Below are positions 1 to 64,000 of a stretch of 64,000 nt of DNA, one piece after another. Where the stretch lies: the sequence record PZ445447.1. One strand, given 5' to 3'. Made by a program: the position numbers and the translations under genes. Under the pieces are notes generated by a model. The model had not been told where the DNA came from, made no database searches, and was given only the letters and a program-made list of their open reading frames with translations. Numbering within the stretch: position 1 is the first letter of the stretch; the number at the start of each line of letters is the position of its first letter. The DNA comes from a phage.

Positions 1-2
1 AA

Positions 3-341
3 GAGCTTGCAGAAGTTCTGAATAGTGGATATACTTTGCTATCATGCGCCTGCTCAGACACCTACGTTGTGTGGACACTTATCCGGAAGGAAGAGCCTGC
101 AGGGATCTTGGTGCCAAACCCTAAGATTATTAGTGAGGTGGATGACTATTCCCAGGACGGCCTGCCAGAAGGCTGGGAAGTATGGGAAGGTGGTGAAAAC
201 CCTGCACCAGGTAAGTGGGTAAAATATAAACTACGTAGTGGTGCACAGTACGCTGACTACTCTGATGACCTAGACTGGAGTCATTCTTCACCAGGATCGT
301 CTGCAAGTTCATATGATATCGTTGCTTTTCAGGAAGAATAA
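3..341 (+). CDS. hypothetical protein, 5' end outside window
   Basis: Open frame runs from window edge to TAA at 339-341; no recognisable motifs. Confidence 0.4.
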   Translation, partial: ELAEVLNSGYTLLSCACSDTYVVWTLIRKEEPAGILVPNPKIISEVDDYSQDGLPEGWEVWEGGENPAPGKWVKYKLRSGAQYADYSDDLDWSHSSPGSSASSYDIVAFQEE

Positions 342-353
342 GGAGATAGTGTT

Positions 354-836
354 ATGTCAGATTTTATGTGGAAAGTAGGTTACGCAGCTCCTGAAATGTG
401 TGAGGCTTGCTTTGTGAAAATAGGCCGCGAGGATATCGACAAAGTGATCCTTAAGTTTCGTGATGTGGCTGTGATCGGCAACCGAGTGCTTAAGCACTTA
501 AAGAATCTGAAGCTCACCAAAAAGAAATTCTTCGGGCTTTTCGAAGAGAAAGTTGATGCTTGGACCCATTGCATTCAGGAAGCTAAATCTCACTACAGTG
601 CTATCGTTACCCCAGAACGGGTAGCCAAGATGGAAGGACTCATCAACAGCACAGAGTTTGAGTGTCTGAAAGCTGCACTCGATAGTTATCCGAAATGCCT
701 CAAGCACTTGGACAAGTATGTAGAAAAGGATGGGGAAATGTATCTCACCCTGGACGCATATTATGAGATGCAAGAAATTTTAAATTTAGATTTGACATTG
801 GTATCCACCGAGTATACAATAGGTATCCGGGTTTAA
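354..836 (+). CDS. hypothetical protein
   Basis: ATG preceded by GGAG RBS; 160 aa; followed by hairpin terminator. Confidence 0.6.
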   Translation: MSDFMWKVGYAAPEMCEACFVKIGREDIDKVILKFRDVAVIGNRVLKHLKNLKLTKKKFFGLFEEKVDAWTHCIQEAKSHYSAIVTPERVAKMEGLINSTEFECLKAALDSYPKCLKHLDKYVEKDGEMYLTLDAYYEMQEILNLDLTLVSTEYTIGIRV

Positions 837-842
837 CACTAG

Positions 843-869
843 GCCCTGCCCGAAAGGGTGGGGCTTTTT
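843..869 (+). terminator. rho-independent terminator hairpin
   Basis: GCCCTGCCC-GAAA-GGGTGGGGC stem-loop followed by TTTTT; identical copy at 11629-11656. Confidence 0.7.
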
Positions 870-887
870 GCATTAGGAGACAGCAAA

Positions 888-1652
888 TTGAAATTTATCT
901 ACAAAGAACACTACCACAAAGGTGTTGTGTGGAGCCTATTTGACGGATCTGGTGGTGCAGTCATTGACTGGGCAAAAGCTGGATATCTGTGCCTGTGCTT
1001 TAACGCAGAAGGTGCTGACCACGGCAGTTATGCAGAGGTGATCACCGATCATCCAAATATTCACTATGTAGATTATTGGATTGATCCATGGTTCCCTCAG
1101 GAAACTTTCTGCATGTACCCAGCTCCGGACTTTGTTCTTGCATTTCCTCCGTGCACCCACTTAGCGGTGTCAGGTGCTGCACACTTTAAGAAGAAGCTGG
1201 CTAAGGACCCGTTGATCCAGATTAATGCTGTAAAGGATGCTCGGGTTGCAGAAGAGTTGGGAGAGATTTACGATTGCCCGTGGCATGTAGAGAATCCTGT
1301 GGGTGTTATGTCCACACTGTGGCGCAAACCTGATTACCGTTTTCACCCTTCTGACTATGGCGGGTATTTACCGGAGGATGATGTAAACCCCTGGTTTCCT
1401 GAATTTATAGCTCCACGTGATGCCTATCCAAAAATAACTTGCGGCTGGATAGGTAATGGATTTATAATCCCGGCCACAAAACCTGTCCCGCAAATAGTTG
1501 ACGCGGTTAGCGGGTATTCCATGCAACACGCCAAGCTGGGTGGAAAGAGTGCAAGAACGAAGATGATCCGAAGCCTCACACCACGTGGCTGGGCAAAAGC
1601 CGTATTCTTAGCAAACGAGCCTGTAGTAAGGAGCAGAATTAATGGGAAGTAA
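888..1652 (+). CDS. putative DNA (cytosine-5)-methyltransferase-like protein
   Basis: Motifs LFDGSGG (motif I-like), PPCTHLAVSG (PC motif IV-like), VENPVG (ENV motif VI-like); start moved to in-frame TTG after AGGAGA RBS because the ORF-track start lies inside the terminator. Confidence 0.5.
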   Translation: MKFIYKEHYHKGVVWSLFDGSGGAVIDWAKAGYLCLCFNAEGADHGSYAEVITDHPNIHYVDYWIDPWFPQETFCMYPAPDFVLAFPPCTHLAVSGAAHFKKKLAKDPLIQINAVKDARVAEELGEIYDCPWHVENPVGVMSTLWRKPDYRFHPSDYGGYLPEDDVNPWFPEFIAPRDAYPKITCGWIGNGFIIPATKPVPQIVDAVSGYSMQHAKLGGKSARTKMIRSLTPRGWAKAVFLANEPVVRSRINGK

Positions 1653-3720
1653 ATTTATGGCATCTGCATACAACCGTTTCGGTGAGCCAAACCCGAAAGC
1701 AACTAAGTATAAAAGTGGGGGAAGTGTGAAACGAGACTATCGTGATGAAAAAGAGGTTGAAACTGTAGAGACTGTTTTAGAAAATACTAAAATTGTCCCT
1801 GTTCCACAACAAAATATCGGTCTGATGGCTGCACAATATTTTGGTGTGCGATCAGCATTGTCTCAAGAAGACGGTGTGACAGTTACTGCAACATATTTCC
1901 CATATTACGACCGCTACGGAAATCTGTCAGGTTTCAAAAAGCGTGACTGGACGATTCCTAAAGAGCAAAGGGGCCATTTCTCAGTTGTTGGCATAGTAAA
2001 GGCTAACTCTCAGATGTTTGGGCAAAAGCTGTGTGCATCTTCCAACAACCGTAAGCAAATTAACGTTTGTGAGGGGGAAGGTGATGTTATTGCAGCATGG
2101 CAGGCTGCATATCAGATACAAGTAAAAGGGATTCTCACCAACGCTAAAGCCCCGGCAAAGGTGAAGCAGTGGGCTAAAGAGGTCCAGGACGGGATCGATG
2201 CAGTTATCAACGGTGGTGATCTGGCAGGAAAACCCTGCCTACCTTTTGTTGGAATTAACTGTGGATGTGCAAACGCAGTAGATACTTTTGCAAACAATGA
2301 GAAGTTTATCCGTAGCTATGGAACAGTTGTGCTGGCAATGGATAACGATGCAGCTAACGAGGTAGAGAAGCAAAAACACGTCATTAAAGGTGTCGAGGCC
2401 ACGCACAATATCGCAGCATTTTTGATGGCTGATAACGTTTACCACGTAGAATACCCTGGTGAAGTAAACGACCCTGACGGTGTAAAAGATATCCGAGACA
2501 TGCTGAAGGCTAAAAAGCTGGAAGATATTGTCAACATGTTCCGGCATCCTGTTAAATATGTGCCTGATGCTGTGTCGGATTTAGAAGACTTCTCTATCGA
2601 GTCTTTGCGGAAAAAGACTTCCAACGGGGTAGATATCAGCGCAGAGTTCCCAAAACTGCAAAAAATGCTAAAAGGCTTGCACAAAGGTACACTCGTAATG
2701 CTTACAGGCCCATCAGGTGGCGGTAAAACAACCGTAGCTAAAAAACTGGAACACTGTATTGCAAGATACCTAATGGACCCGACATGCCCGAAGGCTGATG
2801 ACTATGAAGAGGATGATCGTCTATGTATGATCCATCTTGAGGAGGACCCAGAGGAAGCAATTAACTCCTTGTATGCAAACCAGTTAGGGTTTGATGTTAA
2901 AGAGTTTGTTGAAGATCCTAGCCAGTTTTTAACTGATCAAGAACACGCAGAGATTCATCAGTCATGGGCAAAAGCTGGAAAAATCAAAGTGTTCAAACAT
3001 TTCGGGTCTATTCCGGTGGATGAGTTGATTACCAAGCTTAAGCAAATGGTTTGCCTGTACCATTGCCGTTATATTGTGCTGGATCACCTGTCCATGGTAA
3101 TTTCAGGGCTTAATGTTAAGGATGAGCGAAAAGAACTGGACATGGCTATGACCCAACTGGCTGCGTTTTGTAAGCAGTTTAATGTGTTTATCTTGGTGAT
3201 CGCTCACCTCAAACGTACAGAGATTGTGCCTCCTAAGGACAAGGATGGTAACCCGTTACCTTTCTGGTATCCTGTGCGAAAAGAGAATTTGCGAGGATCG
3301 GCTGGGCTTGAACAGTTGAGTTGGGTAGTTATAGGTGTCGAGGCCGAAGAAATGGTGGATCGTTCTCGTGGGCGTGTCCGTCTGGTAGGTCTTAAAAACC
3401 GTCCAGCAAAAACTTTAGGTATTGCTGACACTTTAGTTATGGACCCGCACACAGGTAAGTTCCATGATGCCAGTAACTGGTACTGGGACAAAGAAATGCA
3501 AATGTTTACAGACGGAGAAGGTGGGGAGGTTGTTTGGAGACCTCAGGCTATGTTTGAGGATCAGGAGCATGCAGTTGTAGAAACACCTATGGGCAAGGTT
3601 GTGGCTGATAAGGTTGTAACTCCTACTGTTAAGCCTGTTGACACGCAGGAAGACCTCCAGTACGATGATCCGTCCTCTGACCATGTTCCTGGTTTTGAGG
3701 ATGATGAAACACCTTTTTAA
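1642..3720 (+). CDS. DNA primase-helicase (TOPRIM primase domain plus DnaB/T7 gp4-like helicase)
   Basis: TOPRIM motifs CEGEGD and VLAMDNDAAN; Walker A GPSGGGKTT; Walker B-like IVLDHLS; 692 aa. Confidence 0.8.
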   Translation: MGSKFMASAYNRFGEPNPKATKYKSGGSVKRDYRDEKEVETVETVLENTKIVPVPQQNIGLMAAQYFGVRSALSQEDGVTVTATYFPYYDRYGNLSGFKKRDWTIPKEQRGHFSVVGIVKANSQMFGQKLCASSNNRKQINVCEGEGDVIAAWQAAYQIQVKGILTNAKAPAKVKQWAKEVQDGIDAVINGGDLAGKPCLPFVGINCGCANAVDTFANNEKFIRSYGTVVLAMDNDAANEVEKQKHVIKGVEATHNIAAFLMADNVYHVEYPGEVNDPDGVKDIRDMLKAKKLEDIVNMFRHPVKYVPDAVSDLEDFSIESLRKKTSNGVDISAEFPKLQKMLKGLHKGTLVMLTGPSGGGKTTVAKKLEHCIARYLMDPTCPKADDYEEDDRLCMIHLEEDPEEAINSLYANQLGFDVKEFVEDPSQFLTDQEHAEIHQSWAKAGKIKVFKHFGSIPVDELITKLKQMVCLYHCRYIVLDHLSMVISGLNVKDERKELDMAMTQLAAFCKQFNVFILVIAHLKRTEIVPPKDKDGNPLPFWYPVRKENLRGSAGLEQLSWVVIGVEAEEMVDRSRGRVRLVGLKNRPAKTLGIADTLVMDPHTGKFHDASNWYWDKEMQMFTDGEGGEVVWRPQAMFEDQEHAVVETPMGKVVADKVVTPTVKPVDTQEDLQYDDPSSDHVPGFEDDETPF

Positions 3721-3735
3721 TGTTTAACAAAGAGT

Positions 3736-3764
3736 GGGAGGGGTAGTACAACCGCCTCCCCTTT
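3736..3764 (+). terminator. putative terminator hairpin
   Basis: GGGAGG...CCTCCC stem followed by CTTT, between primase-helicase and polymerase. Confidence 0.45.
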
Positions 3765-3778
3765 AAGGAGAACTGTAT

Positions 3779-6556
3779 ATGAGCATGTGGTCGTTCGATT
3801 TTGAGTCATCCGGTTTGCTGGAAGACCCAGATCTTTATTATCACTGCGGCCTGTTTAAAGAGCTGAATAAGAACCGTTTTATGCTGTTCCTTCCTCTGAA
3901 TGACCGCACACACTACTCCGAGGAGGATATAGAGAAGGCCAAGAACTTTATTCTGGCAAAGAAAACTCTTTATAAGGATTTTGAAGTTCGCATAGCAGAT
4001 TTTTCGGAGTTGGAAGGTTGGCTTACAGGAAATTCTGACTGGTCACCAACAGCTTTGAACTGCCATAACTGCTACAGTTATGACTTTATGCTGATGGAGA
4101 GATTATCCGGTATTCATTTTGATATGTTCCGTGATCCTAAATGCATGGGGACTATCAACGACCACCAGGTTAACCTGTTTGATACGTTGGCGATGAGCAG
4201 AATCTTGTGGCCTGATCGCCCTTTACCAAAAGGTTGTCCGGACTCTGTATTCAACCCGGTTACTAAGAAAATGCAGCCTGTTGGTCCTCACGGCCTTATG
4301 GCATGGGGCTACGCCCTTGGTAACCAGAAAGTTCAAATTGATGACTGGCGCGATCTTCCGTTGTGGAAGTATGTGGATCGTGTATTCGAGGACGTTATCA
4401 TCCAGGAGCTGCTCTGGAAAGAGCTGGTAGCGGAATCAAAAGGTGTATTCTACGGCAAATCTGACATGCAGAACTTTATGTACGATCCAGCCAAAGAGAA
4501 GCCGAAAGGGTTCAAGAAAATCACCTGGAAGAACGCATTACGCCGAGGCATGCTGCAGCACTTCCTGATGGAGCTGCAGGCCCGTCAGGGTGTGTATTTC
4601 GACATAGATGGGGCTATTGCTTTACGTGACCGTTGCGATGCGTGGATGAAAGAGATCGCTGATCGTGTTGAACCTCAACTTCCTTTAAAAGAGTTGTCAA
4701 TGTCTCAGCGACCCAAGTTCCCTGAAAAGCCGTTTAACCAAGATGGGACAATCTCCAATAATGGTTGGAAATGGTTAAAAGATAAGCTTGGCTATCCTGT
4801 AGACATGAGCGCTTTAGAATTCAAAGCCCCGCCTAAGCGAGCATTTACCTCCACAGGAGATGTCAGCAAGATGGGGATAAAATGGTGCGAAGAGATGGGC
4901 TGCAAAGACCCCGACAAGATGGCTGATTTCTTGAGAGGTTATATTAAGGGCACCTCCACACCACAACCTTTACCTAAAGAGCTGATGGATCAGGCAATAA
5001 GTGATCTGCAGCAGAAGCGAATGCCTGACTGCAAGATACCTATGAAAATCAGCAATCAGGACGACATTAAGCGATACCTGATCAGTGCTGGTTGGCTTCC
5101 GACAATGTGGAGAACTAAGGATGTAACTAAGGACAGCAAGAAGAAAGCTCTACCTGATGCAGATGTTGATGCACGAGTATATGCATACATGGACGAGCTT
5201 TTAGAGTCAGAGTATTGTGACCTAATTATCAACTTCTGGAACAAAACTGATGCTAAGTTTCAGACAACAGTGCACAAGTTCCGAAGCTTTCCTAACTCCG
5301 AAAGGATTAAAAAGGAAGTGTTCGGGAAAATACGCAGAAAAGCCAGGGCACTTATTACTTCTCCGCAACTGAAAGATACGTTTGGACACCTATGTCCGAA
5401 TCTTGAAAAATTGAACGGAGAGATGGCTAAAGATATCGTCTTGTGGTTATCATTGCGAAACCGCAGATCGGTCCTTGATCCAATCAAGGAGGATAAGGTT
5501 GATACTGGTCTTCTTAATCACCCACGTTTGAAGATTGACCATAAGCTTCCTGCTAAAAGCTCTGGATTAACAAACACTTCCCGACAGAAACACAGTATTT
5601 GTGCAAACATGCCTAAACCATCTCCTAAAGTGGTTATGGGTAAAGAGATGCGTAGCTTGTGGGGTGTTCCTCCTGGATATTTTGAGATCGGTATTGACGG
5701 GTCCAACTTAGAGCAGCTTATCGGGGCTTGGGGTGCCTTTGAGTTCGACAACGGCTTGTACTATGATGTTGTAAGTAACGGAGACGCACACCAAAACAAT
5801 GCTGAGGCATATACAAAAGTAGCAGGCAGAGAGGTGTCTCGTAACGACGGTAAACCTATCACGTATGGGGTTATGTACGGGGCACAAAAAGATAAAGTTG
5901 CAGATATGCTGGATATCTCCCCAGAGTTGGGGCAAAGGGTGATCGATGCACTTTGGGATGCCAACCCCGGTCTTAAGGGGCGCAAAGAGGATCTGGAGAA
6001 ATTCTGGGAAGCAACAGGTAAGAAGTTTATCTACTCTTTTGATGGTCATGCTATCTGGACCCGATCTAAACACTCTTTACTTAATGCATACCAACAAAAT
6101 GGTGGTGCATCGCTGTGTGACTTAGTTGGGATACTCATGCACCACCAAATGGTGAAGCGTGGGTGGTACGATGAAGGTGTCCGTCGTATTATTTATTACC
6201 ATGATGAGTACCAACTTCAGGTCCCTGACACACCTAAGTATAAGACTGTGTACACCTTCGACACAATTGAAGAATTGGAAGCATTTAAGGCAGAGCAGGA
6301 GGCCAAACTTCATGTGTTCGACGGTCATAAGTACAAAAAGGCACGCAAGGATGAAAACGGAAACGAAGTGGTTGACAGAGACGGAAACACGGTGTACGAT
6401 CCTATCCTGAACGATGACGGAAAGCTTGAACTTATCTGGAGCCCTGTGGGTGAAATGGTGGTGCATTGCTTCTGGCAAGCTTCTAAAATGATGGGCGTTC
6501 CATTCCAGATCACAGGTGAATACTTGTGCGGTCGTAACTGGGGTGATTGTCACTAA
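3779..6556 (+). CDS. DNA polymerase, family A (Pol I/T7-like) with 3'-5' exonuclease domain
   Basis: Exo I FDFES; motif A DGSNLEQL; motif B RNDGKPITYGVMYG; motif C YYHDEYQ; AAGGAGA RBS; 925 aa. Confidence 0.9.
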   Translation: MSMWSFDFESSGLLEDPDLYYHCGLFKELNKNRFMLFLPLNDRTHYSEEDIEKAKNFILAKKTLYKDFEVRIADFSELEGWLTGNSDWSPTALNCHNCYSYDFMLMERLSGIHFDMFRDPKCMGTINDHQVNLFDTLAMSRILWPDRPLPKGCPDSVFNPVTKKMQPVGPHGLMAWGYALGNQKVQIDDWRDLPLWKYVDRVFEDVIIQELLWKELVAESKGVFYGKSDMQNFMYDPAKEKPKGFKKITWKNALRRGMLQHFLMELQARQGVYFDIDGAIALRDRCDAWMKEIADRVEPQLPLKELSMSQRPKFPEKPFNQDGTISNNGWKWLKDKLGYPVDMSALEFKAPPKRAFTSTGDVSKMGIKWCEEMGCKDPDKMADFLRGYIKGTSTPQPLPKELMDQAISDLQQKRMPDCKIPMKISNQDDIKRYLISAGWLPTMWRTKDVTKDSKKKALPDADVDARVYAYMDELLESEYCDLIINFWNKTDAKFQTTVHKFRSFPNSERIKKEVFGKIRRKARALITSPQLKDTFGHLCPNLEKLNGEMAKDIVLWLSLRNRRSVLDPIKEDKVDTGLLNHPRLKIDHKLPAKSSGLTNTSRQKHSICANMPKPSPKVVMGKEMRSLWGVPPGYFEIGIDGSNLEQLIGAWGAFEFDNGLYYDVVSNGDAHQNNAEAYTKVAGREVSRNDGKPITYGVMYGAQKDKVADMLDISPELGQRVIDALWDANPGLKGRKEDLEKFWEATGKKFIYSFDGHAIWTRSKHSLLNAYQQNGGASLCDLVGILMHHQMVKRGWYDEGVRRIIYYHDEYQLQVPDTPKYKTVYTFDTIEELEAFKAEQEAKLHVFDGHKYKKARKDENGNEVVDRDGNTVYDPILNDDGKLELIWSPVGEMVVHCFWQASKMMGVPFQITGEYLCGRNWGDCH

Positions 6557-6605
6557 TGTAAACTATCAGCACAGGGAGGTGCTGTTGAGCAAAGAGGAGA
6601 CTTTT

Positions 6606-6890
6606 ATGGTAGTAGAGCCAACAAAAACATTTACATCCATGACCATTCCTGTTATTATGCAGGTGGAGTGTGTTCAGGTATCTCAAGTGTGGCCTGGCAC
6701 CAAAATCCCAACAGGGCCTGATTTCTTTCAGGTTGGGAAAGTGTACAATGTCTGGAAGGCACCAGATTGTTACCCTTTCATTAAAGATGACCGTGGGATG
6801 CTGTGGTATCTTGGAAATGACTTGACACTGCACCTTGGGAATGCTATTATTGCAGTATTCAGACTTAACAAGAAGGAGACCGATCAATGA
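6606..6890 (+). CDS. hypothetical protein
   Basis: ATG after AAAGAGGAG RBS, in frame within ORF 6516-6890. Confidence 0.6.
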   Translation: MVVEPTKTFTSMTIPVIMQVECVQVSQVWPGTKIPTGPDFFQVGKVYNVWKAPDCYPFIKDDRGMLWYLGNDLTLHLGNAIIAVFRLNKKETDQ

Positions 6891-7114
6891 CGACTTTGGT
6901 TAAAGCTACCTTTGTAGAAGAAAAGATGACAGACCTGTCATTCTTTAAAGAAGGAAAGACCTACGAGGTTTATTACGATAAAGCTCGTGCAAACAAAATG
7001 ATTAAAGACGAGGAAGGGGTTGCCTGGTATATCTCTCACCTGGCAAACGGTGAGTATCATATCTACGGAACCACTTTGCTTGCCAAGTTTGTAGTTGTTG
7101 AAGAGGACCTATGA
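6887..7114 (+). CDS. hypothetical protein
   Basis: ATGA stop/start overlap with upstream gene; AGGAGA RBS. Confidence 0.6.
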   Translation: MTTLVKATFVEEKMTDLSFFKEGKTYEVYYDKARANKMIKDEEGVAWYISHLANGEYHIYGTTLLAKFVVVEEDL

Positions 7115-7305
7115 AAGTAAAGTATCTTGCTGAAGGTATGAATAGGTATTTTACCCTTGGTGAAGAATATTGGCCCTTTACAAACAACGGTGATGTCTAC
7201 GTGAAAGATAATTTCGGCACGCCGTGGTTTCTGCACTCTAATGGGCTGGGATACTCCATTTACTGCGGTGCAGTGAACAACACAACTCTTGCAGAGTTCG
7301 TTTAG
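7111..7305 (+). CDS. hypothetical protein
   Basis: ATGA overlap, translational coupling. Confidence 0.55.
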   Translation: MKVKYLAEGMNRYFTLGEEYWPFTNNGDVYVKDNFGTPWFLHSNGLGYSIYCGAVNNTTLAEFV

Positions 7306-7315
7306 AGGAGGTAGG

Positions 7316-7687
7316 ATGTTAGTAAAAGGTACCCATACAGTCAAACAACGTATTGAAGTTGAGATTGATGATTGTGAGCTGAAGCATATTTTACGGTCAT
7401 GCTCCAACGTTTTGCTCCTTAGTATTCTCCAGGAGCGAGCGGAGAACGAGTTCTTAAATGCACTGGCAGGCCGCCCTGGTGATTTCTGTGTGCGTAAGCG
7501 TGGTGACAACAAGTCATGGCTGTGGGAGATAGACGCAGAATGGGATTACCATAAAAATGAGGGTATAGATGAACCTATTCGTGAATTGACGGACAACGAG
7601 GTTCAGATGTACAATGAAGTTTGTCAGTGGGCAAAAAGTCAACAAACTTATCTTGATCCTTGGTGGATGATCGAAAATAGTCGTTGA
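7316..7687 (+). CDS. hypothetical protein
   Basis: ATG after GAGGAGG RBS; in frame with ORF 7289-7687. Confidence 0.6.
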   Translation: MLVKGTHTVKQRIEVEIDDCELKHILRSCSNVLLLSILQERAENEFLNALAGRPGDFCVRKRGDNKSWLWEIDAEWDYHKNEGIDEPIRELTDNEVQMYNEVCQWAKSQQTYLDPWWMIENSR

Positions 7688-7763
7688 CAGGAAGTAAGAT
7701 TAGATATAAGATGCTTCACACAAACAGAGCGTTGATTGTTTAACACTTAAGGAGACCGCTAAG

Positions 7764-8018
7764 ATGAAAATTACTCTGAAGCCAGAATGCGTTGAAAATG
7801 ACCGAGCTTTTAAAGATTGCACAATCGGTGCAATTTATGAAGCAGAGTTTTGTGAGAACCCTTTGGTAAAAGCCCTTCTGGAAGAAGGAGCTCCTCTATC
7901 ACAGGAAGAGCTTGATGAGTTGGAAAACTCAGCACAGTGCCTTACCTTTAAAGATGATGAAGGAGACTCTGTCTGGTGCACTGTTAATGAAGTAGTTTTT
8001 GTAAAACCTGAACATTAA
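7764..8018 (+). CDS. hypothetical protein, paralog of 8082-8354
   Basis: AAGGAGA RBS; shares AF(K/R)DCT and KDD(E/Q)GD..(W/C)CT motifs with the next gene. Confidence 0.65.
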   Translation: MKITLKPECVENDRAFKDCTIGAIYEAEFCENPLVKALLEEGAPLSQEELDELENSAQCLTFKDDEGDSVWCTVNEVVFVKPEH

Positions 8019-8021
8019 TGC

Positions 8022-8050
8022 TTGACAACAGTCATAGGGCCTACTATAAT
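8022..8050 (+). promoter_or_regulatory. sigma70-type promoter
   Basis: TTGACA, 17 nt spacer, TATAAT; spacer and -10 lie within an inverted repeat ATAGGGCC...GGCCCTAT. Confidence 0.7.
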
Positions 8051-8081
8051 GGCCCTATCAAAACGGAAGGGGACCACAGCA

Positions 8082-8354
8082 ATGACCAAACAATATCAAC
8101 GAATTAAAGCCAAGGTTAAGCCAGACTATCTGGAGAAGGACTCTGCTTTTCGGGACTGCACAGCTGACAAAGTTTACACAGGGGCCGTCCTGTTGAACGA
8201 TGAACTTGAAGTAGATATTCTGGGTAAAGAGGCCACTATTAAGGACGACCAAGGCGATTATGTTTGCTGCACCACACGTGAGCTAGAAATCTTAGAATAC
8301 TTCGGTGAAATCTTCACCTCTCTTGATGATTACTTAGATGATGAGGAAGCGTGA
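8082..8354 (+). CDS. hypothetical protein, paralog of 7764-8018
   Basis: ATG downstream of promoter at 8022; in frame with ORF 8022-8354. Confidence 0.6.
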   Translation: MTKQYQRIKAKVKPDYLEKDSAFRDCTADKVYTGAVLLNDELEVDILGKEATIKDDQGDYVCCTTRELEILEYFGEIFTSLDDYLDDEEA

Positions 8355-8743
8355 TGAAAAATATTTGGGATATCGATATCTTTGAAGCCTCTAAGCTTGA
8401 TGGTGCTGATGGAGTGATTATGGTGTCTGATGGCAAGGCAACACTAACTTCTGGGGATATCATCTATGCCTTGGACGAGCTGGCGCTTCTGAAATCTACC
8501 GGTAACACTTTAGAGGAGCGTCTTCAAGGCTTCGCCTTCAAAGAAGGCACAAATACCGCCATGATGTGCACCACACGGACAGTTCAAGTTGGTAACGGTG
8601 TCTATATGATCATTGCTGTGTGTCCTAAATTCAGCAACGTCAACAAAGATGATGCTGACGCTGTCAACGATGTGGTTGTTCTCTTCGTGGGTGACGCTAT
8701 GGCAGATCTGATGAATGCAGGAGAAGCAGCAAATGAAGACTGA
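8354..8743 (+). CDS. hypothetical protein
   Basis: ATG after GAGGAAG RBS; 129 aa. Confidence 0.6.
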   Translation: MKNIWDIDIFEASKLDGADGVIMVSDGKATLTSGDIIYALDELALLKSTGNTLEERLQGFAFKEGTNTAMMCTTRTVQVGNGVYMIIAVCPKFSNVNKDDADAVNDVVVLFVGDAMADLMNAGEAANED

Positions 8744-9035
8744 AAACATCACCCCCGCAGGGTTCTTAAAAGTATACCGTGAACTGCTATATACTACAGA
8801 GGACAGTGTTCTAGAGTATCCAGAATATCTTTTGCTGTATAAGTATCTGCAGGAGGCTGGTGAAAATCTGCCAGTTAGTGCAGAAGGTGGTCCGAACTGG
8901 ATATACAGCGCATGGAGAAAGGTTGACATTCTCCCCGACCCAGGTAAAGATATGGTAGTTTGGCAGCTTATTAACAACATCGGGATTCCAATCTTTGATG
9001 AAGCTGTTAAAATCTATTTTGAACTTGACGATTAA
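8733..9035 (+). CDS. hypothetical protein
   Basis: ATG after GGAGAA RBS, overlaps upstream stop. Confidence 0.55.
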   Translation: MKTENITPAGFLKVYRELLYTTEDSVLEYPEYLLLYKYLQEAGENLPVSAEGGPNWIYSAWRKVDILPDPGKDMVVWQLINNIGIPIFDEAVKIYFELDD

Positions 9036-9052
9036 TATCAGGAGACCTTAAG

Positions 9053-9298
9053 ATGACTGAAGTAGTTGCTCGCGCAGGACAGAAAGTACGTTGTGTTGAA
9101 GTAGGTTTTGGTGGCAAAGGGTGTCAAAACTTGACTCAAGGTAAGGAATACGCTGTTATTTCTGGTGGTGGCGACGAAAGTATTGTGTTCGAGGGCCACA
9201 TCCTGGATGCTGAAAACTTTGAAATCTTTGACGACGATGGGGATCCGATCACCTGCCTGCTGGACGGGAATTGGGGAACTTTCGAAGTGATTGGCTAA
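9053..9298 (+). CDS. hypothetical protein
   Basis: CAGGAGA RBS; 81 aa. Confidence 0.6.
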   Translation: MTEVVARAGQKVRCVEVGFGGKGCQNLTQGKEYAVISGGGDESIVFEGHILDAENFEIFDDDGDPITCLLDGNWGTFEVIG

Positions 9299-9381
9299 CA
9301 AATACCTATTGTAATTTACAGAAGGGGATGCTAAAATAGTGTCTCCTTCTATGTTGTTCAAATAAAATCGGAGATTCCATA

Positions 9382-9747
9382 ATGGAACAAATGAACGATC
9401 AAGCGTCGGTTGCGATGAACGAGCAAGAACAACCTCAAGAATTTTTCTTAGGGTTAAGTAAAGATCAAGTGTCTCTTTTGCTAGTGCTTTCTTCTTTCAT
9501 GGGAAGACTTCAGGAGCTCACACAACAACCGGAGGCTGAACAATTATTTCAGGCTCTGCGTGAAGAAGAAAAATATCGTCGTTTGGACTATGCCTTAGGT
9601 TGGGTAGCTCAACAACGAGATATGCTGATGGCCCTCTCTGGGACCACAAGTTTTGCAATGGGCCTGTTGGCTCAAGTTCAGGACAAATTAATTCAAGCAG
9701 GGTTTGCACACACGGCAAACACTAACGAAGAACAAGGAGACAAATAA
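9382..9747 (+). CDS. hypothetical protein
   Basis: GGAGA RBS; 121 aa. Confidence 0.6.
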   Translation: MEQMNDQASVAMNEQEQPQEFFLGLSKDQVSLLLVLSSFMGRLQELTQQPEAEQLFQALREEEKYRRLDYALGWVAQQRDMLMALSGTTSFAMGLLAQVQDKLIQAGFAHTANTNEEQGDK

Positions 9748-11018
9748 TGAGCGTTATTCAACAATTCGCTAACCCGATGAATCCGCGTGAAACTGTTTTA
9801 CTGGCTCACGGCATGATTAAACGCGTCAGCATCAAGCCTATCAAAGGTGCTGATCCTACAACAGGTATTAAAACCACTGTGTGGCAAGGTAAGAAAATTG
9901 AGTCCAGCCACACCATCTCTTTACTGATTTCTGAACTGGATTCCTCTGATAACCTGCTTCAAGGTGGTGAAGAAGTCTGGATCAGCATGGGTGATAAACT
10001 GCTTAAACCGGGTCATCAAGACTCTGTCTCTGTTAAGATTGATGACAAGTGGGAAACCGTAACGCCAGGATGGATCGTAAATATCCCTTTGAAGGCAAAC
10101 GAGCATAACGGTAAGACCTACTACAAGGGCTCACTGGCTAAGATGGTTAAGCTGGGTGCAGGAGAGGCTCCAGCAGCGACTCAGCAGCAAAAACAGCAAC
10201 AAGGTGCACAATCACAAGGCCAGAAGCAGAAACCTCAGCAGAATGCCAATCAGGACGTTTTACGCATCTATGGCGATGTGACTCAGATTGTTGGCAACGT
10301 GGTTACTGTTAATGACCACAAGATTGGCGAAGGTGCTATGGTTGTCACTGATGAGCAGCTTAAAGACCTGGTGGTAGGTGGTCGTGTTGCAGCCATTGTT
10401 GACAAAGACACCGGAAACATTATCAGTGGTTTCAAAGCCTACCCACCTAAGGCAGAGAACGGCACTCAAGGCTCTGGTGGCAAGCGTAAATCCTCTTACG
10501 ACCCTATTGGTGTGGAGACGGGGCATAGCATCAATGCGTTGCAGATCATCCTGGATCGCGGGTTTAAGGTGGACGACCCACTAGGCGTGGCTAAAACACT
10601 GCACGTAGTCACCATTGAGCTTAAGAAAGAGTATGCTCAAGCCACCAACCGAACTGAAGATGAGGTAGGTGCCAGTGTCGGTAATGCGGTGTTGAACGCT
10701 TGTCGCCGTATTGACAAGAAAACGAAAGTTGATGATTTTGCAGTGGCAATTACTGCAGAAGCAAAAGATGTCTTGACTAATCTGGCTGAGCCGTTGTACG
10801 ATTGGATCAAGAACGGTGCTGGGTCCACTGACCATCAAGAACCTCAAGCTGCCAAACAGGAAGCTGCTTCACAGCAAAATACTGTAGACGCTCCTCCTGT
10901 AAATGACGAGGAAGATGACCCAATGGATCAGAATCCAGCACAGTATGACTTCTGTGATGACATACCTTTCGCTCCGGTGGGTTTGCAATATGGCAAAAGT
11001 AGAATCCACGCATTGTAA
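9747..11018 (+). CDS. putative single-stranded DNA-binding protein
   Basis: Q-rich flexible linker between two folded regions; acidic tail ending DFCDDIPF (bacterial SSB-tip-like) followed by 15 further residues; ATGA-coupled start. Confidence 0.5.
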
Positions 11019-11613
11019 GAGGTGCATCAAGTGTGGAGAGGTGAAAAACCTCTCCGAGTTCTACAAACATCCAAAGATGTCTGACGGTCATCTTAATAAG
11101 TGCAAAGAGTGTTGCAAGAAGGCCAGCAGGGAGGCTGACCAATTTTCCCACGACTCTTCAGAAAAAGGTGTGATCCGCGTGTTGTACAAGACTCAAAAGT
11201 GCAACAGTAAGAAGAGAGGTCACCCACCTCCGACTTACACCAAAAAAGAGTTTAAGGAGTGGCTATACCTAAACGGTTACAAAGAGTTGTATGATCAATG
11301 GGTAGCCAGCGGATACGACAAAAGGAAAAAGCCTTCTTGTGACAGGATAGATGATTTCAAAGGGTACTCTTTTGATAATATCCGTTTAACGACTTGGGGA
11401 GAAAATAAAGACAAGCAGACAGAGGATATTCTGTTACATAGAAGCACCAGCGGTAGACGGTGCAAAAATGTAAGGAGGTTGGACATGAATGGTAACGTTC
11501 TTAAAGAATGGGTATCCCACAATTCTTGCCGAAGAGAAACAGGGATATGTGTTGATTACTACATTCATGAAAAAATTCCAGCTCCCGATGGATACCTCTA
11601 TGAATACTTCTAA
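10990..11613 (+). CDS. putative HNH-type homing endonuclease
   Basis: N-terminal CxxC..CxxC zinc-binding segment; [18 protein letters not shown] motif; overlaps 3' end of SSB-like gene in another frame. Confidence 0.5.
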
Positions 11614-11628
11614 CATTTAGTTAACATA

Positions 11629-11656
11629 GCCCTGCCCGAAAGGGTGGGGCATTTTT
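11629..11656 (+). terminator. rho-independent terminator hairpin
   Basis: Same GCCCTGCCCGAAAGGGTGGGGC hairpin as 843-869, followed by T-run. Confidence 0.7.
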
Positions 11657-11675
11657 GTATAAGGAGATCTAAAAA

Positions 11676-12092
11676 ATGACATTAGAAGATATCATTGTTA
11701 AACCTGAGAACTATGACCAATACAACCTGTCAACTCAATCTGTAGACCTTGGATGCGCCACGGTCAGTGCGTGGCTGGTTAACGGAAAAGAGCTGGATAA
11801 ATGCTTAGAAGCTCACATGTCTATTAACAAGTTTCTGGATGAAAATACTCACTGGCTTGAGGGTGCAGGCGTATATGCTTCATGGTTGGAGAGTATGGGA
11901 TTCGACTACCAATCTGAAGAGGGGTGGTGGAGCTATTTAGCTATCTGCCCAGAGACGCTGCAATGCTTCATGAAATATTCTGAAGATTTGGAGTACCGGG
12001 CGGTGGTTGATAGTGCTATTGCCCGTTATAGCCGTAAACCTTTTTCCCACGACATTAAAACTGTGGAAGAATTTGTTGAAGTTTTCTGTTGA
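11676..12092 (+). CDS. hypothetical protein
   Basis: AAGGAGA RBS; 138 aa. Confidence 0.6.
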   Translation: MTLEDIIVKPENYDQYNLSTQSVDLGCATVSAWLVNGKELDKCLEAHMSINKFLDENTHWLEGAGVYASWLESMGFDYQSEEGWWSYLAICPETLQCFMKYSEDLEYRAVVDSAIARYSRKPFSHDIKTVEEFVEVFC

Positions 12093-12188
12093 CACAAGTT
12101 GAAAGGTGTGTAATTATAACTTCATAGAACGGGAGGACGTGATGAACGAAGAAAACTGGGATGTATAACTAACAGGAGGCCACTGCCC

Positions 12189-12386
12189 ATGATTTATAGA
12201 ATCCGTGTAAGAGAAGATGCACCAGGCTGTTACTTTGACTGGCGTGGGTGGTGGTTTCTCCACCCGATGGATGGACTCACAGATAGAATGCTGGATGCTG
12301 CCCTTTATACAGATACCGATATAGAATATAATCTCTATCTGAAGGACGGTATAGATAACGGCCTATTTGAAGCAATTCCTGTGTAA
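12189..12386 (+). CDS. hypothetical protein
   Basis: AGGAGG RBS; 65 aa. Confidence 0.55.
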   Translation: MIYRIRVREDAPGCYFDWRGWWFLHPMDGLTDRMLDAALYTDTDIEYNLYLKDGIDNGLFEAIPV

Positions 12387-12454
12387 GAAACTGTGATAGC
12401 CATGTTTTATGATCTTCCTGTAGCACCACCACCTGTTGAACCCGGAGAACTAAG

Positions 12455-12880
12455 ATGATCTATGAAATGCCAAAACTGATTCGTGATGATGCCCAAAACG
12501 CTCACACCATTATTATGGGCAAACGCATGGATATTATTTGTCATAAAGACTTCTGGGAAGGGAGTTACTTCACAGAGTATTTTGGTAAACTGGACAATGG
12601 TCTGCTGATCCAGTTCTACACCGATGCGGAAAACAACATTCACTGGGAGTTCGAAACTGAAGATATCCATAAACTTTTCACCTTCCTTGGTATTAAGGTT
12701 GAGGCCAAGTTTGAAGAAGGTGAGTGCGACGATTGTGGATTCTATGAGGTAACAGATTTCTACCTTCCAAGTGGTAAAAATCTCTACTACGAAAGCCATT
12801 TCGGCAACTCAAATATGCCACAGGGTTGGGATGAGTTTTTGGAAATTGCAGAAGAGGAGCTGGAATACCGTGATTATTGA
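12455..12880 (+). CDS. hypothetical protein
   Basis: GGAGAA RBS; 141 aa. Confidence 0.6.
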   Translation: MIYEMPKLIRDDAQNAHTIIMGKRMDIICHKDFWEGSYFTEYFGKLDNGLLIQFYTDAENNIHWEFETEDIHKLFTFLGIKVEAKFEEGECDDCGFYEVTDFYLPSGKNLYYESHFGNSNMPQGWDEFLEIAEEELEYRDY

Positions 12881-13328
12881 TACTGTAAAGGGAGATCTAA
12901 TCTCCATTTTCAAGAAAGGGTCAGGCCACATGATCCACGGTTGTAACTGCTTTCACACAATGGGTGCAGGTATAGCGAAAGATATTGCCCGTGAGTTCCC
13001 TCAAGCACTGGCAGCCGACAAAGAGACTGCTTATGGTAATCTAGACAAGCTGGGTATGTTTTCTTGTTGGGAGCATTTTGCCAAGGCCAGGGTCGTATAT
13101 GGAATCAACCTGTATACCCAGTTCTACCCAGGGCCCAATGCTGAATACTTCTCAATCATGAAAGGTTTTGAGCGAGTCAACGAGGTATTCAAAGGTATGT
13201 CATTGCCGTTCTACATTCCTAAAATCGGATGCGGTATTGGAGGTCTAAAGTGGGAACATGTAGAAGATGTAATTAATCTTGCAACCACAGATATTGATGT
13301 GGTTGTAGTAGAGTACAAAAAGTGTTGA
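12870..13328 (+). CDS. macro domain protein (ADP-ribose binding/hydrolase fold)
   Basis: Motifs IHGCNCFHTMGAGIAKDIA (NxxN...GxG-like) and IPKIGCGIGGL (FPAISTGVYG-like); GTG start inferred, overlaps upstream stop. Confidence 0.6.
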   Translation: MIIDTVKGDLISIFKKGSGHMIHGCNCFHTMGAGIAKDIAREFPQALAADKETAYGNLDKLGMFSCWEHFAKARVVYGINLYTQFYPGPNAEYFSIMKGFERVNEVFKGMSLPFYIPKIGCGIGGLKWEHVEDVINLATTDIDVVVVEYKKC

Positions 13329-13352
13329 CGACCATCTTCTGAGGTGATATAG
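13324..13352 (+). promoter_or_regulatory. sigma70-type promoter
   Basis: TTGACG, 17 nt spacer, TATAGT. Confidence 0.55.
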
Positions 13353-13579
13353 TTTCCACAACAACTAAGAGAGGAGAGCACTGTGGAGACTAAAATCTTA
13401 ATTCTTGCTGTGGTAGATACAACCGAAGGAGCTATATTCGAATCTGCAGGAGGGTATTTCTACCTACCATACGGAAAAAGAACTTCCGAGCCAAGTAAAG
13501 ATTCAATCCTCAAAGTGTTCCCGTGTGCTTTCTGGCTGGAGATTTTGGTATAAGATTGCAGATGATTTGGGAGAGAATT

Positions 13580-13774
13580 ATGAGAAACAAGAAAGAACTT
13601 TACTCTGGTGAGTGGATCAACGATCAACAGGTGGGAGAGGTAACCTGCTTCCGATGTTTTACCAGGTACAATCTTAAAACTGCACCAAAAAGTGTTCCAA
13701 AGACTGATGGTTATTATATAAAAGAACCTCATTGCCCAAAATGTAAATGCCGATTGTACTGGAGCAATCTGTAA
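13580..13774 (+). CDS. hypothetical zinc-ribbon protein
   Basis: GGGAGAG RBS; CFRC...CPKCKC cysteine pairs; 64 aa. Confidence 0.55.
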   Translation: MRNKKELYSGEWINDQQVGEVTCFRCFTRYNLKTAPKSVPKTDGYYIKEPHCPKCKCRLYWSNL

Positions 13775-13778
13775 GAGG

Positions 13779-13806
13779 TTGACATCTGAAAACTGCAGTG
13801 TATAAT
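13779..13806 (+). promoter_or_regulatory. sigma70-type promoter
   Basis: TTGACA, 16 nt spacer, TATAAT. Confidence 0.65.
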
Positions 13807-13837
13807 ATACGCATAAACTAACAGAGAGCGATGTATT

Positions 13838-14029
13838 ATGGTAATTTTTAACCGGGATGGTATCATAGTTAGACAGCACCCGTTCCTTGAATACTATCAA
13901 ATTGAGCAATGGTGCTACGGGGATTGCAGTCACTCCTATGGGCAAAGTTGGGGATATCGTACAGTTTTTGAATCAACAGACCTTGACAAAGTAAGACAGA
14001 AAGTTTTAGAACTTATTAACAACAAGTGA
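13838..14029 (+). CDS. hypothetical protein
   Basis: Downstream of promoter 13779; 63 aa. Confidence 0.5.
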   Translation: MVIFNRDGIIVRQHPFLEYYQIEQWCYGDCSHSYGQSWGYRTVFESTDLDKVRQKVLELINNK

Positions 14030-14038
14030 GTATGATAT

Positions 14039-14371
14039 ATGGTAACATTAGAAAGACGTAAAGCTATCGCTGCCACACTGGCAGACATCTTTTGGGATTG
14101 TAATTTAAAATCTACCCGAAATTGTGGCGCATCTGTAGATGTATTATTCCCACGGCCTACTATTGTTGCAATGGGCAACCTTCTTGATGTGGTATATGGA
14201 GCATGGGACAAGGAAGGTGGATTCTATATCTGGCAACCTGACTACGGGACTTGGAAAGAGGTTAGTGGTTCTACGGACTTCACTCCTGCAGTGGCTAAAA
14301 TGGATGGCTGGAAAATCTATGTCGGTAACGACATGGAACTGAAAGGCGAAATTGTTTACTGGTTACCTTAA
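14039..14371 (+). CDS. hypothetical protein
   Basis: ORF track; weak RBS. Confidence 0.5.
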   Translation: MVTLERRKAIAATLADIFWDCNLKSTRNCGASVDVLFPRPTIVAMGNLLDVVYGAWDKEGGFYIWQPDYGTWKEVSGSTDFTPAVAKMDGWKIYVGNDMELKGEIVYWLP

Positions 14372-14391
14372 GAAAGTGCAGGGGATAAAGT

Positions 14392-14637
14392 ATGAACAAA
14401 GGGTGGACATTTGTAGACGGCGTTGAAAACATGCCTCTAGGAAAGTATATTGTAGCCATGGCAGATGAGAATGGCAAGGTTGATTTCGGAGCTTGCGAGA
14501 TTGTTCTTGCAGGATCTGGTGACCATGTGCACAAAACTGGGATAATTAACGGTCATTTCTACTTTGATTACAACCCTGTTGTGGCGTATATGGCTATGCC
14601 AGAGTTAGAGCTCCCAAAGGAGGGTGCAGATGTTTAA
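14392..14637 (+). CDS. hypothetical protein
   Basis: AGGGGA RBS; 81 aa. Confidence 0.55.
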   Translation: MNKGWTFVDGVENMPLGKYIVAMADENGKVDFGACEIVLAGSGDHVHKTGIINGHFYFDYNPVVAYMAMPELELPKEGADV

Positions 14638-14827
14638 GCTTAAATCTGCATGGAACATCGCTGTGGGGGATGAGATCCGCATCCCAGGTGGAAAGACCAT
14701 TATGAAGATATCACGTATCGAGTATGAAGGTGATCGTGTATTTCATATCTTTGCAGAAGATGGTCGAGAAATTTATATACAGGCAGGCTCTCACATCTAT
14801 ATTCGTAAGAAAGGGGACGACAAATGA
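14624..14827 (+). CDS. hypothetical protein
   Basis: AGGAGG RBS; 67 aa. Confidence 0.55.
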   Translation: MQMFKLKSAWNIAVGDEIRIPGGKTIMKISRIEYEGDRVFHIFAEDGREIYIQAGSHIYIRKKGDDK

Positions 14828-15156
14828 CAGAGATCATCGTTTCAACTGCAGGGTATGTATTCCTGACAATCATTGCGTTGGCTATTCTGGTGGCGGTGTA
14901 TGGATTTGTTATCCTGCCTATTCTTGAGACATTTAGCTTGTGTCGGTGTTGGAGAAAAGCTTACGGACCACAACCGTGGAAAGACTGGTTTCATTTGGTG
15001 CGTATAGCGTTCTCTTATGCCTATGATCACTCCAGCAGTGCATGCGTAACCGGGTACCATGCCTACAACTGGAACTGGGAAGGGCTTGGGAGATGGACTG
15101 TTACAAAAACTATACCCTTACGGTTGTATAAAGGAAAGAACACACTGGGAGCCTGA
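14824..15156 (+). CDS. hypothetical membrane protein
   Basis: ATGA overlap; N-terminal hydrophobic helix. Confidence 0.55.
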   Translation: MTEIIVSTAGYVFLTIIALAILVAVYGFVILPILETFSLCRCWRKAYGPQPWKDWFHLVRIAFSYAYDHSSSACVTGYHAYNWNWEGLGRWTVTKTIPLRLYKGKNTLGA

Positions 15157-15179
15157 TATTTTAAGTTATCAGATTGCCA

Positions 15180-15660
15180 GAGATCAGGAGGATTTCTAAA
15201 ATGGATTTCCTCCTTTTGATATTTTACCTACCAGGATATTTTAAAATCCTTAGAAAATCAGAAAATGGATCGAAAACTAAAATGGATTTTTCAGAGCAGG
15301 CACGACGAGATGAACCACTCATCCTATCGTCTGCACCATATTCCAGACCACCATTACAGATTTCCCGCACATGCTCACATCCTTCTACTAGAACTTCCCC
15401 CACTTACCCTTGACCTTTTATAGTAATAATCCAACCACTACCTTGAAGTTGTGGCGCAGCTTTCCAAGTACTCGATCTGTTTTTCGTTTCAAAGATTGAA
15501 TTTTCTGAAAATTTTTCTCGATAAATTTCTCAGTACTCGATCTGTTTTTCGTTTTCTGAATCGGATTTTCTGGAAATCGTTCCGGCTCTCGACCTGAAAT
15601 TTTTGGGGACGAAATCGATTTTTCGTTTTCAGAAATGGATTTTTAAAATTTCTATATGGG
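15180..15660. repeat. non-coding direct-repeat tract (iteron-like)
   Basis: GTACTCGATCTGTTTTTCGTTT at 15468 and 15534 plus degenerate copies; four or five AATGGATTTT-type repeats. Confidence 0.6.
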
Positions 15661-15757
15661 AATATTTTAGTGGATACTATTTTATAGGAAATTGTTACGG
15701 AGGGTAATTAGCGTGCTAATTAAATTTATTAAATGCGAGGAGTTCTCATTTAGAATT

Positions 15758-15776
15758 TTGAATGATAATCATTCTC
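15758..15776 (+). promoter_or_regulatory. Fur-box-like operator (copy A)
   Basis: TTGAATGATAATCATTCTC matches Fur consensus GATAATGATAATCATTATC at 15 of 19 (ATGATAATCATT core exact). Confidence 0.5.
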
Positions 15777-15790
15777 GTTTGCAGAATAAC

Positions 15791-15832
15791 GGGCAGGCCC
15801 GGTGATTGTCTCCCGGCCCCTACTGCCCCGGC
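15791..15832. repeat. GC-rich imperfect palindrome element (copy 1 of 3)
   Basis: GGGCAGGCCCGGTGATTGTCTCCCGGCCCC...; related copies at 15926-15970 and inverted at 25152-25199. Confidence 0.55.
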
Positions 15833-15893
15833 TTGTTATTATAGTAACACACAGGACAAAGAAAGCAAGAAGTTTTTGCATAAATTTTTAGAC

Positions 15894-15912
15894 GATAATG
15901 ATAATCGTTCTC
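15894..15912 (+). promoter_or_regulatory. Fur-box-like operator (copy B)
   Basis: GATAATGATAATCGTTCTC matches Fur consensus at 17 of 19. Confidence 0.55.
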
Positions 15913-15925
15913 ATTTCATGCAGCG

Positions 15926-15970
15926 CCCATCCCCGGTGGTTGTCTCCCCCGTCACCGGTGCCTGCCGTCC
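15926..15970. repeat. GC-rich imperfect palindrome element (copy 2 of 3)
   Basis: CCCCGGTGGTTGTCTCCCCCGTCACCGGTGCCTGCCG. Confidence 0.5.
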
Positions 15971-16176
15971 TTTCGATAGGTATATTTTGCCACCTGGCGG
16001 GGCCGCTGTCAACACTTTTCAAAAAAAAAAAAATTTCTAACCTGATGCGCTGACCGCTGCAACCTGGCGGGGCCAGCCTGGCAGGGCCTAACTGACCAGG
16101 TAGGAGAGAATGAAGGCTTGCAAACCTGGTGGGCCTATGCTATAGGATAGGTAACAATTGAAGAGGAGGTACAAAA

Positions 16177-16353
16177 ATGGAAGGTAATATGATCCCCCTG
16201 GAAAATGTAGCTATTAATGACGCTGAGGCTATCGCCCTGGTTGAAAAGGCTATGGCGGGAGCGTTGGAACATAAAGAAGAGTACGAAAAAATGGTGGTTA
16301 ACCTGGCAGGGGCGGCGGCTGGAGAATTCTACCCAAAAAATAATTTTAACTAA
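16177..16353 (+). CDS. hypothetical small protein (58 aa)
   Basis: Not in ORF track (under 60 aa); ATG 7 nt after GAGGAGG RBS; clean 58-codon frame. Confidence 0.5.
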   Translation: MEGNMIPLENVAINDAEAIALVEKAMAGALEHKEEYEKMVVNLAGAAAGEFYPKNNFN

Positions 16354-16438
16354 TGGTTGACAGCTCGGACAGTTCTTGTTATTCTTATCCTCGCAAGGTG
16401 AACAACACCACACCAATTAACAGAGAGGATAAAAAATC

Positions 16439-16636
16439 ATGAACGCCTACGGAATTAAAGTACGTCGCAACACTCGCCAGGTGGTCACCAATCAAGTGAT
16501 TTGCCGGGTGGATGTAACCATCAACAACGGGCAAGGCCTTTATAAATTTCGTCGCGGTCATAGCTATACCCTGCAACAGCTTAACCGTTGCGCCCTGACA
16601 AAAGGTCAGATCAACCACTGGTTTAATAAAAAATAA
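16439..16636 (+). CDS. hypothetical protein
   Basis: AGAGGATAAAAAATCATG RBS context; 65 aa. Confidence 0.55.
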   Translation: MNAYGIKVRRNTRQVVTNQVICRVDVTINNGQGLYKFRRGHSYTLQQLNRCALTKGQINHWFNKK

Positions 16637-16638
16637 TG

Positions 16639-16667
16639 TTGACATATGGTCTGACACAAAATACACT
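16639..16667 (+). promoter_or_regulatory. sigma70-type promoter
   Basis: TTGACA, 17 nt spacer, TACACT. Confidence 0.55.
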
Positions 16668-16699
16668 GAAATCACAAAAGACACTAAGAGGATAAAATC

Positions 16700-17098
16700 A
16701 TGAAAACCACTACCTTTAATTTTGATAATGCGGACTTTTCTTTTTCTGATGTCAAGAACTGCCGCCGTGATCGTGGATTTTACAAGGCTTATAATCTGGT
16801 GGGCCTGGACGATGACAATAATTTGCACGAAGTAGCTGAGATCCGGTATTATGCCGCCGCCAGTGGTAACACTCACTACTGCGTGTTTTGGATTCACGAC
16901 AACAAGAACAATAAGTACGGTTATACTGGCGGCAAGGCGAGCGGTCACGGTTACGATAAAGCTAACGCAGCACTTGAGAGCGCATTAAATGCTATGGGGA
17001 TCACTGCCGACGGCTGGATCTACGAAGAAGAGTTTTTGTCGGCACTTGCTGACCACCTGGGCTATAAAAAGCACATTGTGACATGCGCCCACGAATAA
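16700..17098 (+). CDS. hypothetical protein
   Basis: AAGAGGATAAAATCATG; 132 aa. Confidence 0.6.
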   Translation: MKTTTFNFDNADFSFSDVKNCRRDRGFYKAYNLVGLDDDNNLHEVAEIRYYAAASGNTHYCVFWIHDNKNNKYGYTGGKASGHGYDKANAALESALNAMGITADGWIYEEEFLSALADHLGYKKHIVTCAHE

Positions 17099-17142
17099 AA
17101 ATCATTGACACGCTGCAAAATTTAAGTAAACTAGACACAAAA

Positions 17143-17161
17143 GGCGGGAATGTTTCCCGCC
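17143..17161 (+). promoter_or_regulatory. 5' UTR hairpin (GGCGGGAA..TTCCCGCC family)
   Basis: Perfect 8 bp stem between promoter (TTGACA at about 17104) and RBS; related hairpins at 19689-19707 and 23788-23804. Confidence 0.5.
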
Positions 17162-17181
17162 AGCACAAAGGAAAAAAGATC

Positions 17182-17577
17182 ATGAATAAGAACGTACGCC
17201 GCATCATGAACGAACTGGCAAACGATGAAAAAATTATTGACATGCATTTAGTCAACATTTGCCGCCGTTGTGTAACATATAACAACCGCGCCGCAAAAGC
17301 GCGTGAGATGAACGCAAAAGGCACCTTAAAGCCCTTTCAGGTGGTTGTAAAATCTATAACCAGTGCAGCAGGCCAGGCGCATGACCACAACAACGGGAGC
17401 ACTAATATTGATCCGTCTTACGTAATGAAACGGATCCGGACTTGCAAGAATAAAGAGCAGGTGTATAATGTCATAGACTGGTTGGATTCTATGGGCGATG
17501 TGGTTTACAATAGGTTTTCTGCAGCTATCGAGATCCAGCTTGACAGGTTGGACGGTAAAGTACTGAAAACTTACTAA
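17182..17577 (+). CDS. hypothetical protein
   Basis: Start moved to ATG downstream of promoter, hairpin and AAAGGA RBS; in frame with ORF 17083-17577. Confidence 0.55.
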   Translation: MNKNVRRIMNELANDEKIIDMHLVNICRRCVTYNNRAAKAREMNAKGTLKPFQVVVKSITSAAGQAHDHNNGSTNIDPSYVMKRIRTCKNKEQVYNVIDWLDSMGDVVYNRFSAAIEIQLDRLDGKVLKTY

Positions 17578-17578
17578 G

Positions 17579-17626
17579 ATTATTTTTAGATGGCCTTGAC
17601 TTCAGGGCCATCAATAAAGTAAACTA
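17579..17626 (+). repeat. repeated intergenic cassette (promoter-plus-stem-loop-like), copy 1
   Basis: GATTATTTTTAGATGGCCTTGACTTCAGGGCCATCAATAAAGTAAACT; near-identical copies at 18209-18256 and 21949-21994. Confidence 0.7.
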
Positions 17627-17657
17627 ATCCCAGTTAAGCGAAAAAGGAGGCTTGAAG

Positions 17658-17777
17658 ATGAGCACTGCACGCCAACACACAAAGGTAACGATTATCGTTT
17701 GCATCATTGGTTACATCCTGGCGCAAATGTTGATGGGTAGCGCCAATGATTTCGCAAAATTTTTCTTAGACTTTTAA
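17658..17777 (+). CDS. hypothetical small membrane peptide (39 aa)
   Basis: AAAGGAGG RBS 7 nt upstream; hydrophobic core VTIIVCIIGYILAQMLMG; not in ORF track. Confidence 0.45.
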   Translation: MSTARQHTKVTIIVCIIGYILAQMLMGSANDFAKFFLDF

Positions 17778-17805
17778 TTGACAAGCTAACTTAAATCAGT
17801 ATAAT
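17778..17805 (+). promoter_or_regulatory. sigma70-type promoter
   Basis: TTGACA, 16 nt spacer, TATAAT. Confidence 0.7.
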
Positions 17806-17857
17806 ACTAAGCACATAAACGGGAAAACTTCCCAGAACACCAAAAGGAGAAAACATT

Positions 17858-18208
17858 ATGAATACTTCCATCACTATGACCGCCGAAGAAAAAGCCCTGC
17901 AGATCGCCGCTCTGAAAAAACAGATTGCAGAACTTGAAGACAAGATCGACAATTTTGAAATCGACGAAGACAAGTACGACGATAAATATGATGAATGGTT
18001 AGACGAGATCTACGGCGAAATTATGATCGGAAACATCTCTTTTCTTCCGTCGCGTATCCTCAAGGAGCTAGATCCTATCGCTTACCGCTGCGGATTTAGC
18101 GACTACATCGACAGCCTGGATATTGAGGACGATGAAGAATACCAGGAATTACAGACAGAGTTAGAAGAAGCAAAAGAAGAGCTTGCAGAACTGGAAGAAA
18201 ACGAGTAA
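17858..18208 (+). CDS. hypothetical highly acidic protein
   Basis: AAAGGAGAAAACATTATG leader; many D/E residues; 116 aa. Confidence 0.6.
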   Translation: MNTSITMTAEEKALQIAALKKQIAELEDKIDNFEIDEDKYDDKYDEWLDEIYGEIMIGNISFLPSRILKELDPIAYRCGFSDYIDSLDIEDDEEYQELQTELEEAKEELAELEENE

Positions 18209-18256
18209 GATTATTTTTAGATGGCCTTGACTCCAGGGCCATCAATAAAGTAAACT
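18209..18256 (+). repeat. repeated intergenic cassette, copy 2
   Basis: GATTATTTTTAGATGGCCTTGACTCCAGGGCCATCAATAAAGTAAACT directly after a stop codon. Confidence 0.7.
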
Positions 18257-18297
18257 TTATACTGTTAACACTGAACTAATGCATAGGAGTTAAAACC

Positions 18298-18543
18298 ATG
18301 GCAGCACTAATCACCAAATATTATGCCCCTACCAACACCAAAAGCGCCCGTATCATGGTAAAAGGATTCGGACGTAAAAAGGTGTACACCTGGGATTATG
18401 CCTTAGACACGGAAGACAACTACACCAACGCGATGACCGATTTTATTAATGATCTGAACACGCGGATCTTGACAAATTATAAAATTACCGATATTGCCTA
18501 TATAGGGGAAGGCGGGATCTGTTTTGTCGGTATCGTCAAATAA
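18298..18543 (+). CDS. hypothetical protein
   Basis: ATAGGAGTTAAAACCATG leader (same as gene at 22912); 81 aa. Confidence 0.6.
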   Translation: MAALITKYYAPTNTKSARIMVKGFGRKKVYTWDYALDTEDNYTNAMTDFINDLNTRILTNYKITDIAYIGEGGICFVGIVK

Positions 18544-18554
18544 GCTGTTTTTTC

Positions 18555-18590
18555 GGTGGTCCTGGTAGCAGGGCCATCTATAAAGATAGT
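18555..18590 (+). repeat. degenerate copy of the intergenic cassette
   Basis: GGTGGTCCTGGTAGCAGGGCCATCTATAAAGATAGT shares the GGGCCATC-ATAAAG core. Confidence 0.4.
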
Positions 18591-18618
18591 TTATCAATAC
18601 AATGAAAGGAGAAAGTAC

Positions 18619-18972
18619 ATGATCAGCGGGGCAAGTTTTATTATTGGCGCTATTGCTACGGCTTTAATTGTAAACAAGATCCAATCTAAAAACGAAAAAG
18701 ATAGCAACGCCCTTACAGAATACCCGTTTTGGGTATTCAACGACAATGAAGACTATATTATCAAGTACAAGAATGAGAAGGGCGACCAGGTAACACCGCG
18801 ACCGATCCCGGCTTACAAGATGCAAGAAACACTATACCGCCTAAAGGCTGGAGGCGCAAAAATCGTAGACTTTTGGGGATACGATCACACAGATCAGGAA
18901 GTTATAAAGCGCCGTATCCGGGCTATTCAGGCCAATATTGAAGTTAGCAAGGGGGGAATATATGAAGATTAA
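18619..18972 (+). CDS. hypothetical membrane-anchored protein
   Basis: AAAGGAGAAAGTACATG; N-terminal TM helix; in frame with ORF 18556-18972. Confidence 0.55.
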   Translation: MISGASFIIGAIATALIVNKIQSKNEKDSNALTEYPFWVFNDNEDYIIKYKNEKGDQVTPRPIPAYKMQETLYRLKAGGAKIVDFWGYDHTDQEVIKRRIRAIQANIEVSKGGIYED

Positions 18973-19159
18973 TTTTGAGAAGATTGTAAAGCGATCTCAT
19001 GCTTCCGAAGAGCTGCCGGAACGCCGCCAGCGCAACAATAAACTGAATAAGCCAAAAAGATTTGGGAAGATCTGGCGGAATCATTATGATCGCAAATTAC
19101 CGGGCCTGCTTTTGGAACGTGAACGACAGGCGGAACGATACCGCCACAAAGGCAAATAA
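18962..19159 (+). CDS. hypothetical small basic protein
   Basis: AAGGGGGG RBS; R/K-rich; 65 aa. Confidence 0.5.
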   Translation: MKINFEKIVKRSHASEELPERRQRNNKLNKPKRFGKIWRNHYDRKLPGLLLERERQAERYRHKGK

Positions 19160-19167
19160 CAACCAAC

Positions 19168-19194
19168 GCCCCGCCATTGTGCGGGGCTTTTTAT
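19168..19194 (+). terminator. rho-independent terminator
   Basis: CGCCCCGCC-ATTGT-GCGGGGC then TTTTT. Confidence 0.7.
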
Positions 19195-19340
19195 TTCTAT
19201 CCTACAAATAGCGCCCCTGGTTGGCCCTGTAAGCGCCAAAAAGGCCCCACCTATGCAATCGCCCCCCTTTAACCTGAAAACATCGCTTAGGGCCGTTTTA
19301 TGGCGTTAAAAATATCATTGACAGTGATTTTATTTAAAGC

Positions 19341-19368
19341 TTGACATCTTAAACAGGTTAGCTATACT
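19341..19368 (+). promoter_or_regulatory. sigma70-type promoter
   Basis: TTGACA, 16 nt spacer, TATACT; a second TTGACA lies 25 nt upstream. Confidence 0.6.
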
Positions 19369-19400
19369 AACCACATCAAAGAGAGAAAGGAGTAAACGCC

Positions 19401-19661
19401 ATGCGTAAATTAAAAAATTTTGATAAAGTTGATGTTGTCCTGAATAATTTTTACTACTGCAACAACAAGGCCATTTGGTGGCGTGATAGTTCCACCGATA
19501 AAGTCAAGGCGCGCTTTCTCCAGGGGCACTGGCAAGGCCGCCCAGTGATTAAAATCATGGGGCAATTGGTAGCGTTTAAAAATTGCCGCCGTGTTGATGA
19601 CGTTGAAGAGATCTTGAATATTTTACGCCACAATAATTTAAAAAATAGTGTTGACAAGTAA
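19401..19661 (+). CDS. hypothetical protein
   Basis: GAGAAAGGAG RBS; 86 aa. Confidence 0.6.
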   Translation: MRKLKNFDKVDVVLNNFYYCNNKAIWWRDSSTDKVKARFLQGHWQGRPVIKIMGQLVAFKNCRRVDDVEEILNILRHNNLKNSVDK

Positions 19662-19679
19662 ATCTCAATAAGTATACTT
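19651..19679 (+). promoter_or_regulatory. sigma70-type promoter
   Basis: TTGACA, 17 nt spacer, TATACT; followed by hairpin GGCGGGAAGTTTTCCCGCC. Confidence 0.65.
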
Positions 19680-19735
19680 AAGCACACAGGCGGGAAGTTT
19701 TCCCGCCACTAACAAAGAAAATAGGAGAAAATATC

Positions 19736-20359
19736 ATGACCACCGTTAACATTACCACAGGTTGCAATTTATCTTTCGACGTGCTGACCGACGAACAAAA
19801 AGAAAAAGCTATTGAAATGGTCCGCGAAAGAGAAGAACACAGCGGAGAGGATTTTTTCGCAGAAAGTGTAATTGAATATTATAAAGAACAAGTTTTTCCA
19901 GAGTACGGCCTTGAAGATACCGATGTACATTGGTCCGGCTTTTGGTGTCAAGGCGATGGCGCGTCAATTAGTGCTGAAAATGTAGACTTAGAGAAATTCT
20001 TGCGTAAAGTCAAGGCCCTGACCAAGTTCCGATCAATTCGTCACTTGTTCGGCACAATGCACGATGGCGAACTATCAGCCAGTGTTGAACGCGACAAGTA
20101 CAGCCATTACAGCCATGAAAACACTGTAAGCGGATATATTGATACTACCTGGCTAGATCTGACCGCAAAACAAGAAAATAAAGTAGAAGATCTGGAAGAG
20201 CTGATCACCGAGACGGTACGGGAGCTATCCCGCAAGGTTTATGTAGACCTGGAGGAGGCCTATCTTGAACAGTTTACTACCGAAAACCTGATCGGCCTTA
20301 TTGAAGCCAATGATTGGCGGTTTGATGTGGATGAATATGGAGAAATGAGTTTTTCATAA
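19736..20359 (+). CDS. hypothetical protein
   Basis: AATAGGAGAAAATATCATG leader; 207 aa; no confident family. Confidence 0.6.
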   Translation: MTTVNITTGCNLSFDVLTDEQKEKAIEMVREREEHSGEDFFAESVIEYYKEQVFPEYGLEDTDVHWSGFWCQGDGASISAENVDLEKFLRKVKALTKFRSIRHLFGTMHDGELSASVERDKYSHYSHENTVSGYIDTTWLDLTAKQENKVEDLEELITETVRELSRKVYVDLEEAYLEQFTTENLIGLIEANDWRFDVDEYGEMSFS

Positions 20360-20450
20360 ATAAAGTGTTGCAATAATCTAAAAACCTGCTATATTAAAAC
20401 TTAAGGGGGCGAGATGACTTGCCCCCACACAAAACAAAGAGGAAAACATC

Positions 20451-20831
20451 ATGAAAAACACTACTAAAGCTATTGACACCGTTATGTTTAACCTGGTTAC
20501 ATTCCGTGAAGATATGAAAGATCTTCCACGTGAAACAGTGTGCGACCATATCGAAAACTATCGCAAACTAATCAAAGAGTTGCCTTTAAAACGTGACCAG
20601 TACGCGGCTAACGCTATGCTTAACGCCATGATCAAGAAAATGATTCAGTGCGATTTGACTTTAGCTTATGATTATGCAGGTGGTCGTTTTGCAGTATACA
20701 ATCAGCCCGTGCCTGGTATGAGCACCACAGAAGAATTGCACGCGTTAAATCTAAAACAAGACGTATGGGATAACATGCCCCGCGTGGTGGTGTGGGCAGA
20801 AAGCGGAAAGATTTACGGCGATAATTTTTAA
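20451..20831 (+). CDS. hypothetical protein
   Basis: Promoter, hairpin GGGGGCGAGATGACTTGCCCCC and AAAGAGGAAAACATCATG leader. Confidence 0.6.
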   Translation: MKNTTKAIDTVMFNLVTFREDMKDLPRETVCDHIENYRKLIKELPLKRDQYAANAMLNAMIKKMIQCDLTLAYDYAGGRFAVYNQPVPGMSTTEELHALNLKQDVWDNMPRVVVWAESGKIYGDNF

Positions 20832-20840
20832 TCAGGTAAC

Positions 20841-20866
20841 AGGCGGCATATTTGCCGCCTTATTGT
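20841..20866 (+). terminator. rho-independent terminator
   Basis: AGGCGGCATATTTGCCGCCT then T-rich. Confidence 0.65.
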
Positions 20867-20895
20867 TAAACAGAACTGCAAAAGAGGTACATAGA

Positions 20896-21267
20896 ATGGA
20901 ATTTATTATTTTGGCTGTAGTAGTTGCCTTGTTCAACGCCTGGATCGCTGGCAAGATGGGTAGATCCGCTTTTCTATGGTTTGTTATATCTATTTTCCTG
21001 GGAGTGGTTGCAACTATTGTATTGGTTATCCTTGCAATTGTTGACAAGGGGAATAATAGAAAGGGTAAAGTATTTTCAGACCTGTACGACGCTCAAACGT
21101 TTGTCAACGCCTATTATAGTGATCTTCCAGTCTCCCTACGTTGCAGCCTTGCACAACAGGTTTTCGATGAAGCTAAAACCAGAGATCACGCCCATGAGAT
21201 TTGTTTAACTGAGGCGGATCGCCTATTTGAGAGGAATAGAAAATATGTGGACCAGCCGTTTAAATAA
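20896..21267 (+). CDS. hypothetical membrane protein (two predicted TM helices)
   Basis: AAAGAGG RBS; in frame with ORF 20863-21267. Confidence 0.55.
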   Translation: MEFIILAVVVALFNAWIAGKMGRSAFLWFVISIFLGVVATIVLVILAIVDKGNNRKGKVFSDLYDAQTFVNAYYSDLPVSLRCSLAQQVFDEAKTRDHAHEICLTEADRLFERNRKYVDQPFK

Positions 21268-21377
21268 TGCCACGTTAATTAACCCCTTTAGTGAAGATTT
21301 GAAGCCAGCCGCCTGGCGGGATGGATTCAATAACGAAAGCTTTATTTTCAGGCCTGATCTTAAGGAATTTTATAACA

Positions 21378-21503
21378 ATGGATCGAACAACGACAGAGAT
21401 AATTTTTCTTGTAATGTGCGTGGTGATAATACTCCTGGGGGCCATTGCAAACCACGTCACTGCTAACAGGAGGAAAGGGGGAGACGATGACACCCAAGGA
21501 TAA
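21378..21503 (+). CDS. hypothetical small membrane peptide (41 aa)
   Basis: AAGGA upstream; TM helix IIFLVMCVVIILLGAI with charged tail; the overlapping ORF 21245-21466 is N-rich low complexity. Confidence 0.4.
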   Translation: MDRTTTEIIFLVMCVVIILLGAIANHVTANRRKGGDDDTQG

Positions 21504-21606
21504 GCCCCGCACCGATAAGGCGCGCCGTGTTATGGTATGGCTTGAGATCATCGCCCTTGAAATATTGTTAGGCGTAGGGATGTATTTTATCGCTGTAAGT
21601 AACTGA
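21487..21606 (+). CDS. hypothetical small membrane peptide (39 aa)
   Basis: AGGAGGAAAGGGGGAG RBS; basic N-terminus then TM helix; not in ORF track. Confidence 0.4.
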   Translation: MTPKDKPRTDKARRVMVWLEIIALEILLGVGMYFIAVSN

Positions 21607-21745
21607 TAACGGCCCCGATCCCTGGGGCCTAACTTTTCAAATTTTTTCTCCCTGAGTGTTGCAATCCGATCCAGAATATGGATAATAACAATCAACGGGG
21701 AGACACTCCCCACCGCATAGACAAAGTTCCAAAAGGAGAAACAAA

Positions 21746-21946
21746 ATGAGCAACAATATCCGCGTTATTAACTTCAAAAAAGAAGAAAAAATTGCCGTGC
21801 TGATTGACGGTCAAGAAATCTTTAAAGGTGATTATGAAGATCATCAAACGGCGATTAGTATCACTCGCGTGATTGGTTACCATAATTTTTACCCTCAAGG
21901 CGCTGAGGCAGCAGTAAAACGAATTAAAGAGATTGTAGGCCTGTAA
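21746..21946 (+). CDS. hypothetical protein
   Basis: TTGCAA...TGGATAATAA promoter-like sequence, hairpin GGGGAGACACTCCCC, AAAGGAGAAACAAAATG. Confidence 0.6.
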   Translation: MSNNIRVINFKKEEKIAVLIDGQEIFKGDYEDHQTAISITRVIGYHNFYPQGAEAAVKRIKEIVGL

Positions 21947-21948
21947 AA

Positions 21949-21994
21949 TTTATTTTTAGATGGCCTTGACTCCAGGGCCATCAATAAAGTAAAT
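21949..21994 (+). repeat. repeated intergenic cassette, copy 3
   Basis: TTTATTTTTAGATGGCCTTGACTCCAGGGCCATCAATAAAGTAAAT. Confidence 0.7.
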
Positions 21995-22031
21995 TTAAAC
22001 CCTGTTAAAATAATCAGTGCAAAAAGGAGTA

Positions 22032-22337
22032 ATGATCATGTTTATCCAGGCTAATAATCTTTATTTCTTTGATGGTCAGATCGTAGACGGCGTGGAGGTG
22101 GAAATCACCGGGTGCCCTGGCGGTCAGGTTATGACTTTTCGGAATAATGCCTTTGATGATTCTCATATCGTTATGAGAATGGAAGTTAGTAAGCTGGATG
22201 ACAAGAAAACACTTATCGACTATTCCGTCAAAGATCATCCAGACTACCACATGATCTATGGTGATTTGTGCATTGTTGACCGTGACAAGGTGGGCGGCAT
22301 TGTGATCGCTATTGTGAACGATGTTTTCTCAAACTAA
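22032..22337 (+). CDS. hypothetical protein
   Basis: AAAGGAG RBS; in frame with ORF 22017-22337. Confidence 0.55.
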   Translation: MIMFIQANNLYFFDGQIVDGVEVEITGCPGGQVMTFRNNAFDDSHIVMRMEVSKLDDKKTLIDYSVKDHPDYHMIYGDLCIVDRDKVGGIVIAIVNDVFSN

Positions 22338-22354
22338 TTTCAGCAGGTGATTTT

Positions 22355-22705
22355 ATGAAAGTAAAACTATATTACCTTAATGAGCTTAACCCCCTTGCCC
22401 AGGTCCGCGCCCTGGCTAATACCTTGATTTGTGAGAAATCTGTATATTGTGTTGAGCTTAACGCCATGCGTGAACGTCTCAAAGGTGGTTACTTTGACAT
22501 CCATGCTGCAATCAACGGCCTGAATATGGAATTTATCCGCTTACGTAACAGCCGCCAGAATCTGGCAAGAATGGAACAAGATCCGGCCCACCTTCGTAAG
22601 CTGGTTATTGAAAATCATCTGATGTTTAATGCCGATGGTGATTATTACCATTTTCACCGTAAACGCTGGTACCGTAGCGGCAATATAGGAAAGAATGCAA
22701 AATAA
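22355..22705 (+). CDS. hypothetical protein
   Basis: 116 aa; followed by two hairpins. Confidence 0.55.
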   Translation: MKVKLYYLNELNPLAQVRALANTLICEKSVYCVELNAMRERLKGGYFDIHAAINGLNMEFIRLRNSRQNLARMEQDPAHLRKLVIENHLMFNADGDYYHFHRKRWYRSGNIGKNAK

Positions 22706-22742
22706 GGCCCCTGGCAGGGCCTGCAGCGATATAATCACATAA

Positions 22743-22774
22743 AGGCTATGCGGTTGCATAGCCTTTATTATTTT
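22743..22774 (+). terminator. rho-independent terminator
   Basis: AGGCTATGCGGTTGCATAGCCT then TTATTATTTT. Confidence 0.7.
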
Positions 22775-22911
22775 GGCGTTACAGCGGCCCCCAAGGCGCT
22801 TAAAAAATTTTTAAAGAAGTACTTGCATCAAGTCCTACAATATGGATAATAAAGGGTGTCGGGGGGCGGGGAGGCCTCCAATCATTAACCGGATAGATAG
22901 GAGTTAAAACC

Positions 22912-23196
22912 ATGGCTATTGTTACCGTTGGCGATGTAATAGAAATGGAAGCCAAATACTTAAAAGCTGGTATGCATATCATACGGAATGATCAAGAATT
23001 GTTATTAACCATGGTTGAATATAATCCCGGTCAGGATTATCCAAGCATTGACTACTTTTTCCAGTATGTTGATGAAGAATTAAAAGAGGATGAGGCTTAT
23101 CAGGGTGAATTTTGTAATTTCTTTTGCTCTGATGAGGTTGTAAAAGTTATCTATCAACCTGGCGTACCTTTCCCGCTGCACGCTATCAATAAATAA
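22912..23196 (+). CDS. hypothetical protein
   Basis: ATAGGAGTTAAAACCATG leader; 94 aa. Confidence 0.6.
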   Translation: MAIVTVGDVIEMEAKYLKAGMHIIRNDQELLLTMVEYNPGQDYPSIDYFFQYVDEELKEDEAYQGEFCNFFCSDEVVKVIYQPGVPFPLHAINK

Positions 23197-23252
23197 ACCT
23201 GGCGGGGCCGAAAAGGCCCCCCAATTATGAAAATAAAGAGAGGCAAATCATC

Positions 23253-23486
23253 ATGATGGAACAAATTAAACGCGCCGAGGCTATTAATGGCAACGTGATC
23301 TATTTTGTCAGCAAAAACGAAAAAGGCGTACCCTATGCGGCTGTAATAGTACAGCCTGACGGCGATTATTGGTGCACTGTGTACGGCGCTTATTCTTTTG
23401 GGCGTCCAGTGCATGATAAAATTTTGAAAGTAGCGAACCCTACCGGGAAAAATATTACAGCAGAAAAATTTTTTGAAAATAGTTGA
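23253..23486 (+). CDS. hypothetical protein
   Basis: AAGAGAGG RBS; 77 aa. Confidence 0.55.
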   Translation: MMEQIKRAEAINGNVIYFVSKNEKGVPYAAVIVQPDGDYWCTVYGAYSFGRPVHDKILKVANPTGKNITAEKFFENS

Positions 23487-23510
23487 CATGACCTTATAAG
23501 ACTGTAGAAT
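23483..23510 (+). promoter_or_regulatory. sigma70-type promoter
   Basis: TTGACA, 16 nt spacer, TAGAAT; followed by hairpin GGGGGCAACAAGCCCC. Confidence 0.6.
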
Positions 23511-23561
23511 ATAAATCAAAGGGGGCAACAAGCCCCACCAACCACAAAGAGGATAAAAATC

Positions 23562-23741
23562 ATGGCTATTATTGCAAAGACTGAGATCGTAGGCTTAGAT
23601 TCTATTCTCCTCGCATATGAGGAAGCTATAGAAATGTATGTGGTTTCCTATGGTGAATATATCCGTGAATATAAATCTATTGATCTAGCTTTTGAATGTT
23701 ATATTCGCCAGGTCAATAAAGCATATGATGATTATCGTTAA
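23562..23741 (+). CDS. hypothetical small protein (59 aa)
   Basis: Complete promoter-hairpin-AAAGAGGATAAAAATCATG module; clean 59-codon frame; not in ORF track. Confidence 0.5.
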   Translation: MAIIAKTEIVGLDSILLAYEEAIEMYVVSYGEYIREYKSIDLAFECYIRQVNKAYDDYR

Positions 23742-23747
23742 AATAGT

Positions 23748-23776
23748 TTGACAACAGTCAACAATCTGGTAAAGTG
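23748..23776 (+). promoter_or_regulatory. sigma70-type promoter
   Basis: TTGACAACAGTCA (same -35 context as the promoter at 8022); followed by hairpin GCGGGAATACTTCCCGC. Confidence 0.5.
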
Positions 23777-23823
23777 TACTACATAGCGCGGGAATACTTC
23801 CCGCCATTAATGAGGGTAATTTA

Positions 23824-23961
23824 ATGAAAACTTTCAACGCAACAGCCTCGACAATTGGTTATATTATTACAGTACAGGCCGTGGATCTGGTAGCAGCAGC
23901 AAACAAGATTAAAAAGATGATTCCGCCAGGTAGTGAATTTTCCGTTTGGGAAGTAAAATAA
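23824..23961 (+). CDS. hypothetical small protein (45 aa)
   Basis: ATG after AATGAGGGTAA leader; frame verified codon by codon to TAA at 23959. Confidence 0.4.
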   Translation: MKTFNATASTIGYIITVQAVDLVAAANKIKKMIPPGSEFSVWEVK

Positions 23962-24044
23962 ATCTTGACAATAGTTTATTACTTGATAGACTGTATTTCG
24001 TAGGGCGGGGCAATAAGGCAACGCCCATTAATGAGGGTAGAATC

Positions 24045-24149
24045 ATGTTAGAGAAAATTTTCACGGTTGTAGTAGTTGGCCTGGCATTATCGGTTGGAGT
24101 GGTTGCAACTATGGCTAACATGATCCTATCTTCCCACGGTATCGGTTAA
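24045..24149 (+). CDS. hypothetical small hydrophobic peptide (34 aa)
   Basis: Promoter (TTGACA 23965), hairpin, AATGAGGGTAGAATCATG leader; sequence LEKIFTVVVVGLALSVGVVATMANMIL. Confidence 0.45.
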   Translation: MLEKIFTVVVVGLALSVGVVATMANMILSSHGIG

Positions 24150-24159
24150 GGTGAATCAA

Positions 24160-24375
24160 ATGATCACGAATAAGACAGGTAAAACAGAATTTTTACGCGG
24201 CTTGCAAATAGGTAAGCCTGAGATCTGGCATTGCACTAAAACACCACGTGACGAAATGAAAGACTTCACCGCCACGCTGCAACGGGTAAAGATATCCATC
24301 ACGCAGAAAAAGGCCTTGATAGTGGTGGAAGGTGAGATCCCTCAAACCGTTGTTATAGTTGAGCGTACAGCATAG
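24160..24375 (+). CDS. hypothetical protein
   Basis: AAGGTG RBS; 71 aa. Confidence 0.5.
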   Translation: MITNKTGKTEFLRGLQIGKPEIWHCTKTPRDEMKDFTATLQRVKISITQKKALIVVEGEIPQTVVIVERTA

Positions 24376-24466
24376 TTTAATTTATAGCGATACCTGAAAA
24401 TTAACCAATAAATCATAAACAGGCGGTTACCGCCGCCTTAAACGTAGCAGAAAGAGGCTAGACACA

Positions 24467-24751
24467 ATGAAAAAGATGATCGCAGTAGTTGCCCTGGTTG
24501 TTGGACTTAATGCGCCTGTAATGGCTAAAGAGCTGGCAAAAGAGGTTAATCTAACGGATATCCATGCCGTCAATCAAATCGGGGTTACTTATCGCTTATG
24601 CCTTGCCGCTAAAACTTTTAATGACGGCACAACAGAGTACTACGGATTCGAGGGTATCCGGTGCGGTGAGCTTGCTCGCGACCTTAAGGAAGATCCAGAC
24701 CTGGAAGATCTGCCCATCACCGTAAACGGTAAAGCTTACGTAAACCGTTAA
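24467..24751 (+). CDS. hypothetical secreted protein
   Basis: AAAGAGG RBS; N-terminal signal-peptide-like MKKMIAVVALVVGLNAPVMA. Confidence 0.6.
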   Translation: MKKMIAVVALVVGLNAPVMAKELAKEVNLTDIHAVNQIGVTYRLCLAAKTFNDGTTEYYGFEGIRCGELARDLKEDPDLEDLPITVNGKAYVNR

Positions 24752-24900
24752 CCGTGAAAAAGATAATCATTACCTTGGGGATTGTGGCGGGATCGCTGGC
24801 GCTCTTTCCCCTTATGGTTAGATATGTGCTGATCAGTATTGTCCTGGTGGTCAGTGATCTACTAGAAACGGTTGGCACCTTGTTTTAAAGAGCGATAAAA

Positions 24901-25092
24901 ATGAATGTTGAACAAGTTAGAAAGGTATTGGCGGTACTGCGTTATCATAATCATAGAAAGGTCATAGACGATCCTGATTATGTTGATTCAAGTCTGGAAG
25001 AGGATACACTACAAGCCATAAGTAACATGCAAGAATTGCTAAAGCGCATGACAGAGAAAAACCGACCGGACTACATAGGCGAAAAAATATAA
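24901..25092 (+). CDS. hypothetical protein
   Basis: ORF track; weak RBS; terminator-like hairpin downstream. Confidence 0.45.
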   Translation: MNVEQVRKVLAVLRYHNHRKVIDDPDYVDSSLEEDTLQAISNMQELLKRMTEKNRPDYIGEKI

Positions 25093-25151
25093 TCCTTATT
25101 AACTAGAAAACAGGGCTTGCAATGGTCCTGTTTTTTGTTATACTTATTACA

Positions 25152-25199
25152 CGGCAGGCACCTGGCGACGGGGGGAGACAATCACCGGGCCTGCCTGTC
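25152..25199. repeat. GC-rich imperfect palindrome element (copy 3, inverted)
   Basis: ACGGCAGGCACCTGGCGACGGGGGGAGACAATCACCGGGCCTGCCTGT; reverse complement matches the elements at 15791 and 15926. Confidence 0.55.
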
Positions 25200-25220
25200 A
25201 TATAAGAACTATAAAAACCG

Positions 25221-25249
25221 TTGACATCTGCCAGGTGGTGGGGTAACAT
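25221..25249 (+). promoter_or_regulatory. sigma70-type promoter
   Basis: TTGACA, 17 nt spacer, TAACAT; followed by hairpin GGGCAAAAGTGCCC. Confidence 0.55.
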
Positions 25250-25303
25250 TTATCTTGAAGGGGCAAAAGTGCCCACACAACAACCAGAAGAGAGGAAAAC
25301 ATT

Positions 25304-25576
25304 ATGTCAAGCTGGATTAATCAAGAAGTCGAATCACGTTTTAATGCTATTTGGGATCTCATCGAAAAAGAGGACGGAACATCAAGCCCTTATCTCAATA
25401 ATCTTGAATTCCATTTCGTGGAAGCGATGAACGCAGAACATGATCACGAAGGTGGTGCGGATGAGTTCGCTAAAGGGTATGGCTTCAACAATGCCAACGA
25501 AATGATCGAGGCGGTTGTACTCCAGGCTGAGGAAGATTATCAATTAAAAACGCTTGAATTCTGCCGCCGTAAGTAA
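25304..25576 (+). CDS. hypothetical protein
   Basis: AGAAGAGAGGAAAACATTATG leader; 90 aa. Confidence 0.6.
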   Translation: MSSWINQEVESRFNAIWDLIEKEDGTSSPYLNNLEFHFVEAMNAEHDHEGGADEFAKGYGFNNANEMIEAVVLQAEEDYQLKTLEFCRRK

Positions 25577-25636
25577 TAAGATAATGACACGGGCCAAAAG
25601 GCCCACTAATCAGAACCACACAAAGAGAGAAAGAAA

Positions 25637-25855
25637 ATGACAACCCGTAAAATTAAAGTTGTTTGCATTGAATCGACTGGGGGCGCTTTTGTAGTTGGTC
25701 AGGAATATAATGCGGTTTTAATGGGTACGGATTGGAAGGTTAAAGGCCTTAATGGTTACGAGTACGGCACTACTTGCGGCTTGCGTGGTCGAATCGGATA
25801 CGTGAGTTTAGACAACAAAGAAAAATTTGTTTTCGACACCGTTGTGAGTAAATAG
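25637..25855 (+). CDS. hypothetical protein
   Basis: AAAGAGAGAAAGAAAATG leader; 72 aa. Confidence 0.55.
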   Translation: MTTRKIKVVCIESTGGAFVVGQEYNAVLMGTDWKVKGLNGYEYGTTCGLRGRIGYVSLDNKEKFVFDTVVSK

Positions 25856-25933
25856 CATGAATTGCTAAAGACTGATCTGCGAACTGCTGTATTATCAACT
25901 AATCAAAACGAACCGCATAAAGAGGAAAACATC

Positions 25934-26197
25934 ATGAAACGTCTGGATCAGCTTAAATTAGTTCAGTACATGGCCTACAGAATTCTTGAAGTCCAAAAAG
26001 GTAGCAAAAAAGAGGTTTGCGAGAAAGCTTATAAGATCTTTACTCGCAAAAAAGATGACTGGATGCTACGCCAGACCAAAAAATCCGATATCCTGGGGTA
26101 CCTGGAAGAAGAGATCCGGCTTGAAGAACAAGAAGAGATCCGCCGCAGTGAGGCAGATTATCAGGCAGCTTGGGAAAACTGGATGAGCAACAAATAA
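25934..26197 (+). CDS. hypothetical protein
   Basis: AAAGAGGAAAACATCATG leader; in frame with ORF 25862-26197. Confidence 0.55.
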   Translation: MKRLDQLKLVQYMAYRILEVQKGSKKEVCEKAYKIFTRKKDDWMLRQTKKSDILGYLEEEIRLEEQEEIRRSEADYQAAWENWMSNK

Positions 26198-26263
26198 TAC
26201 AACAAGTTACGGTCAGGGGGGTAATAAAGCCCCTTGATCACATAAAAATTATGCTATCCCTGG

Positions 26264-26292
26264 TTGACAGGGATCGGCAGTTTTGCTATATT
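26264..26292 (+). promoter_or_regulatory. sigma70-type promoter
   Basis: TTGACA, 17 nt spacer, TATATT. Confidence 0.65.
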
Positions 26293-26341
26293 CTTTTTTG
26301 AAGGGGAGTTGTAAGAAAATTAACTAAGAGGTAAAAACACC

Positions 26342-26761
26342 ATGAACATTAAATCTAATAATCCGGCATATAGCTTTGATAACGCTTTTTGTCACGGTCC
26401 GGCGGCGAAAGGATTCGAAATCGATGGTAAACTAATTATTGTCAATGTTGACGGGGAAGAGGTTGCAGTATATCCGGTGGCAGACGTTAAAAGCCGTCTA
26501 CAATGCCGCATGGATGTTACCGCCTATCAGCTTGATCCGGTCCGCATAGTTGCCCTGGTCCTGGAAGAAGAAATTAAAGCCATGCACCATAGCAACAGAT
26601 TTATTGGTGACGCGCAGGATAATATGAAAGTATGCCGCCATAAAGTTAATGAAGTGCTTAAAGAGTACGGCTATAAAGATCTTATGATCAAACGCGAGGA
26701 AAAATTCCGCTACCGTAACGACCTGGCAAATCGGATTTTTGAAATATACGAATCATTATAA
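26342..26761 (+). CDS. hypothetical protein
   Basis: AAGAGGTAAAAACACCATG; 139 aa; last plus-strand gene before the convergent hub. Confidence 0.6.
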   Translation: MNIKSNNPAYSFDNAFCHGPAAKGFEIDGKLIIVNVDGEEVAVYPVADVKSRLQCRMDVTAYQLDPVRIVALVLEEEIKAMHHSNRFIGDAQDNMKVCRHKVNEVLKEYGYKDLMIKREEKFRYRNDLANRIFEIYESL

Positions 26762-26780
26762 TTTTTTAACTGAATTATCA

Positions 26781-26805
26781 AGGGGCTTAGGCCCCTTTCT
26801 TTTTG
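26781..26805 (+). terminator. rho-independent terminator
   Basis: AGGGGC-TTAG-GCCCCT then TTCTTTTTG. Confidence 0.7.
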
Positions 26806-26806
26806 T

Positions 26807-29273
26807 CTGCTCTTCCCCCTACCATAAACGGCCCTACCTGGCAAGTGGAATAATTGACGAGCCATCAATCCCACACACTGTACAAACATACATATAAAAT
26901 AACTATTGCATAATTTTTCATTGTGTGGTAGCAGGGCCATTTTTACACGTTTTTCCTTCCAAAATTGCACGTAATGCAGCATTTGCACAAAATTTAACCT
27001 GATGCATATATTCAATAGCTTGTCAACAACTAAAAATCTTTATAAGTCATACACTTACATAACTACAAAAGCGTTTTCTACGTGAAAAATCGAGTATAAC
27101 TATAGCCGCCAGATCTCAGAATTTACGTACGCTCGCCATTCTATAGCCTGCTAAGCATTTATTCCAACCATAGAATAACGGAATAGTCAATACCTGCATA
27201 AAATAATTATTCGTGTAAACTGCATAACATAAATCGGCCCAGGTGTCAACATTTTTCGTAAACAGTCTGGAATTGTCACGTTAGGTTACCATAAGCAGAG
27301 AAATCTTCAGTCGTCTAATGTTTACTGTACGTTACTATATTAACTGAAATCATTAGATGACTAATAGAAAGATAAGAAATAATTAACAATACAATTATTT
27401 TATCTGTAACAATAAGGCAACTATGCAAACGAATGGCATGGCGCGACGGAGTCGCGACATAATATAAAAGCAGTAACCATCACCCCCGTGATAGTTTGTC
27501 TGCAAACTATTAATCAGATCATAGTTGCCTTGTATTTAGTTAATCATGACATAACAAGCAAGGCAACTATAGATCTGCTAATAGTTGCCCTGCTTTTATA
27601 TTATGTCATGCTAATTATAATCAGTGCGATTATTGTCATGTATAATTATTGTCATGCAAACGAATGGCATGGCTGATTATCGGTGTGTAAACAGTCAATC
27701 ATGTAAATGGTTAGCATGTGAACAATCAGGAATGTAAACAATCCAGTGTGTAAACTAATAGGTGTGTAAAAGTGTCATGTTGTGTCAGTTAGGTCACATT
27801 ATGTCAGACAAGTTTTTCTCCTCTTTGTCAAGTGCTGCATGAAAAATTTACAAGCTTGTATGGTAGCATTTTTGCGGCCCTGTTTACATTCAGGAGTGTA
27901 TGTATAATCCTTGGTGTGTGGGCGTTTAGACGTCTGGACGGTAAGAAGTCTGCAGGTTAATATCTAATCTATCGGCTGCTAACTATATCCCACACAAATA
28001 GTAAGAAATATAATTGTTATGTGCGTAAACAGTAACCCATGTTATCAATCCCTGTATGTATCGCCAGTGGTGCGCATAATGGGTATTATGTTAAATTGCC
28101 CGTAATGATAAAGGTTCTCACAATGATAGGTATTCTCATTCACCCTCACAAAATAGATTGCAAATGTTGTGCCACTGTGTGAACGGCCTCACCTATTAAT
28201 TTGCCTCACTGCCTCGATATTTGAGAATTATTATAAGAATGAGAAGTATTCCCATTTCGTCCGCCTGGCAGCACTCCAGTCGCTACGGCTCATGACAGGG
28301 CAGCACTCCTGTAGGTCAGGTCAAAATCGTGGTAGAATTGGGCCTGTTCAGATATTTCTGGCTGACTCTTCAGGTCTGTGTGGGAAAAGCCAACCTCTCC
28401 GGCGGGGCAGGGGGTCATGACGGGAAAATTGCAGGTCAATTAAAAAATTTACGTGGTGTATGAAGCGCTCTTCAGGTAAGGCAGGTATTAGAGGATGAAA
28501 CCCTCTTCAGGCAATGATATTTGTGGGTGTGATATTTGCTGGAAAGCCAGATATGACGGGACTCCCGGCGGGGATGGGGTAGTACAGACAGGGAAAATAT
28601 GGGGATGTAGTTGGGTAAATTGATCAGGCAGGTAGAGTATGGATTATGTTACAGGTATGTTAAATATGGAGGTTGAATATCTGTAAGATTTGTGTGTAAA
28701 ATCAAAGACTTAAGTGGTGTTGTGGTATTTTCTATAAATAATTCAAGTTTAATAGGTAATATTTGTCTCTATCCACTTTGTGTGGTAAACAGATTCAGAT
28801 GAAATTGGTTTACAAGTGTATACATAATATACAAATTAAAGATACAAGAAACCCCCCTCCCCTTCGGCTACCATTCACCTTTTCCTCTGACTGGTACTTA
28901 AACACTTATTCAGACTCTTCAGGTTATCACCCATATATCATATGGCAGTGACTGGTGTCCTCCGGCCCCTCTTTCGTCACCCGTCCGCTTCGCCATGCTA
29001 ATGCCATAGCCAATGGTTCGGTTGTTCACCCTGTTCACTCAGGTGTATCTCCATACCCCTTCAAACCGAAGAGAACAGAAAACCCGAATTACTCGGTAAA
29101 AGAAAAGAGAAGAACTTAATTTTATCAAGATAGGCAAGAATGTCAAGGCATGACTGCTCACTAAACAAGCAAACAGTCATGTGTGGGAGGTAAGTGATTG
29201 TGGTTGTAGGAAATTTAGTTGAAAGATGTGTTATAGGTGCTTCCAGCACTTTAGCCGGGTAGCTAATTGTGTG
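26807..29273. other. large non-coding, repeat-rich region between convergent gene blocks (candidate origin, packaging or regulatory hub)
   Basis: No ORF with credible RBS; AT-rich; inverted repeats around 27425-27610 (ATAGTTGCC in alternating orientation); five TGTAAA(C) repeats 27680-27770; CTCTTCAGG four times 28366-28930. Confidence 0.5.
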
Positions 29274-29489
29274 TCAGTCCAGCGGTTCATCCTCTACTTC
29301 ACTGAAATCAATGTTCATGGTCTCTTCCCAACCATCGATCTCAGCACAAGAGTGGAGTTCTTTAGGGTTTACTCCCAAAGCCTCAGCAACAGAGTCTATA
29401 TTTAACACCTCTGGCAGGTATGATTCATCGAATTCAAGGTAAATCAGGCCACGAGTGTTGTCAGCTCCACCAAATATCTCTATCTTCAT
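29274..29489 (-). CDS. hypothetical small acidic protein
   Basis: GAGGAG RBS; starts MKIEIFGG like several array members; 71 aa. Confidence 0.55.
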   Translation of the reverse strand: MKIEIFGGADNTRGLIYLEFDESYLPEVLNIDSVAEALGVNPKELHSCAEIDGWEETMNIDFSEVEDEPLD

Positions 29490-29610
29490 AAAATCTCCTC
29501 TGGGAATGAAAGTGTGAACAGGGTTTTATACGTTCTAATGCACAGGAATTATACACGTTTGCCTCTTCAGGCCATGCTTTAGCATGAGGAACCTGTGTGG
29601 GCTCGGTGCT

Positions 29611-29778
29611 TCATAGTCTACCACCTCTGAACTCTTCGTGCTCAGGCATAATAGAGAACCAGATATCTACGATGTCCTCCCACGTCAGGTCATCAGCCTC
29701 AGGATCTATCTGGGACGAAGATGAAGAGTCCTCAGAATCTAAGTTTTCCTCTTTAACTGGCTCAGCCAAGGGACACAT
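29611..29778 (-). CDS. hypothetical small acidic protein (55 aa)
   Basis: ATG 6 nt after AAGGAG RBS; in frame with ORF 29611-29850. Confidence 0.45.
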   Translation of the reverse strand: MCPLAEPVKEENLDSEDSSSSSQIDPEADDLTWEDIVDIWFSIMPEHEEFRGGRL

Positions 29779-29780
29779 GG

Positions 29781-30026
29781 TCACTCCTTTGGATGTCTCT
29801 TCAGATGCATGTGTGTGTTGATCATGTTCCACCCGTGAGTATTCCGGCAACAGCTGCTATGGACGTAATGATCATCAGGATCACCACCAAAACCTCTGAC
29901 AATGTTTTCATTGTGTATCCCATATTCTCCAAATGATGTGTGGATATTATCACTGGAGCGGTAATGTGTCAACAGAAACGCCGCGAGGGTTTGGTTAAAA
30001 TCCGAGCGTATGGTGATTTGGGTCAA
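29781..30026 (-). CDS. hypothetical protein
   Basis: ORF track only; weak RBS. Confidence 0.3.
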   Translation of the reverse strand: MTQITIRSDFNQTLAAFLLTHYRSSDNIHTSFGEYGIHNENIVRGFGGDPDDHYVHSSCCRNTHGWNMINTHMHLKRHPKE

Positions 30027-30130
30027 AACGGACGTGCGTTCTCGCTACGCTCGAAAGAGAGACTTGTTTGTAGAAAGCTCTTAAACGCTCTGTAACGAGA
30101 TTATCTGTCCAAGGTATGCAATCGTGCACC

Positions 30131-30161
30131 AGATAAAGAAAAGGACGCCACAGAGCGTCCT
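30131..30161 (-). terminator. rho-independent terminator (minus strand)
   Basis: AGGACGC-TCTGTG-GCGTCCT hairpin followed on the minus strand by TTTTCTTTATCT. Confidence 0.6.
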
Positions 30162-30185
30162 AGGTGTCTTAAATTTGATATTTTG

Positions 30186-30485
30186 CTATACCCATGAGGG
30201 CTTATCAAGGTTGGAGTAGCTGAAAGGTGTCAAAAGGTGACTGTCAAAATCTCTCAAACTATCCAAATCTTTTTCCTCGTCCTGACACCATCTGTGCCTA
30301 CATTTATTGTTGTAGTGCATAGAATGCATAGCGTTCTGCAACTTAACAGGTACAAGTGATTCAGGAGTAGATAGTATTGTTGGGTATGCCAGAATCACCT
30401 CAAACAGTGGAAACACATCGAAACTAAAGTCTACCTCTGCAGAGGTTGATGGCATATAGGAGTATTTAGCCGCCTTTGTAGACAT
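30186..30485 (-). CDS. hypothetical protein
   Basis: ATG after GAGGTGG RBS. Confidence 0.55.
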   Translation of the reverse strand: MSTKAAKYSYMPSTSAEVDFSFDVFPLFEVILAYPTILSTPESLVPVKLQNAMHSMHYNNKCRHRWCQDEEKDLDSLRDFDSHLLTPFSYSNLDKPSWV

Positions 30486-30493
30486 AATCCACC

Positions 30494-30820
30494 TCACACA
30501 GGTTTGATAATACCTTTACCGAATAATTCTTCGTATCTAATCTTATCCGGATCCCATTCTTGGATAATTTCGAAGACAATATCCAACCCAGGGATAATCA
30601 CTTCTCCAGTGTCAAGTTTGGCAAGAACAAAACCAGAAGGCTGAATGGTTTCCCAGTTGCGCCGATTGGAATAGAAGACCTCGAAAATATCGCCGACCTT
30701 TATCTGTTGATCAAGATGTTCAAGATTCTCTTTCATATAGACGCAGCGGATTTTTCGTGCAGGCCATAGACCACCTGCATCACGTTCATTTAGCTCTTTT
30801 ACAGTAATCGGTATACCCAT
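30494..30820 (-). CDS. hypothetical protein
   Basis: AAGGAGA RBS; 108 aa. Confidence 0.6.
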   Translation of the reverse strand: MGIPITVKELNERDAGGLWPARKIRCVYMKENLEHLDQQIKVGDIFEVFYSNRRNWETIQPSGFVLAKLDTGEVIIPGLDIVFEIIQEWDPDKIRYEELFGKGIIKPV

Positions 30821-30841
30821 CTCAAATCTCCTTCATAGATA

Positions 30842-30875
30842 GTAAAAAGAGGGGCCCAAGCCCCCCTCTTTGTCA
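30842..30875 (-). terminator. hairpin terminator (possibly bidirectional)
   Basis: AGAGGGGCCCAAGCCCCCCTCT with T-runs on both strands. Confidence 0.6.
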
Positions 30876-31181
30876 TTATTCTACAGAGCGTTTGAACAGA
30901 ATGTCTGCCTCAGACATGTGCTCAACCTCTTCTTCGATTTTAGCGCGACGTTTTTCAGCCTCATAGCGAATATCGAACTCGGTAGCCACCAGAGATTTGA
31001 TGAATTTAGGAGAATACAGGTGATCCTGCTTCTCAACGAGAATGATATCCTTAATGGCATCTTTCAGATCTTTAATCTGAAGTTGGAGTTCTACCAGTTC
31101 TTCGATTGTTTTGCGAAGGCGATCACGCTCTGCAGTGTCAGAAGGAAGAGAGGTGAACAGTTCAACTTTAGATTTAGCCAT
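30876..31181 (-). CDS. hypothetical coiled-coil protein
   Basis: AAGGAGA RBS; 101 aa. Confidence 0.6.
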   Translation of the reverse strand: MAKSKVELFTSLPSDTAERDRLRKTIEELVELQLQIKDLKDAIKDIILVEKQDHLYSPKFIKSLVATEFDIRYEAEKRRAKIEEEVEHMSEADILFKRSVE

Positions 31182-31209
31182 AGTAAGAGTCTCCTTATGT
31201 TGTTTTAAA

Positions 31210-31461
31210 TTAACGTTCTACAAAAATACCGTTCAGTTCAATAACCAGGAATTTCTGGTCTTCACTATCGTCTCGTGCCAGCACCTCACAGACGTATCGG
31301 TCATCCCCATCATCATCGCAGTCAAATACAAGACTGAGGACTTTATCATGGTAAACCTTCGCCACTACCGCCTCGTAAGTATTGCCGATTGTGAATCCAA
31401 GATAATCTCCGATGCATTTGACAACAACATGGTCTCCAGCATTTAAGTCAATCTTCGTCAT
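31210..31461 (-). CDS. hypothetical protein
   Basis: ATG after AAGGAGC RBS; acidic DCDDDGDDRY segment. Confidence 0.55.
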   Translation of the reverse strand: MTKIDLNAGDHVVVKCIGDYLGFTIGNTYEAVVAKVYHDKVLSLVFDCDDDGDDRYVCEVLARDDSEDQKFLVIELNGIFVER

Positions 31462-31588
31462 TACTGCGCTCCTTGGGTAATAATACTGTATGTAAAACTT
31501 TAACCAGAGATGTGAATAACGCCCCAAAACACACCGATAGCGCTAAAACAGACAAGGCCATCATTAAAGCTTCAGTAAAATCAGTCAT
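31448..31588 (-). CDS. hypothetical small membrane peptide (46 aa)
   Basis: AAGAGGTGAGGA RBS then ATG; sequence MTDFTEALMMALSVLALSVCFGALF...; not in ORF track. Confidence 0.4.
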   Translation of the reverse strand: MTDFTEALMMALSVLALSVCFGALFTSLVKVLHTVLLPKERSNDED

Positions 31589-31616
31589 TCCTCACCTCTT
31601 GTTAGTCACTATACTA

Positions 31617-31880
31617 TCATTTATCCTTGTCGTCAAGAACTTTTTTAAATCTTTCAGGGATATCTCCCGTTCTTAGATAGTTCATGACCTCGCAAGGTTC
31701 CCACTTGAATTTCTTACAGAGCAGGGCGGCTGAGATTGTTTCATTGCGAAAAGAAAGGATATTAATATCCCACTCTGAGAACCCCAACTTCCGAAGGGTA
31801 GCTACAGAAATCCTCACCGCAACCCAGCAGCAAAAACATGCAACAAACGCCACTGCTACAACCCACATCAGGATGTTCAT
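31617..31880 (-). CDS. hypothetical membrane protein
   Basis: AAGGTG RBS; N-terminal TM helix; 87 aa. Confidence 0.55.
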   Translation of the reverse strand: MNILMWVVAVAFVACFCCWVAVRISVATLRKLGFSEWDINILSFRNETISAALLCKKFKWEPCEVMNYLRTGDIPERFKKVLDDKDK

Positions 31881-31889
31881 ATAAGCACC

Positions 31890-31973
31890 TTACTGAAATA
31901 CAAGACACAGTGTTAAGGTTACTGACCAGCAAATAATTAGCAGGACCATTGCAACCTTGGCAAGATTTATCAT
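31890..31973 (-). CDS. hypothetical small hydrophobic peptide (27 aa)
   Basis: ATGA overlap with upstream stop; AGAGG upstream. Confidence 0.3.
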   Translation of the reverse strand: MINLAKVAMVLLIICWSVTLTLCLVFQ

Positions 31974-32257
31974 AGTGCCTCTAAGATTTCATATCCTTCA
32001 GGTCGAAATACAAGCCACTCCGTGGCTCCGTTTGGTCGATACGCTTTATACAGAACAACCTGGTCTCGGCACATGCACATGGCTACATAGTTTTCATCCA
32101 CACCTGCAGCCTGCATTGCATCTTCTTCTCCGGCAACTGCTTTGCTTACAACTTCCTTGGTAGGCAGGTGTGCGATCAGCTCGTCACCATCATTAATTCC
32201 AAAATGGCTGAGTTCGCCGTTGGTATCTTTAATCTTAATCTTAACCAGATCTTTCAT
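31970..32257 (-). CDS. small acidic protein, paralog array member
   Basis: GGGGGAAG RBS; C-terminal ...PEGYEILEAL. Confidence 0.6.
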   Translation of the reverse strand: MKDLVKIKIKDTNGELSHFGINDGDELIAHLPTKEVVSKAVAGEEDAMQAAGVDENYVAMCMCRDQVVLYKAYRPNGATEWLVFRPEGYEILEAL

Positions 32258-32586
32258 TAGTCTTCCCCCAGGTTCAAAGGTCCTAAGATTTCATATGCCA
32301 GATTAGAAGTTACAAGAGGGTCTTCTGCGTCTTTAGTATTATACCACCCGTGAATAACCAGAGTCCCACTTTGTTTCATGTCCAACTGGAACTCTTCTGC
32401 CGTTTCCTCATCCAGCTCCAAGATTTCCATAAGGTATTTGATGTTAGGGAGGTATGCAGCTGTTACAGTCCCCTCTACCAGACCTTCAGGCCAACCTACA
32501 TCTGGATGACAAGTAGGAACCAGGTTGGTCAGCTTAATGGTGTACGCTTTTTCTGCACGAGCCTTCAGTAACGGGTCAATCTTCAT
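32257..32586 (-). CDS. small acidic protein, paralog array member
   Basis: GAGGAGGA RBS; ends ...YEILGPL. Confidence 0.6.
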   Translation of the reverse strand: MKIDPLLKARAEKAYTIKLTNLVPTCHPDVGWPEGLVEGTVTAAYLPNIKYLMEILELDEETAEEFQLDMKQSGTLVIHGWYNTKDAEDPLVTSNLAYEILGPLNLGED

Positions 32587-32936
32587 TATTCGTCCTCCTC
32601 TTCGGTACCTGCTTCCAGTAATAAGTTAAGAATATCTTCTGCACAAGGTTCATAGAACTCTTGGCCTTCATTATCGATGATTTTGTAGTCATCTCCACGA
32701 ATAATCAGGGGATCACTCTCAAAATTATCGAGACCTTTAACAACGACAACACGATCGATTGCCATCATTGTAAGAACTTTATCGACATCTTCCTCTGCTA
32801 CACCATACTGCAGCAGAATGTCTTTGGTAGGAGGAACAGCATCCACCACAACGCCGTTACCAAAACCTTCTGGAAGTTTAGCTAAAATATCTTCCGGAAC
32901 CACATTCACATCAAAACCGGTAATTTCTACTTTCAT
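32586..32936 (-). CDS. small acidic protein, paralog array member
   Basis: Starts MKVEITGFDV; acidic C-terminus. Confidence 0.6.
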   Translation of the reverse strand: MKVEITGFDVNVVPEDILAKLPEGFGNGVVVDAVPPTKDILLQYGVAEEDVDKVLTMMAIDRVVVVKGLDNFESDPLIIRGDDYKIIDNEGQEFYEPCAEDILNLLLEAGTEEEDE

Positions 32937-33197
32937 TTACAGCACCTCTTCGTCAACTACTTCATAAAAATGGCCTGGGATTGCAATAGCGTTCTCACCT
33001 TCACCTACAAACACAGTTCCGTCAAGAATCAACATCATAAGAATTTCTGTAATATCCTCTTCCGGAACATTGCCAAAACCTTTAATCAGCTCGTAGGTTG
33101 GAATATTTACCTCTAAGATGTCACCATCTTTAGAACGGAAATCAACACCGTCCTGAATCTCTGCCGTTTCAAGGTTTTTCAATTTAATCTTCATCAA
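32937..33197 (-). CDS. small acidic protein, paralog array member (family C)
   Basis: Minus-strand promoter TTGACA, 17 nt spacer, AATAAT upstream; ends ...HFYEVVDEEVL, similar to 34361-34630. Confidence 0.6.
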   Translation of the reverse strand: MMKIKLKNLETAEIQDGVDFRSKDGDILEVNIPTYELIKGFGNVPEEDITEILMMLILDGTVFVGEGENAIAIPGHFYEVVDEEVL

Positions 33198-33273
33198 TCG
33201 GTCCCCTGTCTTGTTAAGATGAAGGTATTATTTCACACAGGGTTGGCGTTGTCAACACCTGTGTGCAAGAAAA

Positions 33274-33669
33274 TTACTGAAACAGTGCGGATAAATTACC
33301 TTCTGGTGGGAACTTATCTGCCAAAAACGGTGTTAGCACAGTAGCCTTCTGAAGATCTGGGGTCCACTCGTTGTTCAGAACATCCCAGTAGTACGCAATG
33401 TTGCTGTGTGGGTGCCGCATTACGAACTTTTTCCCTTCGTAGTCATCTGAAACCTCTACAGAAGAAATAACAACAGAATCTTCAAGGGTTTCTTCATAGA
33501 AGGATCCACCTTCAAATTTCCAACGAGATGCAAGAGCCCCTGCCTTGAACGCTGCAGATAACGGACTGTCGGCAAGAACATACATTTCTTGCACTCTGTC
33601 GCTGCGATCTTTGCTTCTTACGTTGTATACAGTATCTGAGCTATACTTAACACGGTATAGGCTTACCAT
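33274..33669 (-). CDS. hypothetical protein, paralog of 35481-35879 (family B)
   Basis: GAGGAGG RBS; shared VMRHPHSNIAYYWDVLNNEWTPD versus VIVHPDSRVKHYWNARTKTWTPF. Confidence 0.6.
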   Translation of the reverse strand: MVSLYRVKYSSDTVYNVRSKDRSDRVQEMYVLADSPLSAAFKAGALASRWKFEGGSFYEETLEDSVVISSVEVSDDYEGKKFVMRHPHSNIAYYWDVLNNEWTPDLQKATVLTPFLADKFPPEGNLSALFQ

Positions 33670-34001
33670 TACCGCACCTCCTCAATAACTTCCACATCTG
33701 AACCTACCACAAATGCAAAAGGACAGGTTTCATGAAAGATATCCGGATCGCCGCCAAGCTTGCTAACAATTTCTCCACCACTAATAAACACAAGCTCACC
33801 GATATTCATCAGATTGCTGAAATAGTACCCATAATGATTAAAGAATGCAGCAGGGTCAGGTAGACTAGTAGCCTCAAGCACTACATCGGTTGAGGTTACT
33901 TTCTTATCATAACCTCTCGCCTTTTGAGATGCAAGATCTGCAGAATCCTCAGGCGACCGGAGATGCACAGGAATTGTTTCACCAATAAAGCGTACTTTCA
34001 T
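33669..34001 (-). CDS. small protein, paralog array member (family A)
   Basis: ATG (MKVRFIGE) in frame with ORF 33669-34028; ends ...DVEVIEEVR. Confidence 0.55.
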   Translation of the reverse strand: MKVRFIGETIPVHLRSPEDSADLASQKARGYDKKVTSTDVVLEATSLPDPAAFFNHYGYYFSNLMNIGELVFISGGEIVSKLGGDPDIFHETCPFAFVVGSDVEVIEEVR

Positions 34002-34005
34002 ATTA

Positions 34006-34269
34006 TCACCCAACAACCATAGCTTCAAAAGGAGTCATGAACGAATAAACGGCATCATCATCTGCTTCAGGGAATGCTCCCAAAGACTTCATATCTGAGC
34101 CCTTGACAAATACAAGGTTTTGATCAAAGGCTTCTTGGGGGTCAATCCGATACATATTTCGTAAAATATCGCTTACCTCCTCATCAAGAGGTGAGTATGC
34201 TGTGCACGTTTTTCCGATCAAGCTTTGAGAATCAGGGTATCCACCTGAAGTTTTAAAATAAACAATCAT
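34006..34269 (-). CDS. small protein, paralog array member (family A)
   Basis: GAGGTGA RBS; 87 aa. Confidence 0.6.
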   Translation of the reverse strand: MIVYFKTSGGYPDSQSLIGKTCTAYSPLDEEVSDILRNMYRIDPQEAFDQNLVFVKGSDMKSLGAFPEADDDAVYSFMTPFEAMVVG

Positions 34270-34360
34270 ATAGTATCACCTCTGGTAAGAGATTGGGACT
34301 CCTTTCCCACAAATAATTACAAATCTTCCTTAGCGAGGAAGTATGCTAATCCAAGCAGGA

Positions 34361-34630
34361 TTATTCCTCTACAATCTCATACACATCAGGAGTTACAATC
34401 AACTCTTCTCCGTTACCCGGTGCAACAAACACCACCAAACCTTCAGGTGTGTGCTTTTTAGCCATCTCGATAACATCTTCTCGCAGAGCTGGCTCCATAA
34501 GATCAAAACCTTCACCTAGGGCATCACGAACCACCTTCATATAGTCCACTGGTTGTGCTTCAACAATCATGCCTTCAACCAGTCCACAATTTTTGTCTGC
34601 CAGCTCAGTTTGGAATAATTTAATTTTCAT
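34361..34630 (-). CDS. small acidic protein, paralog array member (family C)
   Basis: GAGGAG RBS; ends ...DVYEIVEE. Confidence 0.6.
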   Translation of the reverse strand: MKIKLFQTELADKNCGLVEGMIVEAQPVDYMKVVRDALGEGFDLMEPALREDVIEMAKKHTPEGLVVFVAPGNGEELIVTPDVYEIVEE

Positions 34631-34656
34631 TTAGAGGTCTCCTCAATTATTTGATA

Positions 34657-34758
34657 TTAATAGCCGTAACCTAACACATTAACTACAACTGCGATTGCAA
34701 ACATAATTTCAAAGCATGCAATCTCTACATTTGGGACTAATTTCTTAATCACACCCAT
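34657..34758 (-). CDS. hypothetical small hydrophobic peptide (33 aa)
   Basis: GAGGTG RBS then ATG; not in ORF track. Confidence 0.3.
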   Translation of the reverse strand: MGVIKKLVPNVEIACFEIMFAIAVVVNVLGYGY

Positions 34759-34767
34759 TGTAGCACC

Positions 34768-35088
34768 TCATTCTCCAAAGTCAATCTTTACTTTGCCTTT
34801 CCCCTTACCTTTCTTTCCACCGCATTTAGCCAGCTGACGTGCTGCAACATCTACCATACGGTCAGTTGCCTCGTAAGCATCACTGCCTTTAGCCTTGGCA
34901 ATAACTTCTTTTCCAGAATTGTCAAAAATGAACGCCATAACTTCCTGGTGATCATTTTCAACTTTTACACTCACACGTGCATAGTTAACAGAGGGATGTA
35001 AACGCTCCAGCTTGGACATTTTGCGGGAAATAAAAGATACCATACCTTCTGTGATTTCTACATTGTTGCCAGTGATTTCAATCTGCAT
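34768..35088 (-). CDS. hpf: ribosome hibernation promoting factor / RaiA (YfiA) family protein
   Basis: MQIEITGNNVEITEG...KVENDHQEV...GSDAYEATDRMVDVAARQLAK lines up with E. coli HPF as I recall it (MQLNITGNNVEITEA...KVEKV...GQDMYAAIDGLIDKLARQLTK); own minus-strand promoter. Confidence 0.85.
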   Translation of the reverse strand: MQIEITGNNVEITEGMVSFISRKMSKLERLHPSVNYARVSVKVENDHQEVMAFIFDNSGKEVIAKAKGSDAYEATDRMVDVAARQLAKCGGKKGKGKGKVKIDFGE

Positions 35089-35137
35089 AACGTGTTCCTT
35101 TTAAGGAAGAGGGAATAACTATCTCTCTTTGAAAACA

Positions 35138-35166
35138 ATGATACTAAATCTGAAGCGTTGTGTCAA
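35138..35166 (-). promoter_or_regulatory. sigma70-type promoter for hpf (minus strand)
   Basis: Minus-strand TTGACA, 17 nt spacer, TATCAT. Confidence 0.6.
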
Positions 35167-35172
35167 CAGTTT

Positions 35173-35463
35173 TTACAGCTTGTTGTCGATAGTTTTTAAA
35201 ATATCCACAGCAAGATCTGCCATTTTTCGAACATACTCTGCAAACTCAACAGGATCCTTGATCAAAGAATTCACAGGGTCGTACCCTAGAGCGTTTAAAA
35301 TGGCTGCAGCATCTACAACCTTCTCATCATTTGCGAAGATCTCTCCGTCAAACTTGTAGGTCCATTTTGAGTCAACCTTAGCAGAGCAGGGTTTGTCCAT
35401 GCTTGTTACACCATCGTCTTTAAACTCTCCTGCGTTATCAATATTTAGAATTAAATCCATCAT
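35173..35463 (-). CDS. hypothetical protein
   Basis: GAGGTG RBS; 96 aa. Confidence 0.6.
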   Translation of the reverse strand: MMDLILNIDNAGEFKDDGVTSMDKPCSAKVDSKWTYKFDGEIFANDEKVVDAAAILNALGYDPVNSLIKDPVEFAEYVRKMADLAVDILKTIDNKL

Positions 35464-35480
35464 GGTGACACCTCACTGTT

Positions 35481-35879
35481 TCAGTTTAGCTTTTCTTCAA
35501 CAACCCCATAACTTGGGGCAGAGTCAAGAGCTTTCTGGTTTAAAAGTGGCGTAGCAGAATCTGCAAACGGTGTCCAAGTTTTTGTTCTGGCATTCCAGTA
35601 ATGCTTCACTCTGGAATCTGGATGCACTATAACAAAAACTTTTTCACTTGTCAACACATTAATTTCTTCTACACCCTTGCTGATAATTTCTCCGTCATAG
35701 CCCCCAGTCTGGTATCCTTCGTACCAGGTTCTTGCATAGGCATAGCCAGCCTGCCAGCATGCAGCCTCCTCCGAGGTGGAGACTACGTAGAAGTCTTTCT
35801 CAAATTCTGGAATACGCCCTTGCTTTACGCTCCAAGCCCCGCGAATTTTCATTGTAACTTTAAACAGTTTATTTTTCAC
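35481..35879 (-). CDS. hypothetical protein, paralog of 33274-33669 (family B)
   Basis: 132 aa; HP..YW..TW/TP motif shared. Confidence 0.6.
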   Translation of the reverse strand: MKNKLFKVTMKIRGAWSVKQGRIPEFEKDFYVVSTSEEAACWQAGYAYARTWYEGYQTGGYDGEIISKGVEEINVLTSEKVFVIVHPDSRVKHYWNARTKTWTPFADSATPLLNQKALDSAPSYGVVEEKLN

Positions 35880-35891
35880 AACGGTTACCCA

Positions 35892-36146
35892 TCACAGCTC
35901 TACAATATCTGCATCTGACCCTACCCCAAAGGCATAGTAGGACTCTTCCCCGAAATAATATTCAGGTGCACCAGCGGTGATCAGGTCTGATCCCAAGATA
36001 AACACCACGTTGTGGCCTACATAACTGTGATGTTGCCGCACAGGATCATCCCACGGCAACCCTTCAAAGTATACCGCAGGAACGACCTTTCCATTCAGGA
36101 AGGATTGTCCCAAGTAGACGTTAGAATCAAGAATTTTAACCTTCAT
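35892..36146 (-). CDS. small protein, paralog array member (family A, MKVK-LDS type)
   Basis: GGAGGA RBS; starts MKVKILDSNVYLGQ. Confidence 0.65.
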   Translation of the reverse strand: MKVKILDSNVYLGQSFLNGKVVPAVYFEGLPWDDPVRQHHSYVGHNVVFILGSDLITAGAPEYYFGEESYYAFGVGSDADIVEL

Positions 36147-36360
36147 GATCGTCCTCCACTACCTCTACATCCTCACCTAGGGCAAAGTTATAGGTCCACT
36201 GACTGTCAAAGCATTCCTGAGATGCACCAGCGGCAATAAGATCTGCTCCTTTTATTTTTAAAAGGTCAGGGTAATCTTCGTTATGGACAGCAGTAAACAC
36301 TTTTCCTACTAAAGGCTCCTGACCAATATAGAAGCTTGAATCTAAAACTTTAACTTTCAT
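36136..36360 (-). CDS. small protein, paralog array member (family A)
   Basis: GGAGA RBS; starts MKVKVLDSSFYIGQ; ends ...DVEVVEDD. Confidence 0.65.
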   Translation of the reverse strand: MKVKVLDSSFYIGQEPLVGKVFTAVHNEDYPDLLKIKGADLIAAGASQECFDSQWTYNFALGEDVEVVEDDHEG

Positions 36361-36641
36361 CAACGGTCTCCATCAGGTGGTTGTGGGACGTAAACACTGT
36401 TACGAATATCGTCAGCAGTGTAGTAATAAGTGGTTCCAACCCTGTCTCGGGCTGCAATGTACTCTGCTATACCAATAAGTGCCATTGATTTGGTGGCGTA
36501 TCTTCCCCACTCGTTAGCTCCCCAGTAGAATTTAGACCAGTAAGGAATAAGACCGAACAAATATACCTTTTGACGAACTTCCCAGTAAGTGCCTTTTCCG
36601 ACAAGTTTAAACTCGACTTCACTACTGTTAATCTTTTTCAT
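36360..36641 (-). CDS. hypothetical protein
   Basis: GAGGGAG RBS; W/Y-rich. Confidence 0.55.
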   Translation of the reverse strand: MKKINSSEVEFKLVGKGTYWEVRQKVYLFGLIPYWSKFYWGANEWGRYATKSMALIGIAEYIAARDRVGTTYYYTADDIRNSVYVPQPPDGDR

Positions 36642-36728
36642 TATCAATCTCCCTCTACCGTGGTAGGATTGTCAGTAAGAAATTGAGCATTGGCTGGAGG
36701 CACGTTTTTACATATTTAACAAACATCG

Positions 36729-36914
36729 TCACCCCTCATCGCACGTCTGATATAGCCACTCTATAAAATCTTGATACCATTCGCCCTCTGAGCGCTCCGT
36801 AGGCCAATAATCTTCACCCTCTCGTGCATTAAAATCTGAGTATTCAACTTTCCACTCCTTTACCAGCTCGTGGAGAAGGTTTTCAGCCTGCTCTAAAGAT
36901 TTATTTTTTACCAT
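36729..36914 (-). CDS. hypothetical small acidic protein
   Basis: AAGGAGA RBS; 61 aa. Confidence 0.5.
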   Translation of the reverse strand: MVKNKSLEQAENLLHELVKEWKVEYSDFNAREGEDYWPTERSEGEWYQDFIEWLYQTCDEG

Positions 36915-36997
36915 TGCTGTCTCCTTTTTCAAGATAGTTATACATCAGAACTGCACCACCTAAGATGGCTACCAGTAACAATACCCCAGATAGCATC

Positions 36998-37150
36998 TCA
37001 ATAAACATGGCTTGAAACACTGGAAGGCCTCCCTAAATTAACGCACCATTTTAAATACATGCTCTTTTCCCATAAAGGTGCCTGGCTAAGATCTGCGTAG
37101 AACGCAATCTCTTTAAGAACAGTATAAACAGTTTTAGGTGCGGTCTCCAT
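36998..37150 (-). CDS. hypothetical small protein (51 aa)
   Basis: AAGGAGGG RBS 6 nt before ATG; in frame with ORF 36998-37195. Confidence 0.35.
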   Translation of the reverse strand: METAPKTVYTVLKEIAFYADLSQAPLWEKSMYLKWCVNLGRPSSVSSHVY

Positions 37151-37370
37151 CCCTACCCTCCTTTTTCTCCTTACGGATATTCTTGTAGTAATCAACCAGG
37201 CACATTATCACGATGAAGATAACAACAGGCCAAAAAGGTGCAGCAGTGATGATGGTGATAAAATCATCAAACTTCACCCTTCGTCTGGACACGATGCATA
37301 CACCTGTCAAGAATACCGCTGTTATAACGGACATTACCAGGTAACCTATTAGCACAACATTTATACTCAT
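37134..37370 (-). CDS. hypothetical membrane protein (two TM helices, charged C-terminal tail; holin-like topology)
   Basis: GGGAGGA RBS; 78 aa. Confidence 0.55.
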   Translation of the reverse strand: MSINVVLIGYLVMSVITAVFLTGVCIVSRRRVKFDDFITIITAAPFWPVVIFIVIMCLVDYYKNIRKEKKEGRDGDRT

Positions 37371-37400
37371 TGGTCCTCCCTTTGTAGGTTAAACTGTATA

Positions 37401-37925
37401 CTACAAATGGCAACTGAGGGTGTCAAGAAAATTATCCCGTTCTTTCTCAGAGTTTTCATGGGTGTAGCTGAAAAACATATCGAGAATAACCTTATTGATA
37501 TATTCCAGCTCCTCTGTGTTCAGATGCTTAGCAGGATCTACAATGACATCCCAAATATCATACAGACCACACTCATGATACCCATAACGCCACTCAATTG
37601 TCAAGCTGAGCGGCAAATCTTTACCGTCACAAACAACCTTCCATCTACATATGTTGGTATCTGGTCGTATCTGTGCACGGTACACCTGTACAAAATCCAA
37701 TTTGAATTTGAGGTACTCGTCATACAATTTAAGCACAAAGCTCTCGATTTGTGGAGACACTTTTGCAGCAAACTGTGCGTATTTGTACTTGCACTGGATG
37801 ATCTTTCTGCGTTTTGCAGTTAAATTTTTTGCCGCCAGTTGTTCTTCAGTGTATCTCCACCTACGATCAACAAACGCAACAGGGTCTTTGTCCCCATAGA
37901 GGTCTTCCCAGTTAATCAGAAGCAT
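37401..37925 (-). CDS. hypothetical protein
   Basis: GGAGGAG RBS; 174 aa. Confidence 0.6.
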   Translation of the reverse strand: MLLINWEDLYGDKDPVAFVDRRWRYTEEQLAAKNLTAKRRKIIQCKYKYAQFAAKVSPQIESFVLKLYDEYLKFKLDFVQVYRAQIRPDTNICRWKVVCDGKDLPLSLTIEWRYGYHECGLYDIWDVIVDPAKHLNTEELEYINKVILDMFFSYTHENSEKERDNFLDTLSCHL

Positions 37926-37930
37926 ACCTG

Positions 37931-38164
37931 TCACTCCTCCACAACTTCAAGGCCTTTACCGCCTCGCTCTGGCAGATTACTTAAAGATAGGTAATACATA
38001 TAATCAGGAGAGATCCTGCCAGACTCTGCACCTGCAGCTAGTAAATCCTTCCCTTTAACCAGGACAACATTCTCGTTTGCAGATAGCCGTTTTGCTTCCA
38101 CAATTTTACCAACACAGTCAACCAAGGAAGGGTACCCTAAATCTGTAAGAAATTTAACTTTCAT
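37931..38164 (-). CDS. small protein, paralog array member (family A)
   Basis: AGGAGG RBS; starts MKVKFLTDLGYPSLVD; ends ...GLEVVEE. Confidence 0.65.
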   Translation of the reverse strand: MKVKFLTDLGYPSLVDCVGKIVEAKRLSANENVVLVKGKDLLAAGAESGRISPDYMYYLSLSNLPERGGKGLEVVEE

Positions 38165-38203
38165 GCTACCTCCTGCTTCTACCGTCCCCGGTAAGATAAA
38201 TTA

Positions 38204-38602
38204 TTACTGAACAGAGCGCGGAGCTGGGAAGGATAACTCTTCTAAAGAGAAGATTTCATTCCCCACAATCCATGTTGCAGGATCATCTGGGTTGACTGGA
38301 TAGATAATCATCACCTCGTCAGTGTTACATACCCGCTTTTTACCTGTGGAGTCATCAGCAACCAGCATGCGCGGTTCTTCAGAAATGCACAGGTAGCCTC
38401 CTCGGCCCACTGTTCCTTCCACAGGATCTTGTCCTTTGATCACGATGATTATCTTCTCTCCTGAGGTGATATTACCTTGCACACTCACCGTTTGACCAAC
38501 TTTAGATGTGCCGAACTTGGTGGTTTCAAACATTAAATCTCGAATTACTGTTGCATAGTCTCCAGACACTTTCTTACCTTCTTTAGTGATCTCAATCTTC
38601 AT
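38204..38602 (-). CDS. hypothetical protein
   Basis: 132 aa; starts MKIEITKEG. Confidence 0.55.
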   Translation of the reverse strand: MKIEITKEGKKVSGDYATVIRDLMFETTKFGTSKVGQTVSVQGNITSGEKIIIVIKGQDPVEGTVGRGGYLCISEEPRMLVADDSTGKKRVCNTDEVMIIYPVNPDDPATWIVGNEIFSLEELSFPAPRSVQ

Positions 38603-38838
38603 ACACTGGGCTCCTTAAATGAATCTATGTAATCAATTAAATCCCAAGCATCCCTATGACCTGTCAGAGGGTATACTTCTCCAAGAGGGATCATAGCAAT
38701 AAGTCTATCAAAAACCCAAGCTGGACGCAACATTTTATGGTGATACTCCCACTCACCCTCTACAGATTTTTTCTGAGTAATCAGGATCTCTGTGTAGTGT
38801 TTCGCCTGTCTTGAGTAAATTGAAAATGACTTGTACAT
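38599..38838 (-). CDS. hypothetical protein
   Basis: ATG after AAGGGGGTCA RBS; in frame with ORF 38599-38865. Confidence 0.55.
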   Translation of the reverse strand: MYKSFSIYSRQAKHYTEILITQKKSVEGEWEYHHKMLRPAWVFDRLIAMIPLGEVYPLTGHRDAWDLIDYIDSFKEPSV

Positions 38839-38872
38839 AAATGACCCCCTTGTTGATAACAACAATACACAA

Positions 38873-39157
38873 CTACCAGGTTACTGTCAAGTAGGCAACC
38901 GTGTTATTTTTCTCTGGAGAGATGCCAACAACATCTACCTGCAGACCTCCTGCCCTCAAATCCCCAACAATATGCGGGAAGTAATCTGAGAGATGTGAGG
39001 GTAGATTTATCGAAAATCCGCATCCCAGAAAGCCTGCTAACGCTTTATTTTGTATCTCCCCTACAATCGCATCATAAATGGAGTTAAGCTCGTCAGGGAG
39101 CGTTACAGGACGTTTTAGCGCTAACTGGTGCAACTTGTCCTTAGCACTCATTTTCAT
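38873..39157 (-). CDS. hypothetical protein
   Basis: ATGA overlap with methyltransferase stop; in frame with ORF 38873-39226. Confidence 0.5.
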   Translation of the reverse strand: MKMSAKDKLHQLALKRPVTLPDELNSIYDAIVGEIQNKALAGFLGCGFSINLPSHLSDYFPHIVGDLRAGGLQVDVVGISPEKNNTVAYLTVTW

Positions 39158-39687
39158 TTCAAATCTGCCTCTGGTGGTGCCAACCACATAAATGGCGGCA
39201 AGTCTAGACGGTTTTTCTTGTCCCATACAAAATATGCATATGCCTGACCATCCGTTCTACCATTGGATTGGAATGACGGGCGCTTAGATATTGTGATCAC
39301 AGTGGTAGGTGCATTATCAAGCCACCATTCAAATCTGGCCTTGCTTTCCAGAAAATTAAGACGCAAAAGCATAATAACTACGTCGGCATCTTTCAACGCC
39401 TTGTCTACAAACTCACGAGCCAGACTGTATGGTGGGTTGGTGATAATACAGTCAACATGGTTGTATTCTGTATTCAGATAGTCAACACCTTCTTGGATTT
39501 CTCCCCATGCAGATCCTAACGGCATACGGGAGTAGAACACACCTGAGGCACTATTCCTGCAAGGCTCTAAGTAGGTCCAGTCTTCTGGGAACGGAATAAG
39601 GTCATACAGCCCTTCTGCACACCACTCCGGTGTTACATACTCATCGTAGGCGTTACGTTGTTCATCAGGTTTTCTAGCACAAGTCAT
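39154..39687 (-). CDS. DNA adenine (N6) methyltransferase, phage Dam-like
   Basis: Catalytic motif IV ITNPPYS; GGAGA RBS; 177 aa. Confidence 0.65.
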   Translation of the reverse strand: MTCARKPDEQRNAYDEYVTPEWCAEGLYDLIPFPEDWTYLEPCRNSASGVFYSRMPLGSAWGEIQEGVDYLNTEYNHVDCIITNPPYSLAREFVDKALKDADVVIMLLRLNFLESKARFEWWLDNAPTTVITISKRPSFQSNGRTDGQAYAYFVWDKKNRLDLPPFMWLAPPEADLK

Positions 39688-39738
39688 GCAAATCTCCAGA
39701 TCATAAAAGCCCTCCGAAGAGGGCTTTAGAATTAATGT

Positions 39739-40788
39739 TTAAGCTTCTTCGACAATTCCTGCACCCAGGATTTTTTCATTGAGCTCTTTTGCTGTTTTAA
39801 TAATATTGTCCACCAGACGCTTGCGCGTCTTATCTTTCACCTTAACCTCTTCACCGCCGTTCAGAGTAGTCTTCAATTGAGACAGAATATCCTGAAGTTC
39901 AACGACAGAGAATCTCTGCAGATCTTCTGAAGTAATCTCACTCAGGGCAATTCTGACAGTCTCGCCACTTTCCATCTGCAGATTCAGGAACACAGTGTGA
40001 ACATCACCTTTCGAACCACCCGCTTTTGCAGATTCAACAGCATGAACTAACTCATCTAAAGATGTGCACTGGTGAATCTCCGGAAGACCTGCTTCACCTA
40101 ACACGCCTTCTTCATCACCTTTTGCCAAAAGCTTTTTCGGTTTTTGTCCGTTCTGGATGCGTTGTATGTTGCCTTCATCCAGAATAATAGCTCCAGTGCG
40201 TGCTGCCAGCTCTTCTCCGTCCAACCACACTTCGCCACCAGCTGTGATGGATGCGATCTCATCTTCTGTCAGCACCCCACCGTAGTATTTTTCGATCAGG
40301 CGTTCAAAACGTTTTTTCCAGTAGCTGACCTGAGTATTCATGTTCACACCGTTACCATAAGTGCCACCTTGATAGTAGTGGAACATAAACTCTGTGTCCG
40401 GAGCCACAGTACGTTCTTTACAACCAAGCCATAAGATTGTTCCAGCAGAGCAGCACATCCCTTCAGCATGTGCAACAACGCTTGCCTGAGACTCGCGGAA
40501 TGCCTGCAGATAAGCCATTGCAATGTGCACGCAACCCCCAGGACTATTGATGATCACCCGAATGCTTTCTTCCGGCTGAGCCATACGGATCGTCTGCAGA
40601 CGAGACATATGATCTTGTAAGTCTTCCAAATCGTCGATATAAAGAACGTGGTCAACAACAGGTGTTGGGTAGCTGTATGTTTCCATAATACCACCCGGCA
40701 TACCAAACATTTTATTACTCATAGGTTCGAAACCGTTCTGTTTTTCTTTCATGCCGTGTACCATGGTGCTGCGAGGTGTTAAATTCAT
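39739..40788 (-). CDS. ClpP/S14-like serine peptidase with C-terminal extension
   Basis: INSPGGCVHIAMAY (ClpP INSPGG-like) and GMCCSAGTIL (catalytic Ser region); about 150 aa extra C-terminal helical domain. Confidence 0.65.
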   Translation of the reverse strand: MNLTPRSTMVHGMKEKQNGFEPMSNKMFGMPGGIMETYSYPTPVVDHVLYIDDLEDLQDHMSRLQTIRMAQPEESIRVIINSPGGCVHIAMAYLQAFRESQASVVAHAEGMCCSAGTILWLGCKERTVAPDTEFMFHYYQGGTYGNGVNMNTQVSYWKKRFERLIEKYYGGVLTEDEIASITAGGEVWLDGEELAARTGAIILDEGNIQRIQNGQKPKKLLAKGDEEGVLGEAGLPEIHQCTSLDELVHAVESAKAGGSKGDVHTVFLNLQMESGETVRIALSEITSEDLQRFSVVELQDILSQLKTTLNGGEEVKVKDKTRKRLVDNIIKTAKELNEKILGAGIVEEA

Positions 40789-40848
40789 GAGAAATCCTTA
40801 ATATTGGAAGTTGAAAGCTATTTATTTAAACCTGATTCACATTTACCT

Positions 40849-41160
40849 TTATTTAGCAATCACTAGGGAATACTTACGATTGTCAGAAGCATCACAGCTC
40901 AATGATTGCCAGTCTACCACATACCACGTATCATTGTCAACAATTACTTTATCGCCTGTTCTGTAGCAGGTGCTGCTTTCAATAATCCGAGACTCGATAA
41001 AGAATCTGTGTCGGCGCTCACGTAGCAACGCTAAGTTGATTATATTACCACCACTGTCCTTGATCCACACATTCTTGGATCCTTTATTTGCCAAAATTGT
41101 CTCGCCGTTATAGACAAACAGGCAGTATATTTTATTCAGTCTCTCTTGTATTGTAGCCAT
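40849..41160 (-). CDS. hypothetical protein
   Basis: AGGAGA RBS; own promoter 41191-41219. Confidence 0.6.
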   Translation of the reverse strand: MATIQERLNKIYCLFVYNGETILANKGSKNVWIKDSGGNIINLALLRERRHRFFIESRIIESSTCYRTGDKVIVDNDTWYVVDWQSLSCDASDNRKYSLVIAK

Positions 41161-41190
41161 ACTATCTCCTTCTACTTGTCTTGTCCGATA

Positions 41191-41219
41191 ATAATATCTA
41201 AATCTTACCTGTTTGTCAA
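41191..41219 (-). promoter_or_regulatory. sigma70-type promoter (minus strand)
   Basis: Minus-strand TTGACA, 17 nt spacer, TATTAT. Confidence 0.65.
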
Positions 41220-41263
41220 CAACTGTTTTAGATATTTAAGGGTGGAATAACCACCCTTCTGTA

Positions 41264-42052
41264 TTACTCGGAAACAGGGGTCCAAATATGATTTGCACGA
41301 TCCTCGATAAGATTGAGTGCAATCTGACGACCCAACCCGGAACGAACGACATCATCTGGACTATCAAAGCTGATCATTCCAACCTCAGGATCTGGATGGC
41401 GAGTAAAGAAATCCGTCACCCATGCAAGGCCAGATTTACCAGGGATGTCACGTTGGCTATTATCACCCATAATTACAAGGGTGGCTTGATCAGAGATCCT
41501 TGTGATAATTGACAACATTTCTTCAGGGTTAGTTTGCTGTGCCTCGTCAATCAGGACAAAGCATCGCTCATCGAAACTACGACCACGAATGCTTTCAACT
41601 TCACAAATCTCGATACGACTGTTCTGACCGTCTCCCAGCATTGCGGCAAAAGCACCTTTGCCAACACGGAGACAAATCGTGTCCATCATGCTTCGAAGAT
41701 AGGGCCACAGTTTCTGCATTGCATTTCCAGGTTTAAATCCTGAAGTCTTTCCTGTCTGAACGTAAGGGCGTGCAACAATGATCTTATCAATCTCGTTCTT
41801 ACGCAGAAGATCACCTGCATATGCAGATGCCATGAACGTCTTACCAGACCCAAACACACCGTTTACAATAATAATCTTACGTGACCCTAGATAATCAAGA
41901 TACTTTTGCTGCTTCTTGTTCATTGGTCGGAGAGCTGGAGCGGTGTGCTCTCTTTCGTCAGCAAATTTCTCAGCAGCCTTACGCAGGCGATCAGATTTTC
42001 TAGCCTCTCTAGCTTCATCACGCATGCGTTTTGTTTCTTTAGCTCGACCCAT
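41264..42052 (-). CDS. phoH: PhoH-like ATPase
   Basis: Walker A GVFGSGKTF; LIDEAQ; GDNSQRD; AAAGGAG RBS. Confidence 0.85.
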   Translation of the reverse strand: MGRAKETKRMRDEAREARKSDRLRKAAEKFADEREHTAPALRPMNKKQQKYLDYLGSRKIIIVNGVFGSGKTFMASAYAGDLLRKNEIDKIIVARPYVQTGKTSGFKPGNAMQKLWPYLRSMMDTICLRVGKGAFAAMLGDGQNSRIEICEVESIRGRSFDERCFVLIDEAQQTNPEEMLSIITRISDQATLVIMGDNSQRDIPGKSGLAWVTDFFTRHPDPEVGMISFDSPDDVVRSGLGRQIALNLIEDRANHIWTPVSE

Positions 42053-42090
42053 GTTGGGACTCCTTTCAGATTGAGATGTGCCAAGTACTT

Positions 42091-42441
42091 TTACTGCAAC
42101 AGTTTTTCAATAGCCGCTTCCATGCTGCTTGCAACAGCCTGAACTCGGATATTCATCTCTTCTTGGTGGATCAGCTCCTTAAGCTCTTTAATGGTAAATT
42201 CTTTAGAGAAACCTTCCACCATAATCTTGTGTAAGGCTTCTTGCGTGTCTACTTGCAAGAACTTTTCCAGTTTGTTGGCAGAGGCTTCTAAATCAGCCCG
42301 AATGCGAGGGTCATCTGTGCGATTCAGCATTAGGCGTAAGCCATCAAGATTAGTAGAAATAGCGTCTGCATGTTGAGTAACTAACCGTGGCAAAATGAGA
42401 TCTACAAACTTATTAGCCAAATCGATACGTTCTTGTGTCAC
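42091..42441 (-). CDS. hypothetical protein
   Basis: GTG start after AGAGGGGGTG; 116 aa. Confidence 0.5.
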   Translation of the reverse strand: MTQERIDLANKFVDLILPRLVTQHADAISTNLDGLRLMLNRTDDPRIRADLEASANKLEKFLQVDTQEALHKIMVEGFSKEFTIKELKELIHQEEMNIRVQAVASSMEAAIEKLLQ

Positions 42442-42551
42442 TGTTGCACCCCCTCTTCATCCTCATGATGTTTCTTTTCACGCTTGTGTTTTTTCTTGAG
42501 CTCAAGCGCAATTTCTTTTTTGTACGCCTTCTTCAAGGCTTTTTTAGCCAT
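42438..42551 (-). CDS. hypothetical small lysine-rich protein (37 aa)
   Basis: GAGGAGGTG RBS then ATG; MAKKALKKAYKKEIALELKKKHKREKKHHEDEEGVQQ; promoter 42583-42612 upstream. Confidence 0.45.
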   Translation of the reverse strand: MAKKALKKAYKKEIALELKKKHKREKKHHEDEEGVQQ

Positions 42552-42582
42552 TTGGCACCTCCTCTGCTTTCATTTTACGATA

Positions 42583-42612
42583 ATTATACCTATCTGAACA
42601 AAGCTTTGTCAA
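42583..42612 (-). promoter_or_regulatory. sigma70-type promoter (minus strand)
   Basis: Minus-strand TTGACA, 18 nt spacer, TATAAT. Confidence 0.65.
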
Positions 42613-42615
42613 CAG

Positions 42616-43089
42616 CTAGTCTACCTGGACCCAACCGCCTGATACTTTTTTAAACATTCTTTGGTTATCGCTGCCTCGGAACGGTTTCTTGGTTGGTAAA
42701 TCTTTTACATACTTACCGTCAATGATGATATCAGCCAGTTTAAGAACATCACTAGAGATATGGTCAAATGTGAACCCAGTATATACAAGAATAGTTTTCT
42801 TGTCACCAAATTTTTCCTTAATTTTCTCCATCAGGCTAATAATATCTGGCTCATTATAGTATGCTAAGGGTTCTCCACCCAGCAGAGAGATACCGCACAC
42901 AGACGGGTTATCTAAATCTGACAAGATTTTTTGCAAGTCTTCTTCAGTAAACTCTCTCCCCTTATCTTTTGACCAAAATGCCTGATTAAAGCAACCAGGG
43001 CAAGCGTGTGGGCACCCAGATACCCATAAGGCAGTTCTAATACCTGGCCCTTCGGTGTAAGATATTTCTGTGTATCCGGCAATATTCAT
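42616..43089 (-). CDS. nrdG: anaerobic ribonucleotide reductase activating protein (radical SAM)
   Basis: CPHACPGC cysteine motif; 157 aa; downstream of nrdD. Confidence 0.8.
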   Translation of the reverse strand: MNIAGYTEISYTEGPGIRTALWVSGCPHACPGCFNQAFWSKDKGREFTEEDLQKILSDLDNPSVCGISLLGGEPLAYYNEPDIISLMEKIKEKFGDKKTILVYTGFTFDHISSDVLKLADIIIDGKYVKDLPTKKPFRGSDNQRMFKKVSGGWVQVD

Positions 43090-43202
43090 AGATACTCCGC
43101 ATCACATTTAGGGCAATGCCAAATAAAATCGTCCAGTGCCTTGCACCAACGAAGATTGCAACGACAACCACACTTGCAAATTTTATAAATACCTGTAGAC
43201 AT
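43086..43202 (-). CDS. hypothetical small cysteine-rich (zinc-ribbon-like) protein (38 aa)
   Basis: AGGAGG RBS; CKCGCRC...CPKC; ATGA-coupled to nrdG; not in ORF track. Confidence 0.45.
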   Translation of the reverse strand: MSTGIYKICKCGCRCNLRWCKALDDFIWHCPKCDAEYL

Positions 43203-43265
43203 ACTGTACCTCCTAGCTCACTGTATGTCAATAATATGCCACATCCTTGTGGCTTTTGTCAAGTA

Positions 43266-44471
43266 TCAGCAACCACAACTTCCGTAGTGCTTAACCCGTT
43301 CTATAACTTCCGCTTGCTTACCTTTATTGTAAGGACGGGAGTTTGGACTAGACAGGTACCCGGATACACGTCTGATCACACTGATCGTTCCCTCTTCATG
43401 GTTTCCACACTCTGGGCATACGAATCCCTTAGCTGTTGCACTGAACTCACCAGAGAAACCACACTTAAGACATTTATCCACAGGCTGGTTGATACCAAAA
43501 TACATAATGTGTTTATATCCGAAATCAACAAGAGCTTCCAAAGCATCTAAGTTGTTTTTCAGATTTGGTGTCTCTACGTATCCGATGTTGCCACCAGAGG
43601 ATATCATAGCAAAACCTTCTTCATACTCCCACTTATCAAAAGGAGAGCTATTGATCCATACTGGCTGATGGAAACTGTTGGTGAGATATTCATGCTCGTG
43701 CTTCAACACTTCAGGATATTCACGATCCAGACAGGTTGCAGCTTTATAGCATAGACTCTCAGAAGGGGTGCCGTACAAACTAAACGCTAGTCTACTTTTC
43801 TTCTTGTATCGCTCACAAGCATCTCTCATGTGCTGAAGTATTCCAAGAGCTAAAGCCTTGTCACCCTCTCTGCCCAAAATCTGACAGGTTTCATACACAC
43901 CAATATACCCAATACTGATGGAAGCGTACCCGTCATAGAAGAGTTTATCAATACTCTCTTCAGGATCCAGGCGAGCAAGAGCGCCTTCACACCACATGAT
44001 AGGGTTCTGCCCTGCCTTAGTGCCTTTCAGACGGTTAACCCTTACAAGGTGAGCTTCATATGCCAAATCCAGATACTCGTCAAGAACGGAAAAGAAATCA
44101 ACACCTTCCGTCTTAGCTTTTGCCGCAATCATTGGCAGGTTAAGACTAACAACACCCAAGTTGAATCTGCCGAGGTATTTCTCCTCACCTGTTTCCAAGT
44201 CATTGTATTTGCTAAGAAAACTCCGGCAACCCATGCTCGTTACTTTACCATCTGTCGAGCCTGTCACTTTACGATTTAGTGGAACAGAAACAAAGTCAGG
44301 ATAAATCCGCTCTGCAGAGCATTCCAGAGCTAATCGTTTCAAATCATAGTTAGGATCTCCAGGGTTCATGTTGACACCCTCTTCTAGGAAGAACAACACT
44401 TTAGGGAACACAGGTGTGATACGTTCTTCACCAAGACCCATTTTGTGGACTTTCAAGTAGTTTTTGGTAAT
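43266..44471 (-). CDS. nrdD: anaerobic ribonucleoside-triphosphate reductase, exon 2 (C-terminal part)
   Basis: C-terminal CxxC pairs and glycyl-radical-like RVSGYL; exon start placed right after intron terminal G (inferred). Confidence 0.7.
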   Translation of the reverse strand: MTKNYLKVHKMGLGEERITPVFPKVLFFLEEGVNMNPGDPNYDLKRLALECSAERIYPDFVSVPLNRKVTGSTDGKVTSMGCRSFLSKYNDLETGEEKYLGRFNLGVVSLNLPMIAAKAKTEGVDFFSVLDEYLDLAYEAHLVRVNRLKGTKAGQNPIMWCEGALARLDPEESIDKLFYDGYASISIGYIGVYETCQILGREGDKALALGILQHMRDACERYKKKSRLAFSLYGTPSESLCYKAATCLDREYPEVLKHEHEYLTNSFHQPVWINSSPFDKWEYEEGFAMISSGGNIGYVETPNLKNNLDALEALVDFGYKHIMYFGINQPVDKCLKCGFSGEFSATAKGFVCPECGNHEEGTISVIRRVSGYLSSPNSRPYNKGKQAEVIERVKHYGSCGC

Positions 44472-45325
44472 CATTCTACCAAAGACTGAGGTGTCCAGAC
44501 CTAAACTTAATGTGATGAATGGAGTCTGCTGTCTCCTCCCTGTGTTTCCACAGGGCCAGACTATCTCTTACTCTACTTCAATAAGATAATAACCCTTTAT
44601 TGTGAGATGCTTACCTTCGGCATTTCCTTCGATAGCCCTATGAACGTTACCTACGTTCAAATTTAAGGCTTTTGCACAGGCATAGAGTGAAGGATATTCA
44701 CCCACCAAGGTTTTACCTTTGTATGCCTGCACTTTCCTATAGCACTTACCTGGACAAAGTCCTGTTCGGAAAGCATGTCTCTTATTATCTTCCGGCAAAA
44801 CCCACTCTAGGTTAGACGGATGATCATTCAATGTATTGCCATCTTTATGATTCACTTCCCAGTTTTCAGGGTCTACTGGGACATCTGGCAAACAATACAA
44901 GGCAACAACCCTTGAGGTTTGGATTCGAATCTTTTTGCCTTTGTGGTTGAAAGAGTACATATAACGGCGTTTAACATGCTTGTTACCTTTTCCATAACCT
45001 CCCCACAATATTGGGTGCAGCATTCCACGTTTTCCGTATACGTTTCCAACCTCATCAATCACATAGTTTGATTCTTCACCATTAAGAATGATCTTTTTCA
45101 TAGAGCCTCTCCATTTCGAAGTTAGCATTTCAACTAACCCCTACACTACTTGGTTCAGAAATGTTTGTCAAGCATCTCTGCCTTTCGTTAGTCGTTACAA
45201 CCGTTCCAACTCCTGTAAGAACTAGTCACGGGATTGGCATAGCTTTCGCCTTAGCGTTCCCCGTTAGCCGGATTTACCGACCCCTCTTATGAGGTTAGGA
45301 GAGTTTTACAACGGCCAGTTTGTTA
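44472..45325 (-). mobile_element. group I intron interrupting nrdD, carrying an HNH homing endonuclease ORF
   Basis: Begins UAA right after exon 1; contains AACGGGGAAC and CAAUCCCGUGACUA elements resembling the T4 td/nrdD intron core as I recall it; ends AAUG before exon 2. Confidence 0.7.
44568..45128 (-). CDS. HNH homing endonuclease (intron-encoded)
   Basis: NHKDGNTLNDHPSNLEWV HNH motif; same strand as nrdD. Confidence 0.8.
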   Translation of the reverse strand: MLTSKWRGSMKKIILNGEESNYVIDEVGNVYGKRGMLHPILWGGYGKGNKHVKRRYMYSFNHKGKKIRIQTSRVVALYCLPDVPVDPENWEVNHKDGNTLNDHPSNLEWVLPEDNKRHAFRTGLCPGKCYRKVQAYKGKTLVGEYPSLYACAKALNLNVGNVHRAIEGNAEGKHLTIKGYYLIEVE

Positions 45326-46186
45326 ACCGTTGACAGAAGTTAACGTATTGATTTGATAGAGCAAAGTCTGCATGCTGTCAAATACGTCTTTATCTGTCAT
45401 TTGCATTGCAACAGTCTCAGCATCTGGCAACCAATGTTCCTGGCAAAATTTAAGGTTCTTCTCATAGGTCGCTTCAGCATACTGTGCCAGATAATGATCA
45501 ATATGGCTCATAGTCTGACCACCATATTGAGCACTAGCTACTGCACTAGAGATTTGGCTAAGGATTGTTGTTGCAACCCCTATTGACTTCGGCTTACTGA
45601 CATGGGCGTTACCAATGTTGAATCCGTTTTCCAACATATCTGGATAATTTACCAAACAACAGTTTGTTAACGGACTGATCAAGTAGTCAAGATCATGCAC
45701 ATGGATGAAGCCCCTATTGTGCTCTTCTGAGACACGGTCTGGCAGGATCTGTGTTGATGCAAGGTGTTTGCTAAGGATGCCTGCAAGCAGGTCACGATGA
45801 GTGTGTACATGATTGGTAGGCTTATTTGCGTTTTCTTTTGTAAATTCATCACAAGTTCGATCCAAGAAGCCACTAATATCTGCAAGCAGTTTTCCACCTG
45901 CCTCTCTGTTATTATCTCTTGTCTGTCTATACTGGATGTATTCTCTGGCTGCACATTTTAAACCCATATCCATAAGAGCGTCTTCAACAAGGATATGGAT
46001 ATTTTTTACAGAGATCGTGCACTGATCGGTTGGTAGATTGTTAGCAACAACTTCATTAACCGCGCAGGCGATCCGGTAAGCTTCTTCTTCAGTATGTCCA
46101 GACTCAAGTAAGGCGGACTCTGCCGCCTTGATCACCTTAATTCCGTTATAGAACTCTTCTCTACCGTCCCGTTTTACAACTTTCAC
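45326..46186 (-). CDS. nrdD: anaerobic ribonucleoside-triphosphate reductase, exon 1 (N-terminal part)
   Basis: ATP-cone-like N-terminus MKVVKRDGREEFYNGIKV; ORF ends ...TSVNG with stop at intron start. Confidence 0.7.
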
Positions 46187-46461
46187 TTTTTCTCTCCAAA
46201 ACCATTCTTAACAAAAGAGATGAAATCGTCGGCACCGCCTATATGGACACTTTCAAGAGCGCTTTCTAAAAAGATCTGCGGCAACGTTCTGGGGACGATT
46301 GGACTACACTTCTCAATAAGCTCTTCTTTTGTGTAGCCCTCTCCAAGTGTCTTATATACAAAAGGTATACCTTTGCTGACTGCAAATTCTTTTGCTCTGA
46401 CACAATGTGGGCAGTTATCCTTACCGTAGATGATGATGAAAAAAGATTTTTCGCAGCTCAT
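46183..46461 (-). CDS. glutaredoxin/NrdH-like redoxin
   Basis: CPHC active site; 92 aa; adjacent to nrdB/nrdA. Confidence 0.7.
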   Translation of the reverse strand: MSCEKSFFIIIYGKDNCPHCVRAKEFAVSKGIPFVYKTLGEGYTKEELIEKCSPIVPRTLPQIFLESALESVHIGGADDFISFVKNGFGEKK

Positions 46462-46464
46462 ATA

Positions 46465-47553
46465 TTAAAACTCCCAAATTTCTTCTTCAGCGTCGTTAAC
46501 AGTTGTGTTGACGCGGTAGTCAGTGTTCGACATTTCTTGGTTTGCCGTCTGTTGCAATGAAGGTTTCATCCACACCTGCATAAACGGTAGCGGGTCCTTT
46601 GTTGGCGGCACAAAGTCTTTGTCGATGTCGTAGTAATCATAAATCGGTGAGCAGTTATAGTCAACCCATTCTTTAAGCAACGGTGAGTTAAGACCTATAA
46701 TCGCTCTTCCTTCGCTGAAAATATAGTCACTCCAACCGTACTCTTTGGTTCGTACTTCATCAAGAATCTCTTTTAACTCCCCCTTTATCTCAAGGAAGCT
46801 TTTCTCCCATGCGGGATCATTAAGCAGGATATCAATGATGGCAAAATCACCTTTCGAATGCAGCATTTCGTCAAGCATGATTTTTTGAACAAGCTGCGCC
46901 ACCTGAACAAAGATACCCTGTTCAGCTACTGCGAAAGTGCATGCAAAACTTGCAATAAACTCAATACTTTCCAGGGCTAAAAGTGCAAAAAGCGCTCTAA
47001 GAATGCATTTCCGCACAATATCTTCTTCAACACTAGAAGGATCCAGTCGGTATTTTGCACCAATAACCTCAAGCTCTTGCATGTATTTGACAATAACGCC
47101 AGATCTGCTCAGAACGTTTTGGTTTTCCTGAATCTCTTCTATAATCTCACGGGCATTTGGGAGGCATTGTCTAACAATCTCTGAGTAAGTTAGTGCGTGA
47201 AGAACTTCAATCTCTGACTGTTTCATCAATAGAGTGAAAAGCTCACTATTAGTGATGAATGGTGAAAAGAGGCAGATGATCGATCTTGCCGCAACGCTAT
47301 CAGCCTCCCATTGCCACATCAAGGTCTGCACCATCACGTCATAAGTTGACTTGGAGCATGTTACAAAATCTGAAATAGATTGCGACAAATCCACTTCATC
47401 CTCTGCCCAATCTTGCTCTTTTTGTTTTTTGTATAGTTCAAACAGTTGTGGATATTTTTTGTTGATAGAGTCATACATACCCATTTGCTGTCCTAGAAAC
47501 AGCGGATAGTCACCAGTTTTATGAGCGGTGTTCTCAGCATTAAATACAGCCAT
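46465..47553 (-). CDS. nrdB: ribonucleotide reductase small subunit (class I, beta)
   Basis: Di-iron ExxH motifs (EIEVLHALTYSE, DEMLHSKG); C-terminal acidic tail EEEIWEF. Confidence 0.85.
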   Translation of the reverse strand: MAVFNAENTAHKTGDYPLFLGQQMGMYDSINKKYPQLFELYKKQKEQDWAEDEVDLSQSISDFVTCSKSTYDVMVQTLMWQWEADSVAARSIICLFSPFITNSELFTLLMKQSEIEVLHALTYSEIVRQCLPNAREIIEEIQENQNVLSRSGVIVKYMQELEVIGAKYRLDPSSVEEDIVRKCILRALFALLALESIEFIASFACTFAVAEQGIFVQVAQLVQKIMLDEMLHSKGDFAIIDILLNDPAWEKSFLEIKGELKEILDEVRTKEYGWSDYIFSEGRAIIGLNSPLLKEWVDYNCSPIYDYYDIDKDFVPPTKDPLPFMQVWMKPSLQQTANQEMSNTDYRVNTTVNDAEEEIWEF

Positions 47554-47592
47554 TATTCTAACCTCTAAAATGGGGCCGAAGCCCCTTTAAAA

Positions 47593-49908
47593 TTATAGTG
47601 CACAACTTTCGCAATACGGATCTTCAACCGAACTATCTGCAATCAAAGGGTAGTTCTTTCTGGTTTCATCTTCAGCCTGTTTCTTGGCATGAAGTTCCTC
47701 TGCCAATGAGTCACCAGCACCAACCCTGGAGTTTAAATAATACCATGTCTTCATCCCGAATTTAGTGGCACGGATAAGGTACCCTAGCTGCTCCTTCATT
47801 GAAATTTTACCATCTTTCAACTTGGTGTAATCTATGTATAAATCCGCGCTGATTGCCTGACCTGTAAATTTTTGAATCACAGCATACATATCGATCATGT
47901 CGTTAGTATCAACGTCCCAAGCCGAGGTGTAATACTCTTTCAACTCATCATAGTCAGGAACGATAAACAGCACCTGCCCTTGTGGCGACTTTTTAAAGAT
48001 AATGTGCTCACGGACAGGATAAACCCCGTTAGTGGTGTTTGTTGCCAGCGAAGAGCTTTCATTAGGCATATATGCTTCAAGAACGCTATTACGTAGCCCA
48101 CCATTCTCAATGATTTCTTTACGTAACCCTTCCCAATCCTGTTTAAGAGAAGGATCTTTCACCACGCTATCGACCTCTTTGTTATAGGTGTCGATTGGTA
48201 ACCAACCTTCTGGATATTTTGTTTTATGCATCCACTCGCAGACACCACGCTCTTTTGCCAACCGTAAACTTGCCTTATGCAAGCTGTAGCTGTGAAGTTC
48301 TGCAAGATCGTGAACGAGCTGTTTACTTTCAGGAGACCCGTAAGTAACCTTGTGGCTGGCAATAAAATGTGCAACATTGGTAAGGCCAACCCCGATGGAT
48401 CTGCGTTTTTTAACTGTGCTTTCCATATTTTCATACGGATATGTCATGATTTCCATAACATTGTCAATCATAAGCACCGTATAGTATGCAACATCCTCAT
48501 ACTCCTCTGGAGTAACCCTCCCAGCTACAAGAGATGACAGGAAGCACAATGCAACCTCTCCATCATCAGCATCGTACTTGAAGATATTACGCATATCTGA
48601 ATAGCCTTTTGTCGGGAGGGCTATTTCTGCACACAGGTTGCTTGAATAGATCACATCTTTAAAAGGTGTATGTCTATTCATCTCATCTGTCCAGTATACG
48701 TACAGCCTTCCCACCTCAGTGCGCTGCGTGATCAGTTCAACAGCAAGATCTCTAGCTCGGATCCATGTTTTAGGAATACTGTCATCTTTAGCAATACGAT
48801 CAACCTCTGCATCAAACTCCTCCATAGACATGGTGAAGATACCCTCATGCAGTTGAGGCGCGTGCTTATAAGAAACAAGCATCCAATCTAAATTCTTAGC
48901 CACACGGTTGATAAACGACCTATTAATACCGATGGAGTAGTCCATGGTGTTGATTCTTTTTGAAGCAACAGTCATAGGGTTTCTCAAACGGATTAGCTCA
49001 TCAATCTGCGGGTCCAGTGCAAGGAATGATACTGTTGCAGAACCACCACGTGATTGTTGTCTGTTCTCCTTAACCCCAGCATCAATACCTCGATAATATG
49101 GAATCTTACCCATATGTTTAATAGTGTTACCACGAACACCATCGCCTGCAGATCTTGAGGATAAGTAGTAGCCGATACCTGCTTGGTTAACCGTCATTGT
49201 GTACGCAACTTCACGTGCCACACCAATAGATTTTGCTGTATCGTCAGCTTTTATTACACAACAAGATGCATACCCTGTCTTACCTGTGCGCAGCCCGTTT
49301 AAGTACGGTGTTGGGGCATTGATCTTTAAGTCGGACAGATAAGTGTATAATTTTACAACATCGTTGATACGACGTTCTTTCGGCATATTCTTCATGACAG
49401 CCATTGCTATCCCCATAAACATCATCTGGGGAGATTCAAACAAGGTGTCTTTAAGAGTATCCTTGATCCCGTATTTGTCGCGAAACTGTTTAAGGACTGC
49501 ATAGCCATAACCGAGATCTTTACTGTGGTCAATAACAGCGTCTAAAGTGTTTAGCTCGGTAAAGCTATAACCCATATCCTCCCAATAACCTTTCTCAACC
49601 ATGTCATTGTAAAATGATGGTAAGGAAGGGATCTTTGTAAACCCTCCAAAAGCCTCTTTATAGATCTGACCAATAAGAACACGACCAGCCATACGGGAAT
49701 GTGCTTCGTCTTTACGGCTAACACAAGAGTCTATAATAGCTTGGTTAACTTCTTTGGTTGTACATCCATCATACAACCGCTTGTAGGCATCCAGTGCAAT
49801 ATGTGACCAATTGCCGTTACCATCGTCACCGAAAATAGCTGCCTTATTTAAACGTTCTGGATCGAATGCCACTTCACATCCGTTGCTTTTAATTACCTTG
49901 GTGATCAA
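47593..49908 (-). CDS. nrdA: ribonucleotide reductase large subunit (class I, alpha)
   Basis: ATP-cone N-terminus; NLCAEIALPT active-site motif; C-terminal CESCAL; 771 aa. Confidence 0.9.
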   Translation of the reverse strand: MITKVIKSNGCEVAFDPERLNKAAIFGDDGNGNWSHIALDAYKRLYDGCTTKEVNQAIIDSCVSRKDEAHSRMAGRVLIGQIYKEAFGGFTKIPSLPSFYNDMVEKGYWEDMGYSFTELNTLDAVIDHSKDLGYGYAVLKQFRDKYGIKDTLKDTLFESPQMMFMGIAMAVMKNMPKERRINDVVKLYTYLSDLKINAPTPYLNGLRTGKTGYASCCVIKADDTAKSIGVAREVAYTMTVNQAGIGYYLSSRSAGDGVRGNTIKHMGKIPYYRGIDAGVKENRQQSRGGSATVSFLALDPQIDELIRLRNPMTVASKRINTMDYSIGINRSFINRVAKNLDWMLVSYKHAPQLHEGIFTMSMEEFDAEVDRIAKDDSIPKTWIRARDLAVELITQRTEVGRLYVYWTDEMNRHTPFKDVIYSSNLCAEIALPTKGYSDMRNIFKYDADDGEVALCFLSSLVAGRVTPEEYEDVAYYTVLMIDNVMEIMTYPYENMESTVKKRRSIGVGLTNVAHFIASHKVTYGSPESKQLVHDLAELHSYSLHKASLRLAKERGVCEWMHKTKYPEGWLPIDTYNKEVDSVVKDPSLKQDWEGLRKEIIENGGLRNSVLEAYMPNESSSLATNTTNGVYPVREHIIFKKSPQGQVLFIVPDYDELKEYYTSAWDVDTNDMIDMYAVIQKFTGQAISADLYIDYTKLKDGKISMKEQLGYLIRATKFGMKTWYYLNSRVGAGDSLAEELHAKKQAEDETRKNYPLIADSSVEDPYCESCAL

Positions 49909-50135
49909 TTTGCTTCCTCCACTTCACTAACGTATTTATCAAGGCAGGTATCAGTATCTTGCTGGATAAAAGTATCCTCTTCTACAGAGATATTTATAAT
50001 TTTACCTGTATACTCGTCATAATAGACATCATCATACATTTTAATATCGTTTGTCAGGCCATTGAACCAAAGCCAACCAACATACTCTGCCCGACTTGCA
50101 AAACCAAGATCCTTCCACTTGGAGTTATGACTCAT
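49905..50135 (-). CDS. hypothetical protein
   Basis: ATG after AAGGTGGTG RBS; in frame with ORF 49905-50213. Confidence 0.45.
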   Translation of the reverse strand: MSHNSKWKDLGFASRAEYVGWLWFNGLTNDIKMYDDVYYDEYTGKIINISVEEDTFIQQDTDTCLDKYVSEVEEAN

Positions 50136-50145
50136 CTTCACCACC

Positions 50146-50646
50146 TTAGCTTTCAATACCGAATAATTTTTCCAGGCGATGCAGATCTTCAAAATTGAAA
50201 GGTTCATCAACAATATGAATATCTTCAGCCTTTTCAGATTGTTTTGTATACTTTCTTACATTAACACGATCCTCTACAGGGATATCATACGGGAGATCTT
50301 GAACAAGCATTGCCTCACCAGGTGCTTTATCTACATCTAAAATATCTACACCGTTATACATTTGTGGGTATCTAAAGTCTGCACGCATGACACCAGCAAA
50401 TACATCTGCCTTTCGATAATGTGTTGGCTTATTTTTGCATCGAACGTTTTTTCCACGAAGAACATCAATACTTTTTAAATCAAACCCTACGGCAAAGAGT
50501 GCAGCTCGGAGACCGTTTCGTGTGCGAACGTTAAACCCGGGGACGGTAGATAGAAAATCTAAAGTAACTGAAATAAATGTCTTTTTAGGAATCATAACAT
50601 TACTCATATCTGTCTCCATTTCTGGCTCACCAACAAAGTGAGCCAT
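50146..50646 (-). CDS. hypothetical protein
   Basis: 166 aa between nrdA and ThyX-like gene; no confident motifs. Confidence 0.5.
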   Translation of the reverse strand: MAHFVGEPEMETDMSNVMIPKKTFISVTLDFLSTVPGFNVRTRNGLRAALFAVGFDLKSIDVLRGKNVRCKNKPTHYRKADVFAGVMRADFRYPQMYNGVDILDVDKAPGEAMLVQDLPYDIPVEDRVNVRKYTKQSEKAEDIHIVDEPFNFEDLHRLEKLFGIES

Positions 50647-50705
50647 TATTATAGATTATCTAATACTATTAGTCAACACAAAAGTTACCTATCGCTGTGA
50701 TAGGA

Positions 50706-51689
50706 TTAACCTTTCACGAAGTGGTTATTAAGCAGTTGTCTGTGCTGAACCCACCCACAAAAGTTGGCAGACCAGAATTTACCATCACGGTCTTGATGGG
50801 TTACACCTTCCTGCCAAGTACTGATGTCTTGTGTGATTTCACATGAAGACAGGTAGTAGTTTAAACGTTCCATTGCGTTATCGTGATCCATAGGTGTTGC
50901 CTGGTGCTCGTAAGGGCTTGCATGAATACGATCCCCACCAATCAATTTTTTAGCCACACTATCTGCCTTTTCAAACGTGCTGTCAATATTTCGATAAGAT
51001 ACTTGTGCACAGCAACTAGCACTGATAGACAGAGCTTCTTTAGTATCGAGAATGCAGAGCTTTCCTTCTGTGTCACGTACAGCGTAGTTAAACTCCCCGT
51101 CCAAATAAACGTGCTCTACATATGGAGTGTGCCATTGACCCGGTTTAAGGATTTCAGGAGTGCTATTCACAAGAGCCTCCCACATACAATTAGCTAACAT
51201 CTGAATCGTAGGATCCGCATCGTGCCAGCAACGGAGGTGGAAAAAATTATTCCACTCGGTGCTTGTTACAACTGTTTTCATGCGCTGAAAAGGCTCCACT
51301 AAGCGGTTACATACTTGCTTATGGTAACCAGCAAGGGCAAACTTCTCTGCATGCCAAGCGGCGTTTTTTGCAGCTTCTTTCCAAAACTCTTCCGGAGTTA
51401 GCTCCATATCAGTGTACTCTACACGGATCTTTTGATCGTGTTCCCCACCATCTTCCATTCCTCGCTTATTTACACCGAAGCGAACTGGCATTGCCGGATT
51501 CTCCACAATCTGTTGCAGCATCTTTCCGACAGGCACTGCACGGGAAGACATGGCGTTTCGGCTGAACACTCGGTGCGTCATAAGCTCTGAGTGAATAATT
51601 CGAGGATACTCTAGCTCAAAAGTGGTGATGCGCTTACCTTTCTCGGAAATGCTGTCAGCAATGATCTTTGCAGTGCACAGTTTTAGCAT
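50706..51689 (-). CDS. flavin-dependent thymidylate synthase (ThyX)-like protein
   Basis: LMTHRVFSRNAMSSR resembles ThyX RHR-x7-S signature (T in place of first R); 327 aa. Confidence 0.5.
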   Translation of the reverse strand: MLKLCTAKIIADSISEKGKRITTFELEYPRIIHSELMTHRVFSRNAMSSRAVPVGKMLQQIVENPAMPVRFGVNKRGMEDGGEHDQKIRVEYTDMELTPEEFWKEAAKNAAWHAEKFALAGYHKQVCNRLVEPFQRMKTVVTSTEWNNFFHLRCWHDADPTIQMLANCMWEALVNSTPEILKPGQWHTPYVEHVYLDGEFNYAVRDTEGKLCILDTKEALSISASCCAQVSYRNIDSTFEKADSVAKKLIGGDRIHASPYEHQATPMDHDNAMERLNYYLSSCEITQDISTWQEGVTHQDRDGKFWSANFCGWVQHRQLLNNHFVKG

Positions 51690-51889
51690 TATTTAGCTCT
51701 CCTTGTTTTAATTTTGGAAATTTCGTCTGGGTTTATGTTGGCCTTAAATGCAAGGTATCTGTTGAACATATCGGAGCACATGTCTTGGGTGATCCTGGAG
51801 GCATACACCAGCTTACCTCCCAGATCATACACCTCTAGCCAGTCACCGTATCTGACTACAGGATCGCCACCTTTAGAACATCTGCCCAT
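51689..51889 (-). CDS. hypothetical protein
   Basis: ORF track; 66 aa; coupled to downstream gene. Confidence 0.45.
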   Translation of the reverse strand: MGRCSKGGDPVVRYGDWLEVYDLGGKLVYASRITQDMCSDMFNRYLAFKANINPDEISKIKTRRAK

Positions 51890-51890
51890 T

Positions 51891-52484
51891 TCAAATACCT
51901 TCTAAAAACTTTCCTATTTTATACCAGCTATTAGCGGTATAGTCAACACTGACCTTTAACTCCTCAAATTGCTCATAAGGCGTATCTTTTAGGATTTTAA
52001 TAACTTCAGGGCGTGAAGCGAATTGGTTCAGGTATTCATGCCTGTCGTCAATTATAACATCTACAGCCACATTTCCCTTGAAATGCGTGGCGTAGAAGCC
52101 GTGACCCTGGGTGTGATCGTCCAGATCCATAAAATCACTAGTCCAACGCTTTAAGAACCTTGATTTAGATGCAAGGTGACCTTTCTTGCATACCGAGATA
52201 AATGCAAGCTTGTGACCACGAGCCACCAAATCTTTCATAACCTCAATAGCCCCCTCTTCAGGCTTAAGAAAGTCGTAGAGGAACGGGTCACTCCAGAAAT
52301 CAAAAGGCCCTATGATGTTTTCTTTGGGGCGATCAGGCCAATACTTTGACAGATCGTAATACATCAGCCCATTAGAAGGTTTAGCGACTGTCTTACTGGC
52401 TGGACCATATAAACGCTCCAACCACTCCCACCATGCTGTTCCTGAATCTACCAGTGTCAAATCTACATCAATACCGATTAACAT
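51891..52484 (-). CDS. HAD-family phosphatase, putative 5'-deoxynucleotidase
   Basis: HAD motif I IDVDLTLVDSG; 197 aa. Confidence 0.6.
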   Translation of the reverse strand: MLIGIDVDLTLVDSGTAWWEWLERLYGPASKTVAKPSNGLMYYDLSKYWPDRPKENIIGPFDFWSDPFLYDFLKPEEGAIEVMKDLVARGHKLAFISVCKKGHLASKSRFLKRWTSDFMDLDDHTQGHGFYATHFKGNVAVDVIIDDRHEYLNQFASRPEVIKILKDTPYEQFEELKVSVDYTANSWYKIGKFLEGI

Positions 52485-53095
52485 TCTTCTTGGGCCTCTT
52501 TAGAATCAATATACTTGCACACAATCTCCGATGCACATTCCCAAGGTGCACCTTCAGGGTTTACAACATCGAACTCAATTCCTTTTATTCCGTTCTTTTC
52601 CAGACTTAGATAGGTTCTGGAATCATTTCCCCAGTCATATCCGACACGGTGAATACGGAACAACAACAGATCTCCACCTGTGCTGTACGCGTACTCGCTA
52701 AGGCATGCCAGCTCCTCTTTGAATCCACCATCGGAGTAAACAACAACCCCTTTACCTTTAGGGAAATCTTTCTTCAAAGATGCGACTGCGGCTTTACCGA
52801 AAGCATCTTCACCAAAGATAGGTTTAATCAGATTTTCACTACAATGGATCATCCATTCTCGCGGAGAAACATGCTTGCCGTCTATCATTAAGAAAGGGCA
52901 AGGCTCTTCTTTGTAGTGGCGGTCATAAAGTGCATTCCAGATTTGAGGAGTTACGCCAGCTGCCTTAATTGCCACACTGAAGAGCATCTCCTTAACCTCA
53001 CGGTGGTGTGAGTTAGGAATAGCTTCCAACAAGAGATCTGCAATGTGATCCTTACCACTGCTGGGTGGGGCGTTAAGAACAATAATATCCATCAA
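52478..53095 (-). CDS. deoxynucleoside monophosphate kinase (T4 gp1-like)
   Basis: P-loop NAPPSSGKDHIADLL resembles T4 dNMP kinase N-terminus as I recall it. Confidence 0.6.
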   Translation of the reverse strand: MMDIIVLNAPPSSGKDHIADLLLEAIPNSHHREVKEMLFSVAIKAAGVTPQIWNALYDRHYKEEPCPFLMIDGKHVSPREWMIHCSENLIKPIFGEDAFGKAAVASLKKDFPKGKGVVVYSDGGFKEELACLSEYAYSTGGDLLLFRIHRVGYDWGNDSRTYLSLEKNGIKGIEFDVVNPEGAPWECASEIVCKYIDSKEAQEEC

Positions 53096-53295
53096 AAACC
53101 TCCGTGGTATTCTTCAACTGCATCAATAATACTTTTACACTTATCTACCAGCTCGTTAGCCACTACAGCATCGTCTTCCCAAACAGCTTCCTCGATCTGA
53201 TCAAGTAATGATCGCATCTTACCCATCATTTCTGGGATAAAGTCTTCTGAAAAGCTGTCTGGAATTGTTAACTTTAGTGTCATTGCGGTCTCCAA
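53092..53295 (-). CDS. hypothetical small acidic protein
   Basis: ORF track; 67 aa. Confidence 0.5.
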   Translation of the reverse strand: METAMTLKLTIPDSFSEDFIPEMMGKMRSLLDQIEEAVWEDDAVVANELVDKCKSIIDAVEEYHGGF

Positions 53296-53310
53296 TCATA
53301 CTATGCGTTA

Positions 53311-53769
53311 TTAGAAGTTTGTTTTTACACGTCCCTTTTCATCAACCTCGTTGTTGGCTAGAAGCGTTACAAAGTCTGTGAAACGGACATGAAGAACTCT
53401 TTTCTTATCAAGGTATCCTAAAGCCACCCCTGAGAAATTTAGCATCAAAGGGGCTAAAGAAGCTCTGGCACTGAAATGCTGTTGTTCTACCCTTCCAACA
53501 CCCTTAGTGTAGGATGGGTTAAGATTGTAAGTTCTGAATCCCAGTTTTGTTGGAGCTTTAGAATTAAAAACAACTTTATAGCGTTTCTTACTCAACTTAT
53601 GCTCCAGGATAAGCATTCCCTTATCACCCTTGATGAGTTGAAAATCTGTAAAGTGTTCTTTTAAGACAAAAGGTAGTGCCAGCCCCATCGCCTGCCCCCT
53701 TTGTACCGCTGTCTCACCAAAAGCTTTTGCATCAGTAAGTTCTTTGGTCAAGTCTATGCTTTTGATCAT
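53311..53769 (-). CDS. hypothetical protein
   Basis: ORF track; 152 aa. Confidence 0.5.
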   Translation of the reverse strand: MIKSIDLTKELTDAKAFGETAVQRGQAMGLALPFVLKEHFTDFQLIKGDKGMLILEHKLSKKRYKVVFNSKAPTKLGFRTYNLNPSYTKGVGRVEQQHFSARASLAPLMLNFSGVALGYLDKKRVLHVRFTDFVTLLANNEVDEKGRVKTNF

Positions 53770-54550
53770 ACCTAGTCTCCAAAATGTATTGTAGTTCTTT
53801 CTTACCTATACTCTTCATTCCAGCAGTCTTACCTGCTTCTTCTTGAAAAGAAGAATAGCATTCAGCAAACACTCTGTCAACACCGTCGACTAAAGATTTT
53901 ATGAAATATGTCGATTCTTCAGATTTTGGATCATCATCCCCCAATACTTTTCCAGCATTATACCCAACACGTCTTACACAGAAGTCGTAGTCATCTGGAG
54001 TGCTAAAAGAAAATAACTTATTCTCTCCAATCTCTACAGGATCCCTGTTGCACGCCTTTTTCTCCCAAATTTGGAAAACACACGGCACGTCATAAGGTTT
54101 GCCATTAAGTAGAAACGAGTTCTTAGGGCACCTTTCACTGTAGACAAGGTGCATCGACATGTCCAGTTTGTTTGCAAAAAATATTTTTTCAAATGTCCGT
54201 GGCAAGATGAAGGCTATAGCCCCTCCAAGCTCTAGCAATGATGCACAATGGTTAAAGAATTTGCAAGCTAAAGATGAATTCTTGCCAAATGGTGGGTTAC
54301 CTATGAAGACATCTGCCTTGGGATGCACCTCCAAGAAGTTTGCCTGAATGCACGGTGCTGGTCCTTCAAATTCAGGATCTGGTACTAGATCGTAAGACAG
54401 TATCTCTGAAAATAGTTTTGAAAAAGAACCCCTTCCAGCAGAAGGCTCAACGTATGCACAATTTCCATACTTATCTTTTACTTTACCAACAAGATATTCT
54501 GCATACTCAGGGTTTGTGTAATATTTGTCGTTGGACTCTTTCTTGCTCAA
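53732..54550 (-). CDS. DNA methyltransferase (N6-adenine or N4-cytosine type)
   Basis: Motif I VEPSAGRGSF and motif IV FIGNPPFG; TTG start after GGAGG RBS (no in-frame ATG before the motifs). Confidence 0.6.
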   Translation of the reverse strand: MSKKESNDKYYTNPEYAEYLVGKVKDKYGNCAYVEPSAGRGSFSKLFSEILSYDLVPDPEFEGPAPCIQANFLEVHPKADVFIGNPPFGKNSSLACKFFNHCASLLELGGAIAFILPRTFEKIFFANKLDMSMHLVYSERCPKNSFLLNGKPYDVPCVFQIWEKKACNRDPVEIGENKLFSFSTPDDYDFCVRRVGYNAGKVLGDDDPKSEESTYFIKSLVDGVDRVFAECYSSFQEEAGKTAGMKSIGKKELQYILETRYDQKHRLDQRTY

Positions 54551-54560
54551 AGTGCCTCCA

Positions 54561-54587
54561 AAAGGAAAAGGGAGGCGCAAGCCTCCC
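54561..54587 (-). terminator. rho-independent terminator (minus strand)
   Basis: GGGAGGC-TTGC-GCCTCCC followed on the minus strand by TTTTCCTTTT. Confidence 0.65.
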
Positions 54588-54596
54588 TATACTTGA

Positions 54597-55586
54597 TTAG
54601 ATTATCTGAATCAGGGTGTTTTTCATTTCTTCTCTGGTACGGATGTTGTTACGGTCACGAACAACAGATCCACAACCTTCGCAGCGATATGTTTTAAATG
54701 CACTCAGTTGAGTATACGCCAAAGCTTCTTCCTCGTGAAGGTGTTCTCCACCACAGCGTGGGCAACGAACTTTTGGCTCCTCATCCTGGTAGTACAATGA
54801 CATGTTGGGGTGCTGCTTAGCAAACGGGCGTGCCAGCAAATACAGGCCTTCCAGAGATAGGATATCACCAACATTGTACTCCCGCATCTGTTTAAACGCC
54901 TCAAGATCACCATGAACACACTTGATCCACATTTCAAATGTGTGGTCAATCAGTTTCTGTCGGGCAAGTTGGAAGTATTTGCATGCATACTCCAAAGTGT
55001 TTGCATTCAAACGGAATGCCTTCTTGATCATTTTAAGGGTGTCAACCTCTTTGTATGGGCTTGTTGGCGGCAACCCGTGAAATGCAAATCGTTGGTTTGC
55101 CCACCCACAGTCAAAACCTGAATTGTGGGCTACTGCGACATCACATTTATCCAGATAATACCACAAGTCCTGAATCAATTCGAGGTCATTGTGAATATCC
55201 TCATCCCACATTTTGTAATCTGGAAGAGCGCAGTCAACCACACTAGGACTGTCTAACCACTTACCTGCGAAAGTTAGCATATAGGGCATAATTTCAATAC
55301 CGCAGGTTTGAATGTTGGTCTTATAGTGCCCAAAGAACCAGCCGTTTGTTGGTGATGTTTCTGTATCATACACCCAAACTTTAGCTCCTTTGTGTTCTTC
55401 AAGGAAGCGCTCCGTTGCTTCTCCTACAATCTCTGACATATTCTCTTGTGCACGTTTAAGCTGTAGTCGGATCCAACTCTCACGTGACTCACGGCCTAAA
55501 AATTCACGAGCAATTTGTCTATTAGTGTATCCCTGCTGCTTTAGTGTTAAAATTTGCTCAAGAGTTAACTTTGTCATCATCGTCAA
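54597..55586 (-). CDS. putative 3'-5' exonuclease (DEDD family) with N-terminal HTH and C-terminal zinc ribbon
   Basis: VWVYDTET (Exo I-like), VAHNSGFD (Exo II-like), C-terminal CPRCGG...CEGCG. Confidence 0.5.
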   Translation of the reverse strand: MTMMTKLTLEQILTLKQQGYTNRQIAREFLGRESRESWIRLQLKRAQENMSEIVGEATERFLEEHKGAKVWVYDTETSPTNGWFFGHYKTNIQTCGIEIMPYMLTFAGKWLDSPSVVDCALPDYKMWDEDIHNDLELIQDLWYYLDKCDVAVAHNSGFDCGWANQRFAFHGLPPTSPYKEVDTLKMIKKAFRLNANTLEYACKYFQLARQKLIDHTFEMWIKCVHGDLEAFKQMREYNVGDILSLEGLYLLARPFAKQHPNMSLYYQDEEPKVRCPRCGGEHLHEEEALAYTQLSAFKTYRCEGCGSVVRDRNNIRTREEMKNTLIQII

Positions 55587-55592
55587 AATTCC

Positions 55593-55814
55593 TTAGTAAA
55601 ACTGAAGAATGTCTTTTAAAGCGAAGTCACGATATTCGCCCTTGTCTACATCAAAGGCATGCATCAACCACTGCTCTTCTTTATGATACTCTGTAGAGCC
55701 AAACCATAAATTAGGCTCAGTAACGCAGCGATCTGCAACAACACCTTTACAGTTACGGTATTTCATCCTGATCAGGACTGAGTCGCAAGGATTGAATACC
55801 TTTTTCATCCCCAT
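55593..55814 (-). CDS. hypothetical protein
   Basis: GAGGAGAGAG RBS; 73 aa. Confidence 0.55.
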   Translation of the reverse strand: MGMKKVFNPCDSVLIRMKYRNCKGVVADRCVTEPNLWFGSTEYHKEEQWLMHAFDVDKGEYRDFALKDILQFY

Positions 55815-56358
55815 AGAAATCTCTCTCCTCAGTTTTCTTTATAAACTCCTGCATGTAGAACTCAATAGCCTCATGCTTGGTGCACTCCGGATTAATGACA
55901 AGATTGAGATCTGATTCTGCTCGTGCAATGATCGTAGCTTTAGAGCATCTCCTCAAGAACTTTGTCATATCATCTCTGTAGTTTTTGTGGAGCGGGAAGT
56001 CGCTGTAGTCTTTCTCCAAATAGTCAGCCATCCGGCGCAACGCCTCTGATAAACTGCAATCTGTATACTCGTTACAGTATTTCATCCAGTATTTAAGCAC
56101 ATACCCCTCAAAGGTATTAGTGCATTGAGACAAAACACCCCTGCAACGACCAGTCAGATGATCATGATCTAAACAAGGCTTACGAAGTGGCTCGCACAAG
56201 ATTGGATCAAGACCATCCTGCTCCTCTGACAATTCTTTTCGAAAGTTGGCTATGTCCTTAGAATCTTTTAACCACCCGTTATGAACGGGAGCTTTGACAG
56301 CTTTCTTTCTTATTTTACGCTTTGCGATAATCCCTCCAGATGCGCCCTGCCTATCCAA
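55753..56358 (-). CDS. recombination endonuclease VII-like (T4 gp49 family) Holliday junction resolvase
   Basis: CEPLRKPCLDHDHLTGRCRGVLSQCTN matches Endo VII zinc/His-Me finger signature; start uncertain (TTG). Confidence 0.65.
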   Translation of the reverse strand: MDRQGASGGIIAKRKIRKKAVKAPVHNGWLKDSKDIANFRKELSEEQDGLDPILCEPLRKPCLDHDHLTGRCRGVLSQCTNTFEGYVLKYWMKYCNEYTDCSLSEALRRMADYLEKDYSDFPLHKNYRDDMTKFLRRCSKATIIARAESDLNLVINPECTKHEAIEFYMQEFIKKTEERDFYGDEKGIQSLRLSPDQDEIP

Positions 56359-56939
56359 TAAGCATCTGCAAGATCGGCCTTACCTTGTACCAAATTGATC
56401 CCATCTAGGAACCCAGGTTCAGATACTTCGCAGGCCTTAACCATCAACTTTTTATCCATCGTAACAGGTTTCTTCACAGTATGCTCTTTACCTGTCCTTT
56501 TGTCAAGCTTTTTCTTCTCCTCAAAAGCAAGTTCCTCAGGAAGATGACTACGAGCAAACTTTTTGGCAGTTGTTGGTGTCACTGTGTGGACCTTAAACAG
56601 GCCGTCATTTTCACAATCAGCTAAAGCATCCCAAAGCATAACTTCGAGACCGTAAAACAACCCAGCCAGTTCACGTGTGGCATCCCCGCGTGATCCAAAG
56701 GAAAGCCCTTCCATAACCACGGTGTCAACGTGGTGCGTGTGGATATAATATCTGACCTGTTTGCAGATCCAGTCAATACGCTCAGCAGCTGTTGCAAAAG
56801 AAACCGTCCCTGGTTTCTTCTCTTTTGCAGATGAGCTTTGAGTTCGTAACACAACCTTGTGAACAGGCTTTCCATCGTCCCATACAACGCAAGCTGTGTG
56901 TGTCAACGACTGGTCTATGGATAATAGACGCTCTCTCAT
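56310..56939 (-). CDS. RuvC-like Holliday junction resolvase
   Basis: LSIDQSLTHTACVV (IDPG-like N-terminus), VVMEGLSFG, C-terminal ADLADAYWIG. Confidence 0.55.
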   Translation of the reverse strand: MRERLLSIDQSLTHTACVVWDDGKPVHKVVLRTQSSSAKEKKPGTVSFATAAERIDWICKQVRYYIHTHHVDTVVMEGLSFGSRGDATRELAGLFYGLEVMLWDALADCENDGLFKVHTVTPTTAKKFARSHLPEELAFEEKKKLDKRTGKEHTVKKPVTMDKKLMVKACEVSEPGFLDGINLVQGKADLADAYWIGRAHLEGLSQSVK

Positions 56940-57271
56940 GCTTCCTCATCCTCCTCTCCTTCATCAGGAGCATAAGCCTTATCTTTGAACAGGACGAGAG
57001 AGCAAAGCTTAACATCTGTTTCCACACTGGTGAACATGCATAACCGCTCACCCTCAATCAGCTCACAATCCTCTTTTAAAACAGCAGACCATACACGGTC
57101 ATCTGCGTAATCATCCGTGTACAGGATGTATGAAATAGTGTCATCTTCATACAACCGCCACATACCTGTGGCAACAATAAATGTATTTTTTGTTTTAATG
57201 GTCCCTGTTGTATGATCATCCTCAAAAACAGCTTCCATAATTGCATTATCTACAGAATTTTTAGTCATCAA
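56936..57271 (-). CDS. hypothetical protein
   Basis: ORF track; 111 aa. Confidence 0.5.
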   Translation of the reverse strand: MMTKNSVDNAIMEAVFEDDHTTGTIKTKNTFIVATGMWRLYEDDTISYILYTDDYADDRVWSAVLKEDCELIEGERLCMFTSVETDVKLCSLVLFKDKAYAPDEGEEDEEA

Positions 57272-58407
57272 ATTGCTCCAACATTTCTAAGAACGTTAAC
57301 AAGTTTTGTTTGATCATTGAATGTTCGCTTCATATACAAACAGTCAAAAATTATACTCATCCATTGACCTACGGAAATTCTACGATCAACACCATTGAAG
57401 TCAGTATACTTAACAACACCTTTCGGGAACCACTTCTTGTACTGATCAATAATAGCCACCCACATCTCCTTTGGAGTGCTGCACTGAGACAGTAGGTAGA
57501 ATGCTGAGGCATCCCCGAACTTACCCTTACCGATAAGTCCTTGATACGGCTTGATATTGTCAGCAGAGTCACCACACAGCATTTGGTATCCGAAGAACAG
57601 CATTCCGTAACCACCAACCTCTCCATTAGGCTTCATGAAGATGTTTCCCATACCGTTATCGATCAGCATAGGGGTTTCCCTTACAAAATCTCCCTTATCG
57701 TTTCGCATGGGATCGAACACAAGCCCCGGTAGTGTTCTTTGGTCCTTATCAATAGAGATAATAAACTTGTTGAACTTACCTGTTTTTTGGTAGTGGTTCC
57801 AACCTTCAAATTGCTGGATAGCTAACCAGTCGTCAGCCTCGATACCGTTGATCACTTGAGCATTATACTGCTTTTGGAGATACTGTCTTGCATCTCCAAG
57901 CAGCAGTGGTCGAAGAGTATTGTTACGGTTGGCTTTGTATCTTTCCGGCATGGGAAGATCTAGTCTGAAATTACCTGTGCCTCCAAGTACCCCCACGCAC
58001 CGATCTTCCGGAATACCGAGATAATTAAGGACTGCATTAGCTTTACACTTAATTGTGTGCAAGCAGTTCTCTACAGGATCAGGGGTTTGGATATCCAAGA
58101 CATCGAAATCTTCTCGTGTCCACGGAATAAACTCCTTGCCAGCCTTTTTACATGCAGCTTCACGGTTGGTATTCTCAGCTTTTAACCAACCACCAACGGT
58201 GTTCTTCTGCCGCCCCCAGAACTCTGTCCGTGTTTTAAACATCTTCTTACGTCCGGAGGCTTTGTGTGTTACCTCAATTGTCCTTTTTTCACAACTTGCT
58301 GCAGCTTGATATGCAACCTGATCGAAGTCATAATAAACTATAGCGTCAGGTTCAAGAAGATCAGCCAGACAATCTATGGACTCAATAAGTGGATATTCTC
58401 TACTCAA
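57268..58407 (-). CDS. 5'-3' exonuclease / flap endonuclease (FEN, RNase H-like)
   Basis: ERYKANRNN, GIEADDWLAI and ISIDKDQRTL motifs. Confidence 0.8.
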   Translation of the reverse strand: MSREYPLIESIDCLADLLEPDAIVYYDFDQVAYQAAASCEKRTIEVTHKASGRKKMFKTRTEFWGRQKNTVGGWLKAENTNREAACKKAGKEFIPWTREDFDVLDIQTPDPVENCLHTIKCKANAVLNYLGIPEDRCVGVLGGTGNFRLDLPMPERYKANRNNTLRPLLLGDARQYLQKQYNAQVINGIEADDWLAIQQFEGWNHYQKTGKFNKFIISIDKDQRTLPGLVFDPMRNDKGDFVRETPMLIDNGMGNIFMKPNGEVGGYGMLFFGYQMLCGDSADNIKPYQGLIGKGKFGDASAFYLLSQCSTPKEMWVAIIDQYKKWFPKGVVKYTDFNGVDRRISVGQWMSIIFDCLYMKRTFNDQTKLVNVLRNVGAI

Positions 58408-58708
58408 AGACCCTCCTGTTAGTTATTCTGCAAGATGGTTGGATGCTGTAATGGAATGCATCATCACTTTCTGCAATAAGTGACTCAACATCCCAATACT
58501 TTTCAAAAAGGAACGGATTAGAACCCCAGTGATGAGTTATTTTCATCAAGGAGTCTGGTATCAGATAACCAGAGATCTTAACTACATCGCCAGGTTGAAT
58601 TGTGTTTTCATGAAGGTTGCTTGCCTTCTTCAGGATCATACCTTTATGATTCTCGTTTGCATACAACTGGACAATATCTTTATCTTCAATAATAAAAATT
58701 TTAAGCAT
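58400..58708 (-). CDS. hypothetical protein
   Basis: Minus-strand TTGACA, 17 nt spacer, TATTAT promoter upstream; 102 aa. Confidence 0.55.
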   Translation of the reverse strand: MLKIFIIEDKDIVQLYANENHKGMILKKASNLHENTIQPGDVVKISGYLIPDSLMKITHHWGSNPFLFEKYWDVESLIAESDDAFHYSIQPSCRITNRRVFE

Positions 58709-58767
58709 ATCTAGTTCTCCTGGTTTATAAATATCTGAACGATAATATCAGATTAATAACACTTTTG

Positions 58768-59061
58768 TCAAGACTTTTTAGTCTTTCTTGGAGAGCTTTT
58801 TGTTGATCTTTTCCTTTTGTGGTAGATTCCAAGTGCAGCGTTTTCTTGGGCGCACGTTTTAACAGTTCTCAGACAAGAACTTTCAGCTTTAGGCAGGTTT
58901 AACTCCCACCAACCAAGCCAGTAAAGTTCTGATTCAGACAACTGCTCAGATTCAGCCTTCCGATACAAGGCTTGCATACCTCTGATGATATCGTCCAGAG
59001 GTGTATCGAATACAAAAGCTGTCTTATCGAATTTCTCTTTTACAGGTCTCTTAGCCATCAA
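58768..59061 (-). CDS. hypothetical protein
   Basis: ORF track; basic C-terminal tail. Confidence 0.5.
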   Translation of the reverse strand: MMAKRPVKEKFDKTAFVFDTPLDDIIRGMQALYRKAESEQLSESELYWLGWWELNLPKAESSCLRTVKTCAQENAALGIYHKRKRSTKSSPRKTKKS

Positions 59062-59515
59062 GGTAACCCTCTATCCACGAAAAGTCAGTCTTCCATTCTG
59101 GAACTTTACTAAGCTCACGCCACTCTGCAAAGCAGTCTCGGTAATACGCCTCTGCCATACTCTTGGTGATCTTATTCACCTTAGCCAACTGATTAACTGC
59201 CTGAGCATACTTTCCACGGATATTTGCTAACCCAGGATGCACCGATGTGTGACAATCCGGGCACAGTGCTATCAGTCCGACAAGCCGGATCACTCCCTCT
59301 TCGAAAGTGTAAAGTTCATGACACTCCACTGGGTGTTTGCTGCCTTTACCGCCGCACACCTCACAAGTGTAGTTGGCTTCTCTATAGCACTTCTTACGTA
59401 TCTTATCCCACTCACTCTTCTTCACAGCGTTTCGGAGGTTATTATACCAAGCTGTTTCTGGGATCAGTTGCACAATAAGCCTGCGTTCAGACTTCATTAA
59501 ACGTCCGTCTTCCAC
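59051..59515 (-). CDS. hypothetical zinc-binding protein (possible HNH-like nuclease)
   Basis: CEVCGG...HPVECHE...CPDCH; GTG start after GAGGGAG. Confidence 0.4.
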   Translation of the reverse strand: MEDGRLMKSERRLIVQLIPETAWYNNLRNAVKKSEWDKIRKKCYREANYTCEVCGGKGSKHPVECHELYTFEEGVIRLVGLIALCPDCHTSVHPGLANIRGKYAQAVNQLAKVNKITKSMAEAYYRDCFAEWRELSKVPEWKTDFSWIEGYLDG

Positions 59516-59525
59516 GTGTTCTCCC

Positions 59526-59732
59526 TCATTCAAAGAAATGGGTGCGAGGGCAGGAACCTGCCTCACCTTGTTTCACAAGCTCGTAGAGCTCACCTTGACT
59601 TGTCTCATAAAGGCAAATACGTTTACCATTGTCCCGATATACATCGACAAGATACGCTGTTTCACCTGCAAACACGACACCACAGGACAGACATGCTACC
59701 ATGAACAAAATTGCCAACAGAAAATCTTTCAT
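59526..59732 (-). CDS. putative small lipoprotein (spanin or exclusion-like)
   Basis: AGGAGGG RBS; signal peptide with lipobox-like ...FMVACLSCG; 68 aa; directly downstream of endolysin. Confidence 0.55.
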   Translation of the reverse strand: MKDFLLAILFMVACLSCGVVFAGETAYLVDVYRDNGKRICLYETSQGELYELVKQGEAGSCPRTHFFE

Positions 59733-59795
59733 GGTTAAGCCCTCCTAAACATTTTATGAGGTAACAATACCACGTCCGTGTGGTTATGTCAATGA

Positions 59796-60266
59796 TCAAT
59801 CAAGGACAACACCGCCTGCCTTTTTAAACACCTCGATCAACTTCTCGATCTTCTGTTCATGCTGACCATATCCAGCACCAGGTAACGAAGCCCAGCGGGA
59901 ACGGCATTTATGGATAGCCTCGTGGATACGCCCTTCGTCAATGTCGGCGAGAGCCTTGCACTCACGGATCAGTTGCAACGCAATCTTGTCCTGACTGGCG
60001 GGGCCAAAATCTGGCAATCCTAACTGTTCCATGTAGTGTTTAGCAAACTTCTCCAAAACCTGGTAACGACCAGCAGCGGAGGAGGTAAGTTTAGCATTTA
60101 GCTTAACGTACACACCTGGATGCTTGCTGTAATCGCTAAACAGCTTGCCACCAACTATGACATCGTATCCCCGATCCTTAGTGGGTTGCCTACCATTATC
60201 TGTGCCTTCCGAATATGCGATCATGTCCAAGAAAGCTTTTCGTTGAACATTTTTATCAAGTTTCAT
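59796..60266 (-). CDS. endolysin, phage lambda R-like lytic transglycosylase
   Basis: QRKAFLDMIAYSEGTDNGRQ...GYDVIVGG...AGRYQ...WASLPGAGYGQHEQK matches lambda R nearly end to end as I recall it. Confidence 0.9.
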   Translation of the reverse strand: MKLDKNVQRKAFLDMIAYSEGTDNGRQPTKDRGYDVIVGGKLFSDYSKHPGVYVKLNAKLTSSAAGRYQVLEKFAKHYMEQLGLPDFGPASQDKIALQLIRECKALADIDEGRIHEAIHKCRSRWASLPGAGYGQHEQKIEKLIEVFKKAGGVVLD

Positions 60267-60389
60267 TTTTCATACTCTCCAGTTTACTCATAACTAACAC
60301 GATCAACAACACTACACAGTGTGGTTATGTAGGTGCCGATTGAAAACCATCATTCAATTGGCTACCGTTACCTACTGAACCTTCCTACA

Positions 60390-61673
60390 TCATTCAAGCA
60401 CCTCCCAAGTGTCTGGGTTAACATTTCGGACGCAGATACCGACAGGGAATTGGTAGTTGTTGTCTTCTGTCCTTGCTTGGTATTTGAAGGTGACAAACTT
60501 GCCGATCATTTCCTGCATCCTGTCATAGCTACGCTCCTCGTGCGTGCCTTTCATCTTCATTTTAACAACAACACCTTCCTTGTCAACACAGATAAGAACA
60601 CCTTCATCATTCTTATCTTTCTCAACGTCAATAACTTTCACCTCTGCGTCGTTGAACTTTTTCCATTTCAATGCTTCAGATGTTCGCTGACCATACTCAT
60701 ATTTACCGCAGAAATTACGCATGATAGTACCTTCATATCCTTCGGACATGAATATACCAACAGATTCTTCGCAATGATCAACTGTGTACGCAAGCTCCGC
60801 GTCAACAACCTTGATATGATCAAGCATCAGAGTGGTAACGGTATCCTCTGCATCCATAAGATCCTTGCAGCGTCCAGACTCTGTTTCTGGATCCCACCAC
60901 ACCTTGTCGCTAGGAATATCAAAAATGTGATACTCCAGATCGTAGCTACAGTATCCACCGTAACGCAAATCATCACGAACAGGCTCAACATCGACAGGAA
61001 TATCTACCTTGTTGAAGTTTTTGTATGTTGATAAGCCTGCCTTAATTGCTGCATGACGGCGTTTTTTATCTGCCTCATAGTCTTTATCGATCTCGGCCTG
61101 AATCTCTTCCTGTGTGCGCCACCGTTTAGCAAGAGACACTATTTTCTGCAAAGGAAGACCATGAATGTATAGTTCCCCATCAAGTTGTTTAATCCCAGTG
61201 GTAGAATGGAAAGAACGAAGTTGCTCTAAAAGCTTTCCTTGAATAGGGTAGGACTTATTACCACGGGAAATAAATTTAGGCTCACCATTTTGGAAAACAA
61301 CAAGCAGACGAAGGCCATCTAACTTACGCAAGATCCAGCAAGGTAATTTAAGTGCCTTGCCACGCTTCAGGTAGTCATGCACCAGCATAGGTAAAAGATC
61401 AACACCCTGCTCGCAATCTTCCATGTTTTCAACATACCCCAGACGGACTTGTTTTTCCCACTTGCTGATAGCCTCAAGCTCGGCCTGTTGCTCAGCTGTA
61501 GTCTCGTTGGCACGACCTACGTTTTTAGGTGTACATACCGTCTCTTTGTACTGCAATTTACCGTCAAGCTTGCCAAACTCTACGATAACCTTTTCGCCAT
61601 CAGTGAATACTTTCCACTGTTGGTAGCTGCCATCTTTGTTCAGTGCGTACAGTGTTGTTTTGATTTGATGCAT
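60390..61673 (-). CDS. ATP-dependent DNA ligase
   Basis: Nucleotidyltransferase motif I KLDGLR; 427 aa. Confidence 0.7.
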   Translation of the reverse strand: MHQIKTTLYALNKDGSYQQWKVFTDGEKVIVEFGKLDGKLQYKETVCTPKNVGRANETTAEQQAELEAISKWEKQVRLGYVENMEDCEQGVDLLPMLVHDYLKRGKALKLPCWILRKLDGLRLLVVFQNGEPKFISRGNKSYPIQGKLLEQLRSFHSTTGIKQLDGELYIHGLPLQKIVSLAKRWRTQEEIQAEIDKDYEADKKRRHAAIKAGLSTYKNFNKVDIPVDVEPVRDDLRYGGYCSYDLEYHIFDIPSDKVWWDPETESGRCKDLMDAEDTVTTLMLDHIKVVDAELAYTVDHCEESVGIFMSEGYEGTIMRNFCGKYEYGQRTSEALKWKKFNDAEVKVIDVEKDKNDEGVLICVDKEGVVVKMKMKGTHEERSYDRMQEMIGKFVTFKYQARTEDNNYQFPVGICVRNVNPDTWEVLE

Positions 61674-61942
61674 TACTCGGCCTCTTCCTTAAAAATTTTA
61701 AACATCTCTTCTTTACTCATTACCAACCAGTCTCCCATAAAGTCAACTAACCAATCTCCCTGGTACAAAACCAAGTTGCCAAACGGCTCAACAAGCTCAC
61801 ACATGCGACGAATATCTCTGGTCCGAACAGGTGACGATGTAAACACACCTGTATCAATCCACCGTTGCAGATCAGATACTGATGAAGAGCTTCCATCAAA
61901 CTGGTGTGCTTCTACAGGTTTAGCAAGATTAAATAACGGCAT
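61673..61942 (-). CDS. hypothetical protein
   Basis: ORF track; 89 aa. Confidence 0.5.
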   Translation of the reverse strand: MPLFNLAKPVEAHQFDGSSSSVSDLQRWIDTGVFTSSPVRTRDIRRMCELVEPFGNLVLYQGDWLVDFMGDWLVMSKEEMFKIFKEEAE

Positions 61943-62237
61943 TGCAGTCCTCCTTCTGTAGTAGGTCTTTTATAGGATAAACAAGTAAGTGTGGATCGGA
62001 ATAACGTATAGTCCTATTCTGCCACACTATGAACTTTATTACAACCAAATTTACAATATCTTTATCACCATGTAGCCCAACACACACATTTGTCCATATT
62101 TTGTGGTTGAAGATCTTGCTATCGATGTAGATTTTAGTGTCAAACTTATCTTCCATTCTACCTATAAGTTTGATCAGCTCCTTCATCTGGTCGCCAAACA
62201 CAGCATCTTTTTCAAGATCTCTGGAATGCTTGTACAT
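61929..62237 (-). CDS. hypothetical protein
   Basis: ORF track; 102 aa. Confidence 0.5.
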   Translation of the reverse strand: MYKHSRDLEKDAVFGDQMKELIKLIGRMEDKFDTKIYIDSKIFNHKIWTNVCVGLHGDKDIVNLVVIKFIVWQNRTIRYSDPHLLVYPIKDLLQKEDCNAVI

Positions 62238-62299
62238 AACTAACTACCTCACTGCATACTTTCCATAATAAGTAAAGCCGGGTAATCCCGGCTATGTTG

Positions 62300-63013
62300 T
62301 TAAATATACTCTGTTACATCCTTGAAGCTCGAAGGCTTCATAATCTTACCTTTACTGTCAAGGAATATAATAACTTTATTACCGTTGTAGAACTCCTCTT
62401 TAGCAACGAAACCTTCGTAGCGACCACCAAAACGACGCTCAAGATCTTCAATCTCTAACTCTATGAGCAATTCAGTAGACATATCTGCACTGGCACCGTG
62501 AGAATATCGTAGATGGTTGATCCGTGCAAACTTGCTGTCATTAGATTTGAGAACCTTCCGCATCATCCCACACACATCGCCGCGAAGCTGGAACAGCAAA
62601 GCTGTTGACAACTCCGCTAAGCGGTAAGCTGACGCTCTTTGCTTGGATGTGTTTTTCGCAGCGATCAGTGTATCATAGAACTCACCGATCTTGAACTTAA
62701 GACCTCGTGGATTATCAAACAGGTTTGACCACTTTTCGTGATTATCATTAACAAGATAAGCGGCATAACTTGTGACAACGTGAAGATCGCAGGCCTCTTT
62801 TAGCAGGTGATCTCCACCATCACCTTTCTCCAGCTCTTCCAAAACCTCATTGAACTCTTCCTCAATGAAGCTAAGCTGTAATTCGAATGGTGTGTATGAT
62901 TTTTTCACTTTAGCTGCCACACGGTTCCAGTTTTCCACCCAGTTGGCAGACCAAAGGTAGTTTTCAGGCTGAGACAGTTTTTCCAGGTTGTCGATCAGTT
63001 TAGTATTCAGCAT
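62300..63013 (-). CDS. hypothetical protein
   Basis: 237 aa; EE-rich helical N-terminal segment; no confident family. Confidence 0.55.
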   Translation of the reverse strand: MLNTKLIDNLEKLSQPENYLWSANWVENWNRVAAKVKKSYTPFELQLSFIEEEFNEVLEELEKGDGGDHLLKEACDLHVVTSYAAYLVNDNHEKWSNLFDNPRGLKFKIGEFYDTLIAAKNTSKQRASAYRLAELSTALLFQLRGDVCGMMRKVLKSNDSKFARINHLRYSHGASADMSTELLIELEIEDLERRFGGRYEGFVAKEEFYNGNKVIIFLDSKGKIMKPSSFKDVTEYI

Positions 63014-63026
63014 TAAAGGTCTCCTT

Positions 63027-63788
63027 TTAAAGTTCCATAAAGTTTTCTACGGTCTCAATGAATGTTTTATCAGAGAAAGCGTCAACCGCCCCGTTAAACC
63101 AAACCGGGATGCCGCGATCCTCGTACTGGTAAATATCACTACGTGAAATGCCATTCTCCTCTAGATGCTGTGAGTCGTATTTGTTAACGATCAGCAGTTT
63201 GGTGCCCTTATTGCAGGCAGGGAATAGCTCCCAGTTAAAATTGATAACTGTGTTGGAACACCCTACAAGGATAACCATATCATTGCTTGTAAGAGAAGTC
63301 AACAGGTCATACATGTCTGTATACTTCGGAGCTACTTCTCCGAAGAACACCACATTAGGTTTAACCCAGGTATACTTTCCTGCATCTACCTCAGAGTATC
63401 CAATGTCCTTAATGACGTCACTTCCTTCATCGTCCTCATAGACTATTTCTGGCAAATACCCGTGAACATGTAAAATATCTTCATGTTTTACACCAGCACG
63501 CTCCAGCAAATCATCTACATTGGTGGTAAGGTTGATCACACGACCAGACCAGCGGGAATACCACTCAGCGATCCGAAGATGTGCAAGGTTAGGCTCAACA
63601 CCGCCTAGAGCTACACGACGTGCATTGTAAAAGTCATGCACCTTGTAGTAGTTCTTGGCAAAGGTGTGGATGTTGCACACCTCATCGATGCTGAAATTCT
63701 CCCACATTGCAGTGCTACCAGATCGGAAAGTGGGAATACCAGATTCAGCGCTCAAACCAGCACCGGAGATAATAATCAGTCGTCGCAT
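63027..63788 (-). CDS. SIR2-family (sirtuin-like) protein lacking zinc ribbon
   Basis: GAGLSAESGIPTFRSG, TTNVDDL, catalytic-His HVHG, VVFFGE; no CxxC pairs. Confidence 0.75.
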   Translation of the reverse strand: MRRLIIISGAGLSAESGIPTFRSGSTAMWENFSIDEVCNIHTFAKNYYKVHDFYNARRVALGGVEPNLAHLRIAEWYSRWSGRVINLTTNVDDLLERAGVKHEDILHVHGYLPEIVYEDDEGSDVIKDIGYSEVDAGKYTWVKPNVVFFGEVAPKYTDMYDLLTSLTSNDMVILVGCSNTVINFNWELFPACNKGTKLLIVNKYDSQHLEENGISRSDIYQYEDRGIPVWFNGAVDAFSDKTFIETVENFMEL

Positions 63789-63796
63789 AAGTGTCC

Positions 63797-64000
63797 TCAG
63801 TAGATGTTTTGTTTAATCTCTATTCCAAACTTTTTAAACGAGTCAGCTGCAAGCATGAATTTACGAGCCGCTGATGGGTTAGAAGTATGCACGAAAATCT
63901 TCACGTTGTCAACTACAGGGGGCTCACCAAATACAAATTTTTCCTCCAACATAGATAGGCAATCGTACCCTTCGAACAACTCTCCAAGGTCGTTGTCCAT
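63797..64000 (-). CDS. hypothetical protein (ATG at window edge; may be complete or 5'-truncated)
   Basis: Open frame reaches the last base of the window. Confidence 0.35.
   Translation of the reverse strand: MDNDLGELFEGYDCLSMLEEKFVFGEPPVVDNVKIFVHTSNPSAARKFMLAADSFKKFGIEIKQNIY

Follow-up and report, generated by a model that had tools for sequence, protein, structure and literature searches.

The SSB-like gene and its internal acidic tip

The window, the whole 64,000-nucleotide stretch of DNA that was analyzed, is 100% identical to Escherichia phage MaxBurger (Bas54), an rV5-like Vequintavirus. Its SSB-like gene, bas54_0087, spans positions 9747–11018 on the plus strand, with a TAA stop at 11016–11018, and encodes a protein of 423 amino acids. 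This protein matches phrog_4477, an SSB-like family of the Vequintavirinae and Stephanstirmvirinae that carries the PHROG label 'unknown function', with E = 6.7e-173; residues 1–408 cover positions 1–393 of the 393-position profile, which stops exactly at residue 408. AF2 modeling from 44 homologs predicts an OB-like barrel (residues 1–140), a small barrel (residues 171–232), a four-helix bundle (residues 253–355), and a disordered tail (residues 360–423) with a pLDDT of ~30.

The tail consists of an acidic, Gln/Pro-rich linker (10824–10955, plus strand; residues 360–403; pLDDT ~30), predicted to be disordered, followed by the acidic tip DDIPF (10956–10970, plus strand; residues 404–408), which is internal in the MaxBurger allele. 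Both P407 and F408 are invariant among the 44 aligned homologs, and the position of F408 is the C-terminus in ~60 close relatives. DDIPF of bas54_0087 is the sole tip-like motif in the 64-kb window and, by sequence comparison, is not a chance motif. Directly behind it lies a post-tip extension (10971–11015, plus strand; residues 409–423) that falls into the 15-residue class of a conserved peptide family. The tip therefore departs from a canonical SSB-Ct, in which Phe is the last residue and bears a free α-carboxylate, since 15 codons separate F408 from the stop.

A Pfam search of the protein returned nothing at E ≤ 0.1, including no match to PF00436. In a profile search against PDB sequences, the tail alone gave a match, to the C-terminus of E. 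coli SSB (1eqq, E = 0.0046). The features that define SSBs as a functional class, an OB-fold DNA-binding domain (here predicted) and a disordered linker with a D-D-[DS]-I-P-F tip, are both present. An SSB-like product, with an OB fold, an acidic tail, and an E. coli-type tip, is thus well supported, and membership in PF00436 is not. A sequence-only reading of this DNA had proposed an SSB-like protein whose DDIPF is followed by 15 further codons; the domain predictions and a preprint on the related protein Bas52_0087 agree with the identity, and the coordinates of tip and extra codons bear out the arrangement.

A homing-endonuclease-like gene nested in the SSB 3' end

The freestanding gene bas54_0088 (10990–11613, plus strand; TAA at 11611–11613) encodes a 207-amino-acid, HNH-type homing-endonuclease-like protein. 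It overlaps the SSB-like gene by 29 nt in the +1 frame (10990–11018, plus strand), from its own ATG at 10990 to the last base of the SSB-like stop, as the sequence-only reading had noted. The MaxBurger entry in GenBank annotates the same two genes and calls bas54_0088 a 'putative homing endonuclease'. Within the extension, the TAT-GGC (Tyr-Gly) codons supply this ATG. Ahead of the first zinc-ribbon cysteine no other in-frame ATG occurs until far upstream, and homologs begin at the same place. An SD-like GGTGGG (10976–10981, plus strand), 8 nt upstream of the ATG and within the extension's Pro-Val-Gly codons, may serve as the ribosome-binding site of the endonuclease.

Promoter-like sites in the region are no commoner than in shuffled sequence, which gives no sign of a separate promoter for the endonuclease. 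An intrinsic terminator (11629–11650, plus strand) with a 9-bp stem, 7 GC pairs, and a T run serves both genes; it lies directly after the SSB stop in block-free genomes, and its sequence is identical at that place in AlexBoehm and RudolfGeigy. A start inside the extension and a terminator behind the endonuclease suggest that the endonuclease would be transcribed on the abundant SSB message, ahead of the SSB terminator. It is probably also translationally coupled to the SSB gene.

bas54_0088 matches phrog_1035 ('endonuclease VII') with E = 3e-41 and belongs to a family of ~200-amino-acid proteins, for which 237 homologs were found. Family members consist of an N-terminal CxxC...CxxC zinc ribbon (approximately residues 9–41), a central KPSxDRxDD...NIxLxTW core, and a C-terminal NUMOD-like part, which in one homolog matches PF22083 (I-HmuI NUMOD-like). 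A Pfam search of bas54_0088 itself gave no match, including none to an HNH model. The AF2 model (pLDDT 90.4) contains a ββα-metal core fold, and its best PDB matches are the HNH enzymes PacI (PDB 3ldy; probability 0.99, E = 5e-3, 22% identity over 164 columns) and Hpy99I (probability 0.91). PacI is likewise a zinc-ribbon-rich ββα-metal enzyme, but the TM-scores are low (0.31 and 0.44), which makes the core alone comparable. As modeled, the endonuclease has a PacI-like HNH fold; together with the phrog_1035 and NUMOD-like matches, this upholds the earlier identification of the neighbor as HNH-type. The canonical catalytic histidine (D-H / H-N-H) is nevertheless replaced by arginine (DRxDD) in 121 of 121 family members, leaving the family without an HNH motif proper, and endonuclease activity therefore cannot be assumed.

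Junction states among close relatives

Comparison of MaxBurger with AlexBoehm delimits a 640-bp presence/absence block (10971–11610, plus strand) that comprises the extension and the endonuclease ORF minus its stop. It is placed immediately after the Phe codon and immediately before the TAA that stops the SSB-like gene in block-free genomes, and the MaxBurger endonuclease ends on that same TAA. Because TTC precedes both ends, the block boundary can slide by 3 nt. Junction-spanning searches of public phage records, with flanks at least 95% identical in all, recovered three states: an extension with an overlapping endonuclease (MaxBurger, rV5; 32 records), neither element, with ...IPF-stop followed by the terminator (AlexBoehm, RudolfGeigy; 60 records), and a Phe codon followed at once by TGA and, 8 nt farther on, by a variant endonuclease (slur16, HeinrichReichert; 18 records). 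The variant endonuclease of the third state has a different and shorter zinc ribbon. States with and without the extension recur among phi92/phAPEC8-like phages.

Presence or absence at one locus between conserved genes of close genomes, the pattern by which an HEG is recognized, is thus seen for the block. In one genome pair, SNP density is 4–6 per 100 nt beside the block, compared with roughly 0–3 within the gene, a mild excess that is too weak to establish a co-conversion tract of flanking markers. Endonuclease divergence between Vequintavirus groups (~75%) matches SSB divergence, a similarity that would fit long residence as well as repeated homing. The sequence-only reading had attributed the internal tip to a recent endonuclease insertion that altered the SSB end. 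Part of that account stands: ~60 near-identical Vequintavirus genomes without the HNH gene end exactly at ...IPF, and the block lies between Phe and stop. The part that fails is the origin of the extension, which is conserved without the endonuclease.

A conserved peptide family behind the tip

The MaxBurger extension has the form that defines the peptide family, namely [AS]-P-[IVL]-G-L-Q-Y directly after IPF, then 7–9 residues of which the last is hydrophobic, then a stop. The family consensus is AP[IV]GLQY plus 7–9 residues; it resolves into AP[IV]GLQYPALL[NM]CM for the 14-residue class and AP[IV]GLQYG[KR]xx[IL][HY][AC][LI] for the 15–16-residue class, and MaxBurger agrees with the consensus of the 15-residue class at all positions. 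An extension follows the tip in 64 unique coding sequences of phage or prophage, in three length classes of which two are the main ones. This census used a degenerate DNA pattern for D-I-P-F-x3-G-L-Q-Y, with homology-derived loci added to reach 64. The pattern fixed the G-L-Q-Y codons, and independent evidence that these amino acids are conserved comes from the homology-derived set alone, in which 27 of 71 complete homologs found by similarity carry the extension and all 27 read [AS][PY]xGLQY....

The pattern scan identified 56 viral contigs, and a scan of a genome collection gave 61 matches, of which ~12 are genuine prophage-like SSB tails, all but one in Gammaproteobacteria. The remaining genome-collection matches were set aside as chance or as members of an unrelated Bacteroidota enzyme family with DIPFRxLGLQYP. 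True PF00436 SSBs are among the proteins with the extension, as are members of at least four other N-terminal families, giving at least five unrelated DNA-binding domains; among the named carriers are Salmonella phage epsilon34 and several Vibrio phages. The tip is perfectly conserved in extension-bearing proteins, old lineages included. No published description of the post-tip extension was found in the literature on phage SSB C-terminal tips and extensions or on the rV5 homing endonuclease.

No endonuclease accompanies 53 of the 64 unique extension sequences. Distant orthologs with the extension and without the endonuclease occur in PVP-SE1, Mydo, and GAP31 (Vequintavirinae), in the phi92-like EC_OE_11, and in the E. 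coli contig L070; in all five, the stop directly precedes a terminator or an unrelated gene. A tblastn search 3' of endonuclease-free extensions detected no endonuclease remnants at E < 1e-3. The endonuclease of L067, a relative at 83% identity, has shrunk to a remnant of ~128 nt whose 5' end (GGCTCATCAAGTGTG) and 3' end (GATACTTCTATAAGTAC), spotted by eye in the DNA, are still recognizable, and the extension is intact.

Substitution patterns point to the peptide as the selected entity. In the SSB frame of the extension, pS is ~0.8, near saturation, with pN of 0.22–0.40 and pN/pS of 0.28–0.50, whereas the same bases read in the +1 (endonuclease) frame give an almost neutral pN/pS of 0.84–0.98. 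SSB-frame variability per site is 0.61–0.63 at third codon positions and 0.18–0.24 at second positions, and the pattern is alike in endonuclease-free and endonuclease-bearing sequences. By these measures, the extension is under purifying selection in the SSB frame and not in the endonuclease frame; with pN/pS low in the SSB frame only, it is a selected peptide and not a by-product of the endonuclease 5' end.

The comparisons show the post-tip extension to be an older, independently selected feature of phage SSB tails. The sharing of the extension by orthologs without the HNH gene, which the sequence-only reading had named as the observation that would overturn it, is what PVP-SE1, GAP31, Mydo, and the phi92-like phages display. 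An accident of endonuclease insertion is further contradicted by the 15-residue peptide of EC_OE_11 and L070, by its occurrence in unrelated SSBs, and by the purifying selection on it. The tip is internal in MaxBurger because a conserved post-tip peptide follows; the endonuclease is nested into this peptide, and the overlap is not the cause. The arrangement at the tip is real and more than an insertion scar, and the cause first given for it is wrong.

Endonucleases at SSB 3' ends

Among viral contigs with an endonuclease at least 43% identical to that of MaxBurger, 13 of 14 evaluable loci have an SSB acidic tip at the end of the gene upstream, and the tip-upstream loci of this clade represent at least nine distinct SSB contexts. 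The tip is usually terminal in these loci, with the endonuclease 4–82 nt downstream. More distant endonuclease relatives have a tip upstream in 0 of 24 evaluable loci, and further endonuclease contexts in two of three. To judge by gene neighborhood, these counts show one endonuclease clade to specialize in SSB 3' ends.

An identical 29-nt overlap is found in ZCKP1, nieznany, and morffagbaw and at the loci L051/52, L058, L063, and L068. In morffagbaw, ZCKP1, nieznany, and several viral contigs, the endonucleases that overlap the extension have the same zinc ribbon but a classical HNH catalytic domain. A Sodalis prophage carries a 16-residue extension with a 32-nt overlap, again with an endonuclease that combines the shared zinc ribbon with a classical HNH domain. 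Endonucleases accompany only the 15–16-residue class (11 of 31 unique sequences, versus 0 of 33 in the 14-residue class; Fisher p = 1e-4). Short unrelated post-tip additions (NRG, NEVQ, S) are present on some other endonuclease-adjacent SSBs, and in L040, L046, and L066 another downstream gene starts at the same ATG within the extension.

Origin and function of the extended allele

The explanation favored here, with a probability of roughly 70%, combines an SSB-like allele that carries a selected post-tip peptide, an SSB-linked endonuclease whose start is nested in this peptide, and a 640-bp block that is gained or lost jointly. Extension and endonuclease would thus come and go together in Vequintavirus. 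The block may spread by homing and gene conversion into tip-terminal SSB alleles, carrying the extension along.

The 15 residues could instead be an arbitrary read-through, neutral or mildly harmful, created when the SSB stop was lost to a recently inserted endonuclease. The joint absence of extension and endonuclease in ~60 close relatives and the exact placement of the block between Phe codon and stop are in keeping with such an event, and the NRG, NEVQ, and S additions on other endonuclease-adjacent SSBs look like accidents of this kind. It is very unlikely to explain MaxBurger, however, because the peptide recurs in endonuclease-free orthologs at 26–41% identity and in unrelated SSB families, is kept where synonymous sites are near saturation (pN/pS 0.28–0.50), and outlives endonuclease decay in L067; the saturated synonymous divergence also speaks against the endonuclease-free carriers being recent deletion derivatives. 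A constraint at the level of nucleic acid or of the overlapping gene (the ribosome-binding site, start, and first nine codons of the endonuclease, or its recognition site) might also conserve these bases irrespective of peptide function. The SD-like sequence and ATG do lie inside the extension, and the shared ATG of other downstream genes in L040, L046, and L066 points the same way. This is highly improbable, given that 53 of 64 extension sequences lack the endonuclease and that the 14-residue class never has one, that SSB-frame third positions are the most variable and the +1 frame is almost neutral, and that overlapping conserved ORFs or RNA structures are not seen in most carriers. A less improbable alternative, though still unlikely, is that the polarity is the opposite: the extension would be ancestral, with the endonuclease inserted just after or inside it, and the tip-terminal alleles would be selected, precise deletions that restore IPF-stop, making co-transfer unnecessary. 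The presence of the extension in deep branches (Seunavirus, Mydovirus, Stephanstirmvirinae, and Serratia phage Kashira) agrees with this order of events, as do the TAA codons that bracket the endonuclease ORF proper, which fit insertion at the stop of the extension, the similar divergence of endonuclease and SSB between groups, and the expectation that selection would spare only in-frame, tip-restoring deletions. Tip-terminal alleles nevertheless dominate most branches at 58–76% identity, and GKSRIHAL of MaxBurger is nearer to unrelated SSBs (L040, L011) than to GRNFIHCI of PVP-SE1, which suggests horizontal movement of the tail end.

Two further proposals concern how a free tip might arise from the extended allele. 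The extension could be a removable pro-peptide: a protease cut after Phe408 (IPF|AP), or trimming from the hydrophobic C-terminus, would free the tip, and selection would keep the processing signal. Such a role would account for the perfectly conserved tip of extension-bearing proteins in old lineages, for the adjacency of Phe and AP[IV]GLQY, where the extension is best conserved, and for the tolerance of either state by near-identical phages, and the predicted disorder of the extension would leave it accessible. Yet no protease site of known specificity was recognized in the extension, and a cleavage signal does not obviously require a conserved hydrophobic C-terminal half, so that processing appears doubtful. 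Programmed recoding at the tip, by frameshift or premature termination, would yield a 408-residue form beside the 423-residue form, in line with the earlier suggestion of a regulated event producing a shorter protein. Nothing speaks for it beyond the expectation of a terminal tip, and it is extremely improbable: ATA CCT TTC GCT contains no X XXY YYZ slippery heptamer, a nearby alternative-frame stop is lacking (reading continues into the endonuclease in the +1 frame and for 11 codons before a stop in the +2 frame), and the predicted folding of the junction RNA is no more stable than that of shuffled sequence (z = -0.10).

Returning to the selected peptide, the extension may mask the terminal carboxylate and retune the partner choice of the tail, with the protein staying functional. 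Such a functional cap that changes partner choice is the favored role, at low confidence. Perfect conservation of the tip in old extension-bearing lineages indicates that it has kept its importance. A capped tail would have to function without a terminal carboxylate, unless the cap is taken off once the protein has been made, processing being the main rival to a functional cap. AF2 modeling places residues 360–423 at a pLDDT of ~30 and does not dock the extension onto any domain of the protein. β-Clamp-binding motifs read QL[SD]LF or QLxLxL, and as candidates of this kind QYPALL and QYGKSRI were rejected because they fit poorly. The extension endings ..YAL and ..YALA presumably resemble a ClpX or ssrA-like C-terminal degron.

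Relation to known systems

The C-terminal tail of E. coli SSB (...MDFDDDIPF) docks ExoI, RecQ, PriA, the χ subunit, DnaG, and others, and structures and modeling of SSB-Ct complexes use the terminal α-carboxylate. Contacts with DnaG, for example, have been modeled (PMC5872125). The MaxBurger protein shares the disordered Gln/Pro-rich linker and the same acidic-IPF motif with E. coli SSB; unlike it, the phage protein has 15 conserved residues after Phe, no free α-carboxylate at the tip, and a DNA-binding part that is not PF00436.

Bas52_0087 of phage RudolfGeigy has been called SSB-like, with an FDDDIPF tip, and is required to trigger the DRT10 (UG17) defense, of which host ExoI is a modulator; escape mutations were placed at a predicted oligomer interface (bioRxiv 10.64898/2026.04.29.721553). 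That preprint does not mention extended alleles. Bas52_0087 and the MaxBurger protein are identical at 403 of 408 residues, and MaxBurger has the same residues at the escape positions, D252 and Y351. Bas52_0087 ends in ...FDDDIPF with no endonuclease behind it, whereas the MaxBurger copy has both extension and endonuclease.

Like freestanding HEGs such as T4 seg/mob and the I-HmuI-type HNH genes, bas54_0088 is a small nuclease gene between conserved genes, polymorphic among near-identical genomes, with a predicted HNH-like fold and a NUMOD-like C-terminal part; it too is apparently read from the transcript of its host gene, with no promoter of its own evident. Unlike them, its clade is tied to SSB 3' ends across unrelated phages, the first nine codons of the extension-linked endonuclease overlap the host gene, and an invariant arginine stands in for the catalytic histidine. 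PacI, its closest structural match, differs in being a rare-cutting restriction endonuclease without an SSB-linked context. Among other phage SSBs, T7 gp2.5 has an acidic tail with an aromatic end that binds partners, and its terminal Phe is the true C-terminus. We know of no post-tip peptide on gp2.5. The MaxBurger protein resembles gp2.5 as a phage SSB with an acidic tail and differs from it in that its Phe is not C-terminal.

Implications

SSB tails are the hub by which more than 12 genome-maintenance proteins find ssDNA, and the free C-terminal Phe is treated as essential. The extended alleles represent a widespread, selected class of phage SSBs in which a perfect tip is capped by a conserved peptide. 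A tip that is capped yet perfect implies either a processing step not yet known or a binding mode without the terminal carboxylate.

More tentatively, the extension may be a general switch on phage SSB tails, spread by the endonuclease clade of SSB 3' ends: a buried carboxylate would block host partners such as ExoI or redirect the tail, and could alter how the phage is sensed by DRT10 and other defenses that watch SSB or ExoI. The BASEL collection provides a natural near-isogenic set in which Bas52 and Bas56 have a free tip, Bas54 has a capped one, and HeinrichReichert and WalterGehring have a free tip followed by an endonuclease; this set makes the role of the carboxylate in infection and immune sensing directly testable. 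The SSB-linked endonuclease clade is a new example of a mobile gene that exploits a universally conserved coding motif.

Allelic variation at the SSB 3′ end

The tip of the SSB-like protein contains an unusual cysteine (window 10950-10970), reading DFCDDIPF as opposed to DFDDDIPF or EFDDSIPF. This form is common to MaxBurger, which carries the 640-bp block encoding the post-tip extension and the endonuclease, and AlexBoehm, which lacks it. As the two phages share DFCDDIPF and differ in the block, its gain or loss is younger than the Cys substitution.

The slur16 sequence (L009:1487-2076) represents a third allele of the locus, with 18 similar records, in which the Phe codon is followed immediately by TGA. 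The slur16 endonuclease starts 8 nt past this stop, is ~88% identical to that of MaxBurger from residue 42 onward, and has a shorter and different N-terminal zinc ribbon (MKCKRCGEDKEASDFY...). An endonuclease is thus also present at this locus in a form with which the tip stays free. In a relative at 83% identity (L067), 128 nt (L067:3255-3382) separate the stop of the extension from the terminator, and within them the endonuclease ORF is still recognisable by its 5′ and 3′ fragments. This stretch is the footprint of endonuclease decay or deletion, with the extension left intact.

Three viral contigs (L040, L046, and L066) carry a 97-amino-acid non-nuclease gene whose ATG is the same Tyr-Gly ATG within the extension, and its product begins M[AE]KAESTHYLNAPPIPRTKEQ... 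A homologue of this gene lies downstream of the endonuclease in two further loci (L051 and L052), where it has a new start. A gene already overlapping the 3′ end of the SSB gene may have lost its start and first nine codons to the endonuclease.

Other additions past the tip also occur. Upstream ORFs at three loci (L137:1350-1401, L143, and L147) end in short, unrelated additions, namely EIPF-NRG, EIPF-NEVQ, and EIPF-S, and the endonucleases adjoining these SSB genes are distant members of the same clade. At a fourth locus, L144, the version is divergent and 15 residues long, AYIGLSEGKQYIHVI.

Catalytic position of the endonuclease

The canonical HNH histidine is replaced by arginine in 121/121 aligned family members (Arg119 in MaxBurger, window 11344-11346), within the motif KPSxDRxDD. 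PacI is the top structural match. Catalysis in this family may follow a non-canonical chemistry.

Distribution of the extended tail

The degenerate pattern scan also recovered L074, L077, L080, and ~15 other genome loci encoding a ~490-amino-acid enzyme family from Bacteroidota and Planctomycetota MAGs, in which an internal ...HLMDIPFRxLGLQYP... fits the pattern. These were rejected as SSB tails and the match was taken as coincidental, because the enzyme family is unrelated to them.

Separately, 16 unannotated public records (MG0656xx) labelled "Campylobacter phage", host C. jejuni, show 95-97% identity to E. coli rV5-like phages (hits to window 9000-12500), and their host label looks doubtful.

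Among public phage records, annotated SSBs of named phages also have the tip-plus-extension tail (for example, EU570103 27423-27488); carriers include Salmonella phage epsilon34, Vibrio phages Val-yong3 and BT-1011, and Proteus phage vB_BPM-V3. The extension peptide could therefore be tested in model phages that are available in culture.

What the first reader, a model, noticed from the sequence alone, without database searches (positions are those of the whole stretch)
12870..13328. Macro-domain protein in the replication block; together with the SIR2-like gene suggests an ADP-ribose/NAD axis
The protein carries the two macro-domain glycine-rich motifs, so it probably binds or hydrolyses ADP-ribose derivatives. 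The same genome has a zinc-ribbon-less SIR2-like gene at 63027-63788. In bacteria, sirtuin and macro-domain pairs form reversible ADP-ribosylation modules, and host defences use NAD depletion or ADP-ribosylation, so this could be counter-defence or host modification.
Basis: partly seen in the sequence, partly recalled or inferred. Interest (0 to 1): 0.65.

Follow-up and report, generated by a model that had tools for sequence, protein, structure and literature searches.

The report
Phage macrodomain, likely anti-DarT2 enzyme
The gene is a real macrodomain enzyme of E. coli phage MaxBurger (Bas54), a close relative of phage T4 Tk.4/AdfM, which protects T4 from a bacterial toxin that ADP-ribosylates DNA; the proposed partnership with the phage's SIR2 gene is not supported.

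Summary
The window is 100% identical to Escherichia phage MaxBurger (Bas54, Vequintavirus). Positions 12870-13328 (+) are the annotated CDS bas54_0092. It encodes a 152-aa single-domain macrodomain: Pfam Macro above cut-off, PHROG_335 at E 7e-60, and an AlphaFold model with pLDDT 96.9 whose best structural matches are TARG1, Poa1p and DarG. It is 39% identical over its full length to T4 Tk.4, and 68% identical to the gene at the tk.4 position in a Krischvirus. A 2025 preprint named Tk.4 AdfM because a T4 tk.4 knockout becomes sensitive to DarTG2. The same family also holds Adpp, an ADPR-1''-phosphate phosphatase that works with the NARP1 NAD-rebuilding operon. Bas54 has no NARP1 genes, and its protein groups with T4 Tk.4 rather than with Adpp (81-84% bootstrap). 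The whole family replaces DarG's catalytic lysine with an invariant glutamine, so its chemistry is unproven. The SIR2 gene at 63027-63788 does lack the zinc-binding cysteines. However, it is a CobB/SIRT5-type sirtuin, lies 50 kb away on the other strand within an RNA-ligase/kinase/MazG cluster, and occurs without the macrodomain in T5. My verdict is an ordinary new member of a known counter-defence family. The SIR2 axis is not supported.

The parts
12870..13328 (+). bas54_0092: a 152-aa single-domain macrodomain protein of the Tk.4/AdfM-Adpp family (PHROG_335). Key residues are H23, N26, G32-A-G34, N80, Y82-T83-Q84, and P117 with G120/G122/G125.
12854..12859 (+). GAGGAG Shine-Dalgarno-like hexamer, 10 nt upstream of the GTG start.
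   Evidence: read from the sequence
12455..12880 (+). bas54_0091: a 141-aa protein of unknown function (PHROG_8157). It overlaps the macro gene by 11 nt and is probably co-transcribed, but it is not a conserved partner. Its Krischvirus homologue lies about 9 kb from the macro gene.
12304..12332 (+). Sigma-70-like promoter match (TTTATA-17-TATAAT) upstream of the 0091-0092 pair. It is one of many plus-strand promoter-like sites in this block of short genes (21 found against 10.9 +/- 3.2 expected). This is a consensus match only.
63027..63788 (-). bas54_0207: a CobB/SIRT5-type sirtuin without zinc-binding cysteines. I considered it as a partner and do not regard it as part of the macro gene's function.
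62300..63013 (-). bas54_0206: a MazG-like nucleotide pyrophosphohydrolase. It neighbours the sirtuin in the predicted RNA-repair cluster, whose RNA ligase, kinase and phosphoesterase lie just beyond the window end.

Best explanation
bas54_0092 is the Vequintavirus counterpart of T4 Tk.4 (AdfM), an orphan, antitoxin-like macrodomain hydrolase.

Proposed mechanism. The gene is made from the block of short early/middle genes next to the replication genes. The enzyme binds ADP-ribose and cleaves the bond at the ribose C1''. Its most probable substrate is ADP-ribose placed on thymidines of single-stranded phage DNA by host DarT2 toxins. Removing it would keep phage replication going in DarTG2-carrying E. 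coli. The gene is dispensable in hosts without that defence.

Shown: the fold, family membership, conserved ligand-binding residues, non-essentiality on K-12, and the anti-DarTG2 phenotype of the T4 homologue.

Inferred: that the Bas54 protein has the same phenotype; that the activity is removal of ADP-ribose from thymidine (not shown even for T4 Tk.4); and the timing of expression.
For: - 39% identity over the full length to T4 Tk.4 (E 6e-44).
- 68% identity to the gene sitting at the tk.4 position (regB - vs.1 - vs - macro - tk) in Krischvirus G37-3.
- NJ bootstrap: Bas54 plus the Krischvirus protein 100%; Bas54 plus T4 Tk.4 to the exclusion of the tested Adpp 84%, and of nine NARP1-associated macros 81%.
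- A T4 tk.4 knockout is sensitised to DarTG2, and tk.4 was the single hit of a transposon screen (bioRxiv 10.1101/2025.11.20.689424).
- In PADLOC and NCBIfam the only models hit are DarG (E 9e-13 and 5e-12).
- The AF2 model has pLDDT 96.9 and pTM 0.91. Its top PDB matches are TARG1, Poa1p and the DarG macrodomains, with TM up to 0.77.
- The residue matching DarG N22 (N26 here) is invariant in the family. The matching Asn was needed for full activity of the phiKZ macrodomain on thymidine-ADP-ribose DNA (PMC13309987).
- No Adps or Namat gene exists anywhere in the Bas54 genome, so the family's other documented role cannot operate here.
- T5 lacks any macro homologue and is DarTG2-sensitive (PMC11825919).
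- bas54_0092 is non-essential on K-12, with 31 of 31 TA sites hit, as expected of a conditional counter-defence gene.
- It lies among the replication genes.
Against: - No experiment on Bas54 and DarTG2 was found.
- DarG's catalytic lysine (Taq K80, equivalent to TARG1 K84) is replaced by an invariant glutamine (Q84) in this whole family, including T4 Tk.4. The DarG-type mechanism therefore cannot simply be transferred.
- De-ADP-ribosylation of DNA has not been shown biochemically for T4 Tk.4. The authors say only that it 'seems likely'.
- The one family member assayed in vitro (Vibrio phage Gary Adpp) is an ADPR-1''-phosphate phosphatase. The Poa1p residues studied by mutation (H23, S30) are matched here by H23 and T30.
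- The tree does not cleanly separate Bas54 plus T4 from one NARP1-associated macro, phiAbaA1 (42%).
- In the one Bas54 comparison I saw between a clinical isolate and the laboratory strain, bas54_0092 showed no depletion (log2FC 0.42, q = 1). Whether that isolate carries DarTG is unknown.
Confidence: 0.55

Rival explanations
1. Free-metabolite enzyme: an ADPR-1''-phosphate phosphatase like Adpp or Poa1p. It would convert ADPR-1''P, made by RES-type NAD+ phosphorylases such as aRES or by RNA 2'-phosphotransferase chemistry, into ADP-ribose, acting on a soluble molecule rather than on DNA.
For: - It belongs to the same family as Gary Adpp (33% identity, 64 bits). Both proteins retrieve almost the same set of phage records, 2734 and 2705.
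- Adpp dephosphorylates ADPR-1''P in vitro.
- Poa1p is among the top structural matches. Poa1p H23, N26 and S30 align in register with H23, N26 and T30 here.
- Iyer et al. 2022 argue that phage macro domains mostly target soluble ADPr derivatives.
Against: - Bas54 has no Adps or Namat. In the Adpp study the phosphatase only worked as part of the three-gene operon, and inactivating any of the three genes abolished counter-defence.
- The protein is closer to T4 Tk.4 (129 bits) than to Adpp (64 bits), and it groups apart from the tested Adpp in 84% of bootstraps.
- Positions 24 and 83 differ between the two groups: HG...YTQ here and in T4, HQ...YGQ in most NARP1-linked proteins.
Confidence: 0.2
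2. Finishing enzyme of the phage's own sirtuin-based RNA-repair pathway. The sirtuin (bas54_0207) would remove 2'-phosphates from cleaved tRNA onto NAD+, as KptA/Tpt1 does, giving Appr>p and then ADPR-1''P. The macrodomain would then clear that product, as Poa1p does in yeast.
For: - Iyer et al. 2022 predict a KptA-like role for exactly this V5-type sirtuin cluster.
- The macro is Poa1p-like.
- In other phages, family members lie near polynucleotide kinase or RNA ligase genes: Vibrio F86, a Felixounavirus and Gary.
Against: - The two genes are 50 kb apart on opposite strands.
- T5 has the sirtuin but no macro.
- T4 has Tk.4 and, to my knowledge of its annotation, no sirtuin or KptA. Macro-positive Escherichia records (970) far outnumber sirtuin-positive ones (376).
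- The sirtuin's RNA-repair role is itself only a prediction.
Confidence: 0.08
3. One reading: a reversible protein ADP-ribosylation module, or an O-acetyl-ADP-ribose axis. The SIR2 protein would write ADP-ribose (or make OAADPr) and the macrodomain would erase or consume it, as in bacterial SirTM-macro operons.
For: - Both domains are present in one genome.
- Macrodomains of this structural class (TARG1/OARD1) can deacetylate OAADPr and remove protein ADP-ribose (molecule names).
- Sirtuin-macro two-gene systems exist in bacteria and in actinophages.
Against: - The genes are not adjacent, and their distributions are disjoint.
- The sirtuin's best matches are class III CobB/SIRT5 deacylases, with the Tyr/Arg motif conserved. 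No SirTM structure is among the 60 best PDB matches shown.
- The literature states that this viral sirtuin clade is not coupled to a macro gene.
Confidence: 0.05
4. A binding-only protein or sponge for an ADP-ribose-derived immune signal, for example one from Thoeris-type TIR systems, without catalysis.
For: - Macro domains bind such signals in Thoeris II effectors.
- The family lacks the DarG/TARG1 lysine.
Against: - The pattern of invariant residues around the distal-ribose site (H23, N26, Y82-T83-Q84) is what one expects of an enzyme.
- The assayed family member is catalytic.
- The T4 phenotype is against DarTG2, which uses no diffusible signal.
Confidence: 0.04

Closest known systems
T4 Tk.4 = AdfM (anti-DarT factor Macrodomain; HIDEN-SEQ preprint 10.1101/2025.11.20.689424)
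   Same: Both are single-domain proteins of about 152-155 aa, 39% identical end to end, with the same motifs HGCNCFHTMG and NLYTQF.PGPN. The Bas54 protein is 68% identical to the tk.4-position gene of Krischvirus. Both are non-essential on K-12.
   Different: The genomic position differs: after the ssDNA-binding protein and replication genes here, between vs and tk in T-even phages. No phenotype has been measured for Bas54. The MaxBurger record calls it 'hypothetical protein', while the phage V5 record already calls its homologue 'Tk.4 conserved hypothetical protein'.
Adpp, the NARP1-associated ADPR-1''-phosphate phosphatase of Vibrio phage Gary (preprint 10.64898/2026.01.28.702374)
   Same: Same protein family and fold, 33% identical, with the Asn, the Gln and the two glycine loops shared.
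   Different: Adpp lies between Adps and Namat, and Bas54 has neither gene. Adpp has HQ..YGQ plus an insertion after the Gln. It branches apart from Bas54 plus T4 in 84% of bootstraps.
DarG antitoxin macrodomain (Thermus aquaticus and M. tuberculosis; PDB 5M31, 5M3E, 5M3I) and the chimallivirus 'AdfM' (phiKZ gp104, Asesino gp217; PMC13309987)
   Same: Same structural class (TM 0.77), the same conserved Asn, and a GGL.W-type second loop. DarG is the only profile hit in PADLOC and NCBIfam.
   Different: It is a separate lineage: 21-40 bits across the two groups against 55-129 bits within them. The catalytic Lys (PTK) is replaced by Gln (YTQ). There is no C-terminal DarT-binding domain and no adjacent darT. 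The name AdfM has been given independently to two different macrodomain lineages.
Yeast Poa1p (PDB 6LFQ-6LFU) and human TARG1/OARD1 (PDB 4J5Q-4J5S)
   Same: These are the top structural matches. Poa1p H23, N26 and S30 align with H23, N26 and T30 here.
   Different: Identity is only 21-26%. TARG1's K84 and D125 correspond to Q84 and G124 here (my alignment, using the TARG1 sequence from memory). The biological settings differ: tRNA splicing by-product and protein or DNA ADP-ribose removal.
Bacterial SirTM-macro ADP-ribosylation operons (Rack et al. 2015, from my own knowledge; mentioned in PMC9503650)
   Same: A sirtuin and a macrodomain are encoded by one genome.
   Different: The two genes are not an operon (50 kb apart). 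The sirtuin is class III-like, the macro is TARG1/Poa1p-like, and no co-distribution is seen.

Membership tests
Macro domain superfamily (Pfam PF01661) | Profile match above the curated cut-off, covering the domain | tested here: met
   26.2 bits against a cut-off of 22; profile positions 1-117 of 118.
Macro domain superfamily (Pfam PF01661) | Macro fold with the conserved Asn and the two glycine-rich ADP-ribose-binding loops | tested here: met
   AF2 model pLDDT 96.9. 190 PDB macro-type matches at E<=0.001. N26, G34, G120 and G122 are invariant.
T4 Tk.4/AdfM family (PHROG_335) | Full-length sequence homology to T4 Tk.4 | tested here: met
   39% identity over 153 columns, E 6e-44. PHROG_335 at E 6.8e-60.
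T4 Tk.4/AdfM family (PHROG_335) | Groups with Tk.4 and tk.4-position genes rather than with other macro lineages | tested here: met
   68% identity to the Krischvirus gene between vs and tk. Bootstrap 100% with it, and 81-84% with T4 Tk.4 against NARP1-linked macros. Separation from phiAbaA1 is only 42% and from Felix-like proteins 60%.
T4 Tk.4/AdfM family (PHROG_335) | Needed for growth on DarTG2-expressing hosts | not testable with these tools
   Shown for T4 only. No Bas54 data were found.
DarG antitoxin (NCBIfam NF048014; PADLOC DarG) | Macrodomain similar to the DarG N-terminal domain | tested here: met
   E 4.8e-12 and 8.8e-13, the only hits in those libraries. The score of 45.8 bits is far below the equivalog cut-off of 250.
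DarG antitoxin (NCBIfam NF048014; PADLOC DarG) | Catalytic lysine (Taq DarG K80, in the PTK motif) | tested here: not met
   It aligns with Q84 (YTQ), which is invariant in 70 homologues.
DarG antitoxin (NCBIfam NF048014; PADLOC DarG) | C-terminal DarT-binding domain and an adjacent darT gene | tested here: not met
   The protein is 152 aa and matches only profile positions 2-144 of 338. The neighbouring genes are small phage ORFs.
Adpp / NARP1-AP | Encoded within two genes of Adps and Namat | tested here: not met
   tblastn of Gary Adps and Namat against all 136 kb of Bas54 gives no hit better than E 0.87.
Adpp / NARP1-AP | ADPR-1''-phosphate phosphatase activity | not testable with these tools
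   It is homologous to the assayed enzyme (33% identity). The equivalents of Poa1p H23 and S30 are present as H23 and T30.
SirTM-macro ADP-ribosylation module | Sirtuin and macro genes adjacent or co-transcribed | tested here: not met
   12870-13328 (+) against 63027-63788 (-); separate gene blocks.
SirTM-macro ADP-ribosylation module | The two genes travel together across genomes | tested here: not met
   T5 has the sirtuin at 57.6% identity and no macro at E<=1. There are 2734 macro-positive and 1010 sirtuin-positive records, and the sampled hit lists overlap little. A full co-occurrence table could not be computed.
SirTM-macro ADP-ribosylation module | Sirtuin of class M | tested here: inconclusive
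   The best matches are CobB, SIRT5 and archaeal Sir2, and the class III Tyr/Arg motif (FYNARR) is present. Class M signature residues were not checked directly.
Sirtuin (Pfam PF02146), for the gene at 63027-63788 | Rossmann NAD-binding motifs and the catalytic His; Zn-binding Cys pairs in canonical members | tested here: met
   95.3 bits. GAGLSAESGIPTFR, TTNVDD, HVHG and VVFFGE are present. The four Zn-binding cysteines are absent, so 'zinc-ribbon-less' is correct.

The most novel reading that the evidence does not exclude
Tk.4-type phage macrodomains may be a lysine-independent, glutamine-based lineage of C1''-specific ADP-ribose hydrolases with double duty. The same active site would remove ADP-ribose from DarT2-modified thymidines and dephosphorylate ADPR-1''P. 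One small gene would then answer both DNA-ADP-ribosylating and RES-type NAD-phosphorolysing defences. In Vequintaviruses it might also clear the by-product of the sirtuin-based RNA-repair cluster.
Probability: 0.15. Interest if true: 0.6.

Novelty: new member of a known kind. Interest (0 to 1): 0.3.

Why it matters
It assigns a probable function to a gene still labelled 'hypothetical protein' in MaxBurger/Bas54. Bas54 is one of the few phages with a saturated transposon library, so the prediction can be tested at once: insertions in bas54_0092 should be lost on a DarTG2 host.

It also flags two points of general use:
- The name AdfM now covers two distinct macrodomain lineages, the DarG-like one with the catalytic Lys in chimalliviruses and the Tk.4/Adpp one with Gln.
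- The Tk.4 family spans two documented counter-defence roles, so annotation by homology alone ('phosphatase') is unreliable.

It removes an attractive but unsupported sirtuin-macro story.

Tried and rejected
- NARP1 link. I searched the whole Bas54 genome for Adps and Namat and found nothing, so the NARP1-AP role is rejected for this phage.
- Sirtuin-macro pair. I rejected it on distance, strand, sirtuin class, the literature and the T5 counter-example.
- bas54_0091 as a conserved partner, since it overlaps the macro gene. Its homologues exist only in Vequintavirus, where they are adjacent, and in Krischvirus. In phage kaaroe the two genes are about 9 kb apart. Rejected.
- Defence-type sirtuin (DSR, ThsA, SIR2-HerA). 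There is no PADLOC hit.
- A phage-encoded ADP-ribosyltransferase that the macro might reverse. None is annotated among MaxBurger's 227 genes. I did not run a profile scan of all ORFs.
- Technical failures. A first bootstrap run timed out. A second produced invalid distances for the most distant pairs. I replaced both.
- The supplement of Iyer et al. is not held.
- ICP1 AdfB turned out to be an unrelated 77-aa DarT binder.
- The CmdTAC and Thoeris II papers held nothing on this family.
- I did not fetch the whole T4 genome to test for a sirtuin. That point rests on knowledge of the T4 annotation and on the record counts.

Full report
**What the sequence is.** A 2.8-kb stretch around the finding is 100% identical to Escherichia phage MaxBurger (BASEL phage Bas54, MZ501093.1, genus Vequintavirus). 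It is 96-99% identical to dozens of rV5-like phages. Record position equals window position plus 66024. Positions 12870-13328 (+) coincide exactly with CDS bas54_0092, annotated 'hypothetical protein'. Relatives label the same gene 'macro domain protein', 'Poa1p-like family protein', 'phosphatase' or, in phage V5 itself, 'Tk.4 conserved hypothetical protein'.

**Gene boundaries.** The start is GTG, preceded by GAGGAG at 12854-12859, and the gene overlaps the upstream gene by 11 nt. Homology to T4 and Krischvirus proteins starts at residue 1, which fixes the start codon.

The protein passes Pfam's Macro threshold (26.2 against 22 bits, nearly the whole profile). It matches PHROG_335 at E 7e-60. 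Both glycine-rich loops are present. Across 70 homologues the invariant residues are G24, N26, C27, M31, G34, A36, D50, N80, Y82, T83, Q84, P117, G120 and G122. An AlphaFold2 model built on that alignment is very confident (pLDDT 96.9, pTM 0.91). Its best PDB matches are TARG1, Poa1p, the DarG macrodomains of Thermus aquaticus and M. tuberculosis (TM up to 0.77), and SCO6735. Sequence search of the PDB gave the same set. The gene sits just downstream of the primase/helicase, the DNA polymerase and a putative ssDNA-binding protein. This block has more plus-strand sigma-70-like sites than chance (21 against 10.9 +/- 3.2), which suggests early transcription but does not prove it.

**What family it belongs to.** It is 39% identical over its full length to T4 Tk.4 (E 6e-44). 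It is 68% identical to a Krischvirus protein encoded between vs and tk, which is the tk.4 position. A 2025 preprint showed by transposon sequencing and a clean knockout that T4 tk.4 is required to resist DarTG2, and named it AdfM. The authors only infer that it removes ADP-ribose from DNA. The same preprint made a saturated transposon library of Bas54 itself. There, bas54_0092 is non-essential on K-12 (31 of 31 TA sites hit) and was not linked to AdfM.

**A second documented role in the same family.** A 2026 preprint found macro proteins inside 15% of phage NARP1 operons. It showed that the one from Vibrio phage Gary (Adpp) dephosphorylates ADPR-1''-phosphate. This lets NARP1 rebuild NAD+ after attack by the RES-domain defence aRES, and all three genes were needed. 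I took Adpp sequences from its Table S1. Adpp and the Bas54 protein retrieve practically the same 2700 phage records, so they are one family. The Bas54 protein scores 129 bits with T4 Tk.4 and 64 bits with Gary Adpp. In NJ bootstraps, Bas54 plus T4 exclude the tested Adpp in 84% of replicates and nine NARP1-linked macros in 81%. One NARP1-linked protein (phiAbaA1) is not cleanly excluded, at 42%. The decisive contextual test is that neither Adps nor Namat exists anywhere in the 136-kb Bas54 genome.

**Relation to DarG proper.** In PADLOC and NCBIfam the only models hit are DarG. However, the protein is not a DarG:
- It has no C-terminal DarT-binding domain.
- There is no adjacent darT gene.
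- The catalytic lysine (PTK in DarG, ITK in TARG1) is replaced by the invariant glutamine of a YTQ motif.

[quoted passage not shown] It belongs to the true DarG lineage and keeps the Lys. Cross-lineage scores are 21-40 bits, against 55-129 bits within each lineage. So two different macrodomain lineages carry one name, and the chemistry of the Tk.4 lineage is open. The Poa1p residues probed by mutation (H23, S30) align in register with H23 and T30 here. This keeps a phosphatase-type activity plausible.

**The SIR2 gene.** The ORF at 63027-63788 (-) is a genuine sirtuin (Pfam 95 bits; PHROG 'Sir2' at E 3e-109). Its best matches are E. coli CobB, SIRT5 and archaeal Sir2. It keeps GAGLSAESGIPTFR, the class III FYNARR Tyr/Arg motif, the HVHG histidine and VVFFGE. 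It has no cysteines where CobB binds zinc. It matches no defence-sirtuin model. Its neighbours are a MazG-like pyrophosphohydrolase and, just past the window end, an RNA ligase, a polynucleotide kinase and a phosphoesterase. This is exactly the cluster Iyer et al. 2022 described for phage V5 and predicted to act in RNA repair. They remarked that here the sirtuin is not coupled to a macro gene.

**Why the sirtuin is not the macro's partner.** It lies 50 kb from the macro gene on the other strand. Sirtuin homologues occur in 1010 phage records, mostly T5-like, and the macro family in 2734, mostly T-even-like. Evenly spaced samples of the two lists barely overlap outside rV5-like phages. T5 itself has the sirtuin (57.6% identity) but no macro at E<=1. 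T5 is DarTG2-sensitive, which fits the macro, not the sirtuin, being the relevant factor. Both genes are individually dispensable on K-12.

**Mechanism and confidence.** The most likely reading (0.55) is that bas54_0092 is an orphan antitoxin-like hydrolase. It would cleave ADP-ribose at C1'' from thymidines of single-stranded phage DNA modified by DarT2, protecting replication.

Shown:
- The fold.
- Family membership.
- Conserved binding residues.
- Dispensability on K-12.
- The T4 phenotype.

Inferred:
- The same phenotype in Bas54.
- The DNA substrate.
- Early expression.

Rivals:
- A soluble ADPR-1''P phosphatase (0.2).
- A Poa1p-like finishing step for the sirtuin RNA-repair cluster (0.08).
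- A non-catalytic signal sponge (0.04).

**Novelty.** This is a new, untested member of a known and very widespread phage family. The gene was already recognised as a Tk.4 homologue when phage V5 was annotated. The modest added value is a directly testable prediction in a phage with an existing transposon library, the note that DarG's lysine is absent from the whole Tk.4/Adpp lineage, and the name collision around AdfM.

Noticed in passing
window 26762-29274: A 2.5-kb stretch has no annotated gene, between the plus-strand gene block (ending with bas54_0134) and the minus-strand block (starting with bas54_0135). The HIDEN-SEQ preprint reports that no transposon insertions are tolerated there. 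It has the lowest GC of the neighbourhood (0.35-0.37 at 27000-27999) and no Rfam match. A knot of repeats lies at 27400-27700: the motif ATAGTTGCC(T/C)TG in direct and inverted copies, a perfect 18-nt inverted repeat at 27456-27473 / 27590-27607, and a perfect 20-nt direct repeat 231 nt apart. This could be a replication origin or iteron region.
   Followed up: partly
window 10990-11613 (ORF from 10903): A putative homing endonuclease gene (bas54_0088) is inserted right after, and overlaps the end of, the 423-aa putative ssDNA-binding protein gene. It is absent at this place in the close relative JLBYU08. A strong terminator-like hairpin follows at 11629-11650.
   Followed up: no
window 43266-45973, with 44568-45128 inside: The anaerobic ribonucleotide reductase gene is annotated as joined from two pieces, with a homing-endonuclease ORF inside, so it is probably an intron. 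The terminase gene outside the window is interrupted in the same way.
   Followed up: no
literature; loci L004 (T4 tk.4), L014 (Asesino gp217): The name AdfM was given independently to two non-orthologous macrodomain lineages. T4 Tk.4 has Gln at the catalytic position and only genetic evidence. Chimallivirus phiKZ gp104 and Asesino gp217 keep the DarG-like Lys and have biochemical evidence. Scores between the two lineages are only 21-40 bits.
   Followed up: yes
search results for window 11600-14400: Sixteen GenBank records named 'Campylobacter phage' (host C. jejuni) are 96% identical to this E. coli Vequintavirus region. Some are fragments or unannotated. They look like mislabelled or contaminant assemblies.
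   Followed up: no
window 13779-13806: A perfect sigma-70 consensus (TTGACA-16-TATAAT) lies in front of the small ORF at 13838. Another good match with an extended -10 TG, at 13325-13353, overlaps the macro gene's stop codon. This fits a block of many short, independently promoted early genes.
   Followed up: no
L009 (Vibrio phage Gary), L005 (Vibrio phage F86), L006 (Felixounavirus): In several unrelated phages the Tk.4/Adpp-family macro gene lies within a few genes of polynucleotide kinase, RNA ligase or phosphoesterase genes. In Felixounavirus it is fused to a C-terminal extension of about 105 aa (261 aa in total). There may be an RNA-repair connection for part of the family.
   Followed up: partly
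L015 (Escherichia phage 1-6af, Kuravirus) and one search hit list: A separate set of about 450 phage records carries true DarG-like macrodomains with the PTK lysine. They include E. coli Kuraviruses, jumbo phages and Bacillus phages. These are further candidate anti-DarT2 factors of the other lineage.
   Followed up: partly

Follow-up and report, generated by a model that had tools for sequence, protein, structure and literature searches.

A conserved non-coding repeat array in the Vequintavirus MaxBurger, a probable protein-binding region and possible replication origin

Replication of phage T7 starts from promoters followed by AT-rich DNA. At the primary origin the promoters are phi1.1A and phi1.1B, after which comes an AT-rich region, and the replication proteins are the gp4 primase-helicase and the gp5 polymerase. 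In the iteron origins (lambda ori, P1 oriR, RK2 oriV, pSC101) direct sites of ~20 bp adjoin an AT-rich region and a GC-rich segment. The p4/p6 switch regions of phage phi29 are a precedent for a repeat array of the operator type. The injection stop signal of phage T5 is an ORF-free, repeat-rich tract which is more conserved than the neighbouring genes (Davison, 10.1101/866236). The mapping of the origin of the lytic phage ICP1 demonstrated that coverage profiles from early infection can reveal the origin of a virulent myovirus; in the satellite of ICP1, PLE, the iterons are semi-palindromic and converge on an A tract (PMC7145576). For the Vequintavirinae the literature searched contained no paper mapping transcription or replication and no description of the module presented here. 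The authors of the rV5 paper used a skew analysis which failed to locate the origin (PMC3606486), and thus no origin is assigned elsewhere in these genomes.

The module, found in phage MaxBurger, is like the T7 primary origin in that it belongs to a phage with a T7-type replisome, in that two tandem candidate promoters lead into a non-coding, easily melted stretch, and in that it is situated within the first 8-15% of a linear genome whose ends are direct repeats. It is unlike the T7 origin in that these promoters are host sigma-70-like and not phage-polymerase promoters and are opposed to the neighbouring genes, and in having a repeat array and Fur boxes. With the iteron origins it shares the direct ~20-bp sites adjoining an AT-rich region and a GC-rich segment, and also a site sequence which differs between lineages, as expected for a cognate initiator. 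In contrast to these origins, however, it has irregularly spaced sites (19-52 bp) in composite units of 40-70 bp, DnaA and IHF boxes are lacking, and there is no initiator gene within or beside the array. The PLE iterons look much like box A and its T tract (see below), but their sequences and the RepA_N initiator family are unrelated to the MaxBurger array. Like the T5 injection stop the module is an ORF-free, repeat-dense region (1-1.7 kb), more conserved than its surroundings and ~8% from a fixed end; unlike in T5, DnaA-box pairs, 131-bp inverted repeats and a protein of the size of A1 are lacking, and the terminal repeat is short. The module can best be placed among the phage cis-acting control regions, as a variant of the repeat arrays that resemble origins or checkpoints. 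What sets it apart is its association, throughout the subfamily, with Fur boxes and with a conserved counter-directed promoter.

Setting and anatomy of the module

The window, which is the whole stretch of 64 kb analysed, is from Escherichia phage MaxBurger (Bas54, MZ501093.1; 100% identity), an rV5-like Vequintavirus; its position 1 is position 66025 of MZ501093.1. An ORF-free gap of ~1 kb (15157-16176) interrupts a long block of rightward genes. Upstream of it are found the genes for a T7 gp4-like primase-helicase (1642-3720; E 4e-16 against T7 gp4 chains) and a family A DNA polymerase (3779-6556), with the domains DnaB_C and DNA_pol_A, followed by ~25 small genes of which the last one ends at 15156; downstream (16177-26761) there are ~45 small genes. 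With its gp4-like primase-helicase and family A polymerase the predicted MaxBurger replisome is T7-like.

Korf et al. found that the Vequintaviruses EdH4 and HdK5 have fixed ends with a terminal redundancy of 458 bp (PMC6563267). The HdK5 record confirmed a direct terminal repeat, of 459 bp, which maps to 27807-28265 of the window and falls inside an ORF-free tract of 2.5 kb (26762-29273) containing DNA even less stable than that of the module. By this position the module is 11.2-12.2 kb (8.0-8.8% of the genome length) away from one of the physical ends, and the genes that lie between are all transcribed toward that end.

The features of the module, with window coordinates, are the following.

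15154-15163, 15217-15226 and 15235-15244, + strand: three GATATTT(T) boxes, the first overlapping the stop codon of the upstream gene
15186-15226, + strand: candidate intrinsic terminator of the rightward upstream operon, hairpin GGAGGAU...AUUUCCUCC, then UUUUGAUAUUUU
15190-15295, both orientations: cluster 1 of GATTTY / AAATGGATTT boxes, at 15191, 15204, 15243, 15254, 15264 and 15285
15296-15465: variable spacer, C-rich and G-poor on the + strand, GC skew -0.5 to -0.66
15458-15522, + strand: unit 1, with full box A GTACTCGATC from 15468, T5C, box B GATTGAATTTT, A4T5 and the half box CTCGATA at 15517
15523-15596, + strand: unit 2, with full box A from 15533, T5C, box B AATCGGATTTT and the half box CTCGACC at 15588
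15597-15660, + strand: unit 3, degenerate (74% identity to unit 2), box A now palindromic GAAATCGATTTC, box B AAATGGATTTT
15634-15735: easily melted AT-rich stretch between array and Fur boxes, candidate DNA unwinding element
15758-15776: Fur box A TTGAATGATAATCATTCTC, 15 of 19 positions as in the Fur consensus
15781-15868, - strand: element A, core GGAGACAATCACC, with a leftward sigma-70-like promoter
15868-15838, - strand: the element A promoter, -35 TTGCTT (15868-15863), -10 TACTAT (15846-15841) overlapping TATAAT (15843-15838)
15876-15905, + strand: rightward promoter candidate read from the sequence, TTGCAT (15876-15881) and GATAAT (15900-15905), the -10 overlapping Fur box B
15894-15912: Fur box B GATAATGATAATCGTTCTC, 17 of 19 positions as in the Fur consensus
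15917-16033, - strand: element B, with a leftward promoter and a T13 upstream tract
16012-15984, - strand: the element B promoter, TTGACA (16012-16007), 17 nt, TG-CAAAAT (15989-15984), scan score 10 of 12 with TG
16118-16146, + strand: rightward promoter candidate for the terminal gene block read from the sequence, TTGCAA, 17 nt, TATAGG

The initial annotation described a 22-mer present twice with a third degenerate copy, and this holds, except that the start-to-start distance is 65 bp and not 66. The 22-mer, GTACTCGATCTGTTTTTCGTTT, is exact at 15468-15489 and 15533-15554, and when up to three mismatches are allowed it has no further match in the window (0 expected from shuffles). The copies belong to three 47-nt units in register, at 15458, 15523 and 15597 (identity 77%, 100% and 74%; spacing 65 and 74). 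A second repeat type had been placed in the same AT-rich tract, and it is indeed concentrated there: four of the seven window matches to AAATGGATTTT with at most one mismatch lie in the tract (15199, 15280, 15612 and 15633), where the GC content is 27-37%, and 3.27 matches are expected for the whole window. GATTTY occurs 11 times against 2.0 expected, a ~5-fold enrichment, and the GATTTY/AATGGATTTT boxes are concentrated in the tract. Both repeat types are thus real; what had been missed is that they are components of a single composite unit, and that the module extends beyond the tract and takes in the Fur boxes.

In the composite unit box A GGTNCTCGATC comes first, then T5C, then box B, and an A/T tract closes it. 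The sequence of box B is GATCGTATTT in the other sampled phages; in Vequintavirus it has drifted to RATGGATTTT. The starts of box A are at 15471, 15517, 15536, 15588 and 15607, i.e., with steps of 46, 19, 52 and 19 bp, and the earlier wording "regularly spaced" is only loosely right. The full copies at 15471 and 15536 share the core CTCGATC, a degenerate palindromic copy is found at 15607, and the half boxes CTCGATA (15517) and CTCGACC (15588) are each situated 19 bp ahead of a full or degenerate box. There is a weak periodicity of AA/TT dinucleotides in the array, at 11 bp (p 0.004) and 22 bp (p 0.012), both p values being uncorrected.

The candidate terminator at 15186-15226 has a fold energy of -15.5 kcal/mol on the + strand (z -2.3) and of -10.8 kcal/mol on the - strand (z -0.9); its sequence is invariant in 11 genomes and its flanks are variable. 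Unit 3 can form, on the + strand only, a hairpin of 16 bp, four of them wobble pairs, with a U run after it (-15.9 kcal/mol, z -3.5), with a terminator-like match at 15599-15636 and a candidate + strand terminator at 15599-15650. The spacer would be rut-like in a rightward RNA, or G-rich and R-loop-prone if transcribed leftward; its negative skew is also found in ChuuTotoro, W70, phiTE and 4MG and is absent in Mydo and KaOmega. The stretch 15634-15735 contains the third least stable 60-bp and 100-bp segment of the window, and 15475-15775 is its third least stable 300-bp segment.

The conserved element of which A and B are copies has the core GGAGACAAWCACC, and MaxBurger has a third copy of it on the + strand at 25117-25196. 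Ten copies were examined, three in MaxBurger and one in each of seven other phages, and all ten have a sigma-70-like promoter ahead of them in the same orientation and at a similar distance (scores 7-10 of 12). Consensus folding of element A gave no RNA structure on either strand. The leftward promoter matches of the module oppose all surrounding genes and have no ORF ahead of them; as judged from the consensus matches, they are directed at the array, with the Fur boxes and the low-stability DNA on the way. Fur box A is kept in all the other phages sampled. Just upstream of the -35, a motif GTAAA-N5-GTAAA, which we take to resemble a CpxR box, is found in phiTE, KaOmega, Mydo and 4MG, and in the same four phages promoters of the form TTGAC(A/C/G)-17-CACAAT or TACTAT, equivalent to the one at 16118-16146, close the module.

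Conservation of the array and searches for known elements

At least 80% of the tract is carried by 116 of 117 Vequintavirus records. In an alignment of 11 Vequintavirus genomes there are no indels from 15466 to ~16020, and in 13 genomes the spacing of the boxes is invariant, without indels. Units 2-3 vary less than the flanking genes: the pairwise diversity (pi) is 0.011-0.054 in the units, ~0.03-0.11 in the flanking genes and 0.18-0.30 in the spacer, which exists in two haplotype groups. Unit 3 is invariant in the genus, and so is 15236-15295 within cluster 1. Unit 1 has two haplotypes without indels, the second of which restores GGATTTT, and FFH2 and A12a have a changed half box at 15588. 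In L039, a more divergent metagenomic relative, the array is retained and the spacer has diverged.

Outside the genus, blastn alignments to the part with the Fur boxes and the element were obtained in Certrevirus, Mydovirus, Seunavirus, Phapecoctavirus and unclassified relatives. For comparison, the gaps at the syntenic position were taken from phiTE, KaOmega, Mydo, 4MG, ChuuTotoro, W70 and nepoznato. The first six, which are Vequintavirinae phages of at least three other genera, share one layout: two to three GATATTT, GAAATC/GATTTC boxes, a spacer, three to seven box-A units, one to three Fur boxes and the element. A cluster of two to three TGATATTTG lies directly 3' of the upstream gene in phiTE, KaOmega, Mydo, 4MG and W70. 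Twenty units gave a 40-bp consensus, GG-N2-CTCGATC-N3-TTTTC-N~10-ATCGTATT, all matches to which are within the modules. The initial annotation had made its reading depend in part on conserved repeat spacing in related phages, and the comparison is largely in its favour. To the invariance within Vequintavirus can be added that the half box precedes the full box by 18-20 bp in six phages (MaxBurger, rV5, 4MG, KaOmega, phiTE and W70), and that the order of the copies is kept across the other sampled phages, but the unit length differs there. In W70 every box has been swapped for GAACTTGAGAGG and the T tract has been kept; such a concerted change suggests a phage-encoded binding protein which co-evolves with its site. 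In nepoznato, which belongs to another subfamily, unrelated direct repeats are found at the equivalent place. The module locus of phiTE is annotated only as "terminator". A protein of ~270 aa precedes the module in the other sampled phages and is absent from the MaxBurger window.

Several kinds of known element were considered and rejected. A CRISPR array or solitary repeat unit would share with the tract only a 15-nt match to a planctomycete CRISPR repeat; double-box matches outside the family are planctomycete CRISPR arrays and were judged coincidental, and single matches of the box motif in viral and genome collections occur at the estimated chance number. To our knowledge the array has no resemblance to the type I-E and I-F CRISPR repeats of E. 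coli. A CsrA sponge was rejected, the GGA motifs being frequent in MaxBurger and not conserved in the other sampled phages. So was a SeqA/Dam site: GATC is not enriched in MaxBurger, where all second GATC sites are lost, and by our own count most units of the other sampled phages have a second GATC ~20 bp downstream of the box-A GATC. The search for DnaA boxes gave one weak match against 1.5 expected, and no IHF site is present in the tract. Inspection by eye of both strands of the units for sigma-70, sigma-E, sigma-28 and T4 MotA-type promoters revealed no conserved -10. No homologue was found in E. coli chromosomes and plasmids, except for one "plasmid" which is a whole phage genome. Pfam and PHROGs gave only unknown functions for the neighbouring proteins, and no initiator or regulator among them. 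The GC skew follows transcription only and has no inflection attributable to replication.

It is concluded that the array is probably cis-acting DNA to which a phage-specific protein would bind, within a conserved and insulated control module; we put the probability of this reading at about three in four. The initial annotation offered a replication origin or a binding array for a phage regulator. On comparative evidence a non-coding array which is presumably bound by protein is well supported, through the conservation, the concerted boxes, the low diversity and the lack of a coding or RNA signal; an origin is a plausible reading.

A possible replication origin

Within this reading we tentatively favour that the module is a transcription-activated replication origin with a phage-specific binding array, which we regard as possible and somewhat short of probable. 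The model proposes that a phage-encoded protein binds the five boxes (three full or degenerate GGTNCTCGATC with T5C and two half boxes) and the GATTTY boxes. Rightward transcription from the operon with the replication genes would be halted before the array by the intrinsic terminator, the C-rich tract and the hairpin of unit 3. Host RNA polymerase would start at the leftward promoters (15868-15841 and 16012-15984), which have no coding target, and this transcription would cross the Fur boxes, then the most easily melted DNA of the region (15634-15735), and reach the array. Transcription and array-bound protein together would open the duplex, and the T7-like replisome could then load, as it does at the primary origin of T7. 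Protein binding, actual transcription and origin activity are what we infer for the module.

An origin is favoured because the replisome is T7-like and T7 initiates from promoters and AT-rich DNA, because tandem promoters without a coding purpose are aimed at easily melted DNA and the array, because rightward transcription appears to be kept out of the module, and because the skew analysis in the rV5 paper was unable to place the origin. Several observations are at variance with it. There is no skew signal, DnaA and IHF boxes are missing, GATC is not enriched and no initiator gene is adjacent; the box steps of 46, 19, 52 and 19 bp are not the regular ~22 bp of classical iterons; T7-type origins need no iterons; and the terminal region (26762-29273) with its even less stable DNA is a competing location for an origin. 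It should be noted that the module has one property of an iteron origin, an adjacent AT-rich candidate unwinding element (15634-15735, holding the third least stable 100 bp), and lacks two others, an adjacent cognate initiator gene and host DnaA/IHF sites; the T7-type combination of a gp4-like primase-helicase and a family A polymerase is present.

Alternative readings and meaning for the subfamily

The array could also be an operator or roadblock at which a phage regulator controls a promoter hub between two transcription units, replication being uninvolved; the leftward Fur-linked promoters or the rightward terminal-block promoters would for example be shut off or gated at the early-to-middle switch. 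This we consider unlikely, although the module occupies exactly the interval between the upstream operon's terminator and the downstream block's promoters, and host-signal sites are at hand, Fur boxes in every sampled phage and CpxR-like boxes in four. The concerted box change in W70 would fit a specific regulator, and the phased A/T tracts a bent nucleoprotein complex. However, no box overlaps a -35 or -10: the distance to the nearest leftward promoter, downstream of which the boxes lie, is 130-370 bp, and that to the rightward promoters is 250-650 bp. No regulator gene was found, and the leftward promoters have no coding target to regulate. Rather improbable, in our judgement, is a subfamily-wide origin or genome-entry checkpoint gated by host signals, with the leftward promoters, flanked by Fur boxes and in four of the sampled phages also by CpxR-like boxes, firing into the phage-specific array. 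An entry checkpoint like the T5 injection stop is a quite improbable reading by itself. The module would then bound a first-entering terminal segment of ~11-12 kb with ~45 small genes, and its position relative to the fixed ends known from EdH4 and HdK5 (8.0-8.8% from the end) is close to the 7.9% of the first-step-transfer segment of T5. The nature of the T5 stop signal described above also counts in favour, as does the daunorubicin sensitivity common to Vequintavirinae and T5-like phages, the drug acting early in infection (PMC13250531). Against this, paired DnaA boxes and large inverted repeats as in T5 are absent, the largest ORF in 16177-26761 has 207 aa compared to ~556 aa for T5 A1 (an argument from size only), the terminal repeat is 0.46 kb and not 10 kb, and two-step transfer has never been reported for these phages.

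A role of the RNA appears about as improbable as an entry checkpoint. The unstructured A-rich repeats of a leftward transcript could sequester a protein or be processed by it, as a sponge or an antitoxin-like RNA; in another form of the same reading a + strand small RNA would end at the unit-3 hairpin. Conserved promoters do point into the array, and the four wobble pairs make the hairpin specific to a + strand RNA. Yet folding of the array is no more structured than that of shuffles on either strand (z +0.9 and +1.0), and Rfam gave no match above threshold in the window region (best 22 bits, 126 needed) and none in seven related loci. Past the array there is no terminator in the leftward direction, and upstream of the units no conserved + strand promoter, the match TTGCCA/TAAAAT at 15174-15202 being in non-conserved sequence. 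Phage phiTE encodes a repeat RNA, pseudo-ToxI (PMC3475682), which counts for such a role, but it sits at 106.7 kb in phiTE, a different locus, and synteny was rejected; a ToxI-type antitoxin repeat RNA was rejected as well, the units being imperfect (65-74 nt, 74-79% identity) and the antitoxin repeats near-identical tandem copies of 34-40 nt. That the tract has no function of its own, being made up of small real genes or a decaying duplication, is very improbable. ORFs of 34-92 codons are annotated in several records, and a 52-codon + frame (15265-15423) is open in most genomes. The annotators disagree, however, and place ORFs on either strand, in different frames or not at all (the NCBI annotation of CP057073.1 has no CDS), and the ORFs bas54_0100, 0101 and 0102 have no Shine-Dalgarno sequence, in agreement with what the initial annotation had remarked. 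Coding was rejected for the array, with its 65-nt unit which is not a multiple of 3, inconsistent frames and no ribosome-binding site, and for the spacer, in which the frames differ between haplotypes and the ribosome-binding site is absent. Conservation spans all codon positions, and from base composition a frame in the C-rich, G-poor spacer is estimated to be open by chance in ~17% of cases. In Mydo the ORF that begins in Fur box A meets a stop after 7 codons, as read from the sequence. If the tract were a decaying duplication, it should neither be less variable than the flanking genes nor have the same layout in all the sampled phages.

The rV5-like phages are widely used in O157 biocontrol and in phage collections, and in the literature searched no later mapping of their origin or of the circuits for early control was found. 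One small, bounded and deeply conserved non-coding module is now a place to look for the origin or for early control. The coordinates of boxes, promoters and terminators are available for mutation, and the module is linked to Fur signalling of the host and possibly to Cpx signalling. If the gating by host signals were true, the start of replication or the entry of the remaining genome would be coupled to the iron and envelope-stress state of the host. Should the module be an entry checkpoint like that of T5, a second and unrelated group of phages would be added to those which deliver their DNA in two steps; should it be an origin, its design would be a hybrid between the T7 type and the iteron type.

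A promoter-plus-element cassette and Fur-like sites

A cassette made up of a sigma-70-like promoter and a conserved transcribed element with the core GGAGACAAWCACC is found in three copies in the window, two of them in the module (the ~1 kb ORF-free control region at 15157-16176). The cassette is kept in all seven of the other sampled phages (7/7). A search for a consensus RNA structure for the GGAGACAAWCACC element found none.

Cassette copies and Fur boxes (window positions)
15781-15868, minus strand: cassette copy 1, sigma-70-like promoter and conserved transcribed element
15917-16012, minus strand: cassette copy 2, sigma-70-like promoter and conserved transcribed element
25117-25196, plus strand: cassette copy 3, sigma-70-like promoter and conserved transcribed element
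15758-15776: Fur box A, 15/19 positions match the Fur consensus
15894-15912: Fur box B, 17/19 positions match the Fur consensus

A candidate rightward promoter (TTGCAT at 15876, GATAAT at 15900) has its -10 within Fur box B. Two to four Fur-like palindromes are present at the equivalent module position in phiTE, KaOmega, Mydo, 4MG, ChuuTotoro and nepoznato (module regions L012-L017). In phiTE, KaOmega, Mydo and 4MG the sequence GTAAA-N5-GTAAA, which resembles a CpxR box in spacing and sequence, is located directly upstream of a leftward -35 (L012 ~3110-3135, with equivalents in L014, L015 and L016). It is absent from Vequintavirus, where a T13 tract upstream of promoter B (leftward, -35 at 16012) is found in its place.

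Genes and elements beside the module

A 30-codon ORF starting with GTG, preceded by GGAGGG at good spacing, is located at 15714-15805. Its span takes in Fur box A, and the ORF does not vary across the genus Vequintavirus; no counterpart was found in the other sampled phages.

In the phages that do not belong to Vequintavirus there is one more conserved element, GC-rich and ~110 nt long, ACCGGCGATCCACCTTCC...GTTAGCCCCGCCTTTTCGCCGTGGGGTGGCG (L012 ~3140-3230, and at the same place in L013-L018), for which there was no match in Rfam. It is adjoined by a small leftward gene which varies (DUF7170, the GWQGGTVHQV family, or another), and MaxBurger has neither the element nor the gene. Immediately upstream of the module the other sampled phages encode a fast-evolving acidic protein of ~270 aa (L012 1563-2399; L014 453-1268; L015 445-1269; L016 351-1211; L017 517-1296; L018 427-1245). 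No Pfam domain was found in this protein and no homologue was detectable within the 64 kb window. In phage YP-6 a 214-aa gene (L008 761-1405) is inserted directly left of the module, where it takes the place of the gap's initial 78 nt; in this YP-6 is like T5, where a mobile gene also adjoins the repeat regions.

Related records and the genome ends

A complete Vequintavirus genome from a cattle E. coli isolate is recorded as a circular "plasmid" of 137.6 kb (CP057073.1). It is 99.4% identical over the module, and the record suggests either a carrier state or a co-assembled phage. Sixteen records titled "Campylobacter phage" (host C. jejuni) show 92-98% identity to MaxBurger over the region and are probably mislabelled or contaminant Vequintaviruses. 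The 36-nt CRISPR repeat GTCTCGATCCCTTTTTCATCAGGGTCGGTTTTGAAC of planctomycete MAG contigs (L078 and others) has the motif GTCTCGATC-NN-TTTTTC in common with box A, a box of the repeat unit, of Certrevirus, a likeness which we judge to be a coincidence.

A further 2.5 kb without ORFs (26762-29273) is located where two gene blocks converge. The physical genome ends lie inside this tract, as the 459-bp direct terminal repeat of the Vequintavirus HdK5 maps to 27807-28265. DNA stability in the window is lowest within this tract, at ~27.3 kb and at 28.6-28.7 kb, and the tract has exact 20-mer and 18-mer repeats of its own.

CCWGG sites and a phage methyltransferase

CCWGG is frequent in promoter spacers in or beside the module, with 6 sites in 1 kb, ~3-fold above expectation (sites at 15993, 16063, 16077, 16096, 16125 and 25231). 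The phage itself encodes a Dcm-like cytosine methyltransferase (gene at 888-1652). Control of promoters by methylation is possible.
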